Source: Candidatus Omnitrophota bacterium (GTDB taxonomy: Bacteria > Omnitrophota > Gorgyraeia > 2-01-FULL-45-10). From it: a stretch of 64,000 nt of DNA. This document shows, one piece after another, positions 1-64,000 of the stretch; the first letter of the stretch is position 1, and the number at the start of each line of letters is the position of its first letter. The DNA is taken from NCBI GenBank assembly GCA_041650805.1, contig JBAZKM010000003.1:156439-220438 (forward strand). Direction: 5' to 3'. Both the position numbers and the translations under genes were made by a program. Below the pieces are notes generated by a model that worked only from the letters and a program-made list of their open reading frames with translations, ran no database searches and had not been told where the DNA came from.

Positions 1-2
1 CG

Positions 3-1814
3 GTCGCCGGCATGGAACCGGAAGAGGCGCTTGCGCGCTACAAGGCCGAAAAACGTATCAAAGGTTATGGTTCTACGCACTATATGAAGATGGCGGGATT
101 TTTGAAGGTCCTCCTCCTCGAACTCGCATCGATAGGCATCCCTGCCGGGCAGGTCGCAGATATTGAAGAAGATTATATGAAGATAACGGCCGGCCGGAAG
201 GATACTAAATATCTCTCCGCGACTCAGGACGAAGACAGTGCGGCGCTTATCTATACGCTTAAATTCAGATGGGCCTATCCCGGAGAAGAGGAGAAGGACC
301 GCGAAATAATATTTATAGAATGCGATATGACGCAGCCGGGCAGGTATCCAGATATTCTGAGAGAGGCAATCCGGGAAAAGTTCAATGCATACTATCAGCG
401 CGCAGGCCAGACGATGGCCGACAGCTATACCGCGTTTCTCGCGGAGGCGGCAAAAGGCATCGCCGCAGGCGGGTTTGTTGTCACTGACGACCGCGCATAT
501 CTCAGGGCTACCGAAGCGGACAATAAGGCGATAAGACGCGGTATCCTCGCTTCTCTCGGTTTCGCGGAACTTCCGCCGTCCGAAGATATGCGTAAGTGGG
601 AAGAGAGGATCCTGGCTGTCAACAGCGGCACCAGATACGGCTGGGACGTGGCGATAGAGACGGGTTCCGAATCGATCGGGAAGGTGTCTGCCTCTCCGGC
701 TGTCGGGGACAACGTCCCGATGGAAACGGAGACCGTCTCTGAAGACACTGCAGGGGCAAAAGCCGAGATTCCGAACTTCCTTTTTAGATCAGACACTACT
801 TTAGGAGATATTGAAAATTATTTTGACGCTTTAAGACAAGCGCTTTCGCAGGAAGGTCTTGATGCCGGTACGCGCAAAAAGATGTATAAGGCCGCCCAGG
901 TGGCTGTGGCGAAACTTAGGGTAGGGCTTGGATTGCTGAGAGACGGCAGGATGCTGGGGCATGAACCGTGCCTGGGTTGTGTCAATAACGGCGGTTGCGC
1001 CGTGGTGGCCGGACTTCTGGCCGGAGGTGTCCGTGGATCCGCTCCGGTTGACGACTGCGGAGCGATGAAGAAGCCGGCTATCTCGAACGATGACATCGGG
1101 TTGGCTATCATTGCGCTTGACACGTTCCTGAACGAAGTTAAGGGCGAGAACCGGCTAGAGACAAAGACGGCTCCCGACTCAAACCTCCAATCTCCAATCT
1201 CCAAGCTCCAAGCCCTCTTAGCATCTTCTCTTCAGTACGAGCGCGACAGGGCCGGCACACCCACAGACATAGTACCCGAAGGCCGTACGGTGATGCTCTC
1301 CGAAGGTCTCTTCGATATGGAGAAGAAGACAGAGCTTGTAGAGCTGATACTTAAGAATAGAGGCAGCAGTATACAGATACTCTCTGTAGATGAGCTCCGC
1401 CGCGGCGCCATAAGCGGGAGGGCCGCGAAGGATAATACCATAATAGTCCTTACAGAGGAGGAATTTAACGACCCGAAGGTCTGGAACGGCTATGCCAAGG
1501 AAGAGCGCGGTATAAATTCAAGCGTCCTGTTGCTGGATGATAATGCTAAATTTATAGGCACGAACTACCTCTACCTTGAAAGTGTCCTGAAACTATCGGT
1601 AGCTATAATGGCGGGCAACAGGGGTGCGGTCGGATCCTTCTATAAGCTCATAGCCGGAAGGCCGATAAGCGATGAGGCGCTCGCATCCCTCGGTATTGAC
1701 CCGGTCACCTTTGCCCTCAATGCGATACTGGAGTTCGATGAGATGCGGGTGAAGGATGCCGATGAGTTCGAACAGTATAAGCGCGCCATGGAGGTATTCC
1801 TGGCGGCGGCATAA
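3..1814 (+). CDS. Hypothetical protein, 5'-truncated at window edge. Its C-terminal ~200 aa is homologous to the C-terminus of the 7094-aa giant protein, so this is probably the tail of a paralogous large protein.
   Basis: Frame is open to the window start. The heptamer-encoded linker NLQSPISKLQA (nt 1184-1216) precedes a domain matching the giant's C-terminus (VLLLDDNAKFIG vs VIVLADNKFVSG; LSVAIMAG vs LAVAIALSS; similar length after the linker). Confidence 0.55.
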   Translation, partial: VAGMEPEEALARYKAEKRIKGYGSTHYMKMAGFLKVLLLELASIGIPAGQVADIEEDYMKITAGRKDTKYLSATQDEDSAALIYTLKFRWAYPGEEEKDREIIFIECDMTQPGRYPDILREAIREKFNAYYQRAGQTMADSYTAFLAEAAKGIAAGGFVVTDDRAYLRATEADNKAIRRGILASLGFAELPPSEDMRKWEERILAVNSGTRYGWDVAIETGSESIGKVSASPAVGDNVPMETETVSEDTAGAKAEIPNFLFRSDTTLGDIENYFDALRQALSQEGLDAGTRKKMYKAAQVAVAKLRVGLGLLRDGRMLGHEPCLGCVNNGGCAVVAGLLAGGVRGSAPVDDCGAMKKPAISNDDIGLAIIALDTFLNEVKGENRLETKTAPDSNLQSPISKLQALLASSLQYERDRAGTPTDIVPEGRTVMLSEGLFDMEKKTELVELILKNRGSSIQILSVDELRRGAISGRAAKDNTIIVLTEEEFNDPKVWNGYAKEERGINSSVLLLDDNAKFIGTNYLYLESVLKLSVAIMAGNRGAVGSFYKLIAGRPISDEALASLGIDPVTFALNAILEFDEMRVKDADEFEQYKRAMEVFLAAA

Positions 1815-2112
1815 TGTAGCTATCAGCCTTCAGCTTTCAGTTTTTTTAGCTTTTGCTGATAGCTGTAAGCTGACAGCTGAAAGCTTAAATTTAGCCCGGG
1901 CTAAGCTGGGATGGAGGGACCTTCCCCCGAGTTGGTGGACTCCATCCCAACCCGGGCTTTTTTTAAGCTATCAGCTATCAGTCGTCAGCTTTCAGCCTTG
2001 AAGTGAGACTCGTGAAGTTTCGTATAGATGGATCCATGGGGAGTCAACGTGCTTTTAAAAAGCACTATTGACTTTATTAGCTGACAGCTGATAGCTGATA
2101 GCTGAAAGCTAC
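1812..2112. repeat. Intergenic heptanucleotide (AGCTNTC) tandem arrays in inverted orientation, flanking an ~80-bp core that contains a palindrome (gtgcttttaaaaagcac).
   Basis: Forward arrays agctatcagccttcagctttcag (1820-1845) and agctatcagctatcagtcgtcagctttcagc (1961-1995). Reverse-complement arrays gctgatagctgtaagctgacagctgaaagct (1855-1888) and gctgacagctgatagctgatagctgaaagct (2081-2110). Confidence 0.8.
1905..1962 (+). terminator. Putative intrinsic terminator downstream of the first ORF.
   Basis: Perfect 10-bp stem tgggatggag/ctccatccca (1908-1917 and 1940-1949), followed by cccgggc and a T7 run. Confidence 0.5.
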
Positions 2113-2560
2113 CGGATGACATGACTTTCTCTTTTAACACTTCCTTATTCTTAGGCGACTTGACGCGGCCGAGGGTGAGGTGGGCGGCAAAAGGGCGGGA
2201 CTCTTTTGCAAATCCGATATTCGATAGCTCGTCATCGATCCGCCCGGCAAGCTCAACAGATTCTTTTGCTCCCTTGTCCAGGCCCACCCATATGACGCGA
2301 GGGGATTCGATCCGCGGGAACGCGCCGATCTCTTTTAAATTTATCTCAAACGGTTTCGTCCGGCTTCCGATATCGTCCAGGATGCTCTTTATCTTCCCGG
2401 CCTTCTCTTCCGTTATCTCTCCCAGGAATTTCAGTGTGAGGTGGATATTGCGGGGCTCGACCCACTTCACGTCAGCGCCGGCATATTTGAGGCGGGATTG
2501 TATCTGCGCGAGGGCGCCGCAAATATCGTCAGATATTTCGATGGCGATGAATGTACGCAT
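1985..2560 (-). CDS. thpR: RNA 2',3'-cyclic phosphodiesterase (2H phosphoesterase, LigT/ThpR family).
   Basis: Two H-x-T-x motifs (HLTLKFLGE and HLTLGR) in a ~190-aa protein. The C-terminal residues FKAES are encoded by the heptamer repeat. Confidence 0.8.
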   Translation of the reverse strand: MRTFIAIEISDDICGALAQIQSRLKYAGADVKWVEPRNIHLTLKFLGEITEEKAGKIKSILDDIGSRTKPFEINLKEIGAFPRIESPRVIWVGLDKGAKESVELAGRIDDELSNIGFAKESRPFAAHLTLGRVKSPKNKEVLKEKVMSSGSFQLSAISCQLIKSIVLFKSTLTPHGSIYTKLHESHFKAES

Positions 2561-2565
2561 TGACC

Positions 2566-3876
2566 CTATACGTTTCTTCTCACAAGCTCCAGCGCCGCCT
2601 GCGATGCCTGGAACTTTATCTCTTCGCGCGTTCCCTTGAATCTGAATTCTTTAACGAGAGCTTTCAGCTTTCTGCTTTCAGCTTTCAGCTTTTTACAATC
2701 GTCCATAGCCAAGGCGATATAAACTAAGCCGATGGGTTTCGACTTTGTACCGCCCGTAGGGCCGGCGATGCCCGTGAGAGATAATCCTATATCGGTGCCT
2801 GCGAGCCGCCTCACGCCTTCTGCCATTTCGAGCGCGACCTCGCGCGAAACGGCCCCATATTTCTTGAGGGTAAAGGGAGAGACACCTAGCATATTCACCT
2901 TGGACTCATTCGAATAAGCGATAATACCCATCATGAAATAACCGGAGCTCCCGCTTACGTTAGTAATACGGTGTGAAACGAACCCGCCCGTACAGGATTC
3001 GGCCGTTGCGATCGTCAGCTTCTTACGCTTCAAGGCATTTGCTACGGCGCCTTCGAGCGTATCTTCGTCATATCCGAATATATTACCCCTTAGCCGCGAA
3101 TGGATCTTACCCTCTATCCTTCCTATCACCCGCGCCGCTTCTCTGTCACTATCGGCCTTAGCCATTATCTTCAGGTCGACCTCGCCGAGCTTGGCGTATA
3201 TCCCGACTGTCGTAGGCGGCTTGAGGGAGAGGAGGTCCTTCGCCTTCGCATTGACCTGCGACTCCGCGAGTCCCGTGAGCTTGATCGTACGTGACCTCAG
3301 GGTATAGGGTATAGGGTTTAGGGCATAGTGTTTGAGCAGATAAGGGAGGATTTCGTGTTCCACCATCGGTTCAATTTCGCGCGGCGGCCCCGGGAGCGCG
3401 ATGATCACCTTACCGCGTACTTCCACGATCAATCCAGGCGCGGTGCCGACGCGATTCCGTATACGTTTTGCGCCTTCCGGGATATATGCCTGGCGGATGC
3501 TATCTCGAGGGGCCTTTATCCTGCGTAGTTTGAAGTAGCCGTTCAGGTCTTTCAGGACCGCCCGGTCCAGGATGAGTTCTCTTCCGGTAAGTTTTGCGAT
3601 CGTCTCTATCGTTATGTCATCTACGGTGGGGCCCAGCCCGCCCGAAGTTATTACGACGTCGGACCGGCCGAGCGCCTTCCGGATCGCCTCGGTGAGCCGT
3701 CCCGGATTGTCGCCTACGGTCGTGTGGTGAAATACGTCGATCCCGGCCTCTGCCAGTTTTTGTGAGAGAAAAGCGGCGTTTGTGTTGACGACGTGACCGA
3801 GCAGGAGCTCGGTGCCTATCGCTACGATCTCGGCGGTCATGGGGGTATTATAGCAGGGGCGAGTGACAGCGGTCAA
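2566..3876 (-). CDS. cinA: Competence/damage-inducible protein CinA (N-terminal MoCF-binding domain plus C-terminal CinA/PncC domain).
   Basis: N-terminal AEIVAIGTELLLG...VVITSGGLGPTVDDIT and C-terminal LTIATAESCTGGFVSHRITNVSGSS. Contains two heptamer-repeat-encoded in-frame segments (KLKAESRKLKAL at 2640-2690; NPIPYTL at 3300-3332). Confidence 0.85.
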   Translation of the reverse strand: MTAVTRPCYNTPMTAEIVAIGTELLLGHVVNTNAAFLSQKLAEAGIDVFHHTTVGDNPGRLTEAIRKALGRSDVVITSGGLGPTVDDITIETIAKLTGRELILDRAVLKDLNGYFKLRRIKAPRDSIRQAYIPEGAKRIRNRVGTAPGLIVEVRGKVIIALPGPPREIEPMVEHEILPYLLKHYALNPIPYTLRSRTIKLTGLAESQVNAKAKDLLSLKPPTTVGIYAKLGEVDLKIMAKADSDREAARVIGRIEGKIHSRLRGNIFGYDEDTLEGAVANALKRKKLTIATAESCTGGFVSHRITNVSGSSGYFMMGIIAYSNESKVNMLGVSPFTLKKYGAVSREVALEMAEGVRRLAGTDIGLSLTGIAGPTGGTKSKPIGLVYIALAMDDCKKLKAESRKLKALVKEFRFKGTREEIKFQASQAALELVRRNV

Positions 3877-3880
3877 GAGG

Positions 3881-3922
3881 TTAACGTTCAGCTTTCAGCC
3901 GTCAGCTATCAGCTTTCAGCAA
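3881..3922. repeat. AGCTNTC heptamer array (cinA upstream/divergent region).
   Basis: cagctttcagccgtcagctatcagctttcagc. Confidence 0.8.
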
Positions 3923-3987
3923 AAAAGTTAAAAAAAAGTGCAATAATATTTGAAATTTTAGCATCTATATAGGTAGAAGGGTAAATG

Positions 3988-4032
3988 GCGACTTAGCTAT
4001 CAGCTTTCAGCTGTCAGCTATCAGCAAAAGAA
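3988..4032. repeat. AGCTNTC heptamer array, forward orientation, on the left flank of the four-helix-bundle gene.
   Basis: tagctatcagctttcagctgtcagctatcagc. Confidence 0.8.
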
Positions 4033-4036
4033 GAAT

Positions 4037-4402
4037 ATGAAAGAGCAGAGATTTAGAAAGCTAGAAGTTTGGATCAAAGCAATGGATTTTGTTGAGATGA
4101 TTTATAAGATCACAAACAATTTTCCGCTAAGGGAGACGTATGGTCTTACAAGCCAATTGAGGCGAGCAACGCTATCTATAGCTCTGAATATTGCCGAAGG
4201 AAGCGGCTCTTCTTCCGATAGAGAATTTAGTAGATTCTTGAATATATCTTTGAGGTCATCTTATGAAGTTATGTGCGGCATCGAAGTGGTAAGGCGACTT
4301 AAGTATTGCGATGACAATGCAATAAGCATTTTATCGGACAGATGTGATGAGATATCGGCAATGTTGACCGGTTTAAAGAGAAAGCTGAAAGCTGACGGCT
4401 GA
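4037..4402 (+). CDS. Four-helix-bundle protein of the 23S rRNA intervening-sequence protein family (the family that includes DGR accessory protein Avd).
   Basis: 121 aa with the family signature ...ATLSIALNIAEGSGSSS...FLNISLRSSYEV. The C-terminus KRKLKADG is encoded by the heptamer repeat. Confidence 0.7.
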   Translation: MKEQRFRKLEVWIKAMDFVEMIYKITNNFPLRETYGLTSQLRRATLSIALNIAEGSGSSSDREFSRFLNISLRSSYEVMCGIEVVRRLKYCDDNAISILSDRCDEISAMLTGLKRKLKADG

Positions 4403-4420
4403 TAGCTGAAAGCTGAGGCC
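4383..4420. repeat. AGCTNTC heptamer array in reverse-complement orientation (right flank of the four-helix-bundle gene), forming an inverted pair with 3988-4032.
   Basis: agctgaaagctgacggctgatagctgaaagctgag. Confidence 0.8.
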
Positions 4421-4430
4421 CGAAAACGCT

Positions 4431-4459
4431 TTACAAGAAGGAGGTGACGCAGGTATAAT
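4431..4459 (+). promoter_or_regulatory. Sigma70-like promoter upstream of recA.
   Basis: TTACAA (4431-4436), a 17-nt spacer, and a perfect TATAAT (4454-4459). The AGGAG RBS lies 13 nt before the ATG at 4534. Confidence 0.5.
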
Positions 4460-4533
4460 ATATGCTCTATATTATGTTATATAAAGAACGGTGTAATTGA
4501 TCTGATCTGACTCAAAAAAAGGAGAGTTGAGCA

Positions 4534-5586
4534 ATGACTAAGACAAAGGTAAAGGAAGTTAAGGAGAGGGAACCGATAAGGGAAGATGCTAAGGATATAA
4601 GCCAGGAAGAGAAGACGAAGGCGCTGGACCTGGCTCTCGGGCAGATAGAGAAGCACTTCGGGAAGGGCGCCATAATGCGTCTCGGGCAGGACTTCAAGGT
4701 CGATGTCCCGGCCATCCCCACGGGTTCCATCGCCATAGACGTGGCGCTCGGCGTAGGCGGGGTCCCGCGCGGCAGGGTCGTGGAGATATTCGGGCCCGAG
4801 TCGAGCGGCAAGACGACGCTGACTTTGAGCATCATCGCGAATGCCCAGAAGGCAGGGGGGCAGGCGGCATTCATAGACGCGGAGCATGCGTTCGACCCGG
4901 CGTACGCAAAGAAGATAGGCGTGAACCTGGATAACCTTCTCATGTCACAGCCGGACACGGGCGAGCAGGCGCTCGAGATCACCGAGACGCTGGTGAAGTC
5001 GAACGCGATAGATGTCGTAGTTGTCGATTCTGTCGCGGCGCTGACGCCGAAGGCGGAGATAGAGGGCGATATGGGCGAATCGCACATGGGACTGCAGGCG
5101 AGGCTGATGAGCCAGGCGCTCAGGAAGCTCTCAGGGTCGATCTCCAAGTCGAAGACCTGCGTCATATTCATCAACCAGATAAGGGAGAAGATCGGCATCA
5201 TGTTCGGCAACCCCGAGACGACGCCCGGCGGCCGGGCGCTCAAATTCTACGCCTCGGTCAGGATAGACCTGCGGCGTATAGCGTCTCTGAAGAAAGGCGA
5301 TGATGCCGTCGGTAACAGGGTCCGCGCCTCTATCGTTAAGAACAAAGTAGCGCCGCCGTTCCGGAAGGCGGAGTTCGATATTATGTTCGACGAGGGGATC
5401 TCCAGGGCCGGCAGTGTGATAGATGTGGCGGAGACGCTCGGCATATTGACGAAGAGCGGTTCGTGGCTCATATACGGCGAAGAGAAGATAGGGCAGGGCA
5501 AGGAGAACGCGAGGACCTATCTCAGGGAGAACCCGAAGGTCCTGGCGAAGCTCGAGAAGGAGATCAGGGAGAAGGCGCTGAAATAA
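4534..5586 (+). CDS. recA: Recombinase RecA.
   Basis: Walker [24 protein letters not shown], and full-length colinearity (350 aa). Confidence 0.97.
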
Positions 5587-5594
5587 AGGTCAAG

Positions 5595-6065
5595 TTGGAA
5601 GAAGATAAGAAGAAGACGTTAGCGAAGAATAGCGCGTACCGGCTCCTGCGGGTGAGGCCGAGGAGCGAGGCGGAACTGCGCGGCCGTTTGAAAGAGAAGG
5701 GTTACGACGGCGTCACCATAGACGGGGCCGTAGAAGACCTCAGGACCAAGGGTTACGTAGACGACGAAAAATTTGCGCGGTTCTGGGTAGAGTCGCGCAT
5801 GCACCTCAACCCGGTCGGCGACGTGGTGCTGAAGCACGAGCTTAGGCGGAAGGGCATAAGCGATGCCGTCATAGACGCCGCCCTCGAGACGAAGGCAAAG
5901 GCCTATAACGAGTACGAGATCGCCCTCAGCATGGCGCGCGACAGGTTCGAGCGCCTGAAGAAACTCGACCGGCGCAAGGCGACGAAGCGCCTTTACGACT
6001 TCATGTTGCGCCGGGGCTTTGCGTACGAGACGGTGAGAAGAGTAATAGAAGAGTTAGCGAAGTAG
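5595..6065 (+). CDS. recX: Regulatory protein RecX.
   Basis: RecX-like helical repeats (AYRLLRVRPRSEAELRGRLKEKGY...) immediately downstream of recA. The start is uncertain (TTG 5595 chosen); the long ORF 5463..6065 overlaps the recA 3' end. Confidence 0.75.
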   Translation: MEEDKKKTLAKNSAYRLLRVRPRSEAELRGRLKEKGYDGVTIDGAVEDLRTKGYVDDEKFARFWVESRMHLNPVGDVVLKHELRRKGISDAVIDAALETKAKAYNEYEIALSMARDRFERLKKLDRRKATKRLYDFMLRRGFAYETVRRVIEELAK

Positions 6066-6069
6066 GTAT

Positions 6070-8658
6070 ATGAAGACCGACGATATACGAAGCTTATTTC
6101 TGGAGTTTTTCCGCGCCAAGGGGCACGAGATAGTGCCGAGTGATTTGCTCGTCCCGAAAGATGACCCGACGCTCCTCTTTACCGGCGCGGGGATGAACCA
6201 GTTCAAGGAGAAGTTCCTGGGCCGGAACGTCACGTACAGGCGCGCGGCATCGAGCCAGAAATGCCTGAGGACCGGCGACCTTGAGAACGTCGGAAAGACG
6301 TCGGGCCACCACACGTTCTTTGAGATGCTCGGCAACTTTTCGTTCGGGGACTATTTCAAGAAAGAGGCGATCTCCTGGGCGTGGGAGTTCATGACTGAGG
6401 AGCTGAAGATACCGGAAGGCCGGCTCCGGGCGTCGGTATATAAAGACGACGCCGAGGCATACGCCATCTGGAGGGACGTCATAAAGATGCCGGAGCGGAA
6501 GATAATAAAGTTCGGCGAAAAGGAGAACTTCTGGCCTTCCGAGGCGCCGACGAAAGGGCCCAACGGGCCGTGCGGGCCGTGTTCCGAGATATTCTACGAC
6601 TACGGCGATGACGTGGGGTGCAAAAAGCCGGGCTGTACGCCTGCGTGCGACTGCGGGAGGTTCATAGAAGTATGGAACCTCGTATTTACCCAGTTCGACA
6701 GGCGACCGGATGGAAAGCTTGAACCGCTCCCGAACAAGAATATCGATACCGGCATGGGGTTGGAGCGCCTGGCGTCGGTGATGCAGGGAGTGAAGACGAA
6801 CTTTGAGATAGACATCTTTGTGCCGATCGTTAAAGAGATAATCAAGGGTATAGGGTTTAGGGTATCGGGTATAGAAAAAGCTAGACCCGAATCCCCATAC
6901 CCCATACCCTATACCCTATACCCTAAGTTGAACGCCATCGCCGATCACATACGTGCGGTGGCATTCATGATCGCAGACGGCGTGATGCCGTCCAATGAAG
7001 AGCGCGGTTATGTGGCGCGCAAGCTCATCAGGCGGTCGCTTAACCACGCGATGGACCTGGAGATAAAAGTGCCTTTCCTTTACAAGCTCGTGAGCACCGT
7101 TTGCGAGGTGATGAAGATGCAGTACCCGGAGCTTTTGGAGAGAAGGGATGACATAGCTCAGGTCGTGAAGCGCGAGGAGGAGAACTTCCTCGTTGTGCTT
7201 GATACGCAGATACCTAAGGTGGAAGAAGCGTTTGAGAAATTTAAAGGTCATCAGGAATTGGCGGAGACGGCGTTCAATTTTTATGATACATACGGAATGC
7301 CGTATGACATGCTTGAGGAGATCGCCGAAAAATTTAAGTTAAAAATAGACAGGGCCGTCTTTGATAAACTTTTGGACAGGCAACGGACGCTTTCTCGCTC
7401 TAAGAGCAAGATAAAGGGCGAGATATTCTCCGAGACCTTCGCGAAGAAGGTGGAGTCGCTCGGTCTCAGGACAGAGTTTCTCGGTTATGAGAAGGCGAAG
7501 CTTGATGCGAAGGTCGCGGCGGTCCTCGAGGGCGGGGAAGTGATACTCGAGAGGACACCGTTCTACGGAGAATCGGGCGGACAGGCGGGTGACTGGGGCA
7601 CGATCGAGACGCCGTCCGGAAAGATGGAAGTGAAAGACGCGAAGAAGATAGGCGATACGATCGTCCATATAGGCATTATGGTCAAAGGAAGGATCGTCAA
7701 GGGCGAGACGGCCAGGGTCGCCATAGATGAAGAGGTGCGCCGCAGGGTGATGCGTAACCATACGGCGACCCATCTACTGCAGGCGGCCCTCCGCAGGGTG
7801 CTCGGTGAACATGTCCACCAGACGGGTTCCCTGGTGGATGCCGAACACCTGAGGTTCGATTTCACCCACATGAAGAAGATGGAGCCCCGCGAGATCGCCC
7901 GTGTCGAGGAGATAGTGAATGAGGCGATAAAGAAGGGCGTGGCTGTCGCAAAGGATATAAAAGATATAGATGATGCCAAGCAGAGCGGCGCCATAGCGCT
8001 CTTCGGCGAGAAGTACGGATCGAAGGTCCGCGTGATCTCGGTCGGGGACATATCCAGGGAGTTCTGCGGCGGGACACACGTCGATAACACAAAGGATATA
8101 GAGCTCTTCAGGATCACCGGCGAGAGCTCGATCGCATCCGGGGTCCGGCGTATCGAGGCGGTAACTGCGGACGCGGCCAGGAAATGGGCGGCGGACGAGA
8201 TCGAGGCCAGGGACGCAAAGCTCAAAGACGAGAAGCGCAAGGAAAAGGAGAAGACGGCAAAGGCCTCGCTCCTCAAGTCGGAATTGGAGAAGGTCGACTC
8301 ATATATAGCTAAAGGCATAGATGCGGGCGGCACCAGGGTCATAGCGGAGATAGTCCCGGGCGGCGTTATGGATATACTGCGCGCGCTGAGCGACGCCATA
8401 AAGTCGAAGGAGAGGTCCGCTGTCATAGTCCTGGCGTCTAAAGATAACGATAAAGTGTCGTTCGTGGTCTCGCTCACAAAGGACATCTTAGGCAGGAAGA
8501 CCCTTACGGCCAATGATATAGCGAAAGATATGGCGAAGTACTTAAGCGGCTCCGGCGGCGGAAGGCCGGATTTCGCTCAGGGCGGCGGAAAAGATCCGTC
8601 GAAACTTGACGAGGCGTTACGGAAAACGTTTGAACTGGTCAAAGAGAGGCTAAGATGA
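6070..8658 (+). CDS. alaS: Alanine--tRNA ligase.
   Basis: 862 aa with class II AlaRS core motifs, editing-domain HxxxH (HTATHLL), and C-terminal DHHA1-like GGGRPDFAQGGG. Carries a palindromic in-frame repeat insertion at 6841-6927. Confidence 0.95.
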   Translation: MKTDDIRSLFLEFFRAKGHEIVPSDLLVPKDDPTLLFTGAGMNQFKEKFLGRNVTYRRAASSQKCLRTGDLENVGKTSGHHTFFEMLGNFSFGDYFKKEAISWAWEFMTEELKIPEGRLRASVYKDDAEAYAIWRDVIKMPERKIIKFGEKENFWPSEAPTKGPNGPCGPCSEIFYDYGDDVGCKKPGCTPACDCGRFIEVWNLVFTQFDRRPDGKLEPLPNKNIDTGMGLERLASVMQGVKTNFEIDIFVPIVKEIIKGIGFRVSGIEKARPESPYPIPYTLYPKLNAIADHIRAVAFMIADGVMPSNEERGYVARKLIRRSLNHAMDLEIKVPFLYKLVSTVCEVMKMQYPELLERRDDIAQVVKREEENFLVVLDTQIPKVEEAFEKFKGHQELAETAFNFYDTYGMPYDMLEEIAEKFKLKIDRAVFDKLLDRQRTLSRSKSKIKGEIFSETFAKKVESLGLRTEFLGYEKAKLDAKVAAVLEGGEVILERTPFYGESGGQAGDWGTIETPSGKMEVKDAKKIGDTIVHIGIMVKGRIVKGETARVAIDEEVRRRVMRNHTATHLLQAALRRVLGEHVHQTGSLVDAEHLRFDFTHMKKMEPREIARVEEIVNEAIKKGVAVAKDIKDIDDAKQSGAIALFGEKYGSKVRVISVGDISREFCGGTHVDNTKDIELFRITGESSIASGVRRIEAVTADAARKWAADEIEARDAKLKDEKRKEKEKTAKASLLKSELEKVDSYIAKGIDAGGTRVIAEIVPGGVMDILRALSDAIKSKERSAVIVLASKDNDKVSFVVSLTKDILGRKTLTANDIAKDMAKYLSGSGGGRPDFAQGGGKDPSKLDEALRKTFELVKERLR
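6841..6927. repeat. Palindromic CCCTATA/GGGTATA heptamer-array insertion inside the alaS coding sequence.
   Basis: gggtatagggtttagggtatcgggtatag + 18-nt spacer + ccccataccccataccctataccctataccc; encodes KGIGFRVSGIEKARPESPYPIPYTLYP. Confidence 0.85.
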
Positions 8659-9875
8659 AGCTCGTGAAAGTCGGCTCAAAGCAGTTCCGGAAGCTGTGCG
8701 AGAGAAGCAGCTCGAGCAATAAGCGTGTCGCCGAGAGCGTACGCTCCATACTTGAGAACGTGAAGCTGTACGGCGACGATGCGCTCATAAGGTATACGCG
8801 GAAGTTCGATAAGGTTAAACTCGCCCCGAGGGACCTCAGGGTCTCCGCCTGCGAGATATCGGGCGCATACCAGGACATAAAGCCGGAATTCGTCACGACA
8901 TTCAAGGTCATAATAGAGAACATCAACAGGTTCTATAAGAAGCAGCTGAAGAAGTCGTGGAAGACCAAAGACGGCGACGGTGTGATACTGGGCGAAAAGA
9001 TCGCCCCTATAGATACGGTAGGGGTATATGTCCCGAGCGGCACGGTGCCGCTCGTATCGAGCGTCTATATGACCGTGATACCGGCAAAGATGGCGGGCGT
9101 GAAGAAGATAGTCCTGGTGACCCCGCCGAACGATTATAAGTCGGTGGACCCGCACATACTTGTAGTCGCCGACCTCTTAAAGGTGGACGAGGTCTATAAG
9201 GTCGGCGGCGCGCAGGCGATCGCGGCTATGGCGTTCGGGACGAAGACGATCCCGAGGGTCGACAAGATAGTGGGCCCCGGTAACGCCTATGTGACGGAGG
9301 CGAAGAGGCAGGTCTTCGGTTACTGCGATATAGACATGCTTGCGGGGCCGAGCGAGGTGGTCATCATCGCCAACCAGTTCTCCAACATAAATTACATAAA
9401 GGCGGACCTCGAGGCGCAGGCAGAGCATTTCATGGGGCTTGCCGTCCTGATAACGAATTCCAAGAAGATAGCCAAGATAGTCAAGAAGGAGACGTTCAAG
9501 GGATACGTAGTGCATGTCAAGAATATGGATGAGGCGGCCGACGTCGCCAATATGATCGCCCCGGAACACCTGGAAATATTGACGAATTCACCGGGCAGGA
9601 TCGTGAAGAGGATAAAGGACGCCGGCGCGATATTCCTCGGGCCGTATACACCGGTCGCGATAGGGGACTACGTAGCGGGACCGAGCCACGTCCTTCCTAC
9701 GGGCGGTAGCGCAAGGTTCTTCTCCGGCCTCGGGGTCTGTGATTTTTATAAGAGCACGCATATCATATCTTACACAAGGAAGGCCCTTGAAAAGGTGCGC
9801 GACCCGCTTGAGCGGATCGCCGGGATCGAAGGGCTCAAGAAGCACCTCGATTCGGTCAAAGTCAGGTTCGAGTAA
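8655..9875 (+). CDS. hisD: Histidinol dehydrogenase.
   Basis: GGAQAIAAMAFGT, PSHVLPTGGSARF; start overlaps the alaS stop (ATGA). Confidence 0.93.
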   Translation: MKLVKVGSKQFRKLCERSSSSNKRVAESVRSILENVKLYGDDALIRYTRKFDKVKLAPRDLRVSACEISGAYQDIKPEFVTTFKVIIENINRFYKKQLKKSWKTKDGDGVILGEKIAPIDTVGVYVPSGTVPLVSSVYMTVIPAKMAGVKKIVLVTPPNDYKSVDPHILVVADLLKVDEVYKVGGAQAIAAMAFGTKTIPRVDKIVGPGNAYVTEAKRQVFGYCDIDMLAGPSEVVIIANQFSNINYIKADLEAQAEHFMGLAVLITNSKKIAKIVKKETFKGYVVHVKNMDEAADVANMIAPEHLEILTNSPGRIVKRIKDAGAIFLGPYTPVAIGDYVAGPSHVLPTGGSARFFSGLGVCDFYKSTHIISYTRKALEKVRDPLERIAGIEGLKKHLDSVKVRFE

Positions 9876-9888
9876 AGGAGCTGATACG

Positions 9889-10503
9889 ATGCCAAAAACG
9901 ACACGCAGTGCCGCGATCAAACGCAAGACGAGAGAGACCGAGATAACGGGAAAGCTCACTATCGGCGGAGGCGGGAAGACGGATATAAATACCGGGATAG
10001 GGTTTCTCGATCACATGCTGACGCTCTTTGTCTTCCACGGTCTCTTCGACCTTACCCTTAAGGCAAAGGGCGACCTGAAGGTAGATATACACCATACCAA
10101 TGAAGATGCCGCCATATGCCTGGGGAAGGCCTTCAGGGAGGCCCTGGGCGATTGCAGGGGGATAAAGCGGTACGGCTCAAAGGAAGTGCCTATGGATATG
10201 GCATCGGCCAAGGTCACTGTCGATATAGGGGGCAGGTACGCCTTTCTGTGGCGGATCCCTGTAACGACAGCCCAGGAACAGACGGGCCGTGACGAGGGTT
10301 ATTCGCTCATGGACGGGAAAGATTTTCTCGATACGTTCGCCAAGAACGCGAACATCAACCTGCATATAGATGTGTATTCGGGAGAAGATGTGCACCATGT
10401 GCTCGAGGCGATATTCAAGGCGTTCGGGATCGCGCTGGATGAGGCGACACAGATCGATGCGCGGCGCAAGGGCGTACCTTCTACAAAAGGGACTATCGAC
10501 TAG
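9889..10503 (+). CDS. hisB: Imidazoleglycerol-phosphate dehydratase.
   Basis: IGPD motifs (RETEITGKLTIGGGG...GFLDHML...HHVLEAIFKAFG). The longer ORF from 9739 overlaps hisD; ATG 9889 gives a canonical ~204-aa protein. Confidence 0.9.
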   Translation: MPKTTRSAAIKRKTRETEITGKLTIGGGGKTDINTGIGFLDHMLTLFVFHGLFDLTLKAKGDLKVDIHHTNEDAAICLGKAFREALGDCRGIKRYGSKEVPMDMASAKVTVDIGGRYAFLWRIPVTTAQEQTGRDEGYSLMDGKDFLDTFAKNANINLHIDVYSGEDVHHVLEAIFKAFGIALDEATQIDARRKGVPSTKGTID

Positions 10504-11157
10504 ATGATAGCTATAATCGACTACGGGATGGGTAACCTGAGGAGCGTCCAGAAGGCGTTCGAGGTCACGGGCGCCGGGGCGAAGATCACCTCAAGGGCGG
10601 CCGACCTGGCGAAGGCGGAAAAGGTCGTATTCCCGGGCGTCGGCTCTTTTGGAGAGGCGATGGCGGAACTGAGGAGGCGTAAGCTCGTAGACCCGATAAA
10701 GGGTGCCATCGCAGAGGGCAAGCCGTTCCTCGGCCTCTGCCTCGGGCTTCAACTGCTTTTTGAACGGAGCGAGGAAGCGCCCGGCGTTAAGGGGCTGGGA
10801 GTGCTTAGCGGCAGGGTGAAACGTTTTAAGCCCGCAGTCCACAGCCCACGGCCCAATGCTCAAACGTTGAAAGTCCCGCATATGGGCTGGAATAGTATCA
10901 GCTTTCAGCTTTCAGCTTTCAGCTTTCAGCAAAATATCCTGAAAGGCATAGACAGAGGTTCGTACGTATACTTCGTCCATTCATATTACGTCGATCCGGA
11001 GGATAAGAGTGTGACGCTTACGACGACGGATTATGGTATCCGGTTCGTGTCGGGTATTTCGAAGGATAATCTATTCGGTCTTCAATTCCACCCGGAGAAG
11101 AGCCAGGATACAGGGTTGAAGATAGTGAAGAATTTTGTGAGGATAAAATGCAGATAA
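10504..11157 (+). CDS. hisH: Imidazole glycerol phosphate synthase, glutaminase subunit.
   Basis: GATase-1 with catalytic LGLCLGLQ and PHMGWN...FVHSY. Has an in-frame AGCTTTC heptamer array at 10896-10932. Confidence 0.93.
   Translation: MIAIIDYGMGNLRSVQKAFEVTGAGAKITSRAADLAKAEKVVFPGVGSFGEAMAELRRRKLVDPIKGAIAEGKPFLGLCLGLQLLFERSEEAPGVKGLGVLSGRVKRFKPAVHSPRPNAQTLKVPHMGWNSISFQLSAFSFQQNILKGIDRGSYVYFVHSYYVDPEDKSVTLTTTDYGIRFVSGISKDNLFGLQFHPEKSQDTGLKIVKNFVRIKCR
10896..10932. repeat. AGCTTTC x5 heptamer array inside the hisH coding sequence.
   Basis: tcagctttcagctttcagctttcagctttcagc, encoding SFQLSAFSFQQ between the GWN and FVHSY motifs. Confidence 0.85.
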
Positions 11158-11906
11158 TACCGGCAATAGACATAAGAGAAGGTAAAGTCGTAAGGTTGAT
11201 ACAGGGGGACGTGGGCCTTGAGACCGTCTATTCCGACTCGCCCGTCGCCATGGCGGAGAAGTGGGCGTCTTTCGGGGTCGGCCTGATCCATATAGTCGAT
11301 CTAGACGGCGCCCTCGAAGGATCGCTGAAGAATCTTCCTATAGTAAAAGAGATCGTCAGGAGCGTGAAAGCGAAGATAGAGCTGGGCGGCGGGATAAGGG
11401 ATGAAGCGACTATAAAGGCGGTCATAGACGCCGGTGTGGATAAGGTCATCATAGGGACGAAGGCGCTCGACGAACAATTCCTGGAAAAGGTGGCGAAGAA
11501 GTTCAGGGAGAGGATAATAGTCAGTGTCGATGCCAAAGAAGGTATGGTCCATTCCAGGGGGTGGGTATTCAAGACGAAGATAACCGCGGTCGATCTCGTT
11601 AAGAAGGCGGAGGGGCTCGGTATCGGCAGGATAAATTATACCGACATTTCGAAGGACGGCACGCTTGAAGGGCCGAACATAAAGAGCCTGCAGAAACTCG
11701 TGAATTCTACGGAGATCGATATAGTCGCGGCAGGCGGCGTCTCCACGATAGATGATATAAAGAACCTGAAACCGCTCGAGAAAGACGGCCTCGTGGGCAT
11801 AATCGTCGGTAAGGCGCTCTATGAGAATACGGTCGATCTCGCGGAAGCGATAAGGGTCTGCGGCGGTGCGGATCCGATGGTCAAAGGTCAAGGGGTAAGG
11901 GTCTGA
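11148..11906 (+). CDS. hisA: ProFAR isomerase (phosphoribosylformimino-AICAR-P isomerase).
   Basis: [17 protein letters not shown]..., a (beta/alpha)8 HisA. The C-terminal tail is encoded by GGGTAAG-type repeats (11880-11906). Confidence 0.92.
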
Positions 11907-11910
11907 CGGG

Positions 11911-12687
11911 ATGCTTACAAAGCGTATAATACCGTGTCTCGATGTAAAGAACGGCAGGGTCGTCAAGGGCGTGAACTTCGTCAACCTTAAGGACGCGGGA
12001 GACGCCGTCGAGAACGCGCGTTTTTACGATCGCGAAAAGGCGGACGAGCTTGTATTCCTCGATATAACGGCCAGCCACGAAAGGCGTAAGACCGTTATCG
12101 ACCTGGTGAAGAAGGTGGCGGACAGCGTATTCCTGCCTTTCACCGTAGGGGGCGGCATAGGGACGATCGACGATATCAGGAGCCTCCTTAACGCAGGTTG
12201 CGATAAGGTCTCGGTCAATACCGCGGCGGTGAAGCGGCCTGCGTTCGTGAGGGAGGCATCGCGGAGGTTCGGCAGCCAGTGTATCGTCGTGGCGATCGAC
12301 GCAAAGCGGTCCACAGTCCATGGTCCGCGGTCCACAGGAAAATGGGAAGTGTATATTAACGGGGGACGGACACCGACCGGGATAGATGCGGTAAAGTGGG
12401 CAAAGAGGGCCGAGAAGCTGGGCGCAGGCGAGATCCTCCTTACGAGCATGGACTACGACGGCACTAAAGCGGGTTATGATATCGAGCTTACCGGTCGCAT
12501 AAGCGAAGAGGTCGGCCTCCCGGTCATAGCTTCGGGAGGGGCCGGAACGCTTGAAGATCTGTACGATGCGCTTTCGAAAGGGAAGGCCGATGCGGTGCTG
12601 GCCGCGTCTATATTCCACTTCCGGGAATATTCTATCCCGGAGGCAAAGAGATATCTTAAGGGAAAGGGTGTAAGGGTAAGGTTATGA
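11911..12687 (+). CDS. hisF: Imidazole glycerol phosphate synthase, cyclase subunit.
   Basis: [16 protein letters not shown]..., [19 protein letters not shown]. Contains a GTCCACG repeat segment (STVHGPRST) at 12308-12338. Confidence 0.93.
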
Positions 12688-13067
12688 TAAAATTGACCGA
12701 GATGATAAAATTTAACGAGAAAGGGCTGGTCCCGGCGATAATACAGGACGAAAAGTCGGGCGAGGTCCTCACGCTGTGTTATATGAACCGTGAGGCGCTC
12801 GAAAAGACGTTCGAGGAGAAGAAGGTATGCGTCTACAGGCGCTCTAAAGGGCAGCTGATGATGAAAGGCGAGACGAGCGGCTGTATACAGAAAGTGAGGT
12901 CCGTCTGCATCGACTGCGAAGGGAACTCCCTCCTATTCAAGGTGGAGCAGGTCAGGGCCGGATGTCACGAAGGATACTTCACCTGCTACTTCAGGCAGGT
13001 GGATAAGGACGGGAATGTCAATATATCCTGCAAAAGGGTATTCGATCCGAAGGACGTGTATAAATAA
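12684..13067 (+). CDS. hisI: Phosphoribosyl-AMP cyclohydrolase.
   Basis: HisI signature [15 protein letters not shown] in a 127-aa protein; no fused HisE domain. Confidence 0.88.
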
Positions 13068-14548
13068 TGTACTATCCGGAAAAAGAAGAGTTCATGAAGC
13101 TGGCGAAGAAGGGGAACCTCATACCGGTATACCGTGAGGTCCTGGCCGATTTTGAGACGCCGCTGTCCGCCTTTGCCAGGATAGACAGGTCCGGCTATTC
13201 GTTCCTGCTCGAGTCCGTAGAAGGCGGAGAGAGGATAGCCCGCTATACCTTCCTCGGCAGCGCGCCATCGCTCGTCTTCTCGAGCAAGGGCAGGAAGATA
13301 GAGATAAAAGAAGGCAGGGCATCAAGAAGTTTCACGGCAAAGAAGGACCCGATAGAGGAATTGAAGGGGCTCCTCTCTGCTTACAGGTTCGTAAAGGTAA
13401 GGGGGCTTCCCAGGTTCTGCGGAGGGTTCGTAGGATTTTTCGGATACGATATGGTACGATTTATGGAGCGGCTTCCGGACAAGAATCCCGACGATCTCGG
13501 GATACCGGACTCCGTCTTCATGCTCACCGATACGCTTCTCATATTTGACCACGTCGACCATACGATAAAGGTCGTATCGAACGTCCATGTTAAGAATAAC
13601 GCCGGCGCGGCATATGACGAGGCCCTGGGAAAGATAGACGCCATAATAAGGGACCTGAAGTCCGTGCCCGGGAAGGGCGCGGCGTTCTCCCCGAAACAGA
13701 AGCCGGGGCCTATGGTGGTGAAGTCGAACATGACGAAGGCAGGGTTCGAGGGATCCGTAAGAAAGGCCAAGACATATATAAGAAAAGGCGACATAATACA
13801 GACGGTGCTATCGCAGCGGTTGAAGGTCTCGATAGGTGCGCGCCCGTTCGATATCTACAGGGCGCTCCGGTCCATCAACCCGTCCCCTTACATGTACTAT
13901 CTTAAACTGGGGGATTTTTCGCTCATCGGTTCGTCGCCCGAGATAATGGTCAGGTGCGAGAACGGGAATGTCGAGGTGAGGCCGATAGCCGGGACCAGGC
14001 CCAGAGGGAAGACGGAAGAGGAGGACCGGCATCTCATAGGGGAGCTCCTGGACGACCCCAAAGAGAAGGCCGAGCACATAATGCTCGTTGACCTCGGGAG
14101 GAACGACATAGGGAGGGTCTCGGACTATGACTCCGTAAAGGTCTCCGAGCTCATGACGGTCGAAAAATATTCGCACGTGATGCACATAGTGAGCGACGTC
14201 TCCGGCCGGCTCAGTAAGGGTAAGGATGCCTTCGATGTGATGCGCGCGACGTTCCCTGCAGGGACGGTCACGGGCGCGCCGAAAGTGCGGGCGATGGAGA
14301 TAATAGACGAGCTTGAGAATACAAGGAGGTCGTCATATGCGGGATGCGTCGGTTATTTCAGCTTTTCCGGGAACCTCGATTCCTGCATCACCATCAGGAC
14401 GATACTCGTGAAGGGGAAGACGGCTTACATACAGGCAGGGGCCGGCATAGTCGCGGATTCGAAGCCGGAGAAGGAATACCAGGAGACGCTGAATAAGGCA
14501 AAGGCGCTCCTCCGCGCGATCGAAATGGCGGAAAGGGGATTAGAATGA
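13067..14548 (+). CDS. trpE: Anthranilate synthase component I.
   Basis: 493 aa with a chorismate-binding-enzyme C-terminus ([24 protein letters not shown]). Confidence 0.93.
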
Positions 14549-15108
14549 TCCTCGTCATCGACAATTACGACTCGTTCACATATAACCTCGTCCAGTATCT
14601 GGGTGAACTGGGGGCGAAACTGGCTGTCTACAGGAACGACGCCCTTACGGTAGACCGGATAAAGAGGTTAAAGCCCTCGCGGATCGTCATTTCGCCTGGG
14701 CCCGGCCGTCCGAAGGATGCCGGCATATCCGAAGCTGTTATCGCCGAGTTCGGCAATGATGTGCCGATCCTCGGTGTCTGCCTTGGCCACCAGGCTATAG
14801 GAGAGGCCTTCGGAGGGAAGATAGTCGGCGCGAAATGCCTTATGCATGGCAAGACGTCGCTTGTCTATCACGACGGAAAGAAAATATTTAAAGGCGTGAA
14901 AAACCCGTTCGAAGCGACCAGGTACCACTCGCTCCTCGTGGAGAGGAAGAGCTTCCCTAAGGTCCTTAAGATCACCGCGGAGACGAAAGCGAAAGAGATA
15001 ATGGCCCTTGAGCACAGGCGGTACCCCGTATACGGCGTCCAATTCCACCCGGAATCTATATTGACAGGCGAAGGGAAACGCATATTGAAGAATTTCTTAA
15101 CCTTATGA
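14545..15108 (+). CDS. trpG: Anthranilate synthase component II (glutamine amidotransferase).
   Basis: [32 protein letters not shown]. Confidence 0.93.
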
Positions 15109-16157
15109 TAAGAGAGGCGATAGAAAAGGTCGTAAGGCGGATCGATCTTACCGAAGACGAGATGCGCGGGGTCTTCGGGGAGATCATGAGCGGCAAGGCC
15201 ACGCCTTCACAGATCGGCTCCTTCATCACGGCGCTCCGGATGAAGGGTGAAACGGTCGAAGAGATAACCGGCGCGGCGAAAGTGATGAGGGAAAAGTCAG
15301 CCAGGATAAAGACGCCCGGGAGCTCGATCGGTATGGACCGGGACGATATAAATATAGACGAAGAGACGATCATAGACACCTGCGGTACGGGAGGGAGCGG
15401 CACCAACACTTTCAACATATCCACGACGGTCGCCTTCGTCGTTGCCGGGTGCGGGCTCAAAGTGGCAAAGCACGGCAACCGGGCCGCATCCAGTAAATGC
15501 GGCAGCGCGGACGTACTTGAGGCGCTGGGCCTTAAGCTCGACAAGGGCCCGGAAAAGGTAGAGGCGTGCCTGCGGGAGGTGGGCATAGGTTTCATGTACG
15601 CGCCTCTCTTCCACGGGGCCATGAAATATGCCATAGAGCCGAGAAGAGAGATAGGCATCCGCACCATATTTAACCTGCTCGGCCCGCTCTCAAATCCGGC
15701 TAATGCGACCAGCCAGGTGCTCGGTGTTTACGACGCGCGCCTTACCGGGACCATAGCGACGGTCCTCAGGAACCTCGGCGCCAGGAGGGCATTCGTCGTG
15801 CACGGTATGGATACGCTGGATGAGATAACGATAACGGGGAAGACCATGGTCTCGGAGCTTAAGAACGGGAAGATAAAGACATATTATGTGACCCCGGAGA
15901 AATTCGGTATGAAGAGGGCCCCCATGGAGGAGATAAAGGGCGGGAGCGCGATCGAGAATGCCGAGATAGTCCTGTCCGTACTGAGCGGCGAACGGGGCCC
16001 GCGGAGGGATGTCGTCCTGCTCAATGCCTCCGCGGCGCTGGTCGCCGGTTCCAAGGCGAAGAATTTCAAGGATGGGATAAAGATGGCCGAAGAGTCGATC
16101 GACTCGGGCCGCGCCGTTGATAAGCTGCACCGGCTCATAGAGTTCACTAACCGATGA
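15105..16157 (+). CDS. trpD: Anthranilate phosphoribosyltransferase.
   Basis: [38 protein letters not shown]. Confidence 0.93.
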
Positions 16158-16930
16158 TACTGTCGCGCATAGTAGAAGAGAAGAGGAAGGTGGTAGAGGA
16201 GGCGAAGCGGGCCAGGCCGCAGGATGAGCTCGTAAAAGAGGCGAATCAGATCTGCGTCAAGAGCACTTTCAGGAAGAATATAGCCCGGCCTCACCACATG
16301 AACCTTATAGCGGAGATCAAGAAGGCCTCGCCTTCGAAAGGCATCCTGAGGGGCGATTTCAACCCCGTTAAGATAGCCATAACCTATCAGGCGAACGGGG
16401 CGAGCGCGATATCCATACTGACGGATGAGCGTTTCTTCGAAGGGCGGCTCGATTACATAAAGAAGGTCAAGGAGAACGTCTCGCTGCCCATCTTAAGGAA
16501 AGATTTCATAATAGACGAATACCAGATATACGAGACGGTCGTCTCGGGCGCCGATGCCGTCCTCCTTATATGCGAGATACTGTCGTCCAACGAGATAACG
16601 GGGCTATACAACCTTGCTACTTCGCTCGGGCTCGACTGTCTTGTCGAGGTGCACAACGAAGAGGACCTTGAGAAGGCGGTAGCGACCGGCGCCGCTATCA
16701 TAGGGATAAATAACAGGGACCTCCATACTTTCAGGATAGATCTCGGGACGACACAAAAATTGATGCGCCTCATCCCTCCTCATAAGACGATAGTCTCGGA
16801 GAGCGGGATAAGGACATATGAGGATGTGATGTCCCTTAAGTCGATCGGGGTGAGCGCCGTCCTTATAGGCGAGGCGTTCATGGAGGCGGAAGATATAGCA
16901 GGGAAGATGCGGGAGATAATGAGGTATTAA
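16154..16930 (+). CDS. trpC: Indole-3-glycerol phosphate synthase.
   Basis: [34 protein letters not shown]. Confidence 0.92.
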
Positions 16931-16939
16931 AAGCCATAT

Positions 16940-17560
16940 ATGATTAGAATAAAGATCTGCGGGATAACGAATAAGGAAGATGCGATACGGGCGACCGGGC
17001 TGAAGGTCGACATGCTCGGGTTCGTATTCTATAAAAGGTCTAAAAGGTATGTCGACCCGGCCACCGTGCGGGATATAGCCAATGAGCTGCCTCCGTCCAT
17101 AGGCCGCGTAGGCGTCTTCGTGGACGAGTCGGCGGAGAAGGTGCGCGAGATCGCGGAGGATGCCGATATAAATATGCTCCAATTCCACGGCGACGAAACT
17201 CCGGAATATTGCGCCGCCTTTAAGGATGGTTACAGGGTCATAAAGGCGTTCAGACTGAAAGACAGAAAAGGGCTGGAGAACGTGAACAGGTACGACGCGG
17301 ACCTCTACCTCCTGGACACATACGATAAAGATGCCGAAGGCGGGACCGGGAAGGTCTTTGACTGGAAGATCGCAGAGGATTACGAGTTCCTTAAGCCTAC
17401 GATACTCTCCGGAGGCCTCGATCCGAAGAACGTGACCAGGGCGATCCGTACGGTCTGCCCGTACGGTGTCGACGTGTCGAGCGGCGTGGAGAAGTCGCCC
17501 GGTAAAAAGGACTTTGAGCTCATGAAGCGGTTCGTAGAGGCGGTCAGAAAGGCGGAGTGA
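16940..17560 (+). CDS. trpF: Phosphoribosylanthranilate isomerase.
   Basis: [10 protein letters not shown]..., ~206-aa PRAI positioned between trpC and trpB. Confidence 0.9.
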
Positions 17561-18732
17561 TGTTACCTGATAAGAGAGGATATTTTGACGGTTTTGGCGG
17601 CAGGTTCGTCCCCGAGACGCTGATGGCGGCCCTTGCCGGGCTGGAGCGTGAATACAGGAGGGCGAGGTCCGATAAGCGGTTCAGGGCGGAGCTGGCATAT
17701 TACCTGAAGGAGTACGCCGGGCGGCCGACGCCTCTCTATCTTGCCGGACGCCTCACCGGGAAGGCGGGAGGGGCCAGGATATACCTGAAGCGCGAAGACC
17801 TCCTTCATACGGGCGCGCATAAGATCAATAATACGCTGGGCCAGGTGCTCCTCGCCGTGCGTATGGGCAAGAAGCGCATAATAGCGGAGACCGGCGCTGG
17901 GCAGCACGGGCTGGCTACCGCGACCACGAGTGCCCTCTTCGGCCTCGAATGCGAAATATTCATGGGTGAAGAGGATATAAAGCGGCAGTCGGTCAACGTC
18001 TTCAAGATGCGCCTCCTCGGCGCGAAGGTGACCCCGGTCCACAGCGGCTCAAAGACGCTGAAGGACGCTATGAATGAGGCGATGAGGGACTGGGTCACGA
18101 ATGTCCGCACTACCTATTACGTGATAGGTTCCGTCGCGGGACCGCATCCGTATCCGGTCATGGTCAGGGATTTCCAGTCGGTTATAGGCGTTGAAACAAG
18201 GAGGCAGGTCCGGGCTAAAGAAGGGAAGATGCCGGATTATATCGTTGCCTGCGTGGGCGGAGGCAGCAATTCCATGGGCATATTCTACCCGTTTTTGCAC
18301 AGTCGCGTTAAGCTGGTCGGAGTGGAAGCCGCAGGGCTTGGCCTCGGGACCGGTAAGCACGCGGCGACGCTCTCCAGGGGGTCTGTAGGCGTGCTCCACG
18401 GTTCGAAGAGTTATGTATTGCAGGATGGTGACGGCCAGATACGGATAGCGCACTCTATCTCGGCCGGCCTCGACTACCCCGGCGTGGGACCGGAGCATTC
18501 ATATCTTAAGACGACGGGCCGCGCGGAGTACGCAGCGGTTACGGATAAAGAGGCGCTGGAGGCCTTTGAGACGCTGACGAAGACCGAGGGGATAATACCG
18601 GCGCTCGAATCGTCTCACGCCGTCTATTATGCTATGCGGCTGGCGAAGCGGTTACCTAAGACGAAGACGATCATCGTATGCCTCTCAGGGAGGGGCGATA
18701 AGGATATCGACATCGTCCGCGGAGTTCTGTAA
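17557..18732 (+). CDS. trpB: Tryptophan synthase beta chain.
   Basis: HTGAHKINN (PLP lysine), [10 protein letters not shown], 391 aa. Confidence 0.95.
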
Positions 18733-18750
18733 ATTTTTTGAGGAGATATT

Positions 18751-19173
18751 ATGACAGGAGTAAGCATAAGACCGAATCTGCAGTTCTCTGTACTATGTGA
18801 TGATGTGAGGCGCGAGGATAACGGGAAGTTCATGCTCCTCGGCCTTTTCGAAGCGATAAACGCTAAGACCTTCCCGGCAACGCACCATACGCTATTTGTG
18901 GTGAACCGGTGGTGCAAGGGCGAGGGCAGTTTCGTCCAGAGGATACGCATAGTCAACACGAAGGACAAGTCGCTCATCTTCCAGACGGACGACCAGCCGT
19001 TCGAGCTCGCCGATATCGACGCGCACCATACGCTTATATCGAAGTTCAATAACCTCGTCTTCCCCAATGCGGGAAAATACTGGGTCGAGGTCATGATAGA
19101 CGGGGATCTTCTTCTGAACTACCCGATCATGCTGCGGGAGATAAAACAGTCCGAGAACGGAAAAGAGATATGA
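18751..19173 (+). CDS. Hypothetical 140-aa protein inserted between trpB and trpA.
   Basis: Intact ORF with host-like codon usage and an RBS-like GAGGAG 7 nt upstream; no recognisable motif. Confidence 0.5.
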   Translation: MTGVSIRPNLQFSVLCDDVRREDNGKFMLLGLFEAINAKTFPATHHTLFVVNRWCKGEGSFVQRIRIVNTKDKSLIFQTDDQPFELADIDAHHTLISKFNNLVFPNAGKYWVEVMIDGDLLLNYPIMLREIKQSENGKEI

Positions 19174-19965
19174 AGAACAGGATAACCGCCAGGTTCAGGG
19201 CCCTGAAGGCGCGCGGGCAGAGAGCGTTCATAGCATATATAACGGCGGGTGACCCGGACCTTTCTGCGACCAGGGATATGGTGACGGAACTCGAGAGGTC
19301 GGGTGTAGATATCGTGGAGCTGGGGATACCCTTTTCCGACCCGATAGCGGACGGCCCGACGATCCAGGCGGCATCTCACAGGGCGCTCCGGAAGGGCGCG
19401 AGCTTAAGCAGGATATTCGGTATGGTGGCCTCATTGCGCAAGGTTACGGATATACCTATCGTCTTCATGACATACTATAATCCCGTGCTCGCGTACGGGC
19501 TGCGGCGTTTCGTAGCCGACTGCAGGCGTAAAGGGGTCGACGGCGTGATAGTCCCTGACCTCCCTTTTGAAGAGGCAACGGAACTTGTAAAGGCCGCCCG
19601 GGCGGTTGGGCTGGCGACGATACAACTGGTCGCTCCAACTTCTACCGGGGAGAGGATAAAGGAGATAGCGAGACGTTCCACAGGATTTATATATTACGTA
19701 TCGCTCACCGGGGTAACCGGCGCGCGCAAAGGCGTCCCGAAGGACCTTGCGGCCAGGGTGAAGGCCATAAAGTCCGTATCGAAAAGCCCTGTATCGGTAG
19801 GTTTTGGCGTAGCGACGCAGGAACAGGCCCGCGCGATCGCAAAAGTTGCCGACGGTGTCATAGTCGGCAGCGCTATAGTTAAGATTATCGAACGCAACCG
19901 GAAAGACAGGAAGGGGTTATTGTCGAGGGTTTCGAAATTTGCGGGATCACTGGCGAGGGCGGTGC

Positions 19966-19979
<14 letters not shown>
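19170..19979 (+). CDS. trpA: Tryptophan synthase alpha chain.
   Basis: AFIAYITAGDPDL, VELGIPFSDPIADGPTIQ, YYVSLTGVTG. Confidence 0.93.
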
Positions 19980-20906
<927 letters not shown>

Positions 20907-20910
<4 letters not shown>

Positions 20911-21320
20911 GGATCATGGCGCTCGACGTTGGGACCAGACGGATAGGGGTGGCCCTGAGCGATGAGCTTTTGATAACTGCCCAGGGGGCCGAGACGATAG
21001 AGAGAAAAGAGCCGGACCGTGACATGGCGCTCATAAAGGACTTTGCTTCGAAGAATTCGGTAGGCGAGATAGTGGTGGGGTTGCCGCTCAATATGAACGG
21101 CAGTTACAGCGCCAAGACCAAAGAGGTGGTGCAGTTCATGGACGGGTTGTCAAGGTCGGTGGGTCTGCCCATAACCACGTGGGACGAGCGGCTCACTACC
21201 GTCCAGGCCGAACGGGCGATGCTCGAGGCGGACCTGAGCAGGGCAAAGAGGAGGCGCCGCGCGGACAAGGTCGCCGCCCAGATCATATTACAGAGTTATC
21301 TCGACTCTAGAAAGAAATGA
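20907..21320 (+). CDS. ruvX: Putative pre-16S rRNA nuclease / Holliday junction resolvase-like YqgF.
   Basis: MRIMALDVGTRRIGVALSD...; ATGA overlap with the upstream stop. The longer ORF from 20790 is an overlap artefact. Confidence 0.85.
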
Positions 21321-21323
21321 ACG

Positions 21324-22595
21324 ATGCATAAACTGGATACGTTACCGAACGGGCTGGGGATAGCGGTGAAGCCGATGGAGCATATGGAGTCGGTCGCTAT
21401 CGGGATATGGATAAAGGCGGGCGGCCGTTACGAAGATGAAAAGAACAACGGTATAAGCCATCTACTTGAACATCTCCTCTTTAAGGGCACGAAGACGCGC
21501 GATATGAAGAAGATAAAAGAGGAGATCGAGGGCCGCGGCGGAAGTTTCAACGGTTTTACGGCCGAAGAGTTCACCTGTTATCTCGTCAAGGTACTTGCCA
21601 AGGATGCCGGTCTCGGGATAGACATATTGAGCGACATGGTGCTTAACCCGCGGCTCGACGAGGAAGAGGTCGAGAAGGAGAAGGGCGTAGTGGCGGAAGA
21701 GATAAATATGTATAAGGATATGCCGGCCCACCATGTCCATGAGATACTGACAGAGATGTTGTGGCCGGGCGAACCTCTGGGGCTTCCTCTTGCCGGCACC
21801 GCGGAATCGGTGAATTCTCTGACGAGGAAAAAGATCGTCTCTTATAAAGAGCTATATTATAATCCCAAAAATATGCTGATAGTCAGCACCGGCCGTATAG
21901 GTGAAGCCGAGATGCTCGAGCTTGCCCGGGAACATCTGGGGTCCCCCGCGGGCGCCGGTAAGGACGCCCCGGGTTTCGAAAAGGCCAGGGACCGCAGACC
22001 GAAGCGCACGGTGCGCATCGATCCCAAGAAGACGGAGCAGGTGCACATCGCCATAGGGCTCCATGCGATGAACCGCTTCCACCCGGACAAGCATATCCTG
22101 TCGACGCTCAATATACTCCTGGGGGCCAATATGTCTTCGCGCCTCTTCCATATCGTGAGGGACGAGATGGCGCTCTGCTATGAGATATCTTCCAGCGCGC
22201 GGTTATATCATGACGCAGGTGCGCTTGTCATAAGCGCGGGCGTGGACGAACGGAAGCTTAAGAAGTGCCTCGAGGTGATCCTGAGAGAACTGGGGCGGCT
22301 CAAGAAGGAGAGCGTCTCCGCGGAAGAATTGAAGAGGGCAAAGGAATATTACAAGGGGCAGCTCCTCTTTGCGCTCGAGGATACCATGAGTTACATGCTG
22401 TGGCTTGGCGAAAAGATGACGACCGGAGAGCGGGAGTTCAGCGTAAAGAAGATACTGGACAGGATAGATAGTGTCACCCGGGATGACATCAGGAGGGTAT
22501 CCGGCGATATATTTAAAGAGGACAATCTTAACCTGGCCGTCATAGGGCCGGTCAAAGACAAGAAAGGCCCCGGAGAGGTGCTTCACCTGGAATGA
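21324..22595 (+). CDS. M16-family (pitrilysin-like) zinc peptidase.
   Basis: Inverted zincin motif HLLEHLLFKGT (HxxEH), 423 aa. Confidence 0.85.
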   Translation: MHKLDTLPNGLGIAVKPMEHMESVAIGIWIKAGGRYEDEKNNGISHLLEHLLFKGTKTRDMKKIKEEIEGRGGSFNGFTAEEFTCYLVKVLAKDAGLGIDILSDMVLNPRLDEEEVEKEKGVVAEEINMYKDMPAHHVHEILTEMLWPGEPLGLPLAGTAESVNSLTRKKIVSYKELYYNPKNMLIVSTGRIGEAEMLELAREHLGSPAGAGKDAPGFEKARDRRPKRTVRIDPKKTEQVHIAIGLHAMNRFHPDKHILSTLNILLGANMSSRLFHIVRDEMALCYEISSSARLYHDAGALVISAGVDERKLKKCLEVILRELGRLKKESVSAEELKRAKEYYKGQLLFALEDTMSYMLWLGEKMTTGEREFSVKKILDRIDSVTRDDIRRVSGDIFKEDNLNLAVIGPVKDKKGPGEVLHLE

Positions 22596-23311
22596 AAGGC
22601 TCTATACGTCTTTTTAAGGTATTCGATATCTCAATAAACATCCACATCACGTTTATCCTGCTTCTGGCGCTATTCCTTACGGGCGGTGTAAGGTGGCTTG
22701 TCCTCATGATAGGTGTCTTCTTCTTCGTCACACTGCATGAGCTGTGCCATTCGCTCGTAGCAAAGCATTTCGGCATAACGGTCCGTGAGATAACGCTCCT
22801 TCCGATAGGCGGGGTAGCGTCTATGGCGAAGATGCCGAAGAGACCGTACCAGGAATTCCTGATATCGATAGCCGGTCCGGCGTTCAATATACTGGTAGTC
22901 GCGGCCCTTTATATTCCCCTGAATTATATCCTGGGCCCGGAGGTCTTATTCCATCCTCTTTCGACGGCGACCTGGCCGCTTACCGCGGCCTATCTTTACT
23001 GGATAAACCTCATCCTGGCCCTCTTCAACCTGATACCGGCGTTCCCCATGGACGGGGGGAGGATATTGCGTTCGCTCCTGGCCCGGAAGATAGGCTACAG
23101 GAAGGCGACGAAGTTTGCCGTGAACCTGGGCCATATCTTCGCCCTCTTCTTTGCATACTTTGGCGTGGTGCGCTTCAACCTCATGCTGGTCGCCATAGCG
23201 CTCTTCATCTATATGGCCGCATCTACCGAAGAGGCGCAGCTCGATATCAGGACGATGCTGGAAAAAGACAGGGATGACAATACATTACCGCATGATCCAC
23301 ATAAGATGTGA
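22592..23311 (+). CDS. Site-2 protease family (M50) membrane metalloprotease.
   Basis: Multi-TM protein with HELCHS (HExxH) and NLIPAFPMDGGRIL (LDG motif). Confidence 0.8.
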   Translation: MKGSIRLFKVFDISINIHITFILLLALFLTGGVRWLVLMIGVFFFVTLHELCHSLVAKHFGITVREITLLPIGGVASMAKMPKRPYQEFLISIAGPAFNILVVAALYIPLNYILGPEVLFHPLSTATWPLTAAYLYWINLILALFNLIPAFPMDGGRILRSLLARKIGYRKATKFAVNLGHIFALFFAYFGVVRFNLMLVAIALFIYMAASTEEAQLDIRTMLEKDRDDNTLPHDPHKM

Positions 23312-23326
23312 AAGAGAGGTAAGACG

Positions 23327-23968
23327 ATGAACAGGATACTGATAGCTCCGAGCATACTTTCGGCGGACTTCTCCAAACTGGGCCAGGAGATAAAAGACGT
23401 CGAAAAGGGCGGCGCCGACTGGATACACGTCGACGTGATGGACGGCCACTTCGTCCCCAATATCACCATGGGGCCGCTCGTGGTCAGGTCGGTGAGGCCC
23501 GTGACTAAACTGCCGATCGATGTCCATCTCATGATAAAGAACCCGGAGAGATATATCGAGAGTTTTGCCAAGGCAGGAAGTGATATCATAACCTTCCATA
23601 TAGAAGCGGAAGGGGACCCTAGAGAGATCATACGCCTCATAAGGTATTATAAGAAGAAGGCCGGGGTCTCCATACGCCCTAAGACGGACCTGGGGCCAAT
23701 AAAGGCCATACTGGCAATGGTGGATATGGTCCTTGTTATGACGGTGGAGCCGGGATTCGCGGGGCAGGAGTTCATGCCCGGATGCGCGGATAAGATAGCC
23801 GAACTGAGGAAGATGTTCAGGAAGGATATAGAGGTCGACGGCGGCATAAATGAGATGACCGCTAAAGAAGTGGTCGCGAAAGGGGCTAACGTGCTGGTGG
23901 CGGGTTCTTCCGTATTCGGCACTAAGGATTACGCCTCGGCTATAAGGAAACTTAGAGGAGGGATCTAG
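23327..23968 (+). CDS. rpe: Ribulose-phosphate 3-epimerase.
   Basis: IAPSILSADFSKLGQEI..., HVDVMDGHFVPN, MTVEPGFAGQ. Confidence 0.93.
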   Translation: MNRILIAPSILSADFSKLGQEIKDVEKGGADWIHVDVMDGHFVPNITMGPLVVRSVRPVTKLPIDVHLMIKNPERYIESFAKAGSDIITFHIEAEGDPREIIRLIRYYKKKAGVSIRPKTDLGPIKAILAMVDMVLVMTVEPGFAGQEFMPGCADKIAELRKMFRKDIEVDGGINEMTAKEVVAKGANVLVAGSSVFGTKDYASAIRKLRGGI

Positions 23969-23969
23969 C

Positions 23970-25382
23970 GTGGGTGCTATAAAATTCGGGACGGACGGCT
24001 GGAGGGCCGTGATAAGCGAGGACTTCACCTTTGACAACGTTAAGAAGGTCGCTCAGACGATCGCTCAATACACCAAAGGGAAGGAGTTCAAAGGCCGGCG
24101 GGGCGTGGTGGTGGGATATGACACGAGGTTCCTGTCGGATAAATACGCGGAATTGGTCGCATGCGTCCTCGCGGCGAACGGCATAAAGACGATACTCACT
24201 TCGAAGGCGACGCCTACCCCTTCGATAAGTTACGCCATAAAGGACAGGAACCTTACCGGCGGCGTGGTCATCACCGCCAGCCACAATCCTGCCCGGTATA
24301 ACGGCATAAAGTATAAGGCATTCTACTCCGGTTCCGCCGGCCCGGAGATCACGAAGGCGCTCGAAGGCCATCTCGGCACGCCCGTGAATTATATGACCCT
24401 CGGCGAAGCTAAGGATAAAGGTCTTGTGGAAGTGGCGGATATTATCCCGCGCCATCTTGATTTTGTGAAGAGATATGTGGACCTGCCGCTCCTGAAGAGA
24501 TCCTCTCTCAAAATACTGGTCGACTCCATGTACGGCGCGGGGGACGGTTATATACAGGACCTCCTGAAAGGCGGGAGGTGCAGGGTAGATACCATACATA
24601 ATGAATACAATCCGGGGTTCGGCGGCATAAACCCCGAACCGATCATGCCGAACCTGAAAGAACTCGCCGATAAGACGAAAAGATCAAAGTACGATATCGG
24701 CGTAGCGACAGACGGGGACGCGGACCGCCTGGGCATCTCCGGGCCGGACGGCAAGCTCCTCACCGGGCACAAGGTGATGTCGCTCCTTCTCCTGCATCTC
24801 TTCGAGGACAGGAAGATGCGCGGAGATGTGATACAGACGATATGCGGGACGGTCCTGATCAACAAGATATGCAAGAAATACAGGATAAAGATGCACGAGA
24901 CGCCCGTCGGGTTCAAGTACATATGCGATATCATGCGGAAAGAGGACGCCCTAATAGGGGGCGAGGAGACGGGCGGCGTGGCGTTCAAGGGTTACATACC
25001 CGAAAGGGACGGCATCCTTTCGGGCCTGCTTATCCTGGAGATGATGGTGATGAGGAAGAAGAAACTGCCGGAGATATTGAGGGCCATCGATAAGGAGTAC
25101 GGTACGTATGAATACCGCCGCCTCGATGCCAAATATCCGGACGAGAAGAAACCGAAGCTGATGGAATTTCTGAAAGAGAACCCGCTTAAAGAGGTGGCCG
25201 GTAAGAAGGTCGTGCAGGTGAAAGATACGGACGGGTACAAATTCATCTGTGAGGACGAGTCGTGGCTAATGCTGCGCCTATCCGGCACGGAGCCGATACT
25301 CAGGATATACTCCGAGGCGTCGAGCGGGACGAAGGCGTTGAAGATACTCGAATTCGGGAAGAAAGTGGCATACAGTATATAG
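23970..25382 (+). CDS. Phosphoglucomutase/phosphomannomutase family protein.
   Basis: Active-site [25 protein letters not shown] start. Confidence 0.88.
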
Positions 25383-25401
25383 GGCCAAGGGTCAAGAAAA
25401 T

Positions 25402-27195
25402 ATGGATAAGAGTTTAATACGAAATTTTTCTATCATCGCGCATATAGACCACGGGAAGTCGACGCTCGCGGACAGGATCCTCCAATTTACCGGAGCGATA
25501 AGCGAGCGGGAATTCCACGACCAGGTCCTCGACGACATGGACCTCGAGAGAGAGCGCGGCATAACGATAAAGGCGAGCGCGGTGCGCATACCGTACAAGG
25601 CGAAGGACGGCACCACTTATGAGCTTAACCTTATAGATACGCCCGGCCACGTCGACTTCACCTATGAGGTATCTAAATCGATAGCCGCCTGCGAAGGGGC
25701 GCTCCTGGTCGTCGACGCCGCCCAGGGGGTCGAGGCGCAGACGGTGGCGAACCTCTATCTGGCGATGGAGCACAATCTCGTCATCATACCGGTCATAAAC
25801 AAAATAGACCTCGCCAATGCGCAGATCGACAGGGTGAGTCACGAGATATCCGACATACTCGGGCTCGACAAAGACGAGATAATACTGGCCAGTGCAAAGC
25901 TCGGAAAAGGCACCGGTGATATACTGGAGGCGATCGTAAAGAGGATCCCTCCGCCGAAAGGCGAAAAGACGAACCCCCTGCAGGCGCTCGTCTTCGATTC
26001 GAGGTTCGATACCTATAAGGGAGTGGTCATACTGTTAAGGATAGTGAATGGGGTCCTGAGGAAGGGCATGAAGATACTGATGATGTCCCATAAGACCGTG
26101 CACGAGATACAGGAGATAGGCGTCTTCTCGCCGAAGGCCGAGACGATCGATGAACTGTCCTGCGGAGAGGTCGGCTACATAACCTGTAATATAAGGGATG
26201 CGCGCGATGTCGCCGTCGGCGACACCGTTACCGATCTTGACAACCAGGCCCACGCGCCGCTCCCCGGATATAAGAAGGTGCAGCCGATGGTCTTCAGCGG
26301 GATATACCCCGCCAATTCCGCCGACTTTCCGGCGCTCAAAGAAGCGATCGAGAAACTGCGGCTTTCCGACGCGTCATTCGTATACGAACCGGAGAAGTCG
26401 GTATCGCTCGGGATGGGGTTCAGGTGCGGCTTCCTGGGGCTTCTCCATATGGAGATCGTGGAAGAACGGCTGGAGCGCGAGTTCGACCTGAACCTCGTAG
26501 TCACAACGCCGAGCGTAATATACAAGATAACGAAGAAGGACGGCGAAGTGATAGATATCGACAATCCAATGAAACTGCCGAATTCCTCGGAGATAGAAGA
26601 GGTGACGGAGCCGTACGTGCGCGCCTATATAATAACCCCCAAGGAATCGATGGGCAATATGCTTGAACTTGCCGAATCGAGGCGCGGCTCATATGTCTCC
26701 ACCGAATACCTTGACGAAACGCGCGTCCAGATAGTGTATGACCTGCCCCTCTCCGAGGTCATCATCGATTTTTATGACAGGATAAAATCGATCACGCGCG
26801 GTTACGGATCGCTCGATTATGAGCTACTCGACTACCGCACGACCAGCATAGTCAAGCTGGATATACTGATAAACGGGGACCCGTACGACGCCTTCTCCTC
26901 GATCGTATATAAGGATAAGGCATACGCGAAGGGGAGGGCCGTCATAGAGACCCTTAAAGAGAATATACCGCGCCACCTCTTCCAGATAGTCCTGCAGGCC
27001 GCGGTCGGCGGCCAGGTCATGGCCCGCGAGACGATAAAGGCGGTGGGGAAGAACGTCACGGCCAAGTGCTACGGCGGCGACATCACAAGGAAGCGTAAGC
27101 TCTGGGAGAAGCAGAAAGAAGGGAAGAAGAAGATGAAGCAGTTCGGAAAGGTCGAGATCCCGCAGGAGGCGTTCATCGCCGCATTGAAGGCGTAA
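25402..27195 (+). CDS. lepA: Elongation factor 4 (LepA).
   Basis: [21 protein letters not shown]-domain and LepA-specific C-terminal domain, 597 aa. Confidence 0.96.
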
Positions 27196-27206
27196 GTTAT
27201 CCACAG

Positions 27207-27234
27207 GGTGGGGGACGTTTAAACGTCCCCCACC
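27207..27234. promoter_or_regulatory. Perfect 28-nt palindrome (14-bp stem) between lepA and lepB.
   Basis: ggtgggggacgtttaaacgtcccccacc; no downstream T tract. Confidence 0.5.
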
Positions 27235-27264
27235 AGGATGGGGAGATACGAAGAAAGGAAAAAG

Positions 27265-27843
27265 ATGGAACCAAAAGTCAAGTCCCAGGTCAGGGAGTGG
27301 ACGGAGTCGATAATAATAGCCGTTGTGCTTGCCCTCATAATAAGGACGTTCCTTATACAGGCGTTCAAGATACCGTCGGGCTCGATGATACCCACCCTGG
27401 AGGTCGGTGACAGGATATTCGTCAGCAAGGTAGTGTACGGGCCTAAGATACCGTTCACCGACATGCGGATCCCCGGTTTCGCGAAGCCGGCCCGCGGCGA
27501 TATCATCGTCTTCGTCTCGCCGGAAGCCCCGAAAAAGGATTTTGTCAAACGGCTCATCGCGCTATCGGGCGAGAAGGTGGAGATAAAGGATAGCATGATA
27601 TATATCGACGGAAATCCCGTAAAGAGCCCGCCGTCGCTGGCGGCGGTTTCGTACTATAACAGGGGCGATTACGGCAAAGAGGGTGACAGGATAGAGGTGC
27701 CGGAAGATTCATATTATGTCCTGGGGGACAATAGCGCAAGTTCCCGCGACTCGCGGTACTGGGGGTTCGTCCCCGCAAAGAATGTCATAGGGAAGGCGGT
27801 CTGTATCTACTGGCCCCTTAACCGGATAAGGATACTGAGATGA
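27265..27843 (+). CDS. lepB: Signal peptidase I.
   Basis: IPSGSMIPTLEVGDRIFVSK (Ser box), GDNSASSRDSRYWGFV. The ATG 27265 is preceded by an AGGAAA RBS; the alternative ATG 27238 sits inside the hairpin. Confidence 0.88.
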   Translation: MEPKVKSQVREWTESIIIAVVLALIIRTFLIQAFKIPSGSMIPTLEVGDRIFVSKVVYGPKIPFTDMRIPGFAKPARGDIIVFVSPEAPKKDFVKRLIALSGEKVEIKDSMIYIDGNPVKSPPSLAAVSYYNRGDYGKEGDRIEVPEDSYYVLGDNSASSRDSRYWGFVPAKNVIGKAVCIYWPLNRIRILR

Positions 27844-28412
27844 CGGAAAAGAAGCAGGGGATAAACCTTGCCAACAAGATATCGATAGCGCGCATAATAC
27901 TCATCCCGTTCTTCATAGCGGCCGTCGCCTATTCCCGCATGGATATAGCGCTCCTCTTCTTCGCTATTGCCATGATATCCGACGGTGTGGACGGTTTCAT
28001 AGCCAGGGCGCTCCATCAGAAGACGGAGCTCGGCACCATCCTGGACCCCGTGGCGGATAAGCTCTTATTGACGAGCGCGTTCATATGTCTTTCGATAGTC
28101 AAGACGATACCGCCGGAGATACGGCTCCCCCCTTACGTGCCTATAATAGTCATCTCCCGGGATGTAATTATCATCCTCGGCTCTGTCATGGTATATATGC
28201 TTAAGGGGGACCTCAAAGTGGGGCCGAGCGCGGTCGGGAAGGTCACCACGTTCTTCCAGATGATGACCGTTGTGAGCGTCCTCCTACGGTTCGAATATTC
28301 CATCTTTGTGTGGAACGTCGCGATAGCGCTCACCGTGATATCCGGTATAGATTATATCGTCAAGGGGAGCCGCCTGCTGGGTGATAATCACGTAGTCACG
28401 AAGAAGGAGTGA
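27840..28412 (+). CDS. pgsA: CDP-diacylglycerol--glycerol-3-phosphate 3-phosphatidyltransferase (CDP-alcohol phosphatidyltransferase).
   Basis: DGFIARALHQKTELGTILDPVADKLL (D-G-x2-A-R...G-x3-D-x3-D). Confidence 0.85.
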   Translation: MTEKKQGINLANKISIARIILIPFFIAAVAYSRMDIALLFFAIAMISDGVDGFIARALHQKTELGTILDPVADKLLLTSAFICLSIVKTIPPEIRLPPYVPIIVISRDVIIILGSVMVYMLKGDLKVGPSAVGKVTTFFQMMTVVSVLLRFEYSIFVWNVAIALTVISGIDYIVKGSRLLGDNHVVTKKE

Positions 28413-29047
28413 CCATGGCCCCATTCATAGCTATGCCGCTCGCCATAATAGCGGCCTACCTGATCGGCTCTATACCGGCGAGCTTCATCCTGGCAAAGGC
28501 CGTCAAGGGGGTGGACATACGGGACCACGGTTCGGGGAACGTCGGGGCGACCAACGTCCTGCGGGTTGCCGGGAAGGTGCCGGCGGTCATAGCGCTCATC
28601 CTGGATATATTGAAGGGGGTCATATCGGTCACCGTCATAGCCGGATATTCCTACCAGTTTCTCCCGGATGTCGAGTATGACTTCTACAGGCCGCTCCTGG
28701 GGTTCGTTACGATATGCGGCCATGTCTGGCCCGTATTCCTTAACTTCAAGGGAGGGAAAGGGGTGGCGACTACCCTGGGGGTTGTGGCGGTCATAGCGCC
28801 TCTCCCGTTTTTGCTTTCAGGCCTGGTGTGGCTTGCGGTATTCGTCCTCACCAGCTACGTTTCGCTCGCCTCTATCGTCCTTGATATATTTCTGCCCGTC
28901 TTCGCCGTGCTCCTGAACGAGTCGATCTATACGGTACTCTTCTTCATCCTCATAGCCGCCTTATCGATATACAAACACTCCGGCAACATAAAGCGCCTCG
29001 TCAGAGGCCAGGAATCGAAGACCCTCCTATCTCGCAGCAAGAAGTGA
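28409..29047 (+). CDS. plsY: Glycerol-3-phosphate acyltransferase PlsY.
   Basis: GSGNVGATNVLR motif in a 5-TM protein. Confidence 0.9.
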   Translation: MTMAPFIAMPLAIIAAYLIGSIPASFILAKAVKGVDIRDHGSGNVGATNVLRVAGKVPAVIALILDILKGVISVTVIAGYSYQFLPDVEYDFYRPLLGFVTICGHVWPVFLNFKGGKGVATTLGVVAVIAPLPFLLSGLVWLAVFVLTSYVSLASIVLDIFLPVFAVLLNESIYTVLFFILIAALSIYKHSGNIKRLVRGQESKTLLSRSKK

Positions 29048-29095
29048 TAACTCCACAGATAATCGTTAGGTTATAAAAAACCTAGAAACATCGCT

Positions 29096-29123
29096 TTGAC
29101 ATATATAAATTAGGTGATATACT
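29096..29123 (+). promoter_or_regulatory. Strong sigma70-like promoter with extended -10, upstream of the giant gene.
   Basis: TTGACA (29096-29101), 16-nt spacer, TGaTATACT (29115-29123), inside an AT-rich 120-nt intergenic region. Confidence 0.5.
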
Positions 29124-29170
29124 TTATGGTAATTTGTTAAAATAAGAGAAAGCTTATAATATAACCAAAT

Positions 29171-29275
29171 ATGTTTATCACACTGAAACAATCTAATAAT
29201 ATCGCAAGGCGACTGGTATCGGTAATACTGATCGCCTCTTTTCTATTTACCAATTCCGATCTCTCTTTGGCCCGG
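29171..29275 (+). other. N-terminal signal peptide / membrane anchor of the giant protein.
   Basis: MFITLKQSNNIARRLVSVILIASFLFTNSDLSLAREIF: positively charged n-region, a 15-aa hydrophobic core, and an A-x-A-like site. Confidence 0.6.
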
Positions 29276-32200
29276 GAGATATTCTCTGACCGTACAACCC
29301 TCTCGCCGGCCTCCCGCTTCAACCCGCTCGCTAAGATAAGAGAGAAGGATGACGGCACGTTCGATATTGTCCGGGATGAGGAAGGGCGAAGAGACCTCAA
29401 GGATGGATTCAAGGCCGATGCCGAATTCCTGTATCTATCCCGACTGATAGGCGATGCCCTGGGCGATGCGGTCCGTATGAAATTGACCTACGAAGGATTG
29501 CGTATCCTGATAGAGAGGGACCTGCGCGACACGAAGACCGAATTCGAGCATTTTGATCCCGCCAGGCTATACAGAAGAGACGATTCCTATTATCTCCCGT
29601 ACAAAAGCGCCCTTACCGGCGGCGATCTGCTGCTGCGGTACTTTGTTAGCTCCACCGGCCATAAATTCCCTGACGCCGTAAAGGTCGCCGACCTCGGTGA
29701 GGGGGATTTTGTCTGGATGGAGACGATATCTGCGGATGGCATAGAGGCCTCGGCGCCAAATGCCGTGCTTCTAAAAAGGCCGGTCGATATCATAGATCCC
29801 GGGGAGATAAAGACGGGAAGGGATCTGGTCCGTATCATAGATGAGGTCCTGAGGGCGCCGCATCCCGCAGAGGCGCTTCAAGCCGCCTGCCATTCGCTGG
29901 CCATAACCGGTCACGCTATACTTGCCGGATACGAAGAGTATCTTAATGACGAAGGCCTTGGCGTAAAGAATGCCTTTTCGGATATGCTCAGGAAGGTTGA
30001 GTCGGGAAAGCTCGTTTGGACCAAAGACGATTTCGGCGAATTCAAGAAGCTGGTGAAAAAGATACCCACCATAGATGATCCCAACGAAGACCTGTTTGTG
30101 GATGTCCTGACAGATTTTACCCCGGACATGATACGGTTATTGGCAAATAGCGGCTACGATCACAGTTTTAACCTCCAGCTCACAAAGGGGTGCGGTAACC
30201 AGTGCCTAATATGCGGTGTCTCCAAGGCGCGCGGCGCGATGCACCACATACCATTCCCCATAGCGGCGAAACTGCTTCGTAAAGTCAACAGGTACCAGTC
30301 TAAGCTGATGCCGTATTTTGACAGCGATGCGCTCCATTATCGCGACAGTGTAGTAAACGCCACATATGCGGATATAGTCAGTTTTGCCAGGAGATCCGGT
30401 TTCACATGGGTCCCTACGGTTACTCACGGCATAGGCGGGGCAAAGGCAAAAGGATCCGGCGACATCGTCAGGGAGGCGCGCAATTATCTTACCATAAGCG
30501 TTCATGTTTATCATCATCCGGTGATGGAGTACGTAAAATCGAAATTGGAAGGGAAGATGACCGATGAGGCCCTGGCCAAGAGGAGAGAGTCCATCATAAA
30601 CATGTACGCGGATAGATTTGTCTATCTTATACAGGGGGCGATCGATTCAGGAAAAGGGTTCCAGATAAGGTTATTCCGGCCGAATCCCGACGTCGAGTAT
30701 ATGCTTCAACGCCACCTGTACGCATATGCTGCCGTAAAGGAGATCCAGGCTATACAGGATGAAGTATGGAGCCGTGTAAAAGGACGTATACCTTTGGACA
30801 TGGATAGGACCAGTGATACCCACGTTGTCTGGATCGATGACGCCGCCCGTTTCCTGAAAGATCTTGGAGTGCCGGAGGATATCATAGCGAATACTCAAAA
30901 GGCATATGACGATAACATTTATAACGGCGCAAGCATAGTAGGGGATCACTATTCCCTCATAGCGGGGCCTGATGGCTCAGTCACCATGCAGGTCAGAGAA
31001 GGGAATAACCTGCGATTCAGGACGGTGGGTGAGATGTTTGAAGGGCCCGCTTCCGAAGGGTTTGGATCGTTTGTACAGGCGCTCAAGATCATATCGTCCT
31101 TCGATTACGATAATCCTAAGTCATCGAGAAATTCGTATGTATCTTCCGCTAAGATGAAAGATATCGGCACGGATATCGAGGGCCTTATCCTGAGAGAGTT
31201 GAGGAAGGAGATCGCCCGTAACCCTTATTCAGACGAAGAGGTGGCTGAAAAAGTTAAAGAGATAACCGTTTACCGGACGATGGGGGATTTTTATAAGCTC
31301 TTATTTAGCTTTTACCTAAACCAGGACGAGATAAGGCGGCTATCGCATGATCCGACAGAAGGGGGTGCCGCCTTGCTGTATCAGCGCCTTAAGGATGTCC
31401 CATTCCCCGTGAAGATGGAGTTCAATATTGTGATGCAGGATAACGAATTATGCGTCTTCAGTTATTCCCCCATGGACGCAGGCAGGCCGGGATTCGAAAA
31501 GGACCTTTACAATTCTACACGTCGTTTCGAACTTCCGGTCCGCGCGTTTGCCTCACGGTCTGAAGCTGCGCAAAGGCCGCCGTTCCCGGGCCACGGTCCG
31601 GGCTCGCCGCACATTACTCAGGGACCGGATGAGCCGGCACCGCTGATCTCCCGGGTAGATGAGCTCTGGGGCGACAGGCCCGTCAGGGTGCGAAAGATCA
31701 TAGCCGCTATACTGGGAGATATGAGAGGTCCTTTGACCGCGATCTCTGTAAGACAGGCAGCGGGCAATATCCTCCGCGATAACCTGATGAATGCCAAGGC
31801 CCGTCAGGGTGCCGTAGATGCGATAACATTCCGCAAATGGATCTCGAGAACCGGCCTTATTTCGGACCTTCTTGCTCCGGCAGATATCGGGGAATCGGAC
31901 GTAGCCGAGATATTTCTGCGTCACGGTCTGAAATTCGACAGGGACCTGCGGCGCAGGCTTTGCGGGCCGTTCCGCGATGAGATATCGCTTATAAAAAAGG
32001 CGATGAACGCTCTTCAGGAAGCTTATGACCCGCTACTTTCGGATACGTCTCCGGACGAAAGGTCCAAACAGGAATTTGAGGAAAAATATGAATTCAGGGC
32101 ATATGAAAAAGGCACTTCATTTGTGCCTGTTCTGGGTATCCTGTGGGCGGTGAGAGACCAGGATGTCGTATCAATATCCTACCGCATCGCAAACCGGATA

Positions 32201-50200: not shown

Positions 50201-50455
50201 GGCAGTGCCTTCCTCGCCGGTGTCGATACCGCTAACTTTACGACGGTTTCATACCGGCCGCAGATAGACCTGCTCGAGATGCTGGCTGTGGCGATAGCGC
50301 TCTCTTCCGATAAAGAGCTCATGACCGACTCCGAGATAGAGAAGCGCCTCGGTTTCAGGCGCATCAATAAGCGCATGATCGTCTACCTGCCCGAAGCACA
50401 CCCCATAAACACCGAAGAATACCGCTTCCAGCTGGTTGCTCTCCAAAATGCATAA
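29171..50455 (+). CDS. Giant 7,094-aa multi-domain protein. Order: N-terminal signal/anchor, radical-SAM motif, GNAT, SAM-MTase, wHTH + degenerate Fic/Doc, kinase-like, HD, zincin-like peptidase, ~35x 31-residue repeats, AT-rich module, Rossmann-like region, and a conserved C-terminal domain.
   Basis: Single uninterrupted 21,285-nt ORF in GC-rich DNA. Domain motifs are listed as separate features. Recurring linker motifs delimit the modules. Confidence 0.9.
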   Translation: MFITLKQSNNIARRLVSVILIASFLFTNSDLSLAREIFSDRTTLSPASRFNPLAKIREKDDGTFDIVRDEEGRRDLKDGFKADAEFLYLSRLIGDALGDAVRMKLTYEGLRILIERDLRDTKTEFEHFDPARLYRRDDSYYLPYKSALTGGDLLLRYFVSSTGHKFPDAVKVADLGEGDFVWMETISADGIEASAPNAVLLKRPVDIIDPGEIKTGRDLVRIIDEVLRAPHPAEALQAACHSLAITGHAILAGYEEYLNDEGLGVKNAFSDMLRKVESGKLVWTKDDFGEFKKLVKKIPTIDDPNEDLFVDVLTDFTPDMIRLLANSGYDHSFNLQLTKGCGNQCLICGVSKARGAMHHIPFPIAAKLLRKVNRYQSKLMPYFDSDALHYRDSVVNATYADIVSFARRSGFTWVPTVTHGIGGAKAKGSGDIVREARNYLTISVHVYHHPVMEYVKSKLEGKMTDEALAKRRESIINMYADRFVYLIQGAIDSGKGFQIRLFRPNPDVEYMLQRHLYAYAAVKEIQAIQDEVWSRVKGRIPLDMDRTSDTHVVWIDDAARFLKDLGVPEDIIANTQKAYDDNIYNGASIVGDHYSLIAGPDGSVTMQVREGNNLRFRTVGEMFEGPASEGFGSFVQALKIISSFDYDNPKSSRNSYVSSAKMKDIGTDIEGLILRELRKEIARNPYSDEEVAEKVKEITVYRTMGDFYKLLFSFYLNQDEIRRLSHDPTEGGAALLYQRLKDVPFPVKMEFNIVMQDNELCVFSYSPMDAGRPGFEKDLYNSTRRFELPVRAFASRSEAAQRPPFPGHGPGSPHITQGPDEPAPLISRVDELWGDRPVRVRKIIAAILGDMRGPLTAISVRQAAGNILRDNLMNAKARQGAVDAITFRKWISRTGLISDLLAPADIGESDVAEIFLRHGLKFDRDLRRRLCGPFRDEISLIKKAMNALQEAYDPLLSDTSPDERSKQEFEEKYEFRAYEKGTSFVPVLGILWAVRDQDVVSISYRIANRIADDYRKARKAGRESIFPLIRNTRIRARLLERTAVDIPLAIHIFNDELDSRERGFFLGLIREYFGGEMVSAVSAVMSGRGMDDAVALAGRDRQFIIFSINFFLKSVFFYKSVDMGQLEKLIPDIPVNMGYEDILTAGIRERFSSIGPGTAWAETPEAGGLIGTFGRVNPETAFVPIGKFWPRDRIAYLTEDNSFALMRRRGGHAGYAGVAVDEEDRELLSEGGAVIPGTSTDGSRFVLIQRMIPVGERKVFAWKLKERGISAYSLPLGFITIERDGRRYRDYYPHLDCCLNVIARDFTEDGRVKILIDPLYYKSVKDDPEFRRLLREQGFLPDDVIIISEEDSGLNLANFAETISGDGRRILIFNAGAASTLSRIPLKAGSYEELPEPLYLLAQSGGLQRCASNLFPREEVPLPGAPSYKVDGTAFPPDVIEAIYRSFSDDGRFSRFLEAFRKCGIEIVQITANRYSDKTEALKTMLPYEAAIYVAPREGTEEVLNEILKGFEVILADLRSNWGGIIIDAGPDGENGIRERPPFPGHGPGTPHIAQGPDEPEDLLSPEPQAPGSKPITDAERLNKLDRKLSYIALGVSVPAFLAMLAGIMMGSDIGVAIVGVSSIIGSAALGTTALLRVKWILEPGERKETGGTTPVRVDITEERSERIEVTIERVPGEESEIHIVAKDPEGKEAGRATYMIRSEDAIQLLSIDVFESKKRRSGIGEQLMLRIKDEMVEAGRSEIFLFCLQSNAGAIRFYDKMGERLGMAMTKEDAIFHDQPPAAYKITYRITNDKRQKTNNGNPARNSGPDTITIKPVPPGTFPDLDARGTPQDRPGDQEKRRAQQQKLAVQLLQKEFARKEALVKYGIYTAAELAVVEGLYRRFAVGEDLSHFSPYEKVFIWQYMILMDMHSSSFRMLEEEVNRLAEDLEIDGLYVGFEWNDHMAPEDKVRTVENNISIRPGMRMLDIGCGKGSVIIELARRHAGVEFIGIDANPRNISNALTRLMEMGPEAPRNVRFHMLDCREPVADKAIPRRGIPYGEGAFDVISLMEGVFDEAHSSDSAERLLWREAIRVAGKDGGIVAFFGLAGKNKFEESLPEGVYAEMKDNTFFSIGGRNTRYYFPSWTREDEPSPYRREKTEFCVWRLALRHGEELPGHQVTMSPVASGLQTETAPGPSQPVQQDLPFETEGTPPPASDPSSGRRTQGNFGPGAMNVDEPLGRTSPLSEHAQETLFTARLHFSGEGFTAEDLLGKVASSGTGRILSDLDELERNGYIEAVGSGKTPGFRLTAEATFALITMEYNLSPIYIGELGRRGVDLPADIDNPDELASHIIEFTKGDARIDAKTTLHMILDLTNLLEWEYVYLQALEMKKAGKNWALIDTVGLEEALDKLRPLVSRRLLEVQDLEVGWIGHGLEAARTPPETDDFQKAASLVNRYVTGGLAAGEEELKEIHSVVSEHLKVFSAGRSRNVRRGEYRAYEDAYRDLTYFPLAEKVPDAMAAVFRLIKVPEFMGLHPVEQAAITFYLIHNIQPFDNGNTRTASLFMDCLLMKNNYPPFVISEYNERRFHEVIKFMRRPEPERFNEGSMTQSEFVNDPMKLLGSPDALAKIRRYAREFTAFLAEETARELVLQPPSPGSQTQGSPGHQVTRSPVRGDEGRLAEEAASASGTPDLSGYEPRWVTGVKEVGSDPAGPYEIFIDHGRNYGNYTDVNEALYNGKRYMAKWVSGHGEREGLIASQARVLNYLKDVLSDADLARISMPEYIQLEDGTRMLLFEKFTAGSTMNDIMESGFLALSNKRASLLRAVREIACAVKALHDVNVYHGDITLKNVWVFEDGRIKLFDFDFATMGTAGLRQRGLNLWFVSPERLERAFGKKEATIDKKAAVTDEVCSIGVIMTAVLTGELLFNHVVTGEKAGRKRPMRYDPRTALNAVGVPGRIVEVAVRALADSKDRFQTVDELIRALDGSETPSEPIGKTSPDAGKETFPKDPEPVSGTPETAALRDAIEAAIPQGIGFYKKRNPGQPDETTRRKIDEQNSLAEPLLTRTIERLRAHYPDIAEMLADLYPRVLPYYIAGMDVNYIQHHATVIDFASEIAVGERLDEKESAILILAALFHDSGNGLTTLSKVTATAVHNMPVTTPGERAAREGVIEQAVAFRKEHMEIGAGIVREIIEPYRARAPDILPGEDVSEIERLVLHHDDLKIPLWQENVDTTWLTAKDDRSLQFLMEADALWMLTPLGIRSDIDKSEGEPLSPSAQASFNVGLFRKWKELYDRAFDAETVNGYGFRDGTLLRSHAAYLIYQRLIEEAANDPENVPGRRTTPGNLGPGAMNIDEPFEARGPGPAPKTADRRPADTDFVEKVLDTQISMHGLQRLFDEGLLDKRIALAWYRALVSKGGLTDKELSDEIDGEMDYMPPDELYGALKDRGLNPKNRIVAIEADRVLKGYFDHLRREHGIVLPYGYLSIEDNVVFMPKRKLKRYYDAPKAVTDSFLHKVIISNEFKGKELLTYLIHEGLHLNAVGFYLQGVGGMRGSHLNEGMAEYLTRDAMEFMGVDGGSGLWRKTTAEWKVKAVRIVESMIRYMGERSTLIRAFFNGGIDTLPIIPMTLAKAVIKEKTQVYYDGNKMPFSAARRVIREKTPKDIPDDEIYILAEHDRNGYMLISRYTAAEGNEKGPGLQIVLSSIGVIPEDAPALLSVEAVTGYRALDMSDSMSLLEFFTALERATRTASESDLFFAAGKWESLKASVTAPTLSRVVLEITPYIERGLSLAMERCKAAKREKDDHLSAEAEFDDTADMDEDELAEHFAEKALNGEMPKGLENIFEPQDDDEGGSASDVTVRTASYWRTTPGNLGPGAMNIDEPFGSHKDGPLSIEEAVKRIEALLEDAPRQRSISTKEAVTNVLMSIARDGEFVFNRKQANRVASVRRFGDKLPLLKFLVTYKIKTEDGDRYVFNGGHVAIISPSSRTNQDAERLIVALKDMGITEGAHLAIITASSRSEDEIKKIVPFLRAHGITANSHIASILKSSRDEAEIGGLVSFLGDLGITEPAHITRILTTSRGRKEIEGMVTMLKGLGIVKGAHISYIVQTSRTEAEVKNLIDFLDGLGIRGGFAVASIVHSAREKDDISAIIETLRAAGITEDAHIAMILMSKRTGDEIAGILAKLKKHKIADGVSCSIILRSSRKEEDIEGIVKALKKCGMKSIHIALVISASRTKDQIEKAIRSLALYEIKNPSHIASILACSRSNKEIRMLVSMLVACGITDGAHIALIASTKRSTSEVRRLTGHLRRSGITHPFHIAAIIQSSRPEQGIMSLIEMLKASGITGGASIAMISGSSRSEAEISSVVSSVRSLGIVNSCNIATVVASSRKEEDIERLIRSFRRAGFEEPAHISLMIHSSRTEGEIAEIIAGLDAINISEHSAVARIIHSSRSKAEIEDLVKLLVENNIEKDGHIARIIGSSRPKVEVRSIIKTLKALGIVKPFDMAFIIQGKRSEDDIKEIISMLRKHGINKGFHIAVAIHCSRPKEGIERLLKTLAGQGITGGLDTALVIRSTRDEKEIPDIIETLKAAGIRKSFYLAEVLASSRTKSEIREIVRTLKALGITDAGSIAIVLKGSRSKKAINEMVPVLKAAGFSDERDLAHILLSGRTLAEINVTVSRLKACGIIKSSHIAHLLRTDRPIEEMERIIASLRDSGIRDASAMTRILMGGRSASEIKGLISELCSVSITTPKNIAVIARSDRSTKEMKELVGILNAAGIRDETAVTRIIACDRSNNEIRSVIPALRSLGITKEFHMAMVISTSRTVEDIKKVVEAARSSGINESFHLALVAGSSRRLSDIEGLFRSLEAEGITDQYHKACVVHSERTNAEISSGIALLKSIGVKAPAKIARLLSTSHSDEEFRSTVTLLEGVGITDINRIISILELRRPPAEVGDAFELLRQAGITDNTMSFPIIKRRSAEEIEGIVSLLKYKGIVNTGEIAIVLRSKRSREEIEITLKMLQRFGISESVPRALIIKSRHTAREIEDLIPALRQAGITRSAQIAGILYGEGSKEEIEEKITQKTLPEKEKAAPAPAEVMAQDMAEEMSAQEETMVAPEPVGVSKGKRVMPTLYKTLQSVGLLPKDAARLPADIEKRYSALSITDSMLFLKFFTIMKRVIAQYADGREEAPDEDVFVVASEAWRNIGAIKAGSDVHAIAQSIKGPAEDALAAAMRAIEKAREETARKNLMEERATEEEDEDVLAEQFAESALRGEVPEDLEEALEEVRGELTEQSSAEVLPEPDSELSMEESDAPSAGRTTPGNLGPGAMNIDEPFEAQGPQPTAQSPELPVPDSGLQARPFADVTVTPVVGEAAGVTLRGLYSIPAIPDETTAQPFFSVIMHERYYKEFTEKVVDFLRALEESMNTPKETREEKSKVLQKKYSLHDAMTKSLHKWAEYTLQNTNADGPLYAPGKGFSLYAIILACNTISDFYPQFTHIKPEEWLCYEIASYGKLPLNEKNRNILIKANGYLERVLADEDRTNQICRDLYGEDYRVINLVLKWLGNIAEITAHPAERNKARNFLTYFIKQLLRENRDILEAFASFVFDRFEKAKKQRSGSEENHGIKIAIVLTGAEHLGQWLRIKSKLLGKEIAFQDLSLTLSMFMHLEYINDAGDSGSYILGQSSKESLKQSLHEIGITPSDTRHLILVDTGFEGSINKYIVYPLKEMGVSEELLLLFRKDERSVNTYGFNQEQGWEGSEKRLRKLAHIIDDGFEASTLSPTQFSDITDKKLASTQRPWFCELIKREIELFAYTTSEGLSATQPDIAEDDLVGAAPLTARPFALFPAAGATAEVSTTPAGGVPQSDVSQTVQQIAPETFSGPIGKASPDAGEDTFPKDSEAVSVANEEQEGLIQLYRRLYPVVFEFADQAGIVTGDKVVVIGTHVDWQCGIACALKGADVISIGLESDEDEREFKAADEVRESIEKNGGQYRIMRPYDYLKVPVPESSIKIIVAQNVIDDPEANSPAIVRKMLRDVQDGGYIAVSFLCDEQIWYTNIKRQAERLGFILQESVFADFTGMSGTSYIFRVIKNAPGLTAQSSQPTAQSPVLQAQGSPVTSHQSPVQERGQTPSALSSASAETLEAKSGISKVMLWRRDSTGEGGVVEAADDEIRETAQEIAAGKYKFTYLITGNILSLGIVEDDKKTHHDKVKKPNIEDRPLKGDKMDGQFLILPWEIERRTYAEWREQYIRFARFLIEQGILASEPLQVALKASGVIPKIFEPDPMPETLGELANMSLSNEIAPSSQLPTPNSILQAPSPNLTLQAQESTVHGPRSTKGAPVVVEDKEYGVTLLDDYYTYLPRETYGLSLLGTKVGISNTRYAVVRLKDTTINVATHHSAGYIFPVMAAKDGLINGDEVLLHIDFARHPDDADLILSPPPLGNDIGEHLAFLGPYKDKGFLGPENYLTALKKAFPDLVPVFLKDEDDGHYSWGGIEWAYQGSVIDFLAQIQDKTGGARFPWLARGKIASIDLDIFRCLKDDTTKTEQLLDAIADVAAPAKLIMIFTSPGYLDKEFAITLAERLVEKIARNLQDLAGNDRDVSVNGEGRGQGSQVLVKDIQKRGQTPSTEEHLTRLDNVYFGAFPYNGDTSYVKNEESHVRVPRSRPGRGDMLVDVNSATIFEYGLIESKIKTSPLKVMVSDETDGKVANCHQGEAILIKTENANDVLGTLFLEECDAIGGRTVIKGEPYLFLYHKNDSFRNKSFSTFVQWLLKMSDSVQDLECCISMRRGLDERCAAEYENFQETIADLSSLYPGVRVHAVRSRQEPGLFGSMVVSKYGVTCRTAKYTGRTRRDDATADWANAEVAMVPFAVGSSPKTQEPVFGAHDAQTPNSQPPTPNLTLQAPNSKLQANWPVRLVDTIKIRAMEAKEEGQKLIVGVGTSWIPGYAEQGEEHNGLNPILSELRNLRALDNIVFVDAPDNELAQELIKKADGSKTDYKNVIVLADNKFVSGELKASTEIEKAALDGFRSLANGSAFLAGVDTANFTTVSYRPQIDLLEMLAVAIALSSDKELMTDSEIEKRLGFRRINKRMIVYLPEAHPINTEEYRFQLVALQNA
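30150..30800 (+). other. Radical-SAM-like region of the giant protein.
   Basis: NLQLTKGCGNQCLICG contains CxxxCxxC (Cys codons at 30191, 30203, 30212). Confidence 0.45.
31573..31637 (+). repeat. Linker motif A, copy 1: RPPFPGHGPGSPHITQGPDEP.
   Basis: Near-identical at nucleotide level to 33790-33852. Confidence 0.85.
33790..33852 (+). repeat. Linker motif A, copy 2: RPPFPGHGPGTPHIAQGPDEP.
   Basis: ccgccgttcccgggccacgg...cagggaccggacgaacc. Confidence 0.85.
34165..34495 (+). other. GNAT N-acetyltransferase domain of the giant protein.
   Basis: Motif A RRSGIGEQLM (R/Q-x-x-G-x-G/A), with the beta-strand pattern IHIVAKD...LLSIDVF before it and AIRFYDKMG after it. Confidence 0.6.
35040..35470 (+). 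other. Class I SAM-dependent methyltransferase domain of the giant protein.
   Basis: Motif I MRMLDIGCGKGSVIIELA; acidic post-I residue in FIGIDAN; motif II-like AFDVISLMEGVF. Confidence 0.6.
35776..35830 (+). repeat. Linker motif B, copy 1 (divergent): RRTQGNFGPGAMNVDEPLGRTSP.
   Basis: Related to the three near-identical copies at 39121, 40712 and 45055. Confidence 0.8.
35870..36900 (+). other. Winged-helix + Fic/Doc (Fido)-like domain with a degenerate active-site motif.
   Basis: ILSDLDELERNGYIEAVGSG (wHTH), then AITFYLIHNIQPFDNGNTRTASLF. The canonical HPFx(D/E)GNGRxxR has H->Q and G->T (nt 36769-36798). Confidence 0.45.
37250..37990 (+). other. Protein-kinase-like (ePK/APH superfamily) domain of the giant protein.
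   Basis: AxK YMAKWV; catalytic-loop-like HGDITLKNVWV; DFG-like KLFDFDFA; SPERLE. Confidence 0.55.
38086..38165 (+). repeat. Linker motif C, copy 1: PIGKTSPDAGKETFPKDPEPVSGTPE.
   Basis: Near-identical to 46738-46815 (PIGKASPDAGEDTFPKDSEAVS). Confidence 0.8.
38380..38800 (+). other. HD-domain phosphohydrolase region of the giant protein.
   Basis: LAALFHDSGNG (H..HD) and LVLHHDDLKIP. Confidence 0.55.
39121..39180 (+). repeat. Linker motif B, copy 2: RRTTPGNLGPGAMNIDEPFEA.
   Basis: ~50-nt near-identity with the copies at 40712 and 45055. Confidence 0.9.
39480..39960 (+). other. Zincin-like metallopeptidase (Peptidase_MA-like) region.
   Basis: HEGLH (39706-39720), with NEGMAEYL 25 residues downstream (HExxH + EGxAEY). 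Confidence 0.45.
40712..40765 (+). repeat. Linker motif B, copy 3: RTTPGNLGPGAMNIDEPFG.
   Basis: actacaccgggcaacctcggccccggcgcgatgaatatcgacgagccgttc. Confidence 0.9.
41030..44340 (+). repeat. Array of ~35 tandem 31-residue repeats (~1,100 aa) within the giant protein.
   Basis: Consensus G-I-T-x-x-x-H-I-A-x-I-L-x-S-S-R-S-x-x-E-I-x-x-L-V-x-x-L-x-x-x. The Arg is invariant in nearly every unit. Positions 3-7 and the three residues before the Arg are hypervariable. Confidence 0.85.
45055..45125 (+). repeat. Linker motif B, copy 4: RTTPGNLGPGAMNIDEPFEAQGPQPTAQSPE.
   Basis: Followed by a heptamer-encoded PELPVPDSGLQA linker. Confidence 0.9.
45290..46610 (+). other. Compositionally distinct AT-rich module inside the giant ORF (probable acquired cassette).
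   Basis: ~1.3 kb of visibly lower GC (A/T-rich codons, K/N/I/Y-rich peptide), bounded upstream by linker B copy 4 and downstream by linker C copy 2. Confidence 0.6.
46738..46815 (+). repeat. Linker motif C, copy 2: PIGKASPDAGEDTFPKDSEAVSVANEE.
   Basis: atcgggaaagcgtctcccgatgcgggcgaagacaccttcccgaaggat. Confidence 0.8.
49840..50455 (+). other. Conserved C-terminal domain of the giant protein, shared with the C-terminus of the ORF at 3..1814.
   Basis: Begins after the heptamer-encoded linker PNLTLQAPNSKLQA; colinear similarity to the ORF1 tail. Confidence 0.5.
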
Positions 50456-50975
50456 AAAAGCGTAAATTTTTACGGGTCCTGCCGCTCCCTCGCCTTTTGT
50501 TTCTATAGGGCATTCAACGCTCTCGAGGCGTACCAATGACCGATCGTGGATCCCAGGCGCCGTAGTGCCCTATACTCCAAAAGGCTCGGTCGCGTCACCC
50601 GTAAAAATTTTACCTAGTTCATATAGTAAAAAATTTTTCGTCTCTCATCGAAGGGGCCCCCGATGGTGGGGTATCGACCGGGACCTGAATCCAAATTTTG
50701 ACAGGGCAAAATTTGGATATCGTATCATCAGACGAATATCCAGAATTTGCCATGACAAATTCTGGATGAAAATCGCGAGCGGGCACGGATCCCGCCAAAC
50801 ACCTTTAAAAGAGCGTCTATTGACATAACAGGGCTACCCGACTCGTTTGGCGGGAGAGCGAGCGATTTTCCGGAGTCACATTTTCCTCGCCGGGGAAAAT
50901 GTGACGTTCCCGGGAGATACCCCACCGGAGAGGGGACACGTGGAAAAGACGAAAAATTTGACCTTAAAATTTTAC

Positions 50976-51004
50976 TTGACATATATATACTATTATTGTA
51001 TATA
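50976..51004 (+). promoter_or_regulatory. Sigma70-like promoter of the rimP-nusA-infB operon.
   Basis: TTGACA (50976-50981), 17-nt spacer, TATATA (50999-51004). Shares the TTGACATATATA start with the giant-gene promoter. Confidence 0.5.
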
Positions 51005-51023
51005 TAGTACATACTTTTCTTAA

Positions 51024-51068
51024 AGGAGGAAAAGTGGGTTTAAGCATTGTTTAGACCCATTTTTTTTT
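51024..51068 (+). terminator. Leader element: RBS + 6-codon ORF (GTG..MGLSIV) embedded in a hairpin followed by a T9 run (candidate attenuator upstream of rimP).
   Basis: AGGAGG 51024-51029; GTG 51034; stem gggtttaag/tttagaccc (51036-51058) with loop cattg; T9 at 51060-51068. Confidence 0.45.
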
Positions 51069-51090
51069 GCCCCAAAATCGGAGCCTACAA

Positions 51091-51543
51091 ATGGATGTAA
51101 TAGATAGAGTTAAGGAGTTGATAGCTAAGTATTTAGAAGAAAACGCCATCGAACTCGTGGAGATAACTTACAGGCGCGAACAGCCGGGGATGGTGCTGCG
51201 GCTGCTCGTTGATAAAGAGGGAGGTATCACCATCGCCGAGTGCGAGGAGCTGAATAATCACCTCAGCGAGGCCCTAGATAAAGAGGATATCATAAGCGAC
51301 CGCTACCTGCTTGAGGTCTCATCGCCCGGGCTCGACAGGCCTATGAAGACGGACAGGGACTTCGAGCGCGCCATGGGTAAGGTGCTTGATATAACCACTT
51401 ATGAGCGTATAGACGATAGGAAGACACATGAGGGGAAGCTCGTAGGCATGGACAGGGAGAACGTTGTAATAGAGTCGAACGGCCTGAGCACGGTCATACC
51501 CAGGGCGAAGATCGCCCGCGCGGTGCTTAAGGTAGAGATCTAA
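51091..51543 (+). CDS. rimP: Ribosome maturation factor RimP.
   Basis: MDVIDRVKELIAK...LEVSSPGLDRP. ATG 51091 with a GGAG RBS; the TTG 51067 alternative lies in the T-run. Confidence 0.88.
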   Translation: MDVIDRVKELIAKYLEENAIELVEITYRREQPGMVLRLLVDKEGGITIAECEELNNHLSEALDKEDIISDRYLLEVSSPGLDRPMKTDRDFERAMGKVLDITTYERIDDRKTHEGKLVGMDRENVVIESNGLSTVIPRAKIARAVLKVEI

Positions 51544-51556
51544 CGAGAGGTCAATC

Positions 51557-52756
51557 ATGAACGAAGAACTGATCGCAGTACTTGAACATATGGAGCGCGA
51601 GAAGGGCATCGACAAAGAGCTGCTCTTTAAGGCGATAGAGTCCGCCCTTGTCAGCGCCGCCAGGAAGATACTCGGGAATAAAGAGGCCGATGTGACCGTC
51701 ACCGTAGACAGGGCCACGGCCGAGATAAAGATCCTGAGCGACGGCAAGGAGATAAATTCCGCGGAGTTCGGGAGGATCGCCGCCCAGACTGCCAAGCAGG
51801 TCATAATACAGAAGATACGGGAGGCGGAGCGCGATATAGTGCTTGAGGATTATACCAAGCGTGTCGGCACCATCACCAACGGCGCCGTCCACAGGTTCGA
51901 AAAGGGCGATATCGTAGTGGACCTGGGGAAGACCGAGGCGATACTGCCGAAGTCCCAGCAGTGCCCTCGGGAAAGGTACAGGCAGGGTGACAGGGTACGG
52001 GCATACATACTGGAGGTCAACAAGACCTCTCACGGCCCGCAGGTGATCCTGTCGCGTTCCGATGCGTCCTTCGTGAAGAAGTTATTCGAGATAGAGGTGC
52101 CGGAGATCACCGAGGGGATAGTGGAGGTCAGGGCCATATCCCGCGAGGCCGGCGAAAGGACGAAGATCGCCGTATGGTCCAAGGACGAGAAGGTGGATGC
52201 GGTAGGGGCATGCGTGGGCATGCGCGGCTCGCGTGTAAAGGATATAGTGCGGGAACTCCAGGGCGAAAGGGTCGACATAGTACGGTGGTCGGACGACATA
52301 CGGGAGTACGTCAAGGCGGCGCTCTCCCCGGCAGAGATCCAGGAGATGAAGATCGACAAGGCCAATAAGAAGGTCGAAGCGATCCTGCCCGATGACCAGC
52401 TCTCGATAGGGATAGGTAAACACGGACAGAACGTGCGCCTTGCCTCGAAACTGACCGGTTGGGAGATAGATATACGGGGCAAAGAACCGAAGGTTAAGGT
52501 CGAGGTTAAGGCTGAGGAAGCGGTTCAGGAGGAAGCCGGGAGTTTGGAGTCAGGGGTTGGGAGTAAAGAAAAAACTAAAGAGATAAAGATCACGGACCTG
52601 GAAGGTGTCGGAGCGAAGACAGGCAAGGTCCTGACAGAGGCCGGTTACGATACGGTGGAGAAGATAAAGGCCCTTACGATAGAAGACATGACGAAACTCG
52701 AAGGCATAGGGAAGAAGACGGCGGAGAAGATACTGAAGTCGGCAAAGGAGCTATAG
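51557..52756 (+). CDS. nusA: Transcription termination/antitermination factor NusA.
   Basis: N-terminal domain, S1 domain, two KH domains (GACVGMRGSRVK), C-terminal HhH repeats. Confidence 0.95.
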   Translation: MNEELIAVLEHMEREKGIDKELLFKAIESALVSAARKILGNKEADVTVTVDRATAEIKILSDGKEINSAEFGRIAAQTAKQVIIQKIREAERDIVLEDYTKRVGTITNGAVHRFEKGDIVVDLGKTEAILPKSQQCPRERYRQGDRVRAYILEVNKTSHGPQVILSRSDASFVKKLFEIEVPEITEGIVEVRAISREAGERTKIAVWSKDEKVDAVGACVGMRGSRVKDIVRELQGERVDIVRWSDDIREYVKAALSPAEIQEMKIDKANKKVEAILPDDQLSIGIGKHGQNVRLASKLTGWEIDIRGKEPKVKVEVKAEEAVQEEAGSLESGVGSKEKTKEIKITDLEGVGAKTGKVLTEAGYDTVEKIKALTIEDMTKLEGIGKKTAEKILKSAKEL

Positions 52757-54984
52757 TGAAGAAAGAGAAAGAAGTTAAAAAGAAGAGACCGGTGGCTAAA
52801 GCAGCGGAAGTTAAACCGAAGACGAAGAAAGTTGCGGCGAAGACGGCTTCCGTGAAGAAAAAGGCACCTGTCAAAAAGGTTATCGAGAAAGAAGCGCCTG
52901 TTCTTAAAGCAGCGAAGATCGAAGTCAAAAAAGAGGCGCCGAAAGTATCGATAAGACCGCAGGCCCCGGTCACGCCAACGGTAACGGTCAAGAAAGAGGT
53001 CCCGCCGGCCCCAAAGCCGGTCATGCCGCCGAAACCTATTCCCGCGGAAAAACCTCTGCCTCCAAAGCCGGTACAAAAGGCGGCGCCTGCCGCTCCTGTT
53101 ATAAAGGAGAAGGCGGCCCCGCCTCCTCCGCCTAAGCCCGAATTGAAACCGCCACCGCCGCCTGAAGTGAAGATAGAGGTGAAACCGCAGGCAGCCGAGC
53201 CGCCCAAACCCAGGATACTGGAATTCGAAGTCCCCATCTCACTGAAAGATCTGGCCCTGAAGATCGGTGTCAGGGCCAATGAGCTCATATTGAAATTGAT
53301 GGCGAAGAATATCATGGTCACCATAACCCAGAATATAGCCGAAGACCTCGTTGAAAATATATTGAAGGAGTACAACATAGAATACAGGAAGCCGGCCAAA
53401 GTCGAAGAGCAGGTCGCGAGAGAGCACATGGAGGCGGAGGAGAAGCAGGACCTGCAACACATCGTATCGCGCCCGCCTGTGGTCACGTTCATGGGCCACG
53501 TCGACCACGGCAAGACGAGCCTCCTCGACTTCATACGCAAAACGCGTGTCGCGGACAAGGAGAAGGGCGGCATAACCCAGCATATAGGCGCATACGAAGC
53601 GAAGATAAAAAAGGGTTCGGTGACCTTCCTCGACACGCCCGGTCATGAGGCCTTCACGGCCATGAGGGCGCGCGGGGCCAACGCTACCGATGTCGTGGTC
53701 CTGGTAGTCGCCGCCGACGACGGCATCATGCCGCAGACGAAAGAGGCGATCGACCACGCAAGGGCGGCGGGCGTCCCTATAGTGGTGGCCATAAATAAAT
53801 GCGACCTGCCGTCGGCCAACATAGAGAAGGTCAAAGGGCAGCTATCGCAGGTAGGCCTGAGCCCGGAGGGCTGGGGCGGGAAGACGATCACCGTCCCCGT
53901 ATCCGCCAAGACGGGCGAAGGGGTAGATGCTCTTCTTGAGATGCTCCTCCTGGAATCGGAGCTCCTTGAATTAAAGGCAAACCCGCACCTCAGGGCGCGC
54001 GGTGTCGTCATAGAGGGAAAGCTGTCGAGCGGCCAGGGGCCGGTCGCAACCGTCCTGGTGAAGAACGGTACTCTGAAGGTCGGGGACATGGTATTGAGCG
54101 GCATGCACTACGGCAGGGTCAAGGCGATGATGGACCACACGGGCAAACGCATATCAGAGGCACCGCCCTCGAAGCCGGTCAGCATACTCGGCCTTTCCGG
54201 GGTCCCGATGGCCGGAGATGAGTTCTTCGCCGTAAAAGACGAGAGGAAGGCGCGCACGCTCTCACTCCTGAAGCAGGATGAGGCGCGCACGAGGAAGATG
54301 AAGCTGTCGAGAAGGGTGACGCTCGAAGATTTCTACAAGCAGATGAAGAACGGCGCCGCGAAAGAGCTGGCCATAATACTCAAGGGCGATGTCCAGGGAT
54401 CGATCGAGGCGCTCCAGCAGTCGCTTATGGACATGGGCACATCGGAGGTCAAGGTCCATATCATCCACTCCGATGTCGGGAATATCAATGAGTCCGACAT
54501 CATGCTTGCGATGGTGTCGAACGCGGTCATCATGGGTTTCAACGTGAGGGTGGATGAGGGGGCCGAGGCCCTGGCCGCCAAAGAGGACATAGAGATAAAG
54601 CTGTACGGTATCATATACGAGGCGATCCAGGATGTTATGGCGGCCATGGAAGGGCTTCTGGAACCGTTCTCCAAGGAGGTCTTCCTGGGCCGCGCGGTCG
54701 TCAAGCAGGTCTTCAAGGTATCGAAGGCCGGTACGATAGCGGGCTGTTCGGTGGTCAAGGGAAAGATAGCCAGGAGCGGCCTGACGAAATTGATACGCAA
54801 TAAAGAGGTCATATACCAGGGCAAGATAGCGTCGCTCAAACGTTTCAAGGACGACGCGCGTGACGTAGCCGAAGGGTTCGAATGCGGCATAGGTCTGGAT
54901 AGGCACGATGATATTCGTGAAGGCGATATCATCGAGCAGCACCAGATCGAGAAGGTGGCCCGGCGGCTTGAGGCGAGGAAATAG
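52756..54984 (+). CDS. infB: Translation initiation factor IF-2.
   Basis: K/P/A-rich N-terminus; G domain VVTFMGHVDHGKTSLLD, DTPGHEAF, NKCD; 742 aa. Confidence 0.95.
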   Translation: MKKEKEVKKKRPVAKAAEVKPKTKKVAAKTASVKKKAPVKKVIEKEAPVLKAAKIEVKKEAPKVSIRPQAPVTPTVTVKKEVPPAPKPVMPPKPIPAEKPLPPKPVQKAAPAAPVIKEKAAPPPPPKPELKPPPPPEVKIEVKPQAAEPPKPRILEFEVPISLKDLALKIGVRANELILKLMAKNIMVTITQNIAEDLVENILKEYNIEYRKPAKVEEQVAREHMEAEEKQDLQHIVSRPPVVTFMGHVDHGKTSLLDFIRKTRVADKEKGGITQHIGAYEAKIKKGSVTFLDTPGHEAFTAMRARGANATDVVVLVVAADDGIMPQTKEAIDHARAAGVPIVVAINKCDLPSANIEKVKGQLSQVGLSPEGWGGKTITVPVSAKTGEGVDALLEMLLLESELLELKANPHLRARGVVIEGKLSSGQGPVATVLVKNGTLKVGDMVLSGMHYGRVKAMMDHTGKRISEAPPSKPVSILGLSGVPMAGDEFFAVKDERKARTLSLLKQDEARTRKMKLSRRVTLEDFYKQMKNGAAKELAIILKGDVQGSIEALQQSLMDMGTSEVKVHIIHSDVGNINESDIMLAMVSNAVIMGFNVRVDEGAEALAAKEDIEIKLYGIIYEAIQDVMAAMEGLLEPFSKEVFLGRAVVKQVFKVSKAGTIAGCSVVKGKIARSGLTKLIRNKEVIYQGKIASLKRFKDDARDVAEGFECGIGLDRHDDIREGDIIEQHQIEKVARRLEARK

Positions 54985-54985
54985 C

Positions 54986-55969
54986 ATGGAGAAGCGGATA
55001 CTGAGCGGGATGAGGCCTACGGGGAAACTGCACATAGGCCATCTTGTGGGCGCCCTGACGAACTGGGCGAAACTGCAGGATTCGTACAAATGTTTTTACA
55101 TGATCGCGGACTGGCATGCCCTTATGAGCGAGTACGAGAATCCCAAGGGGATGAGCGAGAATAGTTTCGAAGTGGCCCGCGACTTCATAGCCGCCGGCCT
55201 TGACCCGGAAAGATCGGTGATATTCATCCAGTCGCATGTGCCGGAGCACCTGGAGCTTGCCATGGTATTCTCGGACATCACGCCCCTGTCGTGGGTGGAG
55301 CGCTGCCCTACATATAAGGAGCAGCTGCGCGAGCTTAAAGGGCGCGAACTTACCACTTACGGTTTCCTGGGCTACCCGGTGCTCCAGGCAGCGGACATAG
55401 CCGTTTACCGGGCAGGCCATGTCCCTGTCGGGATAGACCAGCTTCCGCACCTGGAGCTGACGCGGGAGATCATACGCAAGTTCAACACCCTGTATAAGAA
55501 GAACGTATTCCCGGAGCCGGAACCGATCCTGACGAAGACGCCGAAGCTTCTGGGCCTGGACAACAGGAAGATGTCGAAGAGTTATAAGAATTTCATCGCG
55601 CTGGCCGATACGCCCGAGGTCGTTTCCAAAAAAGTGGCGCAGATGATAACCGATCCCGAGAGGATAAAATTGGCCGACAAGGGCCATCCCGACATATGCA
55701 ATGTCTTCAGCTACTATATGATATTCGGCAGCGAGACGCTCAGAAAAGACGCCAGGTACTGGTGCGAGAACGCAAAGAAGGGGTGCACGGAATGCAAGAA
55801 GTGCCTGGCCGGTGTCATCATAGAGACCCTTGAGCCGATACGCGAAAGGCGCTCTGTGCTTTCGGATGACAATATAGCGGATATATTAAAGGAAGGGGCA
55901 AAGAAGGCCCGTGCCGCGGCCTCGGAGACGATGGACGAGGTTAAGCGGCTTATAAATTTCGTAAAATGA
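54986..55969 (+). CDS. trpS: Tryptophan--tRNA ligase.
   Basis: HIGH (KLHIGHLVG) and KMSKS (RKMSKSYKN). The ATG 54986 follows the infB stop; the longer ORF from 54908 overlaps infB. Confidence 0.93.
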   Translation: MEKRILSGMRPTGKLHIGHLVGALTNWAKLQDSYKCFYMIADWHALMSEYENPKGMSENSFEVARDFIAAGLDPERSVIFIQSHVPEHLELAMVFSDITPLSWVERCPTYKEQLRELKGRELTTYGFLGYPVLQAADIAVYRAGHVPVGIDQLPHLELTREIIRKFNTLYKKNVFPEPEPILTKTPKLLGLDNRKMSKSYKNFIALADTPEVVSKKVAQMITDPERIKLADKGHPDICNVFSYYMIFGSETLRKDARYWCENAKKGCTECKKCLAGVIIETLEPIRERRSVLSDDNIADILKEGAKKARAAASETMDEVKRLINFVK

Positions 55970-56730
55970 CTTACAAAGTAAAGCTCGAAGTATTCGAAGG
56001 TCCGCTCGATCTCCTTCTCTATCTTATCAAAAAAGAGGAGATCGACATCTATGATATACCGATCACGAAGATCACGGACCAGTACCTGGAGTATATCGAG
56101 CTGATGCAATTGCTCGATCTTAATATAGCGGGCGAGTTCCTGGTGATGGCCGCGACGCTCATACACATAAAGTCGAAGATGCTCCTCCCGCCGGACCAGC
56201 AGGAAGGCGAAGGCGAAGAAGAGCAGGACCCGAGGGCGGAGCTCGTGAAACGCCTCCTCGAGTACAAGCAGTTCAAGGAAGCGGCCTCCGAGCTGTCGCA
56301 GATGGAATCGCACCACAAGCATTTTTTCGCGCGTGCCGGGACGCCTCCGGATGATATCGAAGCCCTCCCGCCCGCCGACATAGGCAAGGTGGAATTCTTC
56401 GAGGCCAGCTTATTCGACCTGATCACCGCGTTCACCAAGATATTGAAAGACATCCCGAAAGATGTCTTTCACAAGGTGATCAAGGACGAATTCACCGTCT
56501 CGGAAAAGATACACGACGTCCTGCACATGCTGGTAGACAGGCCTAAGATGTATTTCACGGACCTCTTCAGGGCGGCTAAGAGCAAATTTGAGATAATAAC
56601 CATATTCCTGGCGGTGCTCGAGCTCATCCGTCTCAAGGAGATAGTGGTGAGACAGACGTCGCAGTTCGGTGAGATAGAGATAATAAGGAACGTGGAACCT
56701 GTAAAACCTTCGGGTGGGACTAATGGATAA
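55966..56730 (+). CDS. scpA: Segregation and condensation protein A.
   Basis: LEVFEGPLDLLLYLIKKEEIDIYDIPI. Confidence 0.9.
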   Translation: MTYKVKLEVFEGPLDLLLYLIKKEEIDIYDIPITKITDQYLEYIELMQLLDLNIAGEFLVMAATLIHIKSKMLLPPDQQEGEGEEEQDPRAELVKRLLEYKQFKEAASELSQMESHHKHFFARAGTPPDDIEALPPADIGKVEFFEASLFDLITAFTKILKDIPKDVFHKVIKDEFTVSEKIHDVLHMLVDRPKMYFTDLFRAAKSKFEIITIFLAVLELIRLKEIVVRQTSQFGEIEIIRNVEPVKPSGGTNG

Positions 56731-57388
56731 AGAAGAAGCCAAAAGGATAATCGAGGCATTGCTATTCGTGAGCGACAAACCGGTGTCGATCGACGCCCTG
56801 CGCGAAGTGCTCAAGGGTATAGAGGCGACCGAGATACGGGGATTGATAGAGGCGCTTAACGGAGAATATGCCTCCTCCGCGAGGAGTTTCAGCATAAAGG
56901 AGATAGCCGGCGGTTTCCAGATGATGACCGACCCTATCTATTCGAAATCGATATCGGCGCTCTATAAGAGGCCGCCGGACCGGCTCACCGGCCCGGGGCT
57001 TGAGACGCTCGCCATCATAGCGTACAAGCAGCCTATAACGCGGAACGAGATAGAGGCGATAAGGGGTGTCAACGTAGACGGCGTATTGGGCACGCTGGAA
57101 GAACGCGGGCTGATCAGGACCAGGGGGCGTCTGGAGGCGCCCGGCCGCCCGATGCTTTACGGCACTACGAGCGAATTCCTGCAGCACTTCGGTCTGAAGT
57201 CGCTAGAGGAGCTGCCCAAGCTGAAAGAGTTCAAGGAGAGCGACCTAGATTTTGTCAGAGAATCGGAAAAACATCAGGTGATCGATAAAACGAGCGGGAA
57301 GGCGGAAAGCGTTCCGGTAGAGGAACCGTCCGGCATTGTCAAGGAGGAGAATAGCGATGGACCTAAAGAGATTGCGCCGAATAGTTGA
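56723..57388 (+). CDS. scpB: Segregation and condensation protein B.
   Basis: Tandem winged-helix ScpB (EALLFVSDKPVS...AIIAYKQPITRNEIE). Confidence 0.9.
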   Translation: MDKEEAKRIIEALLFVSDKPVSIDALREVLKGIEATEIRGLIEALNGEYASSARSFSIKEIAGGFQMMTDPIYSKSISALYKRPPDRLTGPGLETLAIIAYKQPITRNEIEAIRGVNVDGVLGTLEERGLIRTRGRLEAPGRPMLYGTTSEFLQHFGLKSLEELPKLKEFKESDLDFVRESEKHQVIDKTSGKAESVPVEEPSGIVKEENSDGPKEIAPNS

Positions 57389-58427
57389 CGCGATAGACGC
57401 CGGGATATTGAAGCTTCTGAATAAGAGGGCAAAGGTCATATCCGATATAGGCAGGATAAAGGCAAAGAGCAGGAGATCGGTATATGTGCCGCACCGGGAG
57501 GCGGAGGTATATGATAAGCTGGTCTCGAAGAACAGGGGGCCGCTCCCGAACGAATCTGTCATAGCCGTGTTCAGGGAGATAATGTCCGGGTCTCTCGCCC
57601 TGGAAAAGCCGACCGTCATCGCATACCTGGGGCCCGAGGCCACTTTCACCCATATGGCGGCTCTTAAGAAGTTCGGCTCCAGTGTCACATACAAGAGCTG
57701 TGACACCATAACCGATGTATTTTCCGAGGTGGAGAAAGGCCGGGCCGATTACGGCGTCGTCCCGATAGAGAATTCGTGGGAGGGGGCCATAAGCCATACC
57801 CTCGACATGCTCATAGATTCGGACCTAAAGGTCTGTTCGGAGATATTCCTGGATATATCGCACAGCCTTCTATCCAGGGAGGCGGACAAGAGCAGGATAA
57901 GAAGGATATATTCGAAACCCGAGGTCTTCGGCCAATGCAGGATATGGATAGAGTCGAATATGCCGAAGGCTGAGCTCGTGGATGCCTCGAGCACGACAAA
58001 GGCCGCCGAGATAGCTTCCGGCCAGAAGGGGTCCGCCTGCATAGCGAGCGAACTCGCCGCAGGACATTACGGGCTTAAGGTCCTTGAGAGCGGCATAGAG
58101 GATAGCGCCCATAATGTGACGCGCTTCCTTGTCATAGGTAAGACGGACGCGGAACGGACGAAGAACGACAAGACGTCCATAATGCTCTCCGTGAAGGATA
58201 AGGTAGGAGCGTTGCACGACATACTCGTGCCGTTCAAAAGATACGGGATAAACCTGACGAAGATAGAATCGAGGCCTTCAAAGGTGAGGGCCTGGGAGTA
58301 CTATTTCTTTGTCGATCTCGAAGGTCATTACAGCGATCCGAAAGTATCCAGGGCGCTCGATATGCTGAGGAAGAACTCTGCGCACCTCAAGATACTCGGA
58401 TCGTATCCGGCGGGAAATGGAGCATAA
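57357..58427 (+). CDS. pheA: Bifunctional chorismate mutase / prephenate dehydratase (P-protein) with C-terminal ACT domain.
   Basis: N-terminal CM domain (LKRLRRIVDAIDAGILKLLNKRAKV), PDT domain, and ACT domain (SIMLSVKDKVGALHDIL). Confidence 0.9.
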   Translation: MDLKRLRRIVDAIDAGILKLLNKRAKVISDIGRIKAKSRRSVYVPHREAEVYDKLVSKNRGPLPNESVIAVFREIMSGSLALEKPTVIAYLGPEATFTHMAALKKFGSSVTYKSCDTITDVFSEVEKGRADYGVVPIENSWEGAISHTLDMLIDSDLKVCSEIFLDISHSLLSREADKSRIRRIYSKPEVFGQCRIWIESNMPKAELVDASSTTKAAEIASGQKGSACIASELAAGHYGLKVLESGIEDSAHNVTRFLVIGKTDAERTKNDKTSIMLSVKDKVGALHDILVPFKRYGINLTKIESRPSKVRAWEYYFFVDLEGHYSDPKVSRALDMLRKNSAHLKILGSYPAGNGA

Positions 58428-58434
58428 CTAAATA

Positions 58435-58510
58435 GTCACCAAGTCACCAGGTCACAAAGTCACCAGTGAAAGCTTTTACGGGTGACGTGGTGACCTGGTG
58501 TCCTGGTGAC
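58435..58510. repeat. ~75-bp imperfect palindromic intergenic element built from GTCACCA heptamers (copy 1).
   Basis: gtcaccaagtcaccaggtcacaaagtcaccagtgaaagcttttacgggtgacgtggtgacctggtgtcctggtgac. It shares the 31-nt core caaagtcaccagtgaaagcttttacgggtgac with 60639-60708. Confidence 0.85.
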
Positions 58511-58527
58511 CAAATAAGCTATATACT

Positions 58528-59619
58528 ATGAAAAATCTTGTGCGAAAGAACATACTGGGCGTCAAACCGTACGTCCCCGGGAAACCGATAGAGGAAGTCG
58601 AGAGGGAGCTGGGCCTTAAGGACGTCATCAAGCTGGCGTCCAACGAGAGCTGCCTCGGCCCTTCGCCCAGGGCGCTGGCCGCGGTAAGGAAGAACCTGGG
58701 TAAGATAAACCGGTATCCTGACGCCTCATCTTTCTATCTTAAGGAGAGGACGGCGAAGTTCCTCGGCGTGAAGCCGGATAATCTCGTATTCGGGAACGGT
58801 TCTGATGAGATCATCTGCCTTGCGCTCAGGGTCTTTGCCGGGGAAGGCGACGAGGTCATAATAGCCCGTCCCACCTTCCTTATCTATGAGATCGCCTCTC
58901 AGATCCAGAACGCTACGGCAAAGTTCGTTCCCCTGACGGCCGATTTCAGGTATGATCTCAACGCGATGAAGAGGGCGGTAACCGCAAAGACGAAGATCAT
59001 CTTCATCGCCAACCCGGATAACCCGACAGGCACCTATGTCACGAAGGCGGAGCTTGACGAATTCTTCGACGGGCTTCCCGATAAGGTGGTCGTATTCCTG
59101 GATGAAGCGTATTTTGAGTTCGCCGATCACGGCCGGAAGGACTATCCGAACGGTCTCGATTATATCAAGCGCCCGAACGTCATAGTATCGAGGTCTTTTT
59201 CGAAGGCGTACGGCCTCGCCGGCCTCAGGGTAGGTTACGGCGTAGCCAACCCCGGTATCATAAGTTACATCGAGCGTGTGCGAGAGCCGTTCAACGTGAA
59301 TATACTGGCCCAGGCAGGGGCTCTTGCCGCCCTTGACGATGCCGCCTTCCTCAAGAGGAAGCTGGCGCATGTGGCCAAAGAGAAGGAATTTCTCTATTCT
59401 GCCTTCGGCTCCATGGGACTCCGGTATGTCCCGAGCGCGACGAATTTTATACTCGTAGACGTAAAGAAGGACTGCAAGACCGTCTTCGGCGGACTGCTGA
59501 AGAGGGGCGTGATAGTGCGCGATATGAAGGCGTGGGGCATGGATACGTTCATCCGCGTCACGGTCGGCACGCGTGCGGAGAATCGTAAGTTCATTAAAGC
59601 GCTCAGGGGGGCATTATGA
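58528..59619 (+). CDS. hisC: Histidinol-phosphate aminotransferase.
   Basis: NPDNPTGTY, SFSKAYGLAGLRVGY (PLP lysine), 363 aa. Confidence 0.92.
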   Translation: MKNLVRKNILGVKPYVPGKPIEEVERELGLKDVIKLASNESCLGPSPRALAAVRKNLGKINRYPDASSFYLKERTAKFLGVKPDNLVFGNGSDEIICLALRVFAGEGDEVIIARPTFLIYEIASQIQNATAKFVPLTADFRYDLNAMKRAVTAKTKIIFIANPDNPTGTYVTKAELDEFFDGLPDKVVVFLDEAYFEFADHGRKDYPNGLDYIKRPNVIVSRSFSKAYGLAGLRVGYGVANPGIISYIERVREPFNVNILAQAGALAALDDAAFLKRKLAHVAKEKEFLYSAFGSMGLRYVPSATNFILVDVKKDCKTVFGGLLKRGVIVRDMKAWGMDTFIRVTVGTRAENRKFIKALRGAL

Positions 59620-60632
59620 TAATAGTATTGCGGCCCGACGCAACGAAGAAACAGCTGGACCACATAGTCGCCAGGATAAAGAAACTTAAACTGAAACCGT
59701 GGATATCCAAAGGCGTAGAGCGGACAATCATCGGGGTGATAGGGGAAGAGGACGTGATACGCGCTCAGCCGCTGGAAGTATTCCCCGGCGTAGAGCGAGT
59801 ATTGTCGATACTGAAACCGTACAAGCTGGCGTCACGCGATCTCAATAAAGAGGGAACCGTAGTCGATGCCGGCGGCGGTGTGAAGGTGGGCGGCAAAGAG
59901 ATAGTCGTGATGGCCGGTCCGTGTTCGGTCGAGAACAGGCCGCTGCTGCTGGAGATAGCGCGGGCGGTAAAAAAGGCGGGCGCCAAAGTGCTGCGGGGCG
60001 GCGCATTCAAGCCCAGGACGTCACCGTACGCGTTCCAGGGGCTCGGCCTGAAAGGGCTCAAGCTTCTTGCGGAGGCGAAGACCGAGACGGGGCTCCTTAT
60101 CGTCACCGAGCTGATGGATATACGGGACCTCGATGCCGTGCTGAAGTATGCCGACATAATACAGATCGGCGCCAGGAACATGCAGAACTTCAACCTCCTG
60201 AAAGAGGTCGGGAAGTCGAAGAAGCCCGTGCTCCTCAAGCGCGGTATGGCGAATACGGTGAAAGAGTTCCTGATGTCAGCCGAATATATACTTTCAGAAG
60301 GTAACTTTAAGGTCATACTCTGCGAGAGGGGTATAAGGACGTTCGAGGATGCCACGCGTTTTACGCTCGATATAAGCGCCGTGCCTGTCGTAAAGAACCT
60401 GAGCCACCTGCCCATAATCGTAGATCCGTCGCACGCGACCGGTAAGTGGGGGCTTGTGGGCGCATGCGCGAAGGCAGGGTTGGCCGCAGGGGCGGACGGC
60501 CTCATAATCGAAGTCCACCCTAATCCGGAAGAGGCATTTTCTGACGGAGAACAGTCGCTCTATCCTAAAAACTTCGCGTCTCTCATGGGCGAACTGCGCA
60601 AGGTAGCGAAGGCGGTAGGAAGGGAGATGTAA
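59616..60632 (+). CDS. aroF: 3-deoxy-7-phosphoheptulonate (DAHP) synthase, class I-beta.
   Basis: GPCSVENRPLLLEIARAVKKAGAKVLRGGAFKPRTSPYAFQGLG, VDPSHATG. The symbol follows common annotation usage. Confidence 0.85.
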   Translation: MIIVLRPDATKKQLDHIVARIKKLKLKPWISKGVERTIIGVIGEEDVIRAQPLEVFPGVERVLSILKPYKLASRDLNKEGTVVDAGGGVKVGGKEIVVMAGPCSVENRPLLLEIARAVKKAGAKVLRGGAFKPRTSPYAFQGLGLKGLKLLAEAKTETGLLIVTELMDIRDLDAVLKYADIIQIGARNMQNFNLLKEVGKSKKPVLLKRGMANTVKEFLMSAEYILSEGNFKVILCERGIRTFEDATRFTLDISAVPVVKNLSHLPIIVDPSHATGKWGLVGACAKAGLAAGADGLIIEVHPNPEEAFSDGEQSLYPKNFASLMGELRKVAKAVGREM

Positions 60633-60638
60633 CATTCA

Positions 60639-60708
60639 TGTCACAAAGTCACCAGTGAAAGCTTTTACGGGTGACCTGGTGACGGGTGACCTGGTGACCG
60701 AGAGGCTA
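60639..60708. repeat. GTCACCA-heptamer palindromic intergenic element (copy 2).
   Basis: tgtcacaaagtcaccagtgaaagcttttacgggtgacctggtgacgggtgacctggtgac. Confidence 0.85.
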
Positions 60709-60709
60709 T

Positions 60710-61567
60710 ATGATTCGATTTAATAAGGTCGCGATAATCGGCGTAGGATTGATGGGCGGCTCGATCGGGCTGGCAGTGAAGAAGCGAAGAGTGGCCGGAG
60801 AGGTCATCGGCGTCTTCAGGCATGCCTCCACTTTGAGGAGGGCCCTGAAGAGAAGGGCCGTAGACCGCGGGACCCTGAGCATAGAGGAGGGCGTAAAGGA
60901 CGCCGACCTAATTATAATAGCAACGCCCGTATATTCCATACCGCCGCTTGCGGCAAAAGTGATGCGTTATGCGAAGAAGGGGGCCATGATCACCGATGCA
61001 GGCAGCACGAAGAAGTGGCTGGTGGGAGAAGTCGAGAGGAAACTCGGTAGTTCCCGCCGGGTATTTTTCGTAGGGTCCCATCCTATGGCCGGGTCGGAAC
61101 ACGCAGGGGTTGAGTTCGCCAGGGACAACCTCCTGGCCGATGCCCCGTGCATAGTGACGAGGACCCCGAAGACCGACAGGCGCGCCCTCGGGGCCGTCAT
61201 CAACTTCTGGTCGGCGCTGGGCGCAAGGGTCGCCATTATGGACCCTTCCGCACACGACAGGAACATATCGTTCGCAAGCCATCTGCCGCACCTGGTCGCT
61301 TTCGGCGTCATAGGGGCCGTCCCGGAGAAGTATTTCCTCTATTCGGCGGAGGGCTTTAAAGACACTACGAGAGTGGCATCGAGCGACCCCAGGATGTGGA
61401 CGGATATCTTCCTGACCAACAGAAAAGATGTCCTGAGGTCGGCCCGCATGTTCAAGGGCTACCTCGGCGAGATAGTACGGGTGGTGAAGAACGGAGATTC
61501 CAAGAAGCTCTTCCGCCTGCTTAAGAGCGCAAAGATGAAGCGCGACAAATTCTTTTATGGGAAATAA
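60710..61567 (+). CDS. tyrA: Prephenate dehydrogenase.
   Basis: VAIIGVGLMGGSIGLAV NAD(P)-binding, HPMAGSE. Confidence 0.88.
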   Translation: MIRFNKVAIIGVGLMGGSIGLAVKKRRVAGEVIGVFRHASTLRRALKRRAVDRGTLSIEEGVKDADLIIIATPVYSIPPLAAKVMRYAKKGAMITDAGSTKKWLVGEVERKLGSSRRVFFVGSHPMAGSEHAGVEFARDNLLADAPCIVTRTPKTDRRALGAVINFWSALGARVAIMDPSAHDRNISFASHLPHLVAFGVIGAVPEKYFLYSAEGFKDTTRVASSDPRMWTDIFLTNRKDVLRSARMFKGYLGEIVRVVKNGDSKKLFRLLKSAKMKRDKFFYGK

Positions 61568-62252
61568 GAGCCCGCGGACGCTCGTGATAGCAATAGACGG
61601 GCCTGCGGGGAGCGGAAAGAGCACCGTCTCCAAGCTTATAGCTAAAAAGCTCGGCATACTGTATGTAGACACAGGGGCCATGTACAGGGCGCTTACCCTT
61701 AAGGCGATGCGGGAACGTATAGACCTCAAAGATGAAGATGCCCTGGTATCATTGGCCCGTTCCACCGGCATAGACCTTGGCGAAGGGGCCGGGCGCCTCA
61801 GGGTGCTGCTTGACGGAGAAGACGTGGCGGGCCTCATACGCACGCCGGAACTGACCGCAAATATAAAGTACATAGCGCGGGTGCCGGGGGTGAGGCACGA
61901 GATGGTGAGACTCCAGCGCGCCATAGGCAAACGGCAGGGCGCCGTCCTGGAGGGAAGGGATATAGGCACGGTCGTATTCCCGGACGCCGACCATAAATTC
62001 TATCTTGACGCAAGCGTCAAAGAGAGGGCCAGGCGCAGGCACAGGGAGTTGCTTGAGTCCGGCGAAAAGGTCAGCGTTGAGGAGATAGAGAAAGATATAG
62101 TCGTAAGGGACGAATCGGACATAAAGAGGGAGGTCGGCGCGCTCAAAAAGGCCGACGACGCCGTTCTCATCGATACGACGGGCCTCACGATAAATGAGGT
62201 AGTAGAGAAGATATTAAGTCATATACCCGATACCCTATACCCTATACCCTGA
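61557..62252 (+). CDS. cmk: Cytidylate kinase.
   Basis: IAIDGPAGSGKSTVSK, VDTGAMYRA. The C-terminal residues DTLYPIP are encoded by the CCCTATA repeat (62225-62250). Confidence 0.92.
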   Translation: MGNKSPRTLVIAIDGPAGSGKSTVSKLIAKKLGILYVDTGAMYRALTLKAMRERIDLKDEDALVSLARSTGIDLGEGAGRLRVLLDGEDVAGLIRTPELTANIKYIARVPGVRHEMVRLQRAIGKRQGAVLEGRDIGTVVFPDADHKFYLDASVKERARRRHRELLESGEKVSVEEIEKDIVVRDESDIKREVGALKKADDAVLIDTTGLTINEVVEKILSHIPDTLYPIP

Positions 62253-62255
62253 CGC

Positions 62256-63128
62256 ATGCGTATACGTCTCGCTAAGCGGATCGGCTTCTGTTTCGGCGTT
62301 AAGCGCGCCATAGAGATGGCGGAGAAGGCGCTTGAATATAATGATGATGTATATTCGCTCGGCTCGGTCATACATAACCGGCAGGTAGTGAAGAAGTTGT
62401 CGGATAAAGGGCTTAAGGTAGTGCGGGGCATAGACGGCATAAAAGGCGGGACGGTCGTCGTTTCGTCCCACGGCATAAGCCCTGCGGTCGCCGGGCGGAT
62501 AAGAGAAAAGGGATTAAAGCTGATCGACACGACGTGCCCCTTCGTCCTGAACGCGCAGAGGATAGCGAAGTCGCTCGGAGACGAAGGCTACCGCGTAGTG
62601 ATAGTCGGCGATTCGGAACACCCCGAAGTCAAAGCGCTCAGGGGCTTTGTCCCCGACGTGTGCGTGGTGAAGAACAAAAAGGAGGCGATGCGTCTCGCAG
62701 TCAGGCCGCATTCGAGGATAAGCGTGATATCGCAGACGACACAGTCGACGGCGAACTTTCTCGATGTGGTCAGGGTCATAACCGGCAAAAAACCGGGAGA
62801 ACTGAAAGTAATAAATACGATCTGTAAAGACGTGGAAGAGCGGCAGAACTCCGCCGTCGCGCTGGCGCGCAAGGTTGACGCCATGCTTGTTATAGGCGGG
62901 AGGAACAGCGCGAACACAAGACGGCTTTTCGAGCTATGCCGTAAGATATGCAGGAATTCTCACCTTCTCGAGACGGAACGGGATATAAGGAGAGGGTGGT
63001 ACGATACGGCGGAATGCGTAGGCATAACGAGCGGCGCTTCAACGCCGGATTGGATAGTCAAACGGGTAGTAGAGGTAATACGCGTAAAGCATAAAGCGAA
63101 AAGTGCGAAACGGTTAAGGAAGAAGTGA
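62256..63128 (+). CDS. ispH: 4-hydroxy-3-methylbut-2-enyl diphosphate reductase.
   Basis: MRIRLAKRIGFCFGVKRAI, TTCPFV, 290 aa. Confidence 0.92.
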   Translation: MRIRLAKRIGFCFGVKRAIEMAEKALEYNDDVYSLGSVIHNRQVVKKLSDKGLKVVRGIDGIKGGTVVVSSHGISPAVAGRIREKGLKLIDTTCPFVLNAQRIAKSLGDEGYRVVIVGDSEHPEVKALRGFVPDVCVVKNKKEAMRLAVRPHSRISVISQTTQSTANFLDVVRVITGKKPGELKVINTICKDVEERQNSAVALARKVDAMLVIGGRNSANTRRLFELCRKICRNSHLLETERDIRRGWYDTAECVGITSGASTPDWIVKRVVEVIRVKHKAKSAKRLRKK

Positions 63129-63258
63129 GTAAATCCATCCGCCTTCGCCAAAGGAGATATTCAAAGCAGCTAAGCTTCGGCGGATGCCCGCCGAAGCAGA
63201 TCTTCTCTGAATAACAAAAGATGCGAAGGCGGGCAAATAGAAAGGGGACGTGGGCGTA

Positions 63259-64000
63259 ATGATCAAAGAGAATGACACAATGAATGATACAGAAGAGACG
63301 GATGAAACCAAGGAGGTGAGGACCGACGATTTTGCCCGGCTGTACGGCGAGAGCATAACCAATATCAAGGAGGGGCAGATAGTCAAGGGCAGGATAATCG
63401 CCATCACGCCTAAGGACGTCATAGTCGACATCGGGTACAAATCGGAAGGCGCGATCTCGCTATCGGAGTTCGGCGATCCGGACGCTATAAAGGTAGGAGA
63501 CGAGGTCGACGTATACCTGGAATCGAAAGAGGACGATAACGGCATGGTGGTCCTCTCGAAGCAGAAGGCCGAACGCGCGGTAGGATGGGAGATGGTGATA
63601 TCGCGCTACGGCGAGGGTGACCTGGTGGACGGCAAGGTGACCAGGGAGGTAAAGGGCGGGTTCATGGTCGACATCGGAGTAGAGGCCTTTTTGCCTGCCA
63701 GCCTGGCGGCTCTCAAGAGCTTCGGCAATACAAGGCAGTTGATAGGGCAGGCGTTCCAGTTCAAGATCGTGAAGATCAACAAACCCAGGAAGAATATAGT
63801 CGTTTCGCGTAAGGACGCTTTGCAGCAGCAGAGAGAAGAAGACAAGAAGAAGATGCTGGAGACGCTGCAGAAGGGTGCCGTCGTCAGCGGGATCGTGAGG
63901 AATATCACCGACTTCGGGGCCTTCGTGGACCTGGGGGCGGGGATGATCGGGCTCCTGCACATCACCGATATGAGCTGGGGCAGGGTGTCCCATCCCAGCG
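63259..64000 (+). CDS. rpsA: 30S ribosomal protein S1 (N-terminal part; continues past the window end).
   Basis: S1 domains (IKEGQIVKGRIIAITPKDVIVDIGYKSEGAISLSEF...; DLVDGKVTREVKGGFMVDIG...). This ORF is absent from the track because no stop occurs in the window. Confidence 0.88.
   Translation, partial: MIKENDTMNDTEETDETKEVRTDDFARLYGESITNIKEGQIVKGRIIAITPKDVIVDIGYKSEGAISLSEFGDPDAIKVGDEVDVYLESKEDDNGMVVLSKQKAERAVGWEMVISRYGEGDLVDGKVTREVKGGFMVDIGVEAFLPASLAALKSFGNTRQLIGQAFQFKIVKINKPRKNIVVSRKDALQQQREEDKKKMLETLQKGAVVSGIVRNITDFGAFVDLGAGMIGLLHITDMSWGRVSHPS

Follow-up and report, generated by a model that had tools for sequence, protein, structure and literature searches.

The locus and the architecture of the giant protein

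The 64-kb window, by which we mean the whole stretch of DNA that was analyzed, contains a giant open reading frame of 7,094 aa in frame +2 (29171..50455, on the + strand, as are all features described below). Its translation, a chain of ∼780 kDa, is identical to MFA5146399.1, annotated as [quoted passage not shown], and the start codon matches the NCBI annotation of that entry. A sigma-70-like promoter match, TTGACA-16-TATACT with a TG (11/12, consensus match only), is found at 29096..29123, 48 nt upstream of the ATG. Mapping with Pfam places a GNAT domain at ∼aa 1684, a methyltransferase at ∼1961, Fic at ∼2447, a protein kinase at ∼2767, HD at ∼3081, and mTERF-like repeats at ∼aa 3950−5060. 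The radical-SAM domain that is the subject of this report is the first of about a dozen or more enzyme modules, which include these GNAT, methyltransferase, Fic, kinase, and HD modules among others. A match to the radical-SAM model PF04055 in the mTERF-like repeat region (E = 5.3e-6) was rejected as a repeat artefact with 0 significant stretches.

The modules are separated by Pro/Gly-rich linkers in which the peptide is conserved and the DNA differs at synonymous sites. Module 1 covers aa 36−800 (29276..31570) and runs up to the first conserved linker, RPPFPGHGPGSPHITQGPDEP (31574..31636), a second copy of which lies at aa 1540−1560 (nt 33788−33850). Two adjacent hydrophobic helices at aa 1589−1636 (33935..34078), recognized by eye and from hydropathy, probably form a membrane hairpin, and module 1 and the downstream modules would therefore lie on the same side of the membrane. 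Searches of PDB sequences with module 2 (aa 823−1539), and with aa 3340−3840 and aa 5320−7094 (several modules spanned), returned zero matches. The PADLOC models of antiphage defense, which include prokaryotic viperins and other radical-SAM enzymes, did not match either. There is no secretion system within the 64-kb window, where the remaining genes are housekeeping genes.

The cysteine motif and its relatives

The first-pass annotation of this DNA had noted three Cys residues in CxxxCxxC spacing near the N-terminus, within 30150−30800 (aa 327−543), and this is confirmed by the peptide NLQLTKGCGNQCLICG (aa 334−349, frame +2), which contains C341-x3-C345-x2-C348 (30191..30214). It is the sole CxxxCxxC in the 7,094-aa protein, which has 42 Cys in total (0.59%). 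The analytic chance expectation is 0.0015 per protein, and random placement of 42 Cys produced the motif in 27/20,000 trials. The motif is kept in all of the ∼125 relatives that cover the site, and the three Cys are invariant columns in a 28-sequence family alignment (A3). As judged from these sequence comparisons, chance does not account for the motif, which aligns with the cluster motif of YydG, and the Cys residues are the predicted ligands of a [4Fe-4S] cluster.

Because a word-indexed homology search gave only one relative from module 1 (and none when started from the 28-sequence alignment), an exhaustive HMMER search was needed, which found 134 relatives at E ≤ 1e-3. Closest of all is P0001, a homologue of 664 aa that stands alone, has a hydrophobic leader, and covers aa ∼204−795 at 37% identity (E = 9e-134). 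The genomic context of two distant ∼450-aa relatives offered no functional clue, and Pfam searches of four other large family members matched only PPDK_N and PEP-utilizers, in one of the four.

Standard models do not see the domain directly. With a threshold as loose as E ≤ 10, PF04055 still matched neither aa 1−3700 nor the region scanned in isolation, and the only NCBIfam match on the N-terminal module was MiaB-like-B at E = 0.19 over 27 residues. The relatives are more informative: 36 of the 93 short ones match PF04055 at E ≤ 0.01 (best 4.1e-10), and the close relative P0026 does so at 1.3e-5, with most of these matches falling under the Pfam gathering score of 29.5 bits. NCBIfam searches of ten relatives gave only motif-level matches to assorted radical-SAM families. 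When the family profile was compared with PDB sequences, YydG was matched at a borderline E = 0.0045 over 128 positions that include the Cys motif, GGE, SNG, and the β4 Ser, followed by SkfB, GDGT-MAS, HydG, and ThiH. Radical-SAM enzymes account for 9/15 of the PDB sequences listed (7 different enzymes), whereas searches from single- and two-sequence profiles returned only noise. The profiles and intermediate sequences are consistent in register and give borderline support for homology to radical-SAM enzymes. The first-pass proposal of a radical-SAM domain is supported by the YydG match and by the matches of the relatives to PF04055.

Predicted fold and putative SAM-site motifs

The conserved core of the family, aa 287−623 (30029..31039), was delimited from A3 and an AlphaFold2 model. 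From its N-terminal end it runs through a helical extension (IPTxxxPNEDLFVDVL) and the radical-SAM barrel to a β-hairpin at the C-terminus. The model (m59c1157d2b3d), built from 28 sequences, has a pLDDT of 91.3 and replaced an earlier run with two sequences that was unusable (pLDDT 48.9). It predicts that aa 333−585 (30167..30925) form a radical-SAM-type (βα)6 partial barrel (the core of the superfamily is a (βα)6 partial or a (βα)8 full TIM barrel), with the Cys motif in the loop after β1, between the strand at 333−335 and the helix at 362−372. According to the first-pass annotation, the lack of a significant profile hit combined with a fold other than a partial TIM barrel would speak against the domain; the former holds for the sequence itself, and the latter does not. 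A chance or generic zinc-binding CxxxCxxC unrelated to radical SAM would agree with the absence of a direct Pfam or NCBIfam match, but it is contradicted by the family alignment, the PDB profile matches, and the AlphaFold2 model, and we regard it as extremely unlikely.

The motifs that would surround SAM can be followed through the barrel. At the end of β2 lies PYFDSDALHYRD (30311..30346), in which D384-S385-D386 take the place of the SAM-binding GGE when aligned with YydG, and Y390 and D392 are invariant across the family. The downstream GGE-like motif that the first-pass annotation had suggested checking for exists in altered form: F-D-S-D-A-L in the giant protein and x-(S/T)-(D/E)-P-L in the family consensus (A3). 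Compared with G-G-E-v-f-L in YydG, the family keeps the acidic residue and a Pro and neither Gly. SAM binding by the domain is not assured because the GGE motif is replaced. In β3, VTHGIGG (30419..30439) corresponds to the SNG/TNG motif found in YydG and in SPASM-type enzymes, and T418 and G420 are nearly invariant. In β4, LTISVHVYHH (30488..30517) contains the invariant S443, which aligns with the Ser of YydG "tiSyDeyH". A C-terminal Cys-rich SPASM/twitch auxiliary-cluster domain, a second feature that the first-pass annotation had suggested looking for, is absent; elsewhere in aa 1−800 the only Cys residues are C240 and C761, the latter not conserved in P0001. Nor was a leader-binding domain of the RRE type recognized.

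One of the two alternatives raised by the first-pass annotation is a repurposed motif. In such a repurposed or degenerate fold, the barrel and Cys triad would bind an Fe-S cluster or some other metal in a structural or sensing role, SAM would no longer be cleaved, and binding or scaffolding by the domain could then take place outside the cytoplasm. The replacement of the canonical GGE, a divergence too great for PF04055 or NCBIfam, and the location behind a signal peptide all fit such a fold. Against it, the family has kept two residues of GGEP, the acidic one and the Pro, the THG and β4 Ser positions, which are SAM contacts in relatives, are invariant or nearly so, and the three Cys, Y390, D392, and S443 are strictly conserved among sequences of ∼25−45% identity, as expected of an active site. 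The other modules also retain catalytic families, and we consider a repurposed or degenerate fold improbable. Taken on its predicted fold, its motifs, and its homology, the region of aa ∼333−585 is a genuine, highly divergent radical-SAM domain.

The closest known structure, the Bacillus subtilis peptide epimerase YydG/EpeE (PDB 8ai1; PF04055 superfamily), shares about 9% sequence identity with the domain. The present domain differs from it in that D-S-D (S/T-D/E-P in the family) replaces GGE, that an auxiliary-cluster domain is absent, and that a ∼45-residue conserved N-terminal extension (IPTxxNPNxDLFVDVF...TxEQ), a C-terminal hairpin, and a ∼180-aa tail are present. YydG/EpeE is also a ∼320-aa cytoplasmic enzyme adjoining a precursor-peptide gene, whereas the present domain is part of a signal-bearing chain of 7,094 aa. 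Unlike the SPASM- or twitch-type maturases SkfB, CteB, anSME, and SuiB, module 1 has no Cys-rich SPASM/twitch domain, and an RRE-type domain was not recognized.

In the catalytic model that we propose, C341, C345, and C348 would hold three irons of the [4Fe-4S] cluster, with SAM on the fourth, aided by D-S-D-A-L in β2 (replacing GGE-P-L), THG in β3, and Ser443 in β4. Reductive cleavage of SAM would then give a 5′-deoxyadenosyl radical that abstracts a hydrogen from the substrate. Our best guess, and a weak one, is that the substrate may be a peptide or protein, because the closest structures are those of the peptide-modifying YydG/EpeE and SkfB and because SPASM/twitch is absent.

Topology, predicted export, and possible role

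Radical-SAM enzymes are regarded as strictly cytoplasmic, since they require Fe-S assembly, SAM, and a low-potential electron donor. The giant protein nevertheless begins with a signal-peptide-like N-terminus (aa 1−34, 29171..29272; inspection and hydropathy), with a basic n-region (K6/R13/R14), a 12-residue hydrophobic core, and an SLA/RE site (the slash marks the cleavage position). The n-h-c layout, read by eye and from hydropathy, is that of Sec signal peptides: MFITLKQSNNIARR, LVSVILIASFLF, and TNSDLSLA/RE. From this shape the protein looks like a secreted one. By a crude heuristic, a signal-like start is present in 17/24 close relatives with complete N-termini versus 7/61 of the distant ∼450-aa relatives, and P0001 belongs to five consecutive genes with a common leader. 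The closest members of the subfamily sit in proteins, often very long, that carry predicted signal peptides.

Omnitrophota have been described as host-dependent or predatory, with giant signal-/TM-bearing proteins carrying Radical_SAM domains, and such domains have been reported on "Archaeovorins" (West-Roberts et al. 2023, 10.1101/2023.11.21.568195) and in a long-protein catalogue (10.64898/2026.06.07.730766); the present domain would for that reason be a new divergent subfamily and no new kind. The reported giants share with ours the phylum, a radical-SAM module beside methyltransferase, GNAT, HAD, HD, and kinase-like modules, a signal peptide and/or TM helices, and the same localization puzzle. 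They differ in size (30,000 aa or more, versus 7,094 aa), in the HEAT/GT/TPR content that is missing here, and in that our protein has Fic and protein-kinase modules. Their domains were found with PF04055, which misses the present one. The first-pass annotation had called a radical-SAM domain on a signal-bearing protein unexpected. The puzzle is less singular than it seemed, given those preprints, and it covers the whole protein because the GNAT, methyltransferase, Fic, kinase, and HD modules also need cytoplasmic cosubstrates.

We favor, at somewhat better than even confidence, a real radical-SAM module in an exported multi-effector that acts in the cytoplasm of prey. The chain would be exported unfolded via Sec, possibly cleaved at the linkers, and, in an anoxic habitat, delivered into the prey or host cytoplasm. 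Not until it had arrived in that cytoplasm would the radical-SAM module gain its cluster, SAM, and electrons. We call delivery the most economical reading because the modules need acetyl-CoA, SAM, ATP, and a low-potential reductant. By analogy only, MARTX-type toxins and translocated Fic, kinase, GNAT, and methyltransferase effectors likewise string together enzyme modules of unrelated kinds that depend on cosubstrates from the host cytoplasm, with conserved linkers that could be processing sites. The giant protein differs from MARTX-type toxins in that RTX repeats, a processing domain of the cysteine-protease type, and a known secretion signal are all missing from its Pfam map.

The other alternative of the first-pass annotation was a membrane anchor with cytoplasmic topology. 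The same genuine domain may thus belong to a protein that stays inside, anchored in the membrane by its first hydrophobic segment and by the aa 1589−1636 hairpin (or with the segment unused), the enzyme facing the cytoplasm. This is a real possibility, if the less probable one. Every recognizable module needs cytoplasmic cosubstrates, secretion genes are absent beside the giant gene, a 2026 preprint counts 46% of long Omnitrophota proteins as TM-only, with an enzyme content facing the cytoplasm that includes radical SAM (10.64898/2026.06.07.730766), and West-Roberts et al. (10.1101/2023.11.21.568195) remark that for giant proteins some of the extracellular predictions "seem highly unlikely". 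However, the first hydrophobic segment has three basic residues in its N-terminal flank and a net acidic C-terminal flank, so that by the positive-inside rule the bulk of the protein is expected outside. The SLA/R site suits signal peptidase I, and P0001 and its four neighbors, with short leaders and no other TM segment, resemble secretion more than anchoring.

Tat export of a folded holoenzyme acting in the periplasm (leader ...IARRLVSV...) has in its favor an Arg-Arg pair ahead of the hydrophobic core, and Tat is a known route for Fe-S proteins. We judge it very unlikely: RRLVSV fits S/T-R-R-x-F-L-K poorly, the core is strongly hydrophobic and Sec-like, 7,094 aa far exceeds the size of any known Tat cargo, no RR occurs in the closest relatives (P0001, P0003, P0005, P0010), and SAM and reductant would still be missing in the periplasm.

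Against an exported effector as such count the difficulty of exporting a ∼780-kDa chain, the need to insert a [4Fe-4S] cluster after Sec export, and the lack of a secretion system in the window.

To our knowledge, no radical-SAM effector is known, and our literature search for an exported or translocated radical-SAM enzyme found none. A more far-reaching proposal, which we think rather unlikely, is that this would be the first: an apoprotein, exported along with the remainder of the chain and freed at the GPGAMNIDEPF and PGHGPG linkers, would be delivered into bacterial or archaeal prey and use the Fe-S assembly, SAM, and ferredoxin/flavodoxin of the prey to modify one of the prey's proteins or peptides by radical chemistry. 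In that case the subfamily, in which an "LRVP/TLAP" motif follows the leader, would mark an unrecognized secreted effector repertoire of Omnitrophota.

The database label of the giant protein names only a GNAT family N-acetyltransferase, and present Pfam and NCBIfam models miss the subfamily; the 28-sequence alignment and the model could seed a new family model directly. The subfamily occurs in two ways, as stand-alone proteins encoded in tandem arrays of genes with leaders and as modules in giant multi-enzyme chains. It is unnamed, strongly conserved, and located preferentially behind predicted secretion leaders, and the phylum is one whose members are believed to live on other cells or at their expense. 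Topology predictions on Omnitrophota giants are known to be unreliable, and should the export prediction fail, this case would be a clean one for testing them; should it hold, radical chemistry would belong to a predatory or parasitic effector arsenal.

A single cysteine motif in the giant protein

The giant gene (29171..50455, + strand) encodes 7,094 aa, and its product is identical to the public database entry MFA5146399.1, 'MAG: GNAT family N-acetyltransferase [Candidatus Omnitrophota bacterium]'; a second Omnitrophota MAG holds a related locus. Its ATG is preceded by a good sigma-70-like promoter match. The neighbors are ordinary chromosomal genes, with RecA, AlaRS, histidine and tryptophan biosynthesis, phosphoglucomutase, LepA, signal peptidase I, CDP-alcohol phosphatidyltransferase, and PlsY upstream and NusA, IF-2, a class-I tRNA synthetase, and ScpA downstream. 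No secretion system was found within the 64-kb window. Signal peptidase I (27238-27843; Peptidase_S26, E = 8e-52) is encoded on the same strand as the giant gene and 1.3 kb upstream of it, with the CDP-alcohol phosphatidyltransferase gene and plsY in between; this is probably coincidental housekeeping synteny.

The first-pass annotation had proposed a radical-SAM domain from three Cys in CxxxCxxC spacing in the peptide NLQLTKGCGNQCLICG. These are present as C341, C345, and C348 (nt 30191-30214), the only such motif in the protein. For the 42 Cys of the 7,094-aa chain, 0.0015 such motifs are expected, and random placement of Cys gives the motif in 27 of 20,000 trials. The direct profile match that the annotation anticipated is absent. 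PF04055 does not match the N-terminal module (aa 36-800) in Pfam scans of the whole protein or the isolated region, NCBIfam returns only a 27-residue MiaB-like match on the region (E = 0.19), and PDB sequence searches with single-sequence and two-sequence queries gave only noise. Judged by direct profile match alone, the radical-SAM reading would fail.

Family and fold of the radical-SAM domain

A word-indexed homology search returned one relative, the 664-aa stand-alone homologue P0001 (37 % identity over aa 204-795, E = 9e-134), in which the motif and its surroundings are almost unchanged. A two-sequence profile, run exhaustively with HMMER against 1.84 billion representatives, gave 134 proteins at E <= 1e-3, 30 of them at E <= 1e-30. 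CxxxCxxC is kept in every match that spans the site, in the context h-x-h-Q-h-T-x-G-C-x-N-x-C-x-x-C. An alignment of 28 full-length domains (A3; 23-45 % identity to the window sequence) has P299, C341, C345, C348, Y390, D392, and S443 as invariant columns and F309, P361, A397, T418, G420, L562, and G602 as nearly invariant ones. The window holds a single copy of the domain. Close relatives often lie within proteins of 1,000-5,000 aa at variable positions; in one protein of 4,963 aa, for instance, the domain spans aa 3928-4302. Some distant relatives, P0053 (1,738 aa) and P0108 (1,706 aa), have two or three CxxxCxxC domains per chain. A helicase-like gene precedes a partial member in which the Cys motif is present (LTQGCKNFCAGC; L003 2589-3083). 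Their 3.1-kb contig (CAZGMX010000283.1, labeled uncultured Actinomycetota) has been binned as Actinomycetota; either the family extends beyond Omnitrophota or this short contig is misbinned.

The relatives provide the link to known enzymes. PF04055 matches 36 of the 93 relatives of <= 740 aa at E <= 0.01 (best 4.1e-10), and no second Pfam family recurs among these 93. Individual values fall mostly under the gathering score, as for the close relative P0026 (1.3e-5, 25.9 bits), P0046 (1.3e-5, profile positions 2-142), and P0017 (0.0066). Searched against PDB sequences, the A3 profile has the radical-SAM epimerase YydG as its top match (E = 0.0045), followed in a short list by SkfB, GDGT-MAS, HydG, ThiH, and a 'Radical SAM protein'; the same list contains 4wcx, a biotin/thiamin-synthesis-associated radical-SAM protein. 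The YydG alignment covers 128 profile positions in consistent register. The two Cys motifs coincide, YydG isFtGGEvfLDY at the end of beta2 pairs with family vpYfdSDp.ldYyD (P-Y-F-D-S-D-A-L-H-Y-R-D in the window), SNG in beta3 with THG, and tiSyDeyH in beta4 with tiSlhvyH. A GGE-like motif, which the annotation had suggested looking for, thus has an aligned counterpart at beta2, albeit in altered form: the family consensus is x-(S/T)-(D/E)-P-L, with the acidic residue and Pro of GGEP-L retained.

AlphaFold2 with two sequences reached a pLDDT of 48.9; with A3, it reached a pLDDT of 91.3 and a pTM of 0.88. The A3 model contains six predicted beta-alpha units at model residues 47-296 (aa 333-582), with a helical extension ahead of them and a beta-hairpin behind, so the predicted fold is the partial TIM barrel on which the first reading had been staked. 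Scores in the structure-link comparison were 11.2 for YydG, 10.4 for SkfB, 10.1 for BlsE, 10.0 for viperin, 9.9 for MgmA, 9.8 for GDGT-MAS, 9.6 for both SuiB and BtrN, 9.3 for MoaA, 9.2 for both QueE and spore photoproduct lyase, and 9.1 for anSME. Foldseek on PDB was concordant (SkfB 2.6e-4, NifB 5.6e-4, viperin 3.1e-3). The SPASM/twitch domain also raised by the annotation was not found: besides the motif, aa 1-800 contain only C240 and C761, the latter not conserved, and the domain is not a member of that subgroup. It belongs to none of the NCBIfam-defined families, NCBIfam having no model for this one, and PADLOC models gave no match.

By its predicted fold, cluster motif, and profile homology, the domain is a member of the radical-SAM superfamily, a reading supported through remote homology and fold without a direct profile match. 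It has a radical-SAM fold, an invariant cluster triad, and conserved counterparts of three SAM-contacting motifs; we infer that it binds [4Fe-4S] and cleaves SAM. That the same fold is degenerate and non-catalytic is less likely, and a chance motif is excluded.

Modules, linkers, and leaders

Pfam identifies GNAT (aa ~1684), class-I methyltransferase (aa ~1961), Fic (aa ~2447), protein kinase (aa ~2767), and HD (aa ~3081) modules, and ~30 tandem mTERF-like repeats of ~35 residues at aa ~3950-5060 (~41000-44350; mTERF, E = 1.8e-14; consensus ...GIT..AHIA.I..SSR...EI...V..L...). A sub-threshold PF04055 match in these repeats, with 0 significant stretches, is spurious. Pfam and PDB sequence searches leave the remainder without annotation, including two segments that resemble known enzymes by eye: aa 823-1539 (31637-33787), with HLDCC and GGLQRC motifs as in guanidino-group-modifying enzymes, and aa 3340-3840 (39188-40690), with HEGLH (HExxH) as in zinc metalloproteases. 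G+C is 0.39 in the module at aa 5320-5800 (45128-46570) and 0.43 in that at aa 5880-6070 (46808-47380), lower than in the whole gene (0.51) and its flanks (0.54), which hints at recently acquired cassettes.

Recurrent Pro/Gly-rich linkers divide the modules. RPPFPGHGPGxPHIxQGPDEP occurs at aa 802 and 1540 (31574-31636, 33788-33850), and RTTPGNLGPGAMNIDEPF at aa 3320, 3846, and 5296 (39128-39184, 40706-40762, 45056-45112), with a diverged fourth copy at aa 2204 (35780-35836). At the DNA level, the copies differ by synonymous changes; therefore, the peptide rather than the DNA is conserved and is itself apparently under selection. Such conservation suggests a functional role, for instance in processing, and processing or docking are the candidate roles of the linkers. 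PGHQVT, QPTAQSP, RGQTPS, and PNLTLQA recur as shorter repeats.

Only two strong membrane candidates occur in the 7,094 aa. At the N-terminus, basic residues (K6, R13, R14) make up the n-region and are followed by a hydrophobic core of 12 residues and then by SLA|RE, by inspection a classical signal-peptidase-I layout; Tat export is less likely. Two back-to-back hydrophobic helices between module 2 and the GNAT module (aa 1589-1636; 33935-34078) likely form a hairpin, which would leave module 1 on the same membrane side as every module downstream. The family independently supports secretion of the giant protein. P0001, the closest homologue of module 1, is a stand-alone copy of it with a short hydrophobic leader, and its gene is one of five consecutive genes (L001 40-9599, Logan SRR22387786 contig) whose otherwise unrelated products share the near-identical leader MKKLIAIxIxFxFIFxxxGYC, with LRVP (LRP in one) no more than ~10 residues further on; one has a HAD domain and one is kinase-like in appearance. 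By a crude hydropathy rule, a signal-like start is found in 17/24 close relatives with a complete N-terminus and in 7/61 distant ~450-aa relatives. The family is associated with leaders and multi-module chains. P0044, P0045, P0047, P0049, P0055, and P0056 have similar motifs after the leader (G-Y/F-A...LR-V/P-P, or TLAP/TLSP), and the window protein has one of this type, TTLSPASRFNP; they may be an unrecognized sorting signal.

Where the domain may act

GNAT, methyltransferase, Fic, and kinase domains require acetyl-CoA, SAM, and ATP, which the periplasm lacks; therefore, the whole chain must work in a cytoplasm. The localization puzzle would then be common to the other modules and not special to the radical-SAM domain. 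Our preferred reading, on an unverified topology, is the cytoplasm of a prey or host: Sec would export the chain, which would possibly be processed at the linkers and be delivered into that cell. The leaders, the effector-type set of domains, and the proposed host-dependent or predatory way of life of Omnitrophota all agree with this reading. The second candidate, in which the chain works in the producer's own cytoplasm with the hydrophobic segments as anchors, best fits the cofactor requirements and has been proposed for TM-only giants (10.64898/2026.06.07.730766), but the charge distribution flanking the first hydrophobic segment and the existence of stand-alone homologues with leaders conflict with it.

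By frequency, PF04055 ranks in the top 20 domains of Omnitrophota giants according to the Fig. S1 legend of one preprint (10.1101/2023.11.21.568195). A catalogue of 916 proteins, of which 94 % have TM helices or a signal peptide, contains it 90 times (10.64898/2026.06.07.730766). Neither preprint settles localization, and no exported radical-SAM enzyme came up in a literature search for such enzymes with a signal peptide or a periplasmic location. Since both preprints report such domains, the general phenomenon is already known. New here is a divergent, unnamed radical-SAM subfamily with an altered GGE motif and its own N- and C-terminal extensions, not detected by curated models and with a marked preference for leader-bearing proteins. 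The export reading rests on predicted topology; if true, an exported radical-SAM effector would be striking.

Follow-up and report, generated by a model that had tools for sequence, protein, structure and literature searches.

How is transcription of the rimP-nusA-infB operon controlled in an uncultured Omnitrophota genome, and what does the short leader between its promoter and the rimP start codon do? The window analyzed here is a whole stretch of 64,000 nucleotides (64 kb) from Candidatus Omnitrophota bacterium (contig JBAZKM010000003.1, positions 156,439 to 220,438). A sequence-only reading of the window had proposed a transcription-attenuation leader in front of the operon, i.e. a promoter, a ribosome-binding site, and a six-codon ORF placed inside a terminator hairpin, with translation of this mini-ORF melting the terminator. 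The attenuation leader itself is borne out, as the order of promoter and terminator found in the window is conserved in relatives, while the evidence speaks against melting by translation.

Anatomy of the rimP-nusA-infB leader

The leader and the genes behind it carry the following features, given with their positions in the window and their strand.

50976-50981, + strand: -35 hexamer TTGACA, read from the sequence (6/6 match to consensus)
50999-51004, + strand: -10 hexamer TATATA, with a 17-nt spacer from the -35 (4/6 match to TATAAT)
51011, + strand: predicted transcription start, an A 7 nt past the -10, placed from promoter geometry
51013-51035, + strand: P1 hairpin, ACUUUUCUU / AGGAAAAGU with loop AAAGG (MFE -6.6 kcal/mol, z = -2.9)
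51024-51029, + strand: Shine-Dalgarno (SD)-like AGGAGG, read from the sequence
51034-51054, + strand: mini-ORF GTG GGT TTA AGC ATT GTT TAG, present in the sequence, its function without comparative support
51035-51059, + strand: terminator hairpin with the signature (G)UGGGU...ACCCA, 10 bp, loop CAUUG at 51045-51049
51060-51068, + strand: T9 (U9) tract of the intrinsic terminator, beginning directly after the stem
51080-51083, + strand: rimP's own Shine-Dalgarno, GGAG, 7 nt 5' of the ATG
51091-51543, + strand: rimP, 150 aa (NCBIfam RimP models, E 7e-42)
51557-52756, + strand: nusA, 399 aa (TIGR01953, 362.8 bits, above cut-off), the presumed attenuator effector
52756-54984, + strand: infB, encoding IF2 (TIGR00487, 765.6 bits), with the start codon as the ORF tool gave it

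The promoter that had been read as TTGACA-17-TATATA is present at 50976-51004, and so is the AGGAGG followed by the GTG-to-TAG frame at 51024-51054. The hairpin and its nine T's are also in place, with a stem of 10 bp instead of the 9 bp first assigned, and the rimP ATG (51091) lies 22 nt past the T-run (51069-51090) and not 24. Within the stem, U51035-G51044 pairs with U51050-A51059; three G-C pairs form the base, two of the pairs are G-U, and the hairpin alone reaches -12.2 kcal/mol. The -10 hexamer has no T at position 6, which is why the automated promoter scan does not list the rimP promoter. In relatives, TTGACA stands in equal register to the leader (L083, L001, L002, L088, L089, L093, and L084), and the -10 reads TATAAA or TATAAT at a spacing identical to that in the window. 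The gap from the -10 to the leader ACTTTTC is 8 nt in both the window and L083, and the CA dinucleotide at the predicted start position is also found in L083.

The leader element exceeds chance expectation. Its T9 is the sole T-run of 9 or more on both strands of the 64-kb window, where the + strand holds only 2 compact elements that combine a hairpin with a T-run, the rimP leader among them. The 86-nt leader region folds with z = -3.26 (MFE -25.5 kcal/mol, in a version with a 20-bp stem). The hairpin is missing from the terminator scan, probably because the stem extends via the A/G tract into the T-run and so consumes the tail.

Downstream of infB we find trpS and then scpA (NCBIfam). Upstream, the small ORFs of the spacer (50565-50828 on the + strand, 50728-51012 on the - strand, and 50847-51023 on the + strand) are without NCBIfam family match, and a search for an E. 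coli-like metY upstream of rimP returned no tRNA gene there or elsewhere in the window.

Conservation of the hairpin in relatives

NusA-based retrieval from species-representative genomes yielded 80 loci, the nearest being Omnitrophota MAGs with NusA identity of up to 75%, and RimP-based retrieval added 12 metagenome loci. An unbiased scan of 39 relatives, which took T-runs upstream of rimP and the best adjoining hairpin with no sequence requirement, finds (A/G)AGTGGG-loop-CCCAC-T6-9 in most of them, usually with a TTGACA-N17-TAnAAT promoter 54-77 nt 5' of the GTG. A pattern census gathered 48 distinct leaders with GTGGG-loop-CCC(A/G)(C)-T5-11; because the collecting pattern demanded TGG[GC]...[GC]CC[AG], the invariance of the GGG/CCC core in this set is partly built in, and the core has independent support from the unbiased scan of 39 relatives and from the published description. 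MAG labels in the census include Omnitrophota, Planctomycetota (among them Scalindua and Isosphaeraceae), Elusimicrobiota, Hydrogenedentota, Sumerlaeaceae, and Nitrospiraceae, while Desulfobacterota relatives carry CGGGC...GCCCG-T6 in place of GTGGG...CCCAC. With a stricter pattern, ~32 of 41 matches in 1.1 Mb (both strands) fall in the rimP/nusA leader. Of the elements that the earlier reading had joined together, the hairpin and T-run are conserved, and the mini-ORF is not.

A covariance model (R1), built from an alignment of 44 relatives (A2) with the window left out, matches positions 51030-51067 with 35.4 bits (E 1.6e-6). This is the only strong match in the window, the next being a weak one of 12.6 bits on the minus strand. 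The next match of R1 overall, and its best in E. coli, is the t2 terminator just before rimP (15.4 bits, E 0.28), which is weak, yet falls exactly on the described element. Across the 7 modelled pairs of A2, 94% of cells are paired, vs 34-52% once the 3' partners are shifted by 1-3 columns. Compensatory changes occur at pairs 6-7 (U-A, C-G, G-U, and A-U; 16 cells) to an extent that 0 of 500 shuffles reach, and the three G-C pairs (GGG/CCC) never vary among the 44 relatives.

The unbiased scan finds the motif absent 5' of rimP in 5 relatives (L007, L019, L025, L027, and L042), a point against the attenuator account; in these rimP directly follows another gene. About 15 loci have no detectable rimP upstream and still carry the motif, here 21-116 nt ahead of nusA; the genes 5' of it are unrelated, and infB comes after nusA wherever the sequence of such a locus extends far enough. 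This persistence argues against a requirement for cis-encoded RimP. Since the motif tracks nusA and infB together, the context does not separate NusA from IF2 as effector.

One might also regard the hairpin as a bidirectional terminator, with a main role in stopping antisense or convergent transcription, given that the upstream A/G tract mirrors the T tract and that R1 has its weak 12.6-bit match on the minus strand. The arrangement of the locus makes this extremely improbable: both neighboring genes lie on the + strand with no convergent unit, the minus-strand tail is only TTTTCCTCC, and the orientation of GTGGG...CCCAC-T(n) relative to nusA is fixed in all relatives.

The mini-ORF and the upstream purine motif

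The hexamer AGGAGG is frequent in the 64-kb window (51 copies), and its meaning in the leader must therefore be judged by comparison. If a ribosome were to start at GTG 51034 via this hexamer, it would translate the six-codon ORF and melt the stem, and translation capacity (e.g. the IF2 level) would set read-through. Several features fit this idea. Specifically, the SD-like motif is strong and sits 4 nt 5' of the GTG, GAAAGGRG is kept 5' of the hairpin in 25/25 leaders of the window's Omnitrophota group, and the ORF of the closest relatives also stops inside the hairpin (VGLIK*, VGLLK*, VGLLN*, and VGLRN*). In pyrBI-type attenuators, a ribosome that translates through the terminator can block it.

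The comparison of leaders points the other way. GTGGG is found in all 48 leaders, including those from Planctomycetota, Hydrogenedentota, Sumerlaeota, and Nitrospirota that have no SD-like motif (e.g. L020, L022-L024, L054, L060, and L076), and since the GTG is invariant even there, it belongs to the invariant GUGGG stem arm. The leaders that do have an SD-like motif place it anywhere from 2 to about 17 nt ahead of the GTG. The ORF in the GTG frame has 2 codons in L002 and L011 and 4-7 codons in the nearest relatives, and in many other leaders it stays open across the U-tract, as far as the rimP ATG or further. The hairpin contains a stop codon in the GTG frame in 14/48 leaders, compared with 17/48 for the +1 frame and 10/48 for the +2 frame; with no excess in the GTG frame, there is no sign of selection for an ORF that ends within the hairpin. 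The in-frame TAG or TAA of the closest relatives is the complement of the stem UUUA, i.e. UA(G/A)ACCC, and the encoded peptides share nothing past the stem-encoded Val-Gly(-Leu). In addition, P1 partly sequesters the SD-like motif, and neither folding nor RNAalifold gives the GGG or CCC arms another pairing partner.

Timing and regulatory logic would also be unfavorable. Only ~24 nt separate the GTG from the predicted 5' end, which would leave a ribosome no lead time, and the full 30S site would be exposed only once the polymerase is already on the U-tract. More initiation would yield more IF2, i.e. positive and not homeostatic feedback. We regard control by translation of the mini-ORF as improbable, and the conserved stem sequence probably yields the mini-ORF as a by-product. 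In trp/his and pyrBI systems, the leader ORF starts well upstream, there are pause sites or alternative hairpins, and regulatory codons are conserved. The window shares with these leader-peptide attenuators a short ORF tied to a leader terminator; it differs in having its start codon within the terminator stem, in an ORF that relatives do not conserve, and in the lack of any alternative structure. For annotation, a six-codon "leader peptide" should not be called at the window leader.

The purine motif GAAAGGRG is a feature of the window's clade. In the window itself and in the relatives nearer to it, P1 arises by pairing of this tract with a pyrimidine run further 5', 2 nt from the predicted 5' end, half-sequestering the AGGAGG. 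Relatives have P1-like hairpins with the same layout and differing stem sequences, including ACUUUUC / GAAAAGU, ACUUUAUU / AAUAAAGU, UAUUCC / GGAAUA, GAUAAC.CUC / GAG.GUUAUC, and AAUAACGCC / GGCGUUAUU. Of 19 leaders folded, the window included, 9 have a P1 with z <= -2. MAFFT and RNAalifold on the 8 closest leaders did not recover the hairpin and preferred to pair the purine tract to the U-tract, and MAFFT misaligned the 5' strands. The idea of P1 as a structure common to the clade is thus only partly upheld. Candidate roles for P1 and GAAAGGRG include a 5' stabilizing hairpin, a STAB-SD-like 30S site, a remnant or displaced rimP SD, and an A/G tract that strengthens the terminator. An antiterminator role was considered and rejected, as P1 shares with the stem no more than the outermost base (U51035), outside the GGG core. 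We also rejected a split ribosome site for rimP, with the SD and the AUG on either side of the hairpin, as suggested by relatives with an ATG 3-6 nt past the U-tract: such spacings vary too much and are too great, and rimP in the window comes with an SD of its own.

The 30S site deserves separate consideration. GAAAGGRG and P1 could form a separate 5' module that binds the 16S 3' end of the 30S subunit without translation, either protecting the 5' end or covering the 5' arm of the terminator and thereby coupling read-through to the free 30S pool. The first of these roles has a precedent in STAB-SD sequences, i.e. SD-like motifs near the 5' end that bind 30S without translation and block 5'-3' decay (Agaisse & Lereclus 1996; PMC4113751), and the operon products RimP and IF2 themselves act on 30S subunits (PMC2965389). 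The motif is kept near the predicted 5' end, with a distance to the hairpin that varies, and GAAAGGAGG is an extended SD complement. Like STAB-SD, the leader has an SD-like purine motif near the mRNA 5' end that no credible gene follows; unlike STAB-SD, part of the window motif pairs within P1, the motif lies right against the terminator, and any stabilizing role would be putative. Against such a module, we know of no evidence of a relevant 5'-3' exonuclease pathway in the phylum. In the window and the nearest relatives, P1 leaves the motif half-buried, and P1 itself reaches z <= -2 in only 9/19 leaders, with the RNAalifold preference for the U-tract in the 8 closest. In relatives with the rimP ATG 3-6 nt past the U-tract, the motif could be a displaced rimP SD. 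On balance, we consider a separate 30S-binding module unlikely.

A related and still less likely possibility is a dual-input attenuator that works without a leader peptide. Here GAAAGGRG, located in P1 or beside it and up against the 5' arm of the terminator, would serve as a second input: free 30S would be bound through its 16S 3' end, whether or not initiation followed at the stem GUG, and the hairpin would be hindered, so that read-through would rise with the idle 30S pool. If true, idle 30S would raise rimP (30S maturation), nusA, and infB (30S initiation) in this Omnitrophota clade.

Termination as a probable control point and its relation to known leaders

Another account of the hairpin is that no factor senses it. 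It could be a partial terminator or an mRNA-stabilizing hairpin that damps a strong promoter, or the end of a stand-alone RNA of ~57 nt. The perfect U9 next to three G-C pairs at the stem base would suit a constitutive element of this kind, as would the lack of an antiterminator or ligand-binding structure and of any Rfam family match: with E up to 10 allowed, the stretches 50300-51300 and 50995-51100 showed only chance matches below threshold. However, the sequence of the stem, and not only its pairing, is kept across several phyla and only in the rimP-nusA-infB leader, which argues for specific recognition. The homologous leaders of B. subtilis and E. coli are regulated, and the 22 nt before rimP are too short for another promoter. 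A constitutive, unregulated element is accordingly quite unlikely.

We favor as likely a rimP-leader attenuator in which NusA-stimulated termination provides negative feedback. The sigma-70-type promoter (50976-51004) would start the transcript at ~51011, and after the short P1 this transcript would form an intrinsic terminator of modest strength, predicted to be leaky, 22 nt before rimP. Because these 22 nt leave no room for a promoter, every rimP-nusA-infB transcript passes the terminator, and the output of the operon would be set at this point through the extent of read-through. NusA bound to the polymerase would stimulate termination, excess NusA would lower transcription of nusA, rimP, and infB, and the terminated product would be a leader RNA of ~56-58 nt.

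NusA is known to assist suboptimal terminator hairpins (PMC8060035). In E. coli, rimP is preceded by the terminators t1 and t2, and the operon is under the control of its own product NusA (PMC6511841); the nusA (ylxS/rimP) leader of B. subtilis is described, in the citation of Mondal et al. 2016 given by PMC12288461, as a NusA-stimulated intrinsic terminator that mediates autoregulation. With NusA control present in both homologous operons, the link to NusA autoregulation that had been drawn for this locus is apt, and we consider NusA a reasonably probable effector of the window attenuator. Two points temper this assignment. The invariant GUGGG/CCCAC is not explained by the general aid that NusA gives to hairpins, and another, specific factor could be the sensor. 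Moreover, the perfect U9 and three adjoining G-C pairs may terminate fairly well factor-free.

For annotation, the element marks the start and the control point of rimP-nusA-infB in an uncultured Omnitrophota genome. The comparison sharpens the rimP-leader signature to (A/G)AGUGGG-loop-CCCAC-U(n) and extends it to Omnitrophota, Planctomycetota, Elusimicrobiota, Hydrogenedentota, Sumerlaeota, and Nitrospirota. That this signature stays with nusA-infB where rimP is missing is the comparative point that is new here. The reason for an invariant stem sequence is a question already in the literature, to which the window instance adds breadth and no new principle.

Among known systems, the closest is the general rimP-leader of Naville & Gautheret (2010, Genome Biol 11:R97), a short terminator with a conserved GGGc(...)gCCC stem (PMC2965389). 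Its 5' arm is G-rich and its 3' arm C-rich, a T-stretch follows, and the distance to the gene start is 4-130 nt (PMC2965389). It has no antiterminator, and the motif was found in no other terminator (PMC2965389). A termination factor that recognizes the sequence was proposed for it, and NusA was favored for this part on the grounds that it represses the E. coli operon (PMC2965389). The window element shares its position in the 5' UTR of rimP-nusA-infB, between a conserved promoter and the ATG at 51091, and its UGGGU...ACCCA has the GGG/CCC core with a G-rich 5' arm and a C-rich 3' arm. U9 directly follows the stem, the distance of 22 nt is inside the 4-130 nt range, and there is no antiterminator or large sensor structure, as only ~24 nt precede the stem. 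It differs in that the fourth pair is U-A and not C-G, relatives carrying either GGGU/ACCC or GGGC/GCCC, and in its Omnitrophota host, a phylum without genomes in the 2010 survey. In addition, the window's clade adds GAAAGGRG and P1 upstream, and some related genomes have the motif directly before nusA with rimP absent.

The named Rfam families are further away. RF01770, the gammaproteobacterial rimP leader, has the same kind of hairpin in its 3' half (CUGGGC-UUUA-GGCCC-U7, 20 nt before rimP in E. coli K-12), but differs as a 102-nt two-hairpin leader with an upstream inverse CCCg...cGGG terminator/antiterminator (t1 and t2 of E. coli, in metY-rimP). At E up to 10, RF01770 has no match in 1001-nt and 106-nt stretches of the window (gathering score 47 bits), and the E. 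coli leader used as positive control scores 102 bits. With the general features present and no match to RF01770, the window belongs to the general motif and not to this family. The L20 leader (RF00558) was likewise set aside: it scores 17-19 bits in the window and 35.5 bits in L088 vs a gathering score of 58.7, and its alignment covers the terminator half only, with the 5' half of the model placed on promoter DNA.

The nusA (ylxS/rimP) leader of B. subtilis, from which the mechanistic model is adopted, likewise has a leader terminator ahead of the genes of the NusA operon; going by its description, it is ~180 nt long (PMC2965389) vs ~24 nt before the hairpin in the window. Taken together, the window element is with high confidence a general rimP-leader attenuator. 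Elements of this kind are already described, and the window holds an Omnitrophota copy, from a phylum new to the described kind: a new instance of an element described in 2010, the mechanism of which has been studied in B. subtilis.

Leader motif and start regions in related operons

Among the rimP/nusA loci fetched from relatives, the GTGGG...CCCAC-T(n) terminator is also found directly upstream of nusA in operons without detectable rimP (L030, L031, L033, L035, L036, L038, L039, L040, L045, L046, L048, L053, L058, L072, and L075). In these rimP-less loci, the terminator lies 21–116 nt from nusA and its upstream neighbours are unrelated genes, while the gene downstream of nusA is infB.

Many relatives that carry rimP have only 3–8 nt between the U-tract and the rimP ATG, with no Shine-Dalgarno (SD) sequence belonging to rimP itself (L004, L005, L008–L015, L017, L020, and L026). 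The sole SD-like motif of these short-gap relatives sits beyond the terminator hairpin, on the side away from rimP, and L020 has no SD-like motif at all upstream of rimP.

Surroundings of the operon in the window

Upstream of the operon, a single ORF of 7094 aa (29171–50455, plus strand) ends 520 nt before the promoter; giant genes are already known as a trait of Omnitrophota (bioRxiv 10.1101/2023.11.21.568195). The spacer between this ORF and the rimP promoter has unusually strong predicted structure: a 266-nt stretch of it (50680–50945) folds with an MFE of -104.6 kcal/mol and z = -6.06, and holds several perfect or near-perfect inverted repeats, as well as a nested long-range stem:

50689–50718, inverted repeat
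50738–50767, inverted repeat
50875–50905, inverted repeat
50768–76/50862–70 with 50790–800/50845–55, nested long-range stem

An Rfam search of this stretch returned no match, its small ORFs match no protein family, and no homolog of it was found among the fetched relative loci.

Within the promoter, the spacer and -10 element together form an AT-only near-palindrome, TATATATACTAT / ATTGTATATATA (50982–51006). The corresponding promoter spacers of the closest leaders (L083 and L001) differ from it in sequence, and the near-palindrome could be an operator or just AT-rich drift.

Downstream, as placed by the ORF tool without refinement, the infB start (GTG, 52756) overlaps the nusA stop codon by one base, its final one, and the trpS ORF overlaps the 3' end of infB by 77 nt (54908–54984). 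The trpS family match starts only from residue 27, and therefore the true trpS start is probably near 54986.

A possible additional leader element and the L20_leader family

In a sister sub-clade, a further 95–170 nt separates the rimP-leader terminator from the rimP start codon, an insert that the window lacks. The stretches bearing it are:

L085, 1053–1203
L091, 1065–1203
L090, 136–307
L084, 537–670
L088, 808–902

The insert contains two hairpins, of which the longer (UUCCGAAAGAUAC...GAUCUUUCGGAA) is conserved, and its consensus structure, taken whole, has 11 pairs with two-sided changes that keep the pairing. An Rfam search of the insert gave no match, and it may represent a second leader element, undescribed so far.

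Against a gathering score of 58.7, matches to the Rfam family L20_leader (RF00558) are below threshold both in the window (50940–51074, 17–19 bits) and in the sister-sub-clade locus L088 (687–814, 35.5 bits). Outside the terminator part, what aligns with this family is promoter DNA. These matches stem from the terminator of L20_leader, which likewise takes the form GxGGG...CCCxC-U7.

Follow-up and report, generated by a model that had tools for sequence, protein, structure and literature searches.

Two related palindromes at operon junctions

The window, that is, the whole 64-kb stretch of Omnitrophota DNA analysed here, contains pheA, a hisC-like aminotransferase gene, a DAHP synthase gene (aroF) and tyrA. 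These gene labels were checked and are correct, including those of hisC and DAHP synthase, which the earlier note had given as the genes flanked by a repeated element. The features of this region are as follows:

57336-58427, pheA
58434-58511, plus strand, copy 1, a complete palindrome within the 100 nt between pheA and hisC
58434-58465, plus strand, left array of copy 1, AGTCACCA x4
58466-58480, plus strand, centre of copy 1, GTGAAAGCTTTTACG, 15 nt
58481-58511, plus strand, right array of copy 1, GGTGACCT x3.9; units (T/G)GGTGAC(C/G) x4
58528-59619, hisC-like aminotransferase gene
59616-60632, DAHP synthase gene (aroF)
60640-60699, plus strand, copy 2 palindrome, in the 77-nt DAHP synthase-tyrA spacer
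60640-60654, plus strand, left array of copy 2, with 2 units left
60655-60669, plus strand, centre of copy 2
60670-60699, plus strand, right array of copy 2, 4 units of mixed 7/8 period
60710-61567, tyrA
58451-58486 and 60640-60675, plus strand, identical stretch of 36 nt, reaching from the two left units nearest the centre, through the centre, to the first unit on the right

Copy 1 starts 6 nt past the stop codon of pheA, and 16 nt separate its end from the hisC ATG; an inverted-repeat scan gave it arms of 38 nt that are 84% complementary and have no spacer between them. Copy 2 is followed by a Shine-Dalgarno-like GAGAGG and then by the ATG at 60710. In both copies each arm repeats an 8-nt unit in tandem (xGTCACCA / TGGTGACx), the arms enclose a near-palindromic GTGAAAGCTTTTAC, and the palindromy is continuous through the centre of the element. 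The earlier description of the arms as GTCACCA/TGGTGAC heptamers is right as to the unit but not as to the period, which is 8 in copy 1 and a mixture of 7 and 8 in copy 2. Likewise, the core reported as 31 identical nt is shared exactly, but the identity in fact covers 36 nt. A 32-nt core, CAAAGTCACCAGTGAAAGCTTTTACGGGTGAC, occurs at exactly two sites in the window (58455-58486 and 60644-60675, both on the plus strand), with 0 expected by chance (100 shuffles). The view of these elements as repeated, intergenic palindromes with GTCACC-type arms is supported. The GTCACC hexamer is enriched in the window as well (51 occurrences versus 18.5 expected).

The left arm of copy 2 is 16 nt shorter than that of copy 1, so that two left units face four right units. 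The right arms of the two copies agree at 22 of 25 positions, and a GCTATAT directly ahead of the start codon is common to both. The exact identity over 36 nt, the homologous right arms and the common GCTATAT indicate that both copies come from one element; judged by their sequence, the two are copies of one imperfect, gene-free palindrome.

Within the 64-kb window there are only two copies of the exact palindrome. Its 32-mer core had no exact match in GTDB representative genomes, and a 28-mer had none in JGI metagenomes. One further sequence (L081) was 100% identical to the window and showed no variant; about 4 kb was added on the right of the window (L083) by protein look-up, and look-ups with the first ORF, recA and P0001 gave no match. 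Logan contigs end inside both copies, as array repeats break assemblies. The unit itself was found far more broadly, (GTCACCA)3 being present in at least 120 metagenome contigs, with a GC content of 0.38-0.70, and in 12 viral contigs. None of these contigs that were scanned carried inverted GTCACC arrays within 150 nt, and the unit is therefore widespread but the palindrome is not.

Predicted folding and tests at the RNA level

Long imperfect hairpins had been proposed for both copies. This was upheld for copy 1, whose fold is more stable than those of shuffled sequences (RNA, -50.5 kcal/mol, z -9.2; DNA, -26.5, z -9.0) and whose predicted stem is about 30 bp long and interrupted. Copy 2 did not follow: its fold (RNA, -26.0 kcal/mol, z -2.0; DNA, -11.2, z -1.4) is not clearly stronger than those of shuffles, being no better than about 2.5% of them.

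A role of the hairpins as terminators, also proposed earlier, found no support. A terminator scan returned no terminator-like site at copy 1 or copy 2, and the tails after the copies, AAATAAGC and GAGAGGCT, contain no T-run. With no T-run 3' of either copy, neither is an intrinsic terminator, and the stem of copy 1 would not terminate transcription. No Rfam family reached its gathering threshold across the whole window. In E-value mode, the regions 50300-51600 and 58350-60800 gave only chance-level matches, the single one with E<1 being to a plant miRNA-precursor model (23.9 bits versus a threshold of 170).

The fold of the sense strand was more stable than that of the antisense strand in 13 of 16 array hairpins, by small margins. 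Mismatches between arms were G.T in 22 cases versus A.C in 24, and 126 of 172 were of the transversion type. As G.T and A.C mismatches are nearly equal in number, they carry no sense-strand RNA signature, and a claim of selection at the RNA level was dropped on the basis of this test, which is cleaner than the sense preference; the preference in 13 of 16 hairpins leaves some room for such selection. A further candidate signature, unit variants placed in the same rather than mirror order in both arms, was also dropped, since chance suffices for the two fitting cases.

Copy 1 would form its stem, as a very stable hairpin, within a polycistronic mRNA. By analogy with REP hairpins and rRNA intervening sequences, this stem would most plausibly block 3' exonucleases and/or serve as an RNase III processing site and end translational coupling, a role to which we give somewhat less than an even chance. 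On our best reading, any effect of an intercistronic RNA hairpin would be incidental.

Heptamer arrays in the window

Period-7 arrays are abundant in the window: 17 were found versus 0.03 expected in random sequence, and each of the other periods (5, 6 and 8-11) gave 0-3 arrays. The window thus shows what marks heptameric SSRs or STRRs, namely 7-nt units, at least three per array, in excess over other periods; the arms of the two palindromes themselves have a period of 8, one base longer than GTCACCA. As expected of STRRs, the unit families are several and degenerate, with at least eight canonical families in the window and one free position in AGCT-N-TC-type units. Although STRR-like repeats should be mostly non-coding, 14 of the 23 arrays counted fall within ORFs. 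Besides spacers, arrays occupy in-frame positions within alaS, hisH and the giant gene, where they sit in variable loops of the proteins, essential genes included. Arrays frequently stop 0-22 nt before start codons. The main ones outside the two palindromes are:

1818-1889, 1966-1996 and 2078-2110, plus strand, gene-free AGCTNTC/GCTGANA array palindromes around a canonical terminator hairpin
6845-6925, plus strand, inverted AGGGTAT/CCCTATA array pair, in frame in alaS
35635-35665, degenerate ACCAGGTC x4 array of the GTCACC unit family
37095-37127, plus strand, GGTCACCA x4 array of the GTCACC unit family, in frame in the giant ORF
47443-47472, perfect GTCACCA x4.3 array of period 7
50461-50612, plus strand, nested palindrome of 150 nt, 3' of the giant gene (-60.9 kcal/mol, z -5.2)
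62223-62250, plus strand, single ATACCCT x4 array, ending 5 nt ahead of the ispH start codon

The nested palindrome overlaps the sites (50458-50480 and 50590-50612) at which the earlier note saw fragments of the core. What remains of this is one 13-mer on the opposite strand (GTCACCCGTAAAA, 50594-50606), which is the sole exact core match and part of an outer arm; the rest are the outer arms of a separate palindrome, in which the inner stem has one CCCTATA-type unit.

Arrays at the same junctions of relatives

Omnitrophota loci carried 26 arrays in 446 kb (13 of 42 loci), versus 1 array in 420 kb (1 of 38 loci) in other phyla (Fisher p = 8e-4 for loci with arrays). The syntenic operon junctions are tight in three relatives (L001, L004 and L005) and are otherwise filled, from stop codon to ribosome-binding site, by array palindromes of 60-100 nt built from units that differ from genome to genome. 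Besides the window, L002, L006 and L014 have an occupied aroF-tyrA junction. Unit families are kept between genomes at 62-68% HisC identity, with positions that differ, and in L006 they adjoin unrelated genes, lying between infB and trpS and downstream of rpsA. Since relatives have other heptamers or no spacer at all, the elements are dispensable and turn over fast. Gene order around both copies is constant in all relatives examined, which speaks against the suggestion that they mark recombination-prone sites. Our literature search found no report on heptamer repeats in Omnitrophota. Taken together, the two palindromes make up one small family in a population of short heptamer arrays that extends across the genome and the lineage, a point absent from the earlier note.

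Arrays flank genes of the PF05635 family

One locus in the window combines such arrays with a gene:

3887-3920 and 3993-4027, AGCTNTC arrays upstream of the PF05635 gene
4037-4402, plus strand, PF05635 (23S_rRNA_IVP, four-helix-bundle) gene, an array cassette within 3887-4416
4380-4416, inverted GANAGCT array, encoding the C-terminus of the PF05635 protein

The stretch 3993-4416 is the one true PF05635 array cassette of the window, and 3887-4416 is a gene-carrying form of the array palindrome. The GTCACC palindromes are not such cassettes, as no ORF lies between the arms of either and their centre is 15 nt long.

All 24 PF05635 genes examined, from Omnitrophota, cyanobacteria and other phyla, are flanked by heptamer arrays, which are usually inverted; several cyanobacterial plasmid loci among them are orthologous, so these represent about 20 independent contexts, not 24. 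Homologues picked solely for their protein similarity (L217, L218 and L224) were array-flanked too, as were 17 of 17 inspected plasmid loci. Arrays are enriched at the ends of PF05635 genes (p = 1e-7), the background in 50 kb of pNPUN02 being only 9 loose arrays. In 73 of the 120 closest PF05635 homologues, the array-encoded peptide forms the C-terminal end. The subfamily of the protein and the repeat unit vary together, and the unit is constant within a subfamily. Cyanobacterial cassettes have AGGAG in the upstream array and its complement in the downstream one. The literature that we searched held no report tying PF05635 to heptamer arrays.

In the GTCACC-type cassettes (L136, L178 and L233), the order is (GGTGAC)n-gene-(GTCACC)n, and the palindromes of the window have the opposite arm order, (GTCACC)n-centre-(GGTGAC)n. 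This reversal rules out an origin of the palindromes by simple internal deletion from a PF05635 cassette of this type.

Heptamer arrays, cyanobacterial STRRs included, may serve as cis-elements in a widespread module that is encoded by PF05635 and whose protein would move jointly with its cognate arrays into operon junctions, and gene-free palindromes such as the GTCACC ones would then be non-autonomous copies or landing sites. We advance this only tentatively. It is modelled on RAYTs and REPINs, in which the cognate gene is flanked by its own repeat (PMC3116915) as PF05635 genes are by arrays. In contrast to a RAYT, PF05635 is a helical bundle of 120 aa without known catalytic activity. This four-helix-bundle protein is a relative of Avd from diversity-generating retroelements.

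Comparison with known repeats

To our knowledge, cyanobacterial STRRs have been on record since 1990 without an explanation. We are fairly confident in placing the elements among short heptamer/octamer array repeats comparable to these STRRs and to the long SSRs of Xanthomonas. PMC4692102, which cites Mrazek 2007, counts among heptameric SSRs the STRRs that occur in Calothrix, Nostoc and Anabaena as well as (GGGANTN)n, a repeat present in Xanthomonas and Nostoc, and gives the function of these cyanobacterial and Xanthomonas repeats as unknown. Shared traits are tandem 7-nt units, mostly about 4 per array with one or two free positions per unit, a mostly intergenic location, several unit families per genome, and some inverted pairs able to form stem-loops (PMC4692102). 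The arrays described here differ in their Omnitrophota host, in the period of 8 of the GTCACC arms, and in being regularly paired into full palindromes that fill operon junctions, and they occupy in-frame positions in essential genes as well.

The TAACTGA repeats of marine Beggiatoaceae are likewise arrays of 2-6 heptamer units, many stopping a few nt before starts, and occur in housekeeping operons and partly within ORFs; they comprise 169 direct sets versus 1 inverted set and have one dominant unit (PMC4679880). The palindromes here have a different unit, and the arrays of the window fall into many unit families and are as a rule paired in inverted orientation. Of their arrangement as direct repeats just upstream of starts, only the closeness to start codons is in common.

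Some of the intervening sequences of 23S rRNA carry a PF05635 ORF. They resemble the present elements in that inverted flanks pair into a long stem, whether or not that ORF is present, within a transcribed, cleavage-tolerant region; here the location is between protein-coding cistrons and the stem is a predicted one. Palindromic elements of Rickettsia can sit in frame in essential genes, as some array palindromes do here, and eukaryotic foldback elements have inverted arms of short tandem repeats with unequal unit numbers, as in copy 2. Neither these nor MITEs have a sequence relation to our elements, which are much shorter and lack target-site duplications.

Alternative explanations

The likening of the elements to REPs or MITEs in the earlier note found no support. 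As extragenic palindromic inverted doublets that could form hairpins in ssDNA or mRNA, they have the general shape of REPINs (PMC3116915), but we give hardly any credence to mobilisation by a RAYT tyrosine transposase: there is no RAYT or other transposase among the roughly 40 proteins of the window, and the at least eight unit families would demand equally many cognate RAYTs. Moreover, the arms consist of tandem arrays in which the number of units varies, which is no feature of the fixed 20-40-nt REP palindrome, arrays also occur singly and within reading frames, and two copies in 64 kb fall short of the tens to hundreds of extragenic copies of a REP. A classical MITE, which derives from a DDE transposon, is non-autonomous and has both terminal inverted repeats and target-site duplications, would account for arms resembling terminal inverted repeats, for a length below 100 nt in at least two copies, for the AAATA on both sides of copy 1, and for the Logan contigs that stop inside both copies as at dispersed repeats. 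It is nonetheless improbable, because copy 2 has no duplication, which leaves none that is consistent or of constant length, and has lost half of one arm, because the whole element is palindromic, and because the homology between copies runs past the arm to the start codon; nor was a parent transposon seen in the window. A neutral by-product of lineage-specific 7-nt slippage and template switching, with no function, mobility or partner protein, fits the position of arrays in spacers and variable protein loops, the outcome of the mismatch test, and the lack of arrays at equivalent junctions of relatives. Heptamers are, besides, the commonest long SSR in many bacteria, with polymerase slippage as the proposed cause (Mrazek 2007, as represented in PMC4679880 and PMC4692102). 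We still consider this explanation rather unlikely, as slippage alone does not explain why the degenerate AGCTNTC is kept across genomes at 62-69% protein identity, why two distant copies share 36 identical bases that include non-repetitive ones, or why one gene family is flanked in every case.

Two identical palindromic sites immediately upstream of two aromatic-pathway genes, hisC and tyrA, could suggest that the 36-nt core is an operon-specific operator or RNA leader for an aromatic amino acid regulator, and its centre, GTGAAA..TTTTAC, bears a loose resemblance to TyrR box half-sites. A TyrR-box-like operator was rejected, as the spacing of the half-sites is unlike that of the TyrR box and conservation is absent. 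Operon-specific regulation in general is very unlikely: at these junctions relatives have either array palindromes of unrelated sequence or none, the unit families also adjoin the unrelated genes in L006 and lie inside the giant gene, Rfam gave no match, and neither the GTDB representative genomes nor the JGI metagenomes contain the core. Finally, the GGUGAC units might serve as Shine-Dalgarno-like or standby sites that pair with the presumed UCACC of the 16S rRNA 3' end and are sequestered by the GUCACC arm. Such a translational switch would fit the right arms stopping 10-16 nt ahead of ATG codons, the frequent finish of arrays shortly before starts, like that of TAACTGA repeats (PMC4679880), and the AGGAG and its complement in cyanobacterial PF05635 cassettes. 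It has a low probability in our view, given that in copy 2 a separate GAGAGG lies outside the hairpin, that many units (AGCTNTC, ATACCCT) are unlike a Shine-Dalgarno sequence, and that the mismatches have no sense-strand bias.

Our overall reading, held with moderate confidence, is that the elements are STRR-like, gene-free array palindromes of DNA-level origin; the DNA-level origin, taken by itself, is reasonably probable. According to this reading, it is at the DNA level that the palindromes would arise and spread; copy 2 would be a duplicate or a gene-conversion product of copy 1, and the arrays would lengthen and shorten through slippage. At the pheA-hisC and aroF-tyrA junctions they would be tolerated rather than act as regulators of the aromatic operon.

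Implications

On their own, the GTCACC palindromes are of modest weight, being dispensable repeats that form hairpins at two operon junctions. They belong to a wider picture in which Omnitrophota, a phylum without a cultured model, carry dense heptamer arrays as do cyanobacteria, Xanthomonas and giant sulfur bacteria, and in which these arrays also enter essential genes such as alaS in frame. PF05635 is a concrete and testable candidate partner for heptamer repeats. If the module encoded by it is real, the GTCACC palindromes would be a trace of an undescribed mobile or RNA-processing system spanning Omnitrophota, Cyanobacteria, Gemmatimonadota and Proteobacteria. The link between PF05635 and the arrays is open to tests in tractable Nostoc or Anabaena and, if functional, would account both for a gene family of unknown function and for a class of repeats that has been unexplained for decades.

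Two GTCACC Palindromes Fill Junctions of an Aromatic Amino Acid Operon

The genes around the two GTCACC-type palindromes, assigned by Pfam and all on the + strand, run infB, trpS/tyrS, scpA, scpB, pheA, a hisC-like aminotransferase gene, the DAHP synthase gene, tyrA, cmk, ispH and rpsA. As the earlier note had stated, the copies are intergenic and lie around the hisC-like and DAHP synthase genes. Copy 1 (58434-58511) takes up the pheA-hisC spacer, beginning 6 nt past the stop codon and ending 16 nt short of the ATG; copy 2 (60640-60699) fills the aroF-tyrA spacer, being followed by GAGAGG and then the ATG.

Genes and palindrome arms (arms and periods from Tandem Repeats Finder)
57336-58427, +, pheA (Pfam)
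58434-58465, copy 1 left arm, AGTCACCA x4, period 8
58481-58511, copy 1 right arm, GGTGACCT x3.9, period 8
58528-59619, +, hisC-like aminotransferase gene (Pfam)
59616-60632, +, DAHP synthase gene, aroF (Pfam)
60670-60699, copy 2 right arm, mixed 7/8 period
60710-61567, +, tyrA (Pfam)

The repeated core described earlier was recovered as a 32-nt sequence found exactly twice (58455-58486 and 60644-60675; 0 expected by chance), and sequence reading and alignment of the two sites give an identity of 36 nt (58451-58486 versus 60640-60675). To the right of this identity the arms agree at 22/25 positions, and GCTATAT stands directly ahead of the start codon in both copies. The arms are indeed of GTCACC type, but they are tandem arrays whose period is 8, or mixed 7/8 in the right arm of copy 2, and not 7 as had been claimed. 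In copy 1, the inverted-repeat arms measure 38 nt, are 84% complementary and have no spacer; this copy is palindromic throughout because its centre, GTGAAAGCTTTTAC, is itself a palindrome except for one G.T pair. The proposal of long imperfect hairpins holds for copy 1 (RNA -50.5 kcal/mol, z -9.2; DNA -26.5, z -9.0; z is the stability relative to shuffled sequences), whereas copy 2, whose left arm has lost its outer 16 nt, folds only weakly (RNA -26.0, z -2.0; DNA -11.2, z -1.4). Copy 2 appears to have arisen as a duplicate of copy 1 and to have been partly truncated. Palindromes of different unit families (58466-58480 in the window; 8109-8204 in L006 and 3263-3337 in L008, two of the compared loci) have in common a centre resembling AAAGCTT(T), which is also one unit of the AGCTTTC family.

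Heptamer Arrays in the Window

Period-7 arrays with at least 3.5 units number 17 in the window, against 0.03 in random sequences of equal composition; periods 5, 6 and 8-11 gave 0-3. At least eight unit families are present, including AGCTNTC, ACCCTAT, GGTCCAC, AGCCCAC, CTCCAAG and GTCACCA, and inverted pairing of arrays is frequent (e.g., 1818-1889, 1966-2110 and 6845-6925).

Arrays in and beside genes of the window
1815-2110, three AGCTNTC/GCTGANA arrays surrounding the terminator hairpin of the next row, downstream of the ORF at 12-1814
about 1893-1962, the canonical terminator hairpin, agcccggg...cccgggcttttttt
2659-2692 and 3299-3323, minus strand, heptamer arrays in frame in cinA
6845-6925, AGGGTAT x4 / CCCTATA x4.7 inverted pair, in frame within alaS (6070-8658)
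10829-10930, AGCCCAC and TTTCAGC arrays, in frame in hisH
19981-20011 and 20499-20533, CCCTATA and GGTCCAC arrays, in frame within an NTP-transferase gene and immediately before it
62223-62250, single ATACCCT x4 array, ending 5 nt before the ispH ATG and overlapping the cmk end

The arrays at 1815-2110 surround a canonical hairpin, and therefore lie beside a real terminator rather than substituting for one. The pair in alaS forms a DNA hairpin of -24 kcal/mol (z -7) and encodes GIGFRVSGIEKARPESPYPIPYTLYP, in a surface loop 12 residues longer than that of Aquifex AlaRS. Repeats whose period is not a multiple of three are unusual within housekeeping genes. In the compared locus L014, GCTGAAAGCTTAAT abuts the ATG of hisC and of scpA, resembling the ATACCCT array ahead of ispH.

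The giant gene (29171-50455), a single ORF of 7094 aa, contains at least 12 short heptamer/octamer arrays, densest at 45111-49833, with GTCACC-family arrays at 35635, 37095 and 47443. Fragments of the core had also been noted near 50.5 kb. One exact 13-mer is shared (GTCACCCGTAAAA, 50594-50606), but the fragments are actually the outer arms of a different, nested 150-nt palindrome immediately behind the giant gene (50461-50612; RNA -60.9 kcal/mol, z -5.2). It carries GTAAA(A)TTTTTAC mini-palindromes at each end and the inner stem TATAGGGCA/TGCCCTATA, and had no match in Rfam.

Turnover at Operon Junctions of Relatives

HisC relatives place the organism in Candidatus Omnitrophota (best identities 68-74%). 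Contigs identical to the window exist in ENA and Logan, and the Logan contigs stop inside both cores, as assemblies do at repeats. Of the Omnitrophota loci, 13/42 had period-7 arrays, 26 in all over 446 kb; of the loci labelled as belonging to other phyla, 1/38 did, with a single array over 420 kb (Fisher p = 8e-4). The same operon has tight junctions (0-10 nt or overlapping) in L001, L004 and L005, and the remaining junctions in relatives hold 60-100-nt palindromes of inverted degenerate heptamers with a genome-specific unit (GTGTTGC in L002; TAGCGTA in L006 and L007; CGGTTAG in L008; TTACGCT in L009; CGTACGG and GCTGANA in L014). The elements are therefore dispensable and their positions turn over. 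At the aroF-tyrA junction such a palindrome is present in the window, L002, L006 and L014. Unit families, on the other hand, persist across genomes with HisC only 62-68% identical.

CAAGANA/CAATAAC palindromes of ~140-200 nt in two Omnitrophota genomes (L032, 4677-4814; L039, 10963-11100) are almost the same over part of their length (23/24 nt), with HisC only 62% identical. Omnitrophota operon junctions gather several kinds of palindromic element: others carry strong non-heptamer hairpins of -63 to -91 kcal/mol (L007, 4023-4221 and 5852-5973; L059, 7090-7277), including the widespread 'gtcattgcgag...ctcgcaatgac' type.

PF05635 Genes Examined Lie between Heptamer Arrays

At 4037-4402, in the spacer between the divergent cinA and recA, the window has a PF05635 gene (23S_rRNA_IVP; TIGR02436 'four helix bundle protein'). 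With its arrays it spans 3887-4416: AGCTNTC arrays immediately precede it, and the stop codon is covered by a GANAGCT array in inverted orientation, which encodes the last residues of the protein, KLKADG*. The peptide encoded by such an array, L-x-[AT]-[DE]-x, ends 73 of the 120 closest homologues of this protein.

Every PF05635 gene examined elsewhere has such flanks (24 genes, roughly 20 independent contexts). Among the loci retrieved solely for containing (GTCACCA)3, five (L136, L140, L161, L162 and L178) carry a PF05635 gene, between heptamer arrays in 5/5 cases and enclosed by GGTGAC and GTCACC arrays in 3/5. Three homologues were picked by protein similarity alone. Two of them, lying between glycosyltransferase genes (L217) and between T2SSE and T2SSF (L218), have AGCTNTC upstream and GANAGCT downstream; the third (L224) is flanked by AGCTNTC at either end, in direct orientation. 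A Fimbriimonadaceae genome (L049) gave a weaker case. A tblastn search over 72,556 plasmids yielded 26 records with homologues, 22 of them cyanobacterial, and the plasmid loci inspected had heptamer arrays at the gene ends in 17/17 cases, about 14 being inverted pairs.

Arrays around plasmid PF05635 genes
Nostoc, Trichormus, Scytonema and Aulosira plasmids: [GTCAGGA]n-PF05635 gene-[TCCTGAC]n
N. edaphicum: GTAGGGA/TCCCTAC
Calothrix: AGGGTGT/ACACCCT
Anabaena sp. 90 pANA02 (L233): GGTGACA/CTGTCACC, between cas6 and cas4

The gene ends make up 8% of the sequence but contain 17/49 arrays (enrichment p = 1e-7), and the background is low: 50 kb of N. punctiforme pNPUN02 hold only 9 loose arrays, two of which flank its single PF05635 gene. 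The closest protein relatives have a common flanking unit despite different taxa and contexts, namely CTTCTGC in L229 (Nostoc) and L244 (Stanieria; proteins 80% identical), AAAGCTA in L232 (Calothrix) and L240 (Pseudanabaena; 74%), and AGCTNTC in the window, L217, L218 and L224 (58-69%). The solved structures of the family, 2GSC and 2RLD, are uncharacterised, and a literature search found no report linking PF05635 with heptamer arrays.

The gene and its arrays also lie within CRISPR-Cas operons (L233; L240, Pseudanabaena galeata; L234, Picosynechococcus PCC 7003). In two of these genera they are inserted between cas6 and cas4, each time with another repeat unit; in the remaining one they separate cmr2 from cmr3. 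In L224-L228, GCTGANA arrays downstream of the gene alternate with a ~40 nt spacer (tttagttttttctcttac..aattttgctttt), giving a higher-order repeat of ~75 nt, present at least four times and adjoining toxin-antitoxin-like genes.

Origin and Classification

In 13/16 array hairpins the sense strand gives a marginally more stable fold than the antisense. Among arm mismatches over 18 palindromes (126/172 of transversion type), G.T and A.C were about equally frequent (22 versus 24) and thus gave no indication of selection for sense-strand RNA pairing, so this direct test lends RNA-level selection no support. The arms behave as two opposite-facing arrays of one unit, with free positions varying independently, and the palindromy across the centre points to an origin at the DNA level.

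Assignment of both GTCACC elements to the heptamer-array class, as array palindromes with no gene inside, is well supported. They had been proposed as terminators, but neither copy has a T-run or a terminator-like site in the terminator scan, and they cannot serve as intrinsic terminators. Rfam returned no family for either copy, and no transposase occurs among the ~40 window proteins examined, all housekeeping enzymes. Within the window, tests for REP/REPIN and for MITE membership were negative, and REP/REPIN-RAYT is the nearest analogue in logic (PMC3116915). PF05635 modules may spread such gene-less palindromes or may only co-occur with them. Here the arms run [GTCACC]n-centre-[GGTGAC]n, opposite to their order around GTCACC-type PF05635 genes, which counts against the simplest form of the link; relative to neighbour genes the orientation matches, with GTCACC after stop codons and GGTGAC before start codons.

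The palindromes may influence the aromatic amino acid operon: a ~30 bp stem separating two cistrons would be predicted to hinder 3' exonucleases, to serve as an RNase III substrate and to break translational coupling. Among described phenomena, the nearest are heptameric simple-sequence repeats, namely STRRs and the (GGGANTN)n arrays of Xanthomonas and Nostoc, mostly of four units, with degenerate positions, sometimes inverted and of no known function (PMC4692102); the TAACTGA repeats known from Beggiatoaceae come near as well (PMC4679880). New here are the occurrence in Omnitrophota, the regularity with which palindromes pack operon junctions and the association with PF05635.
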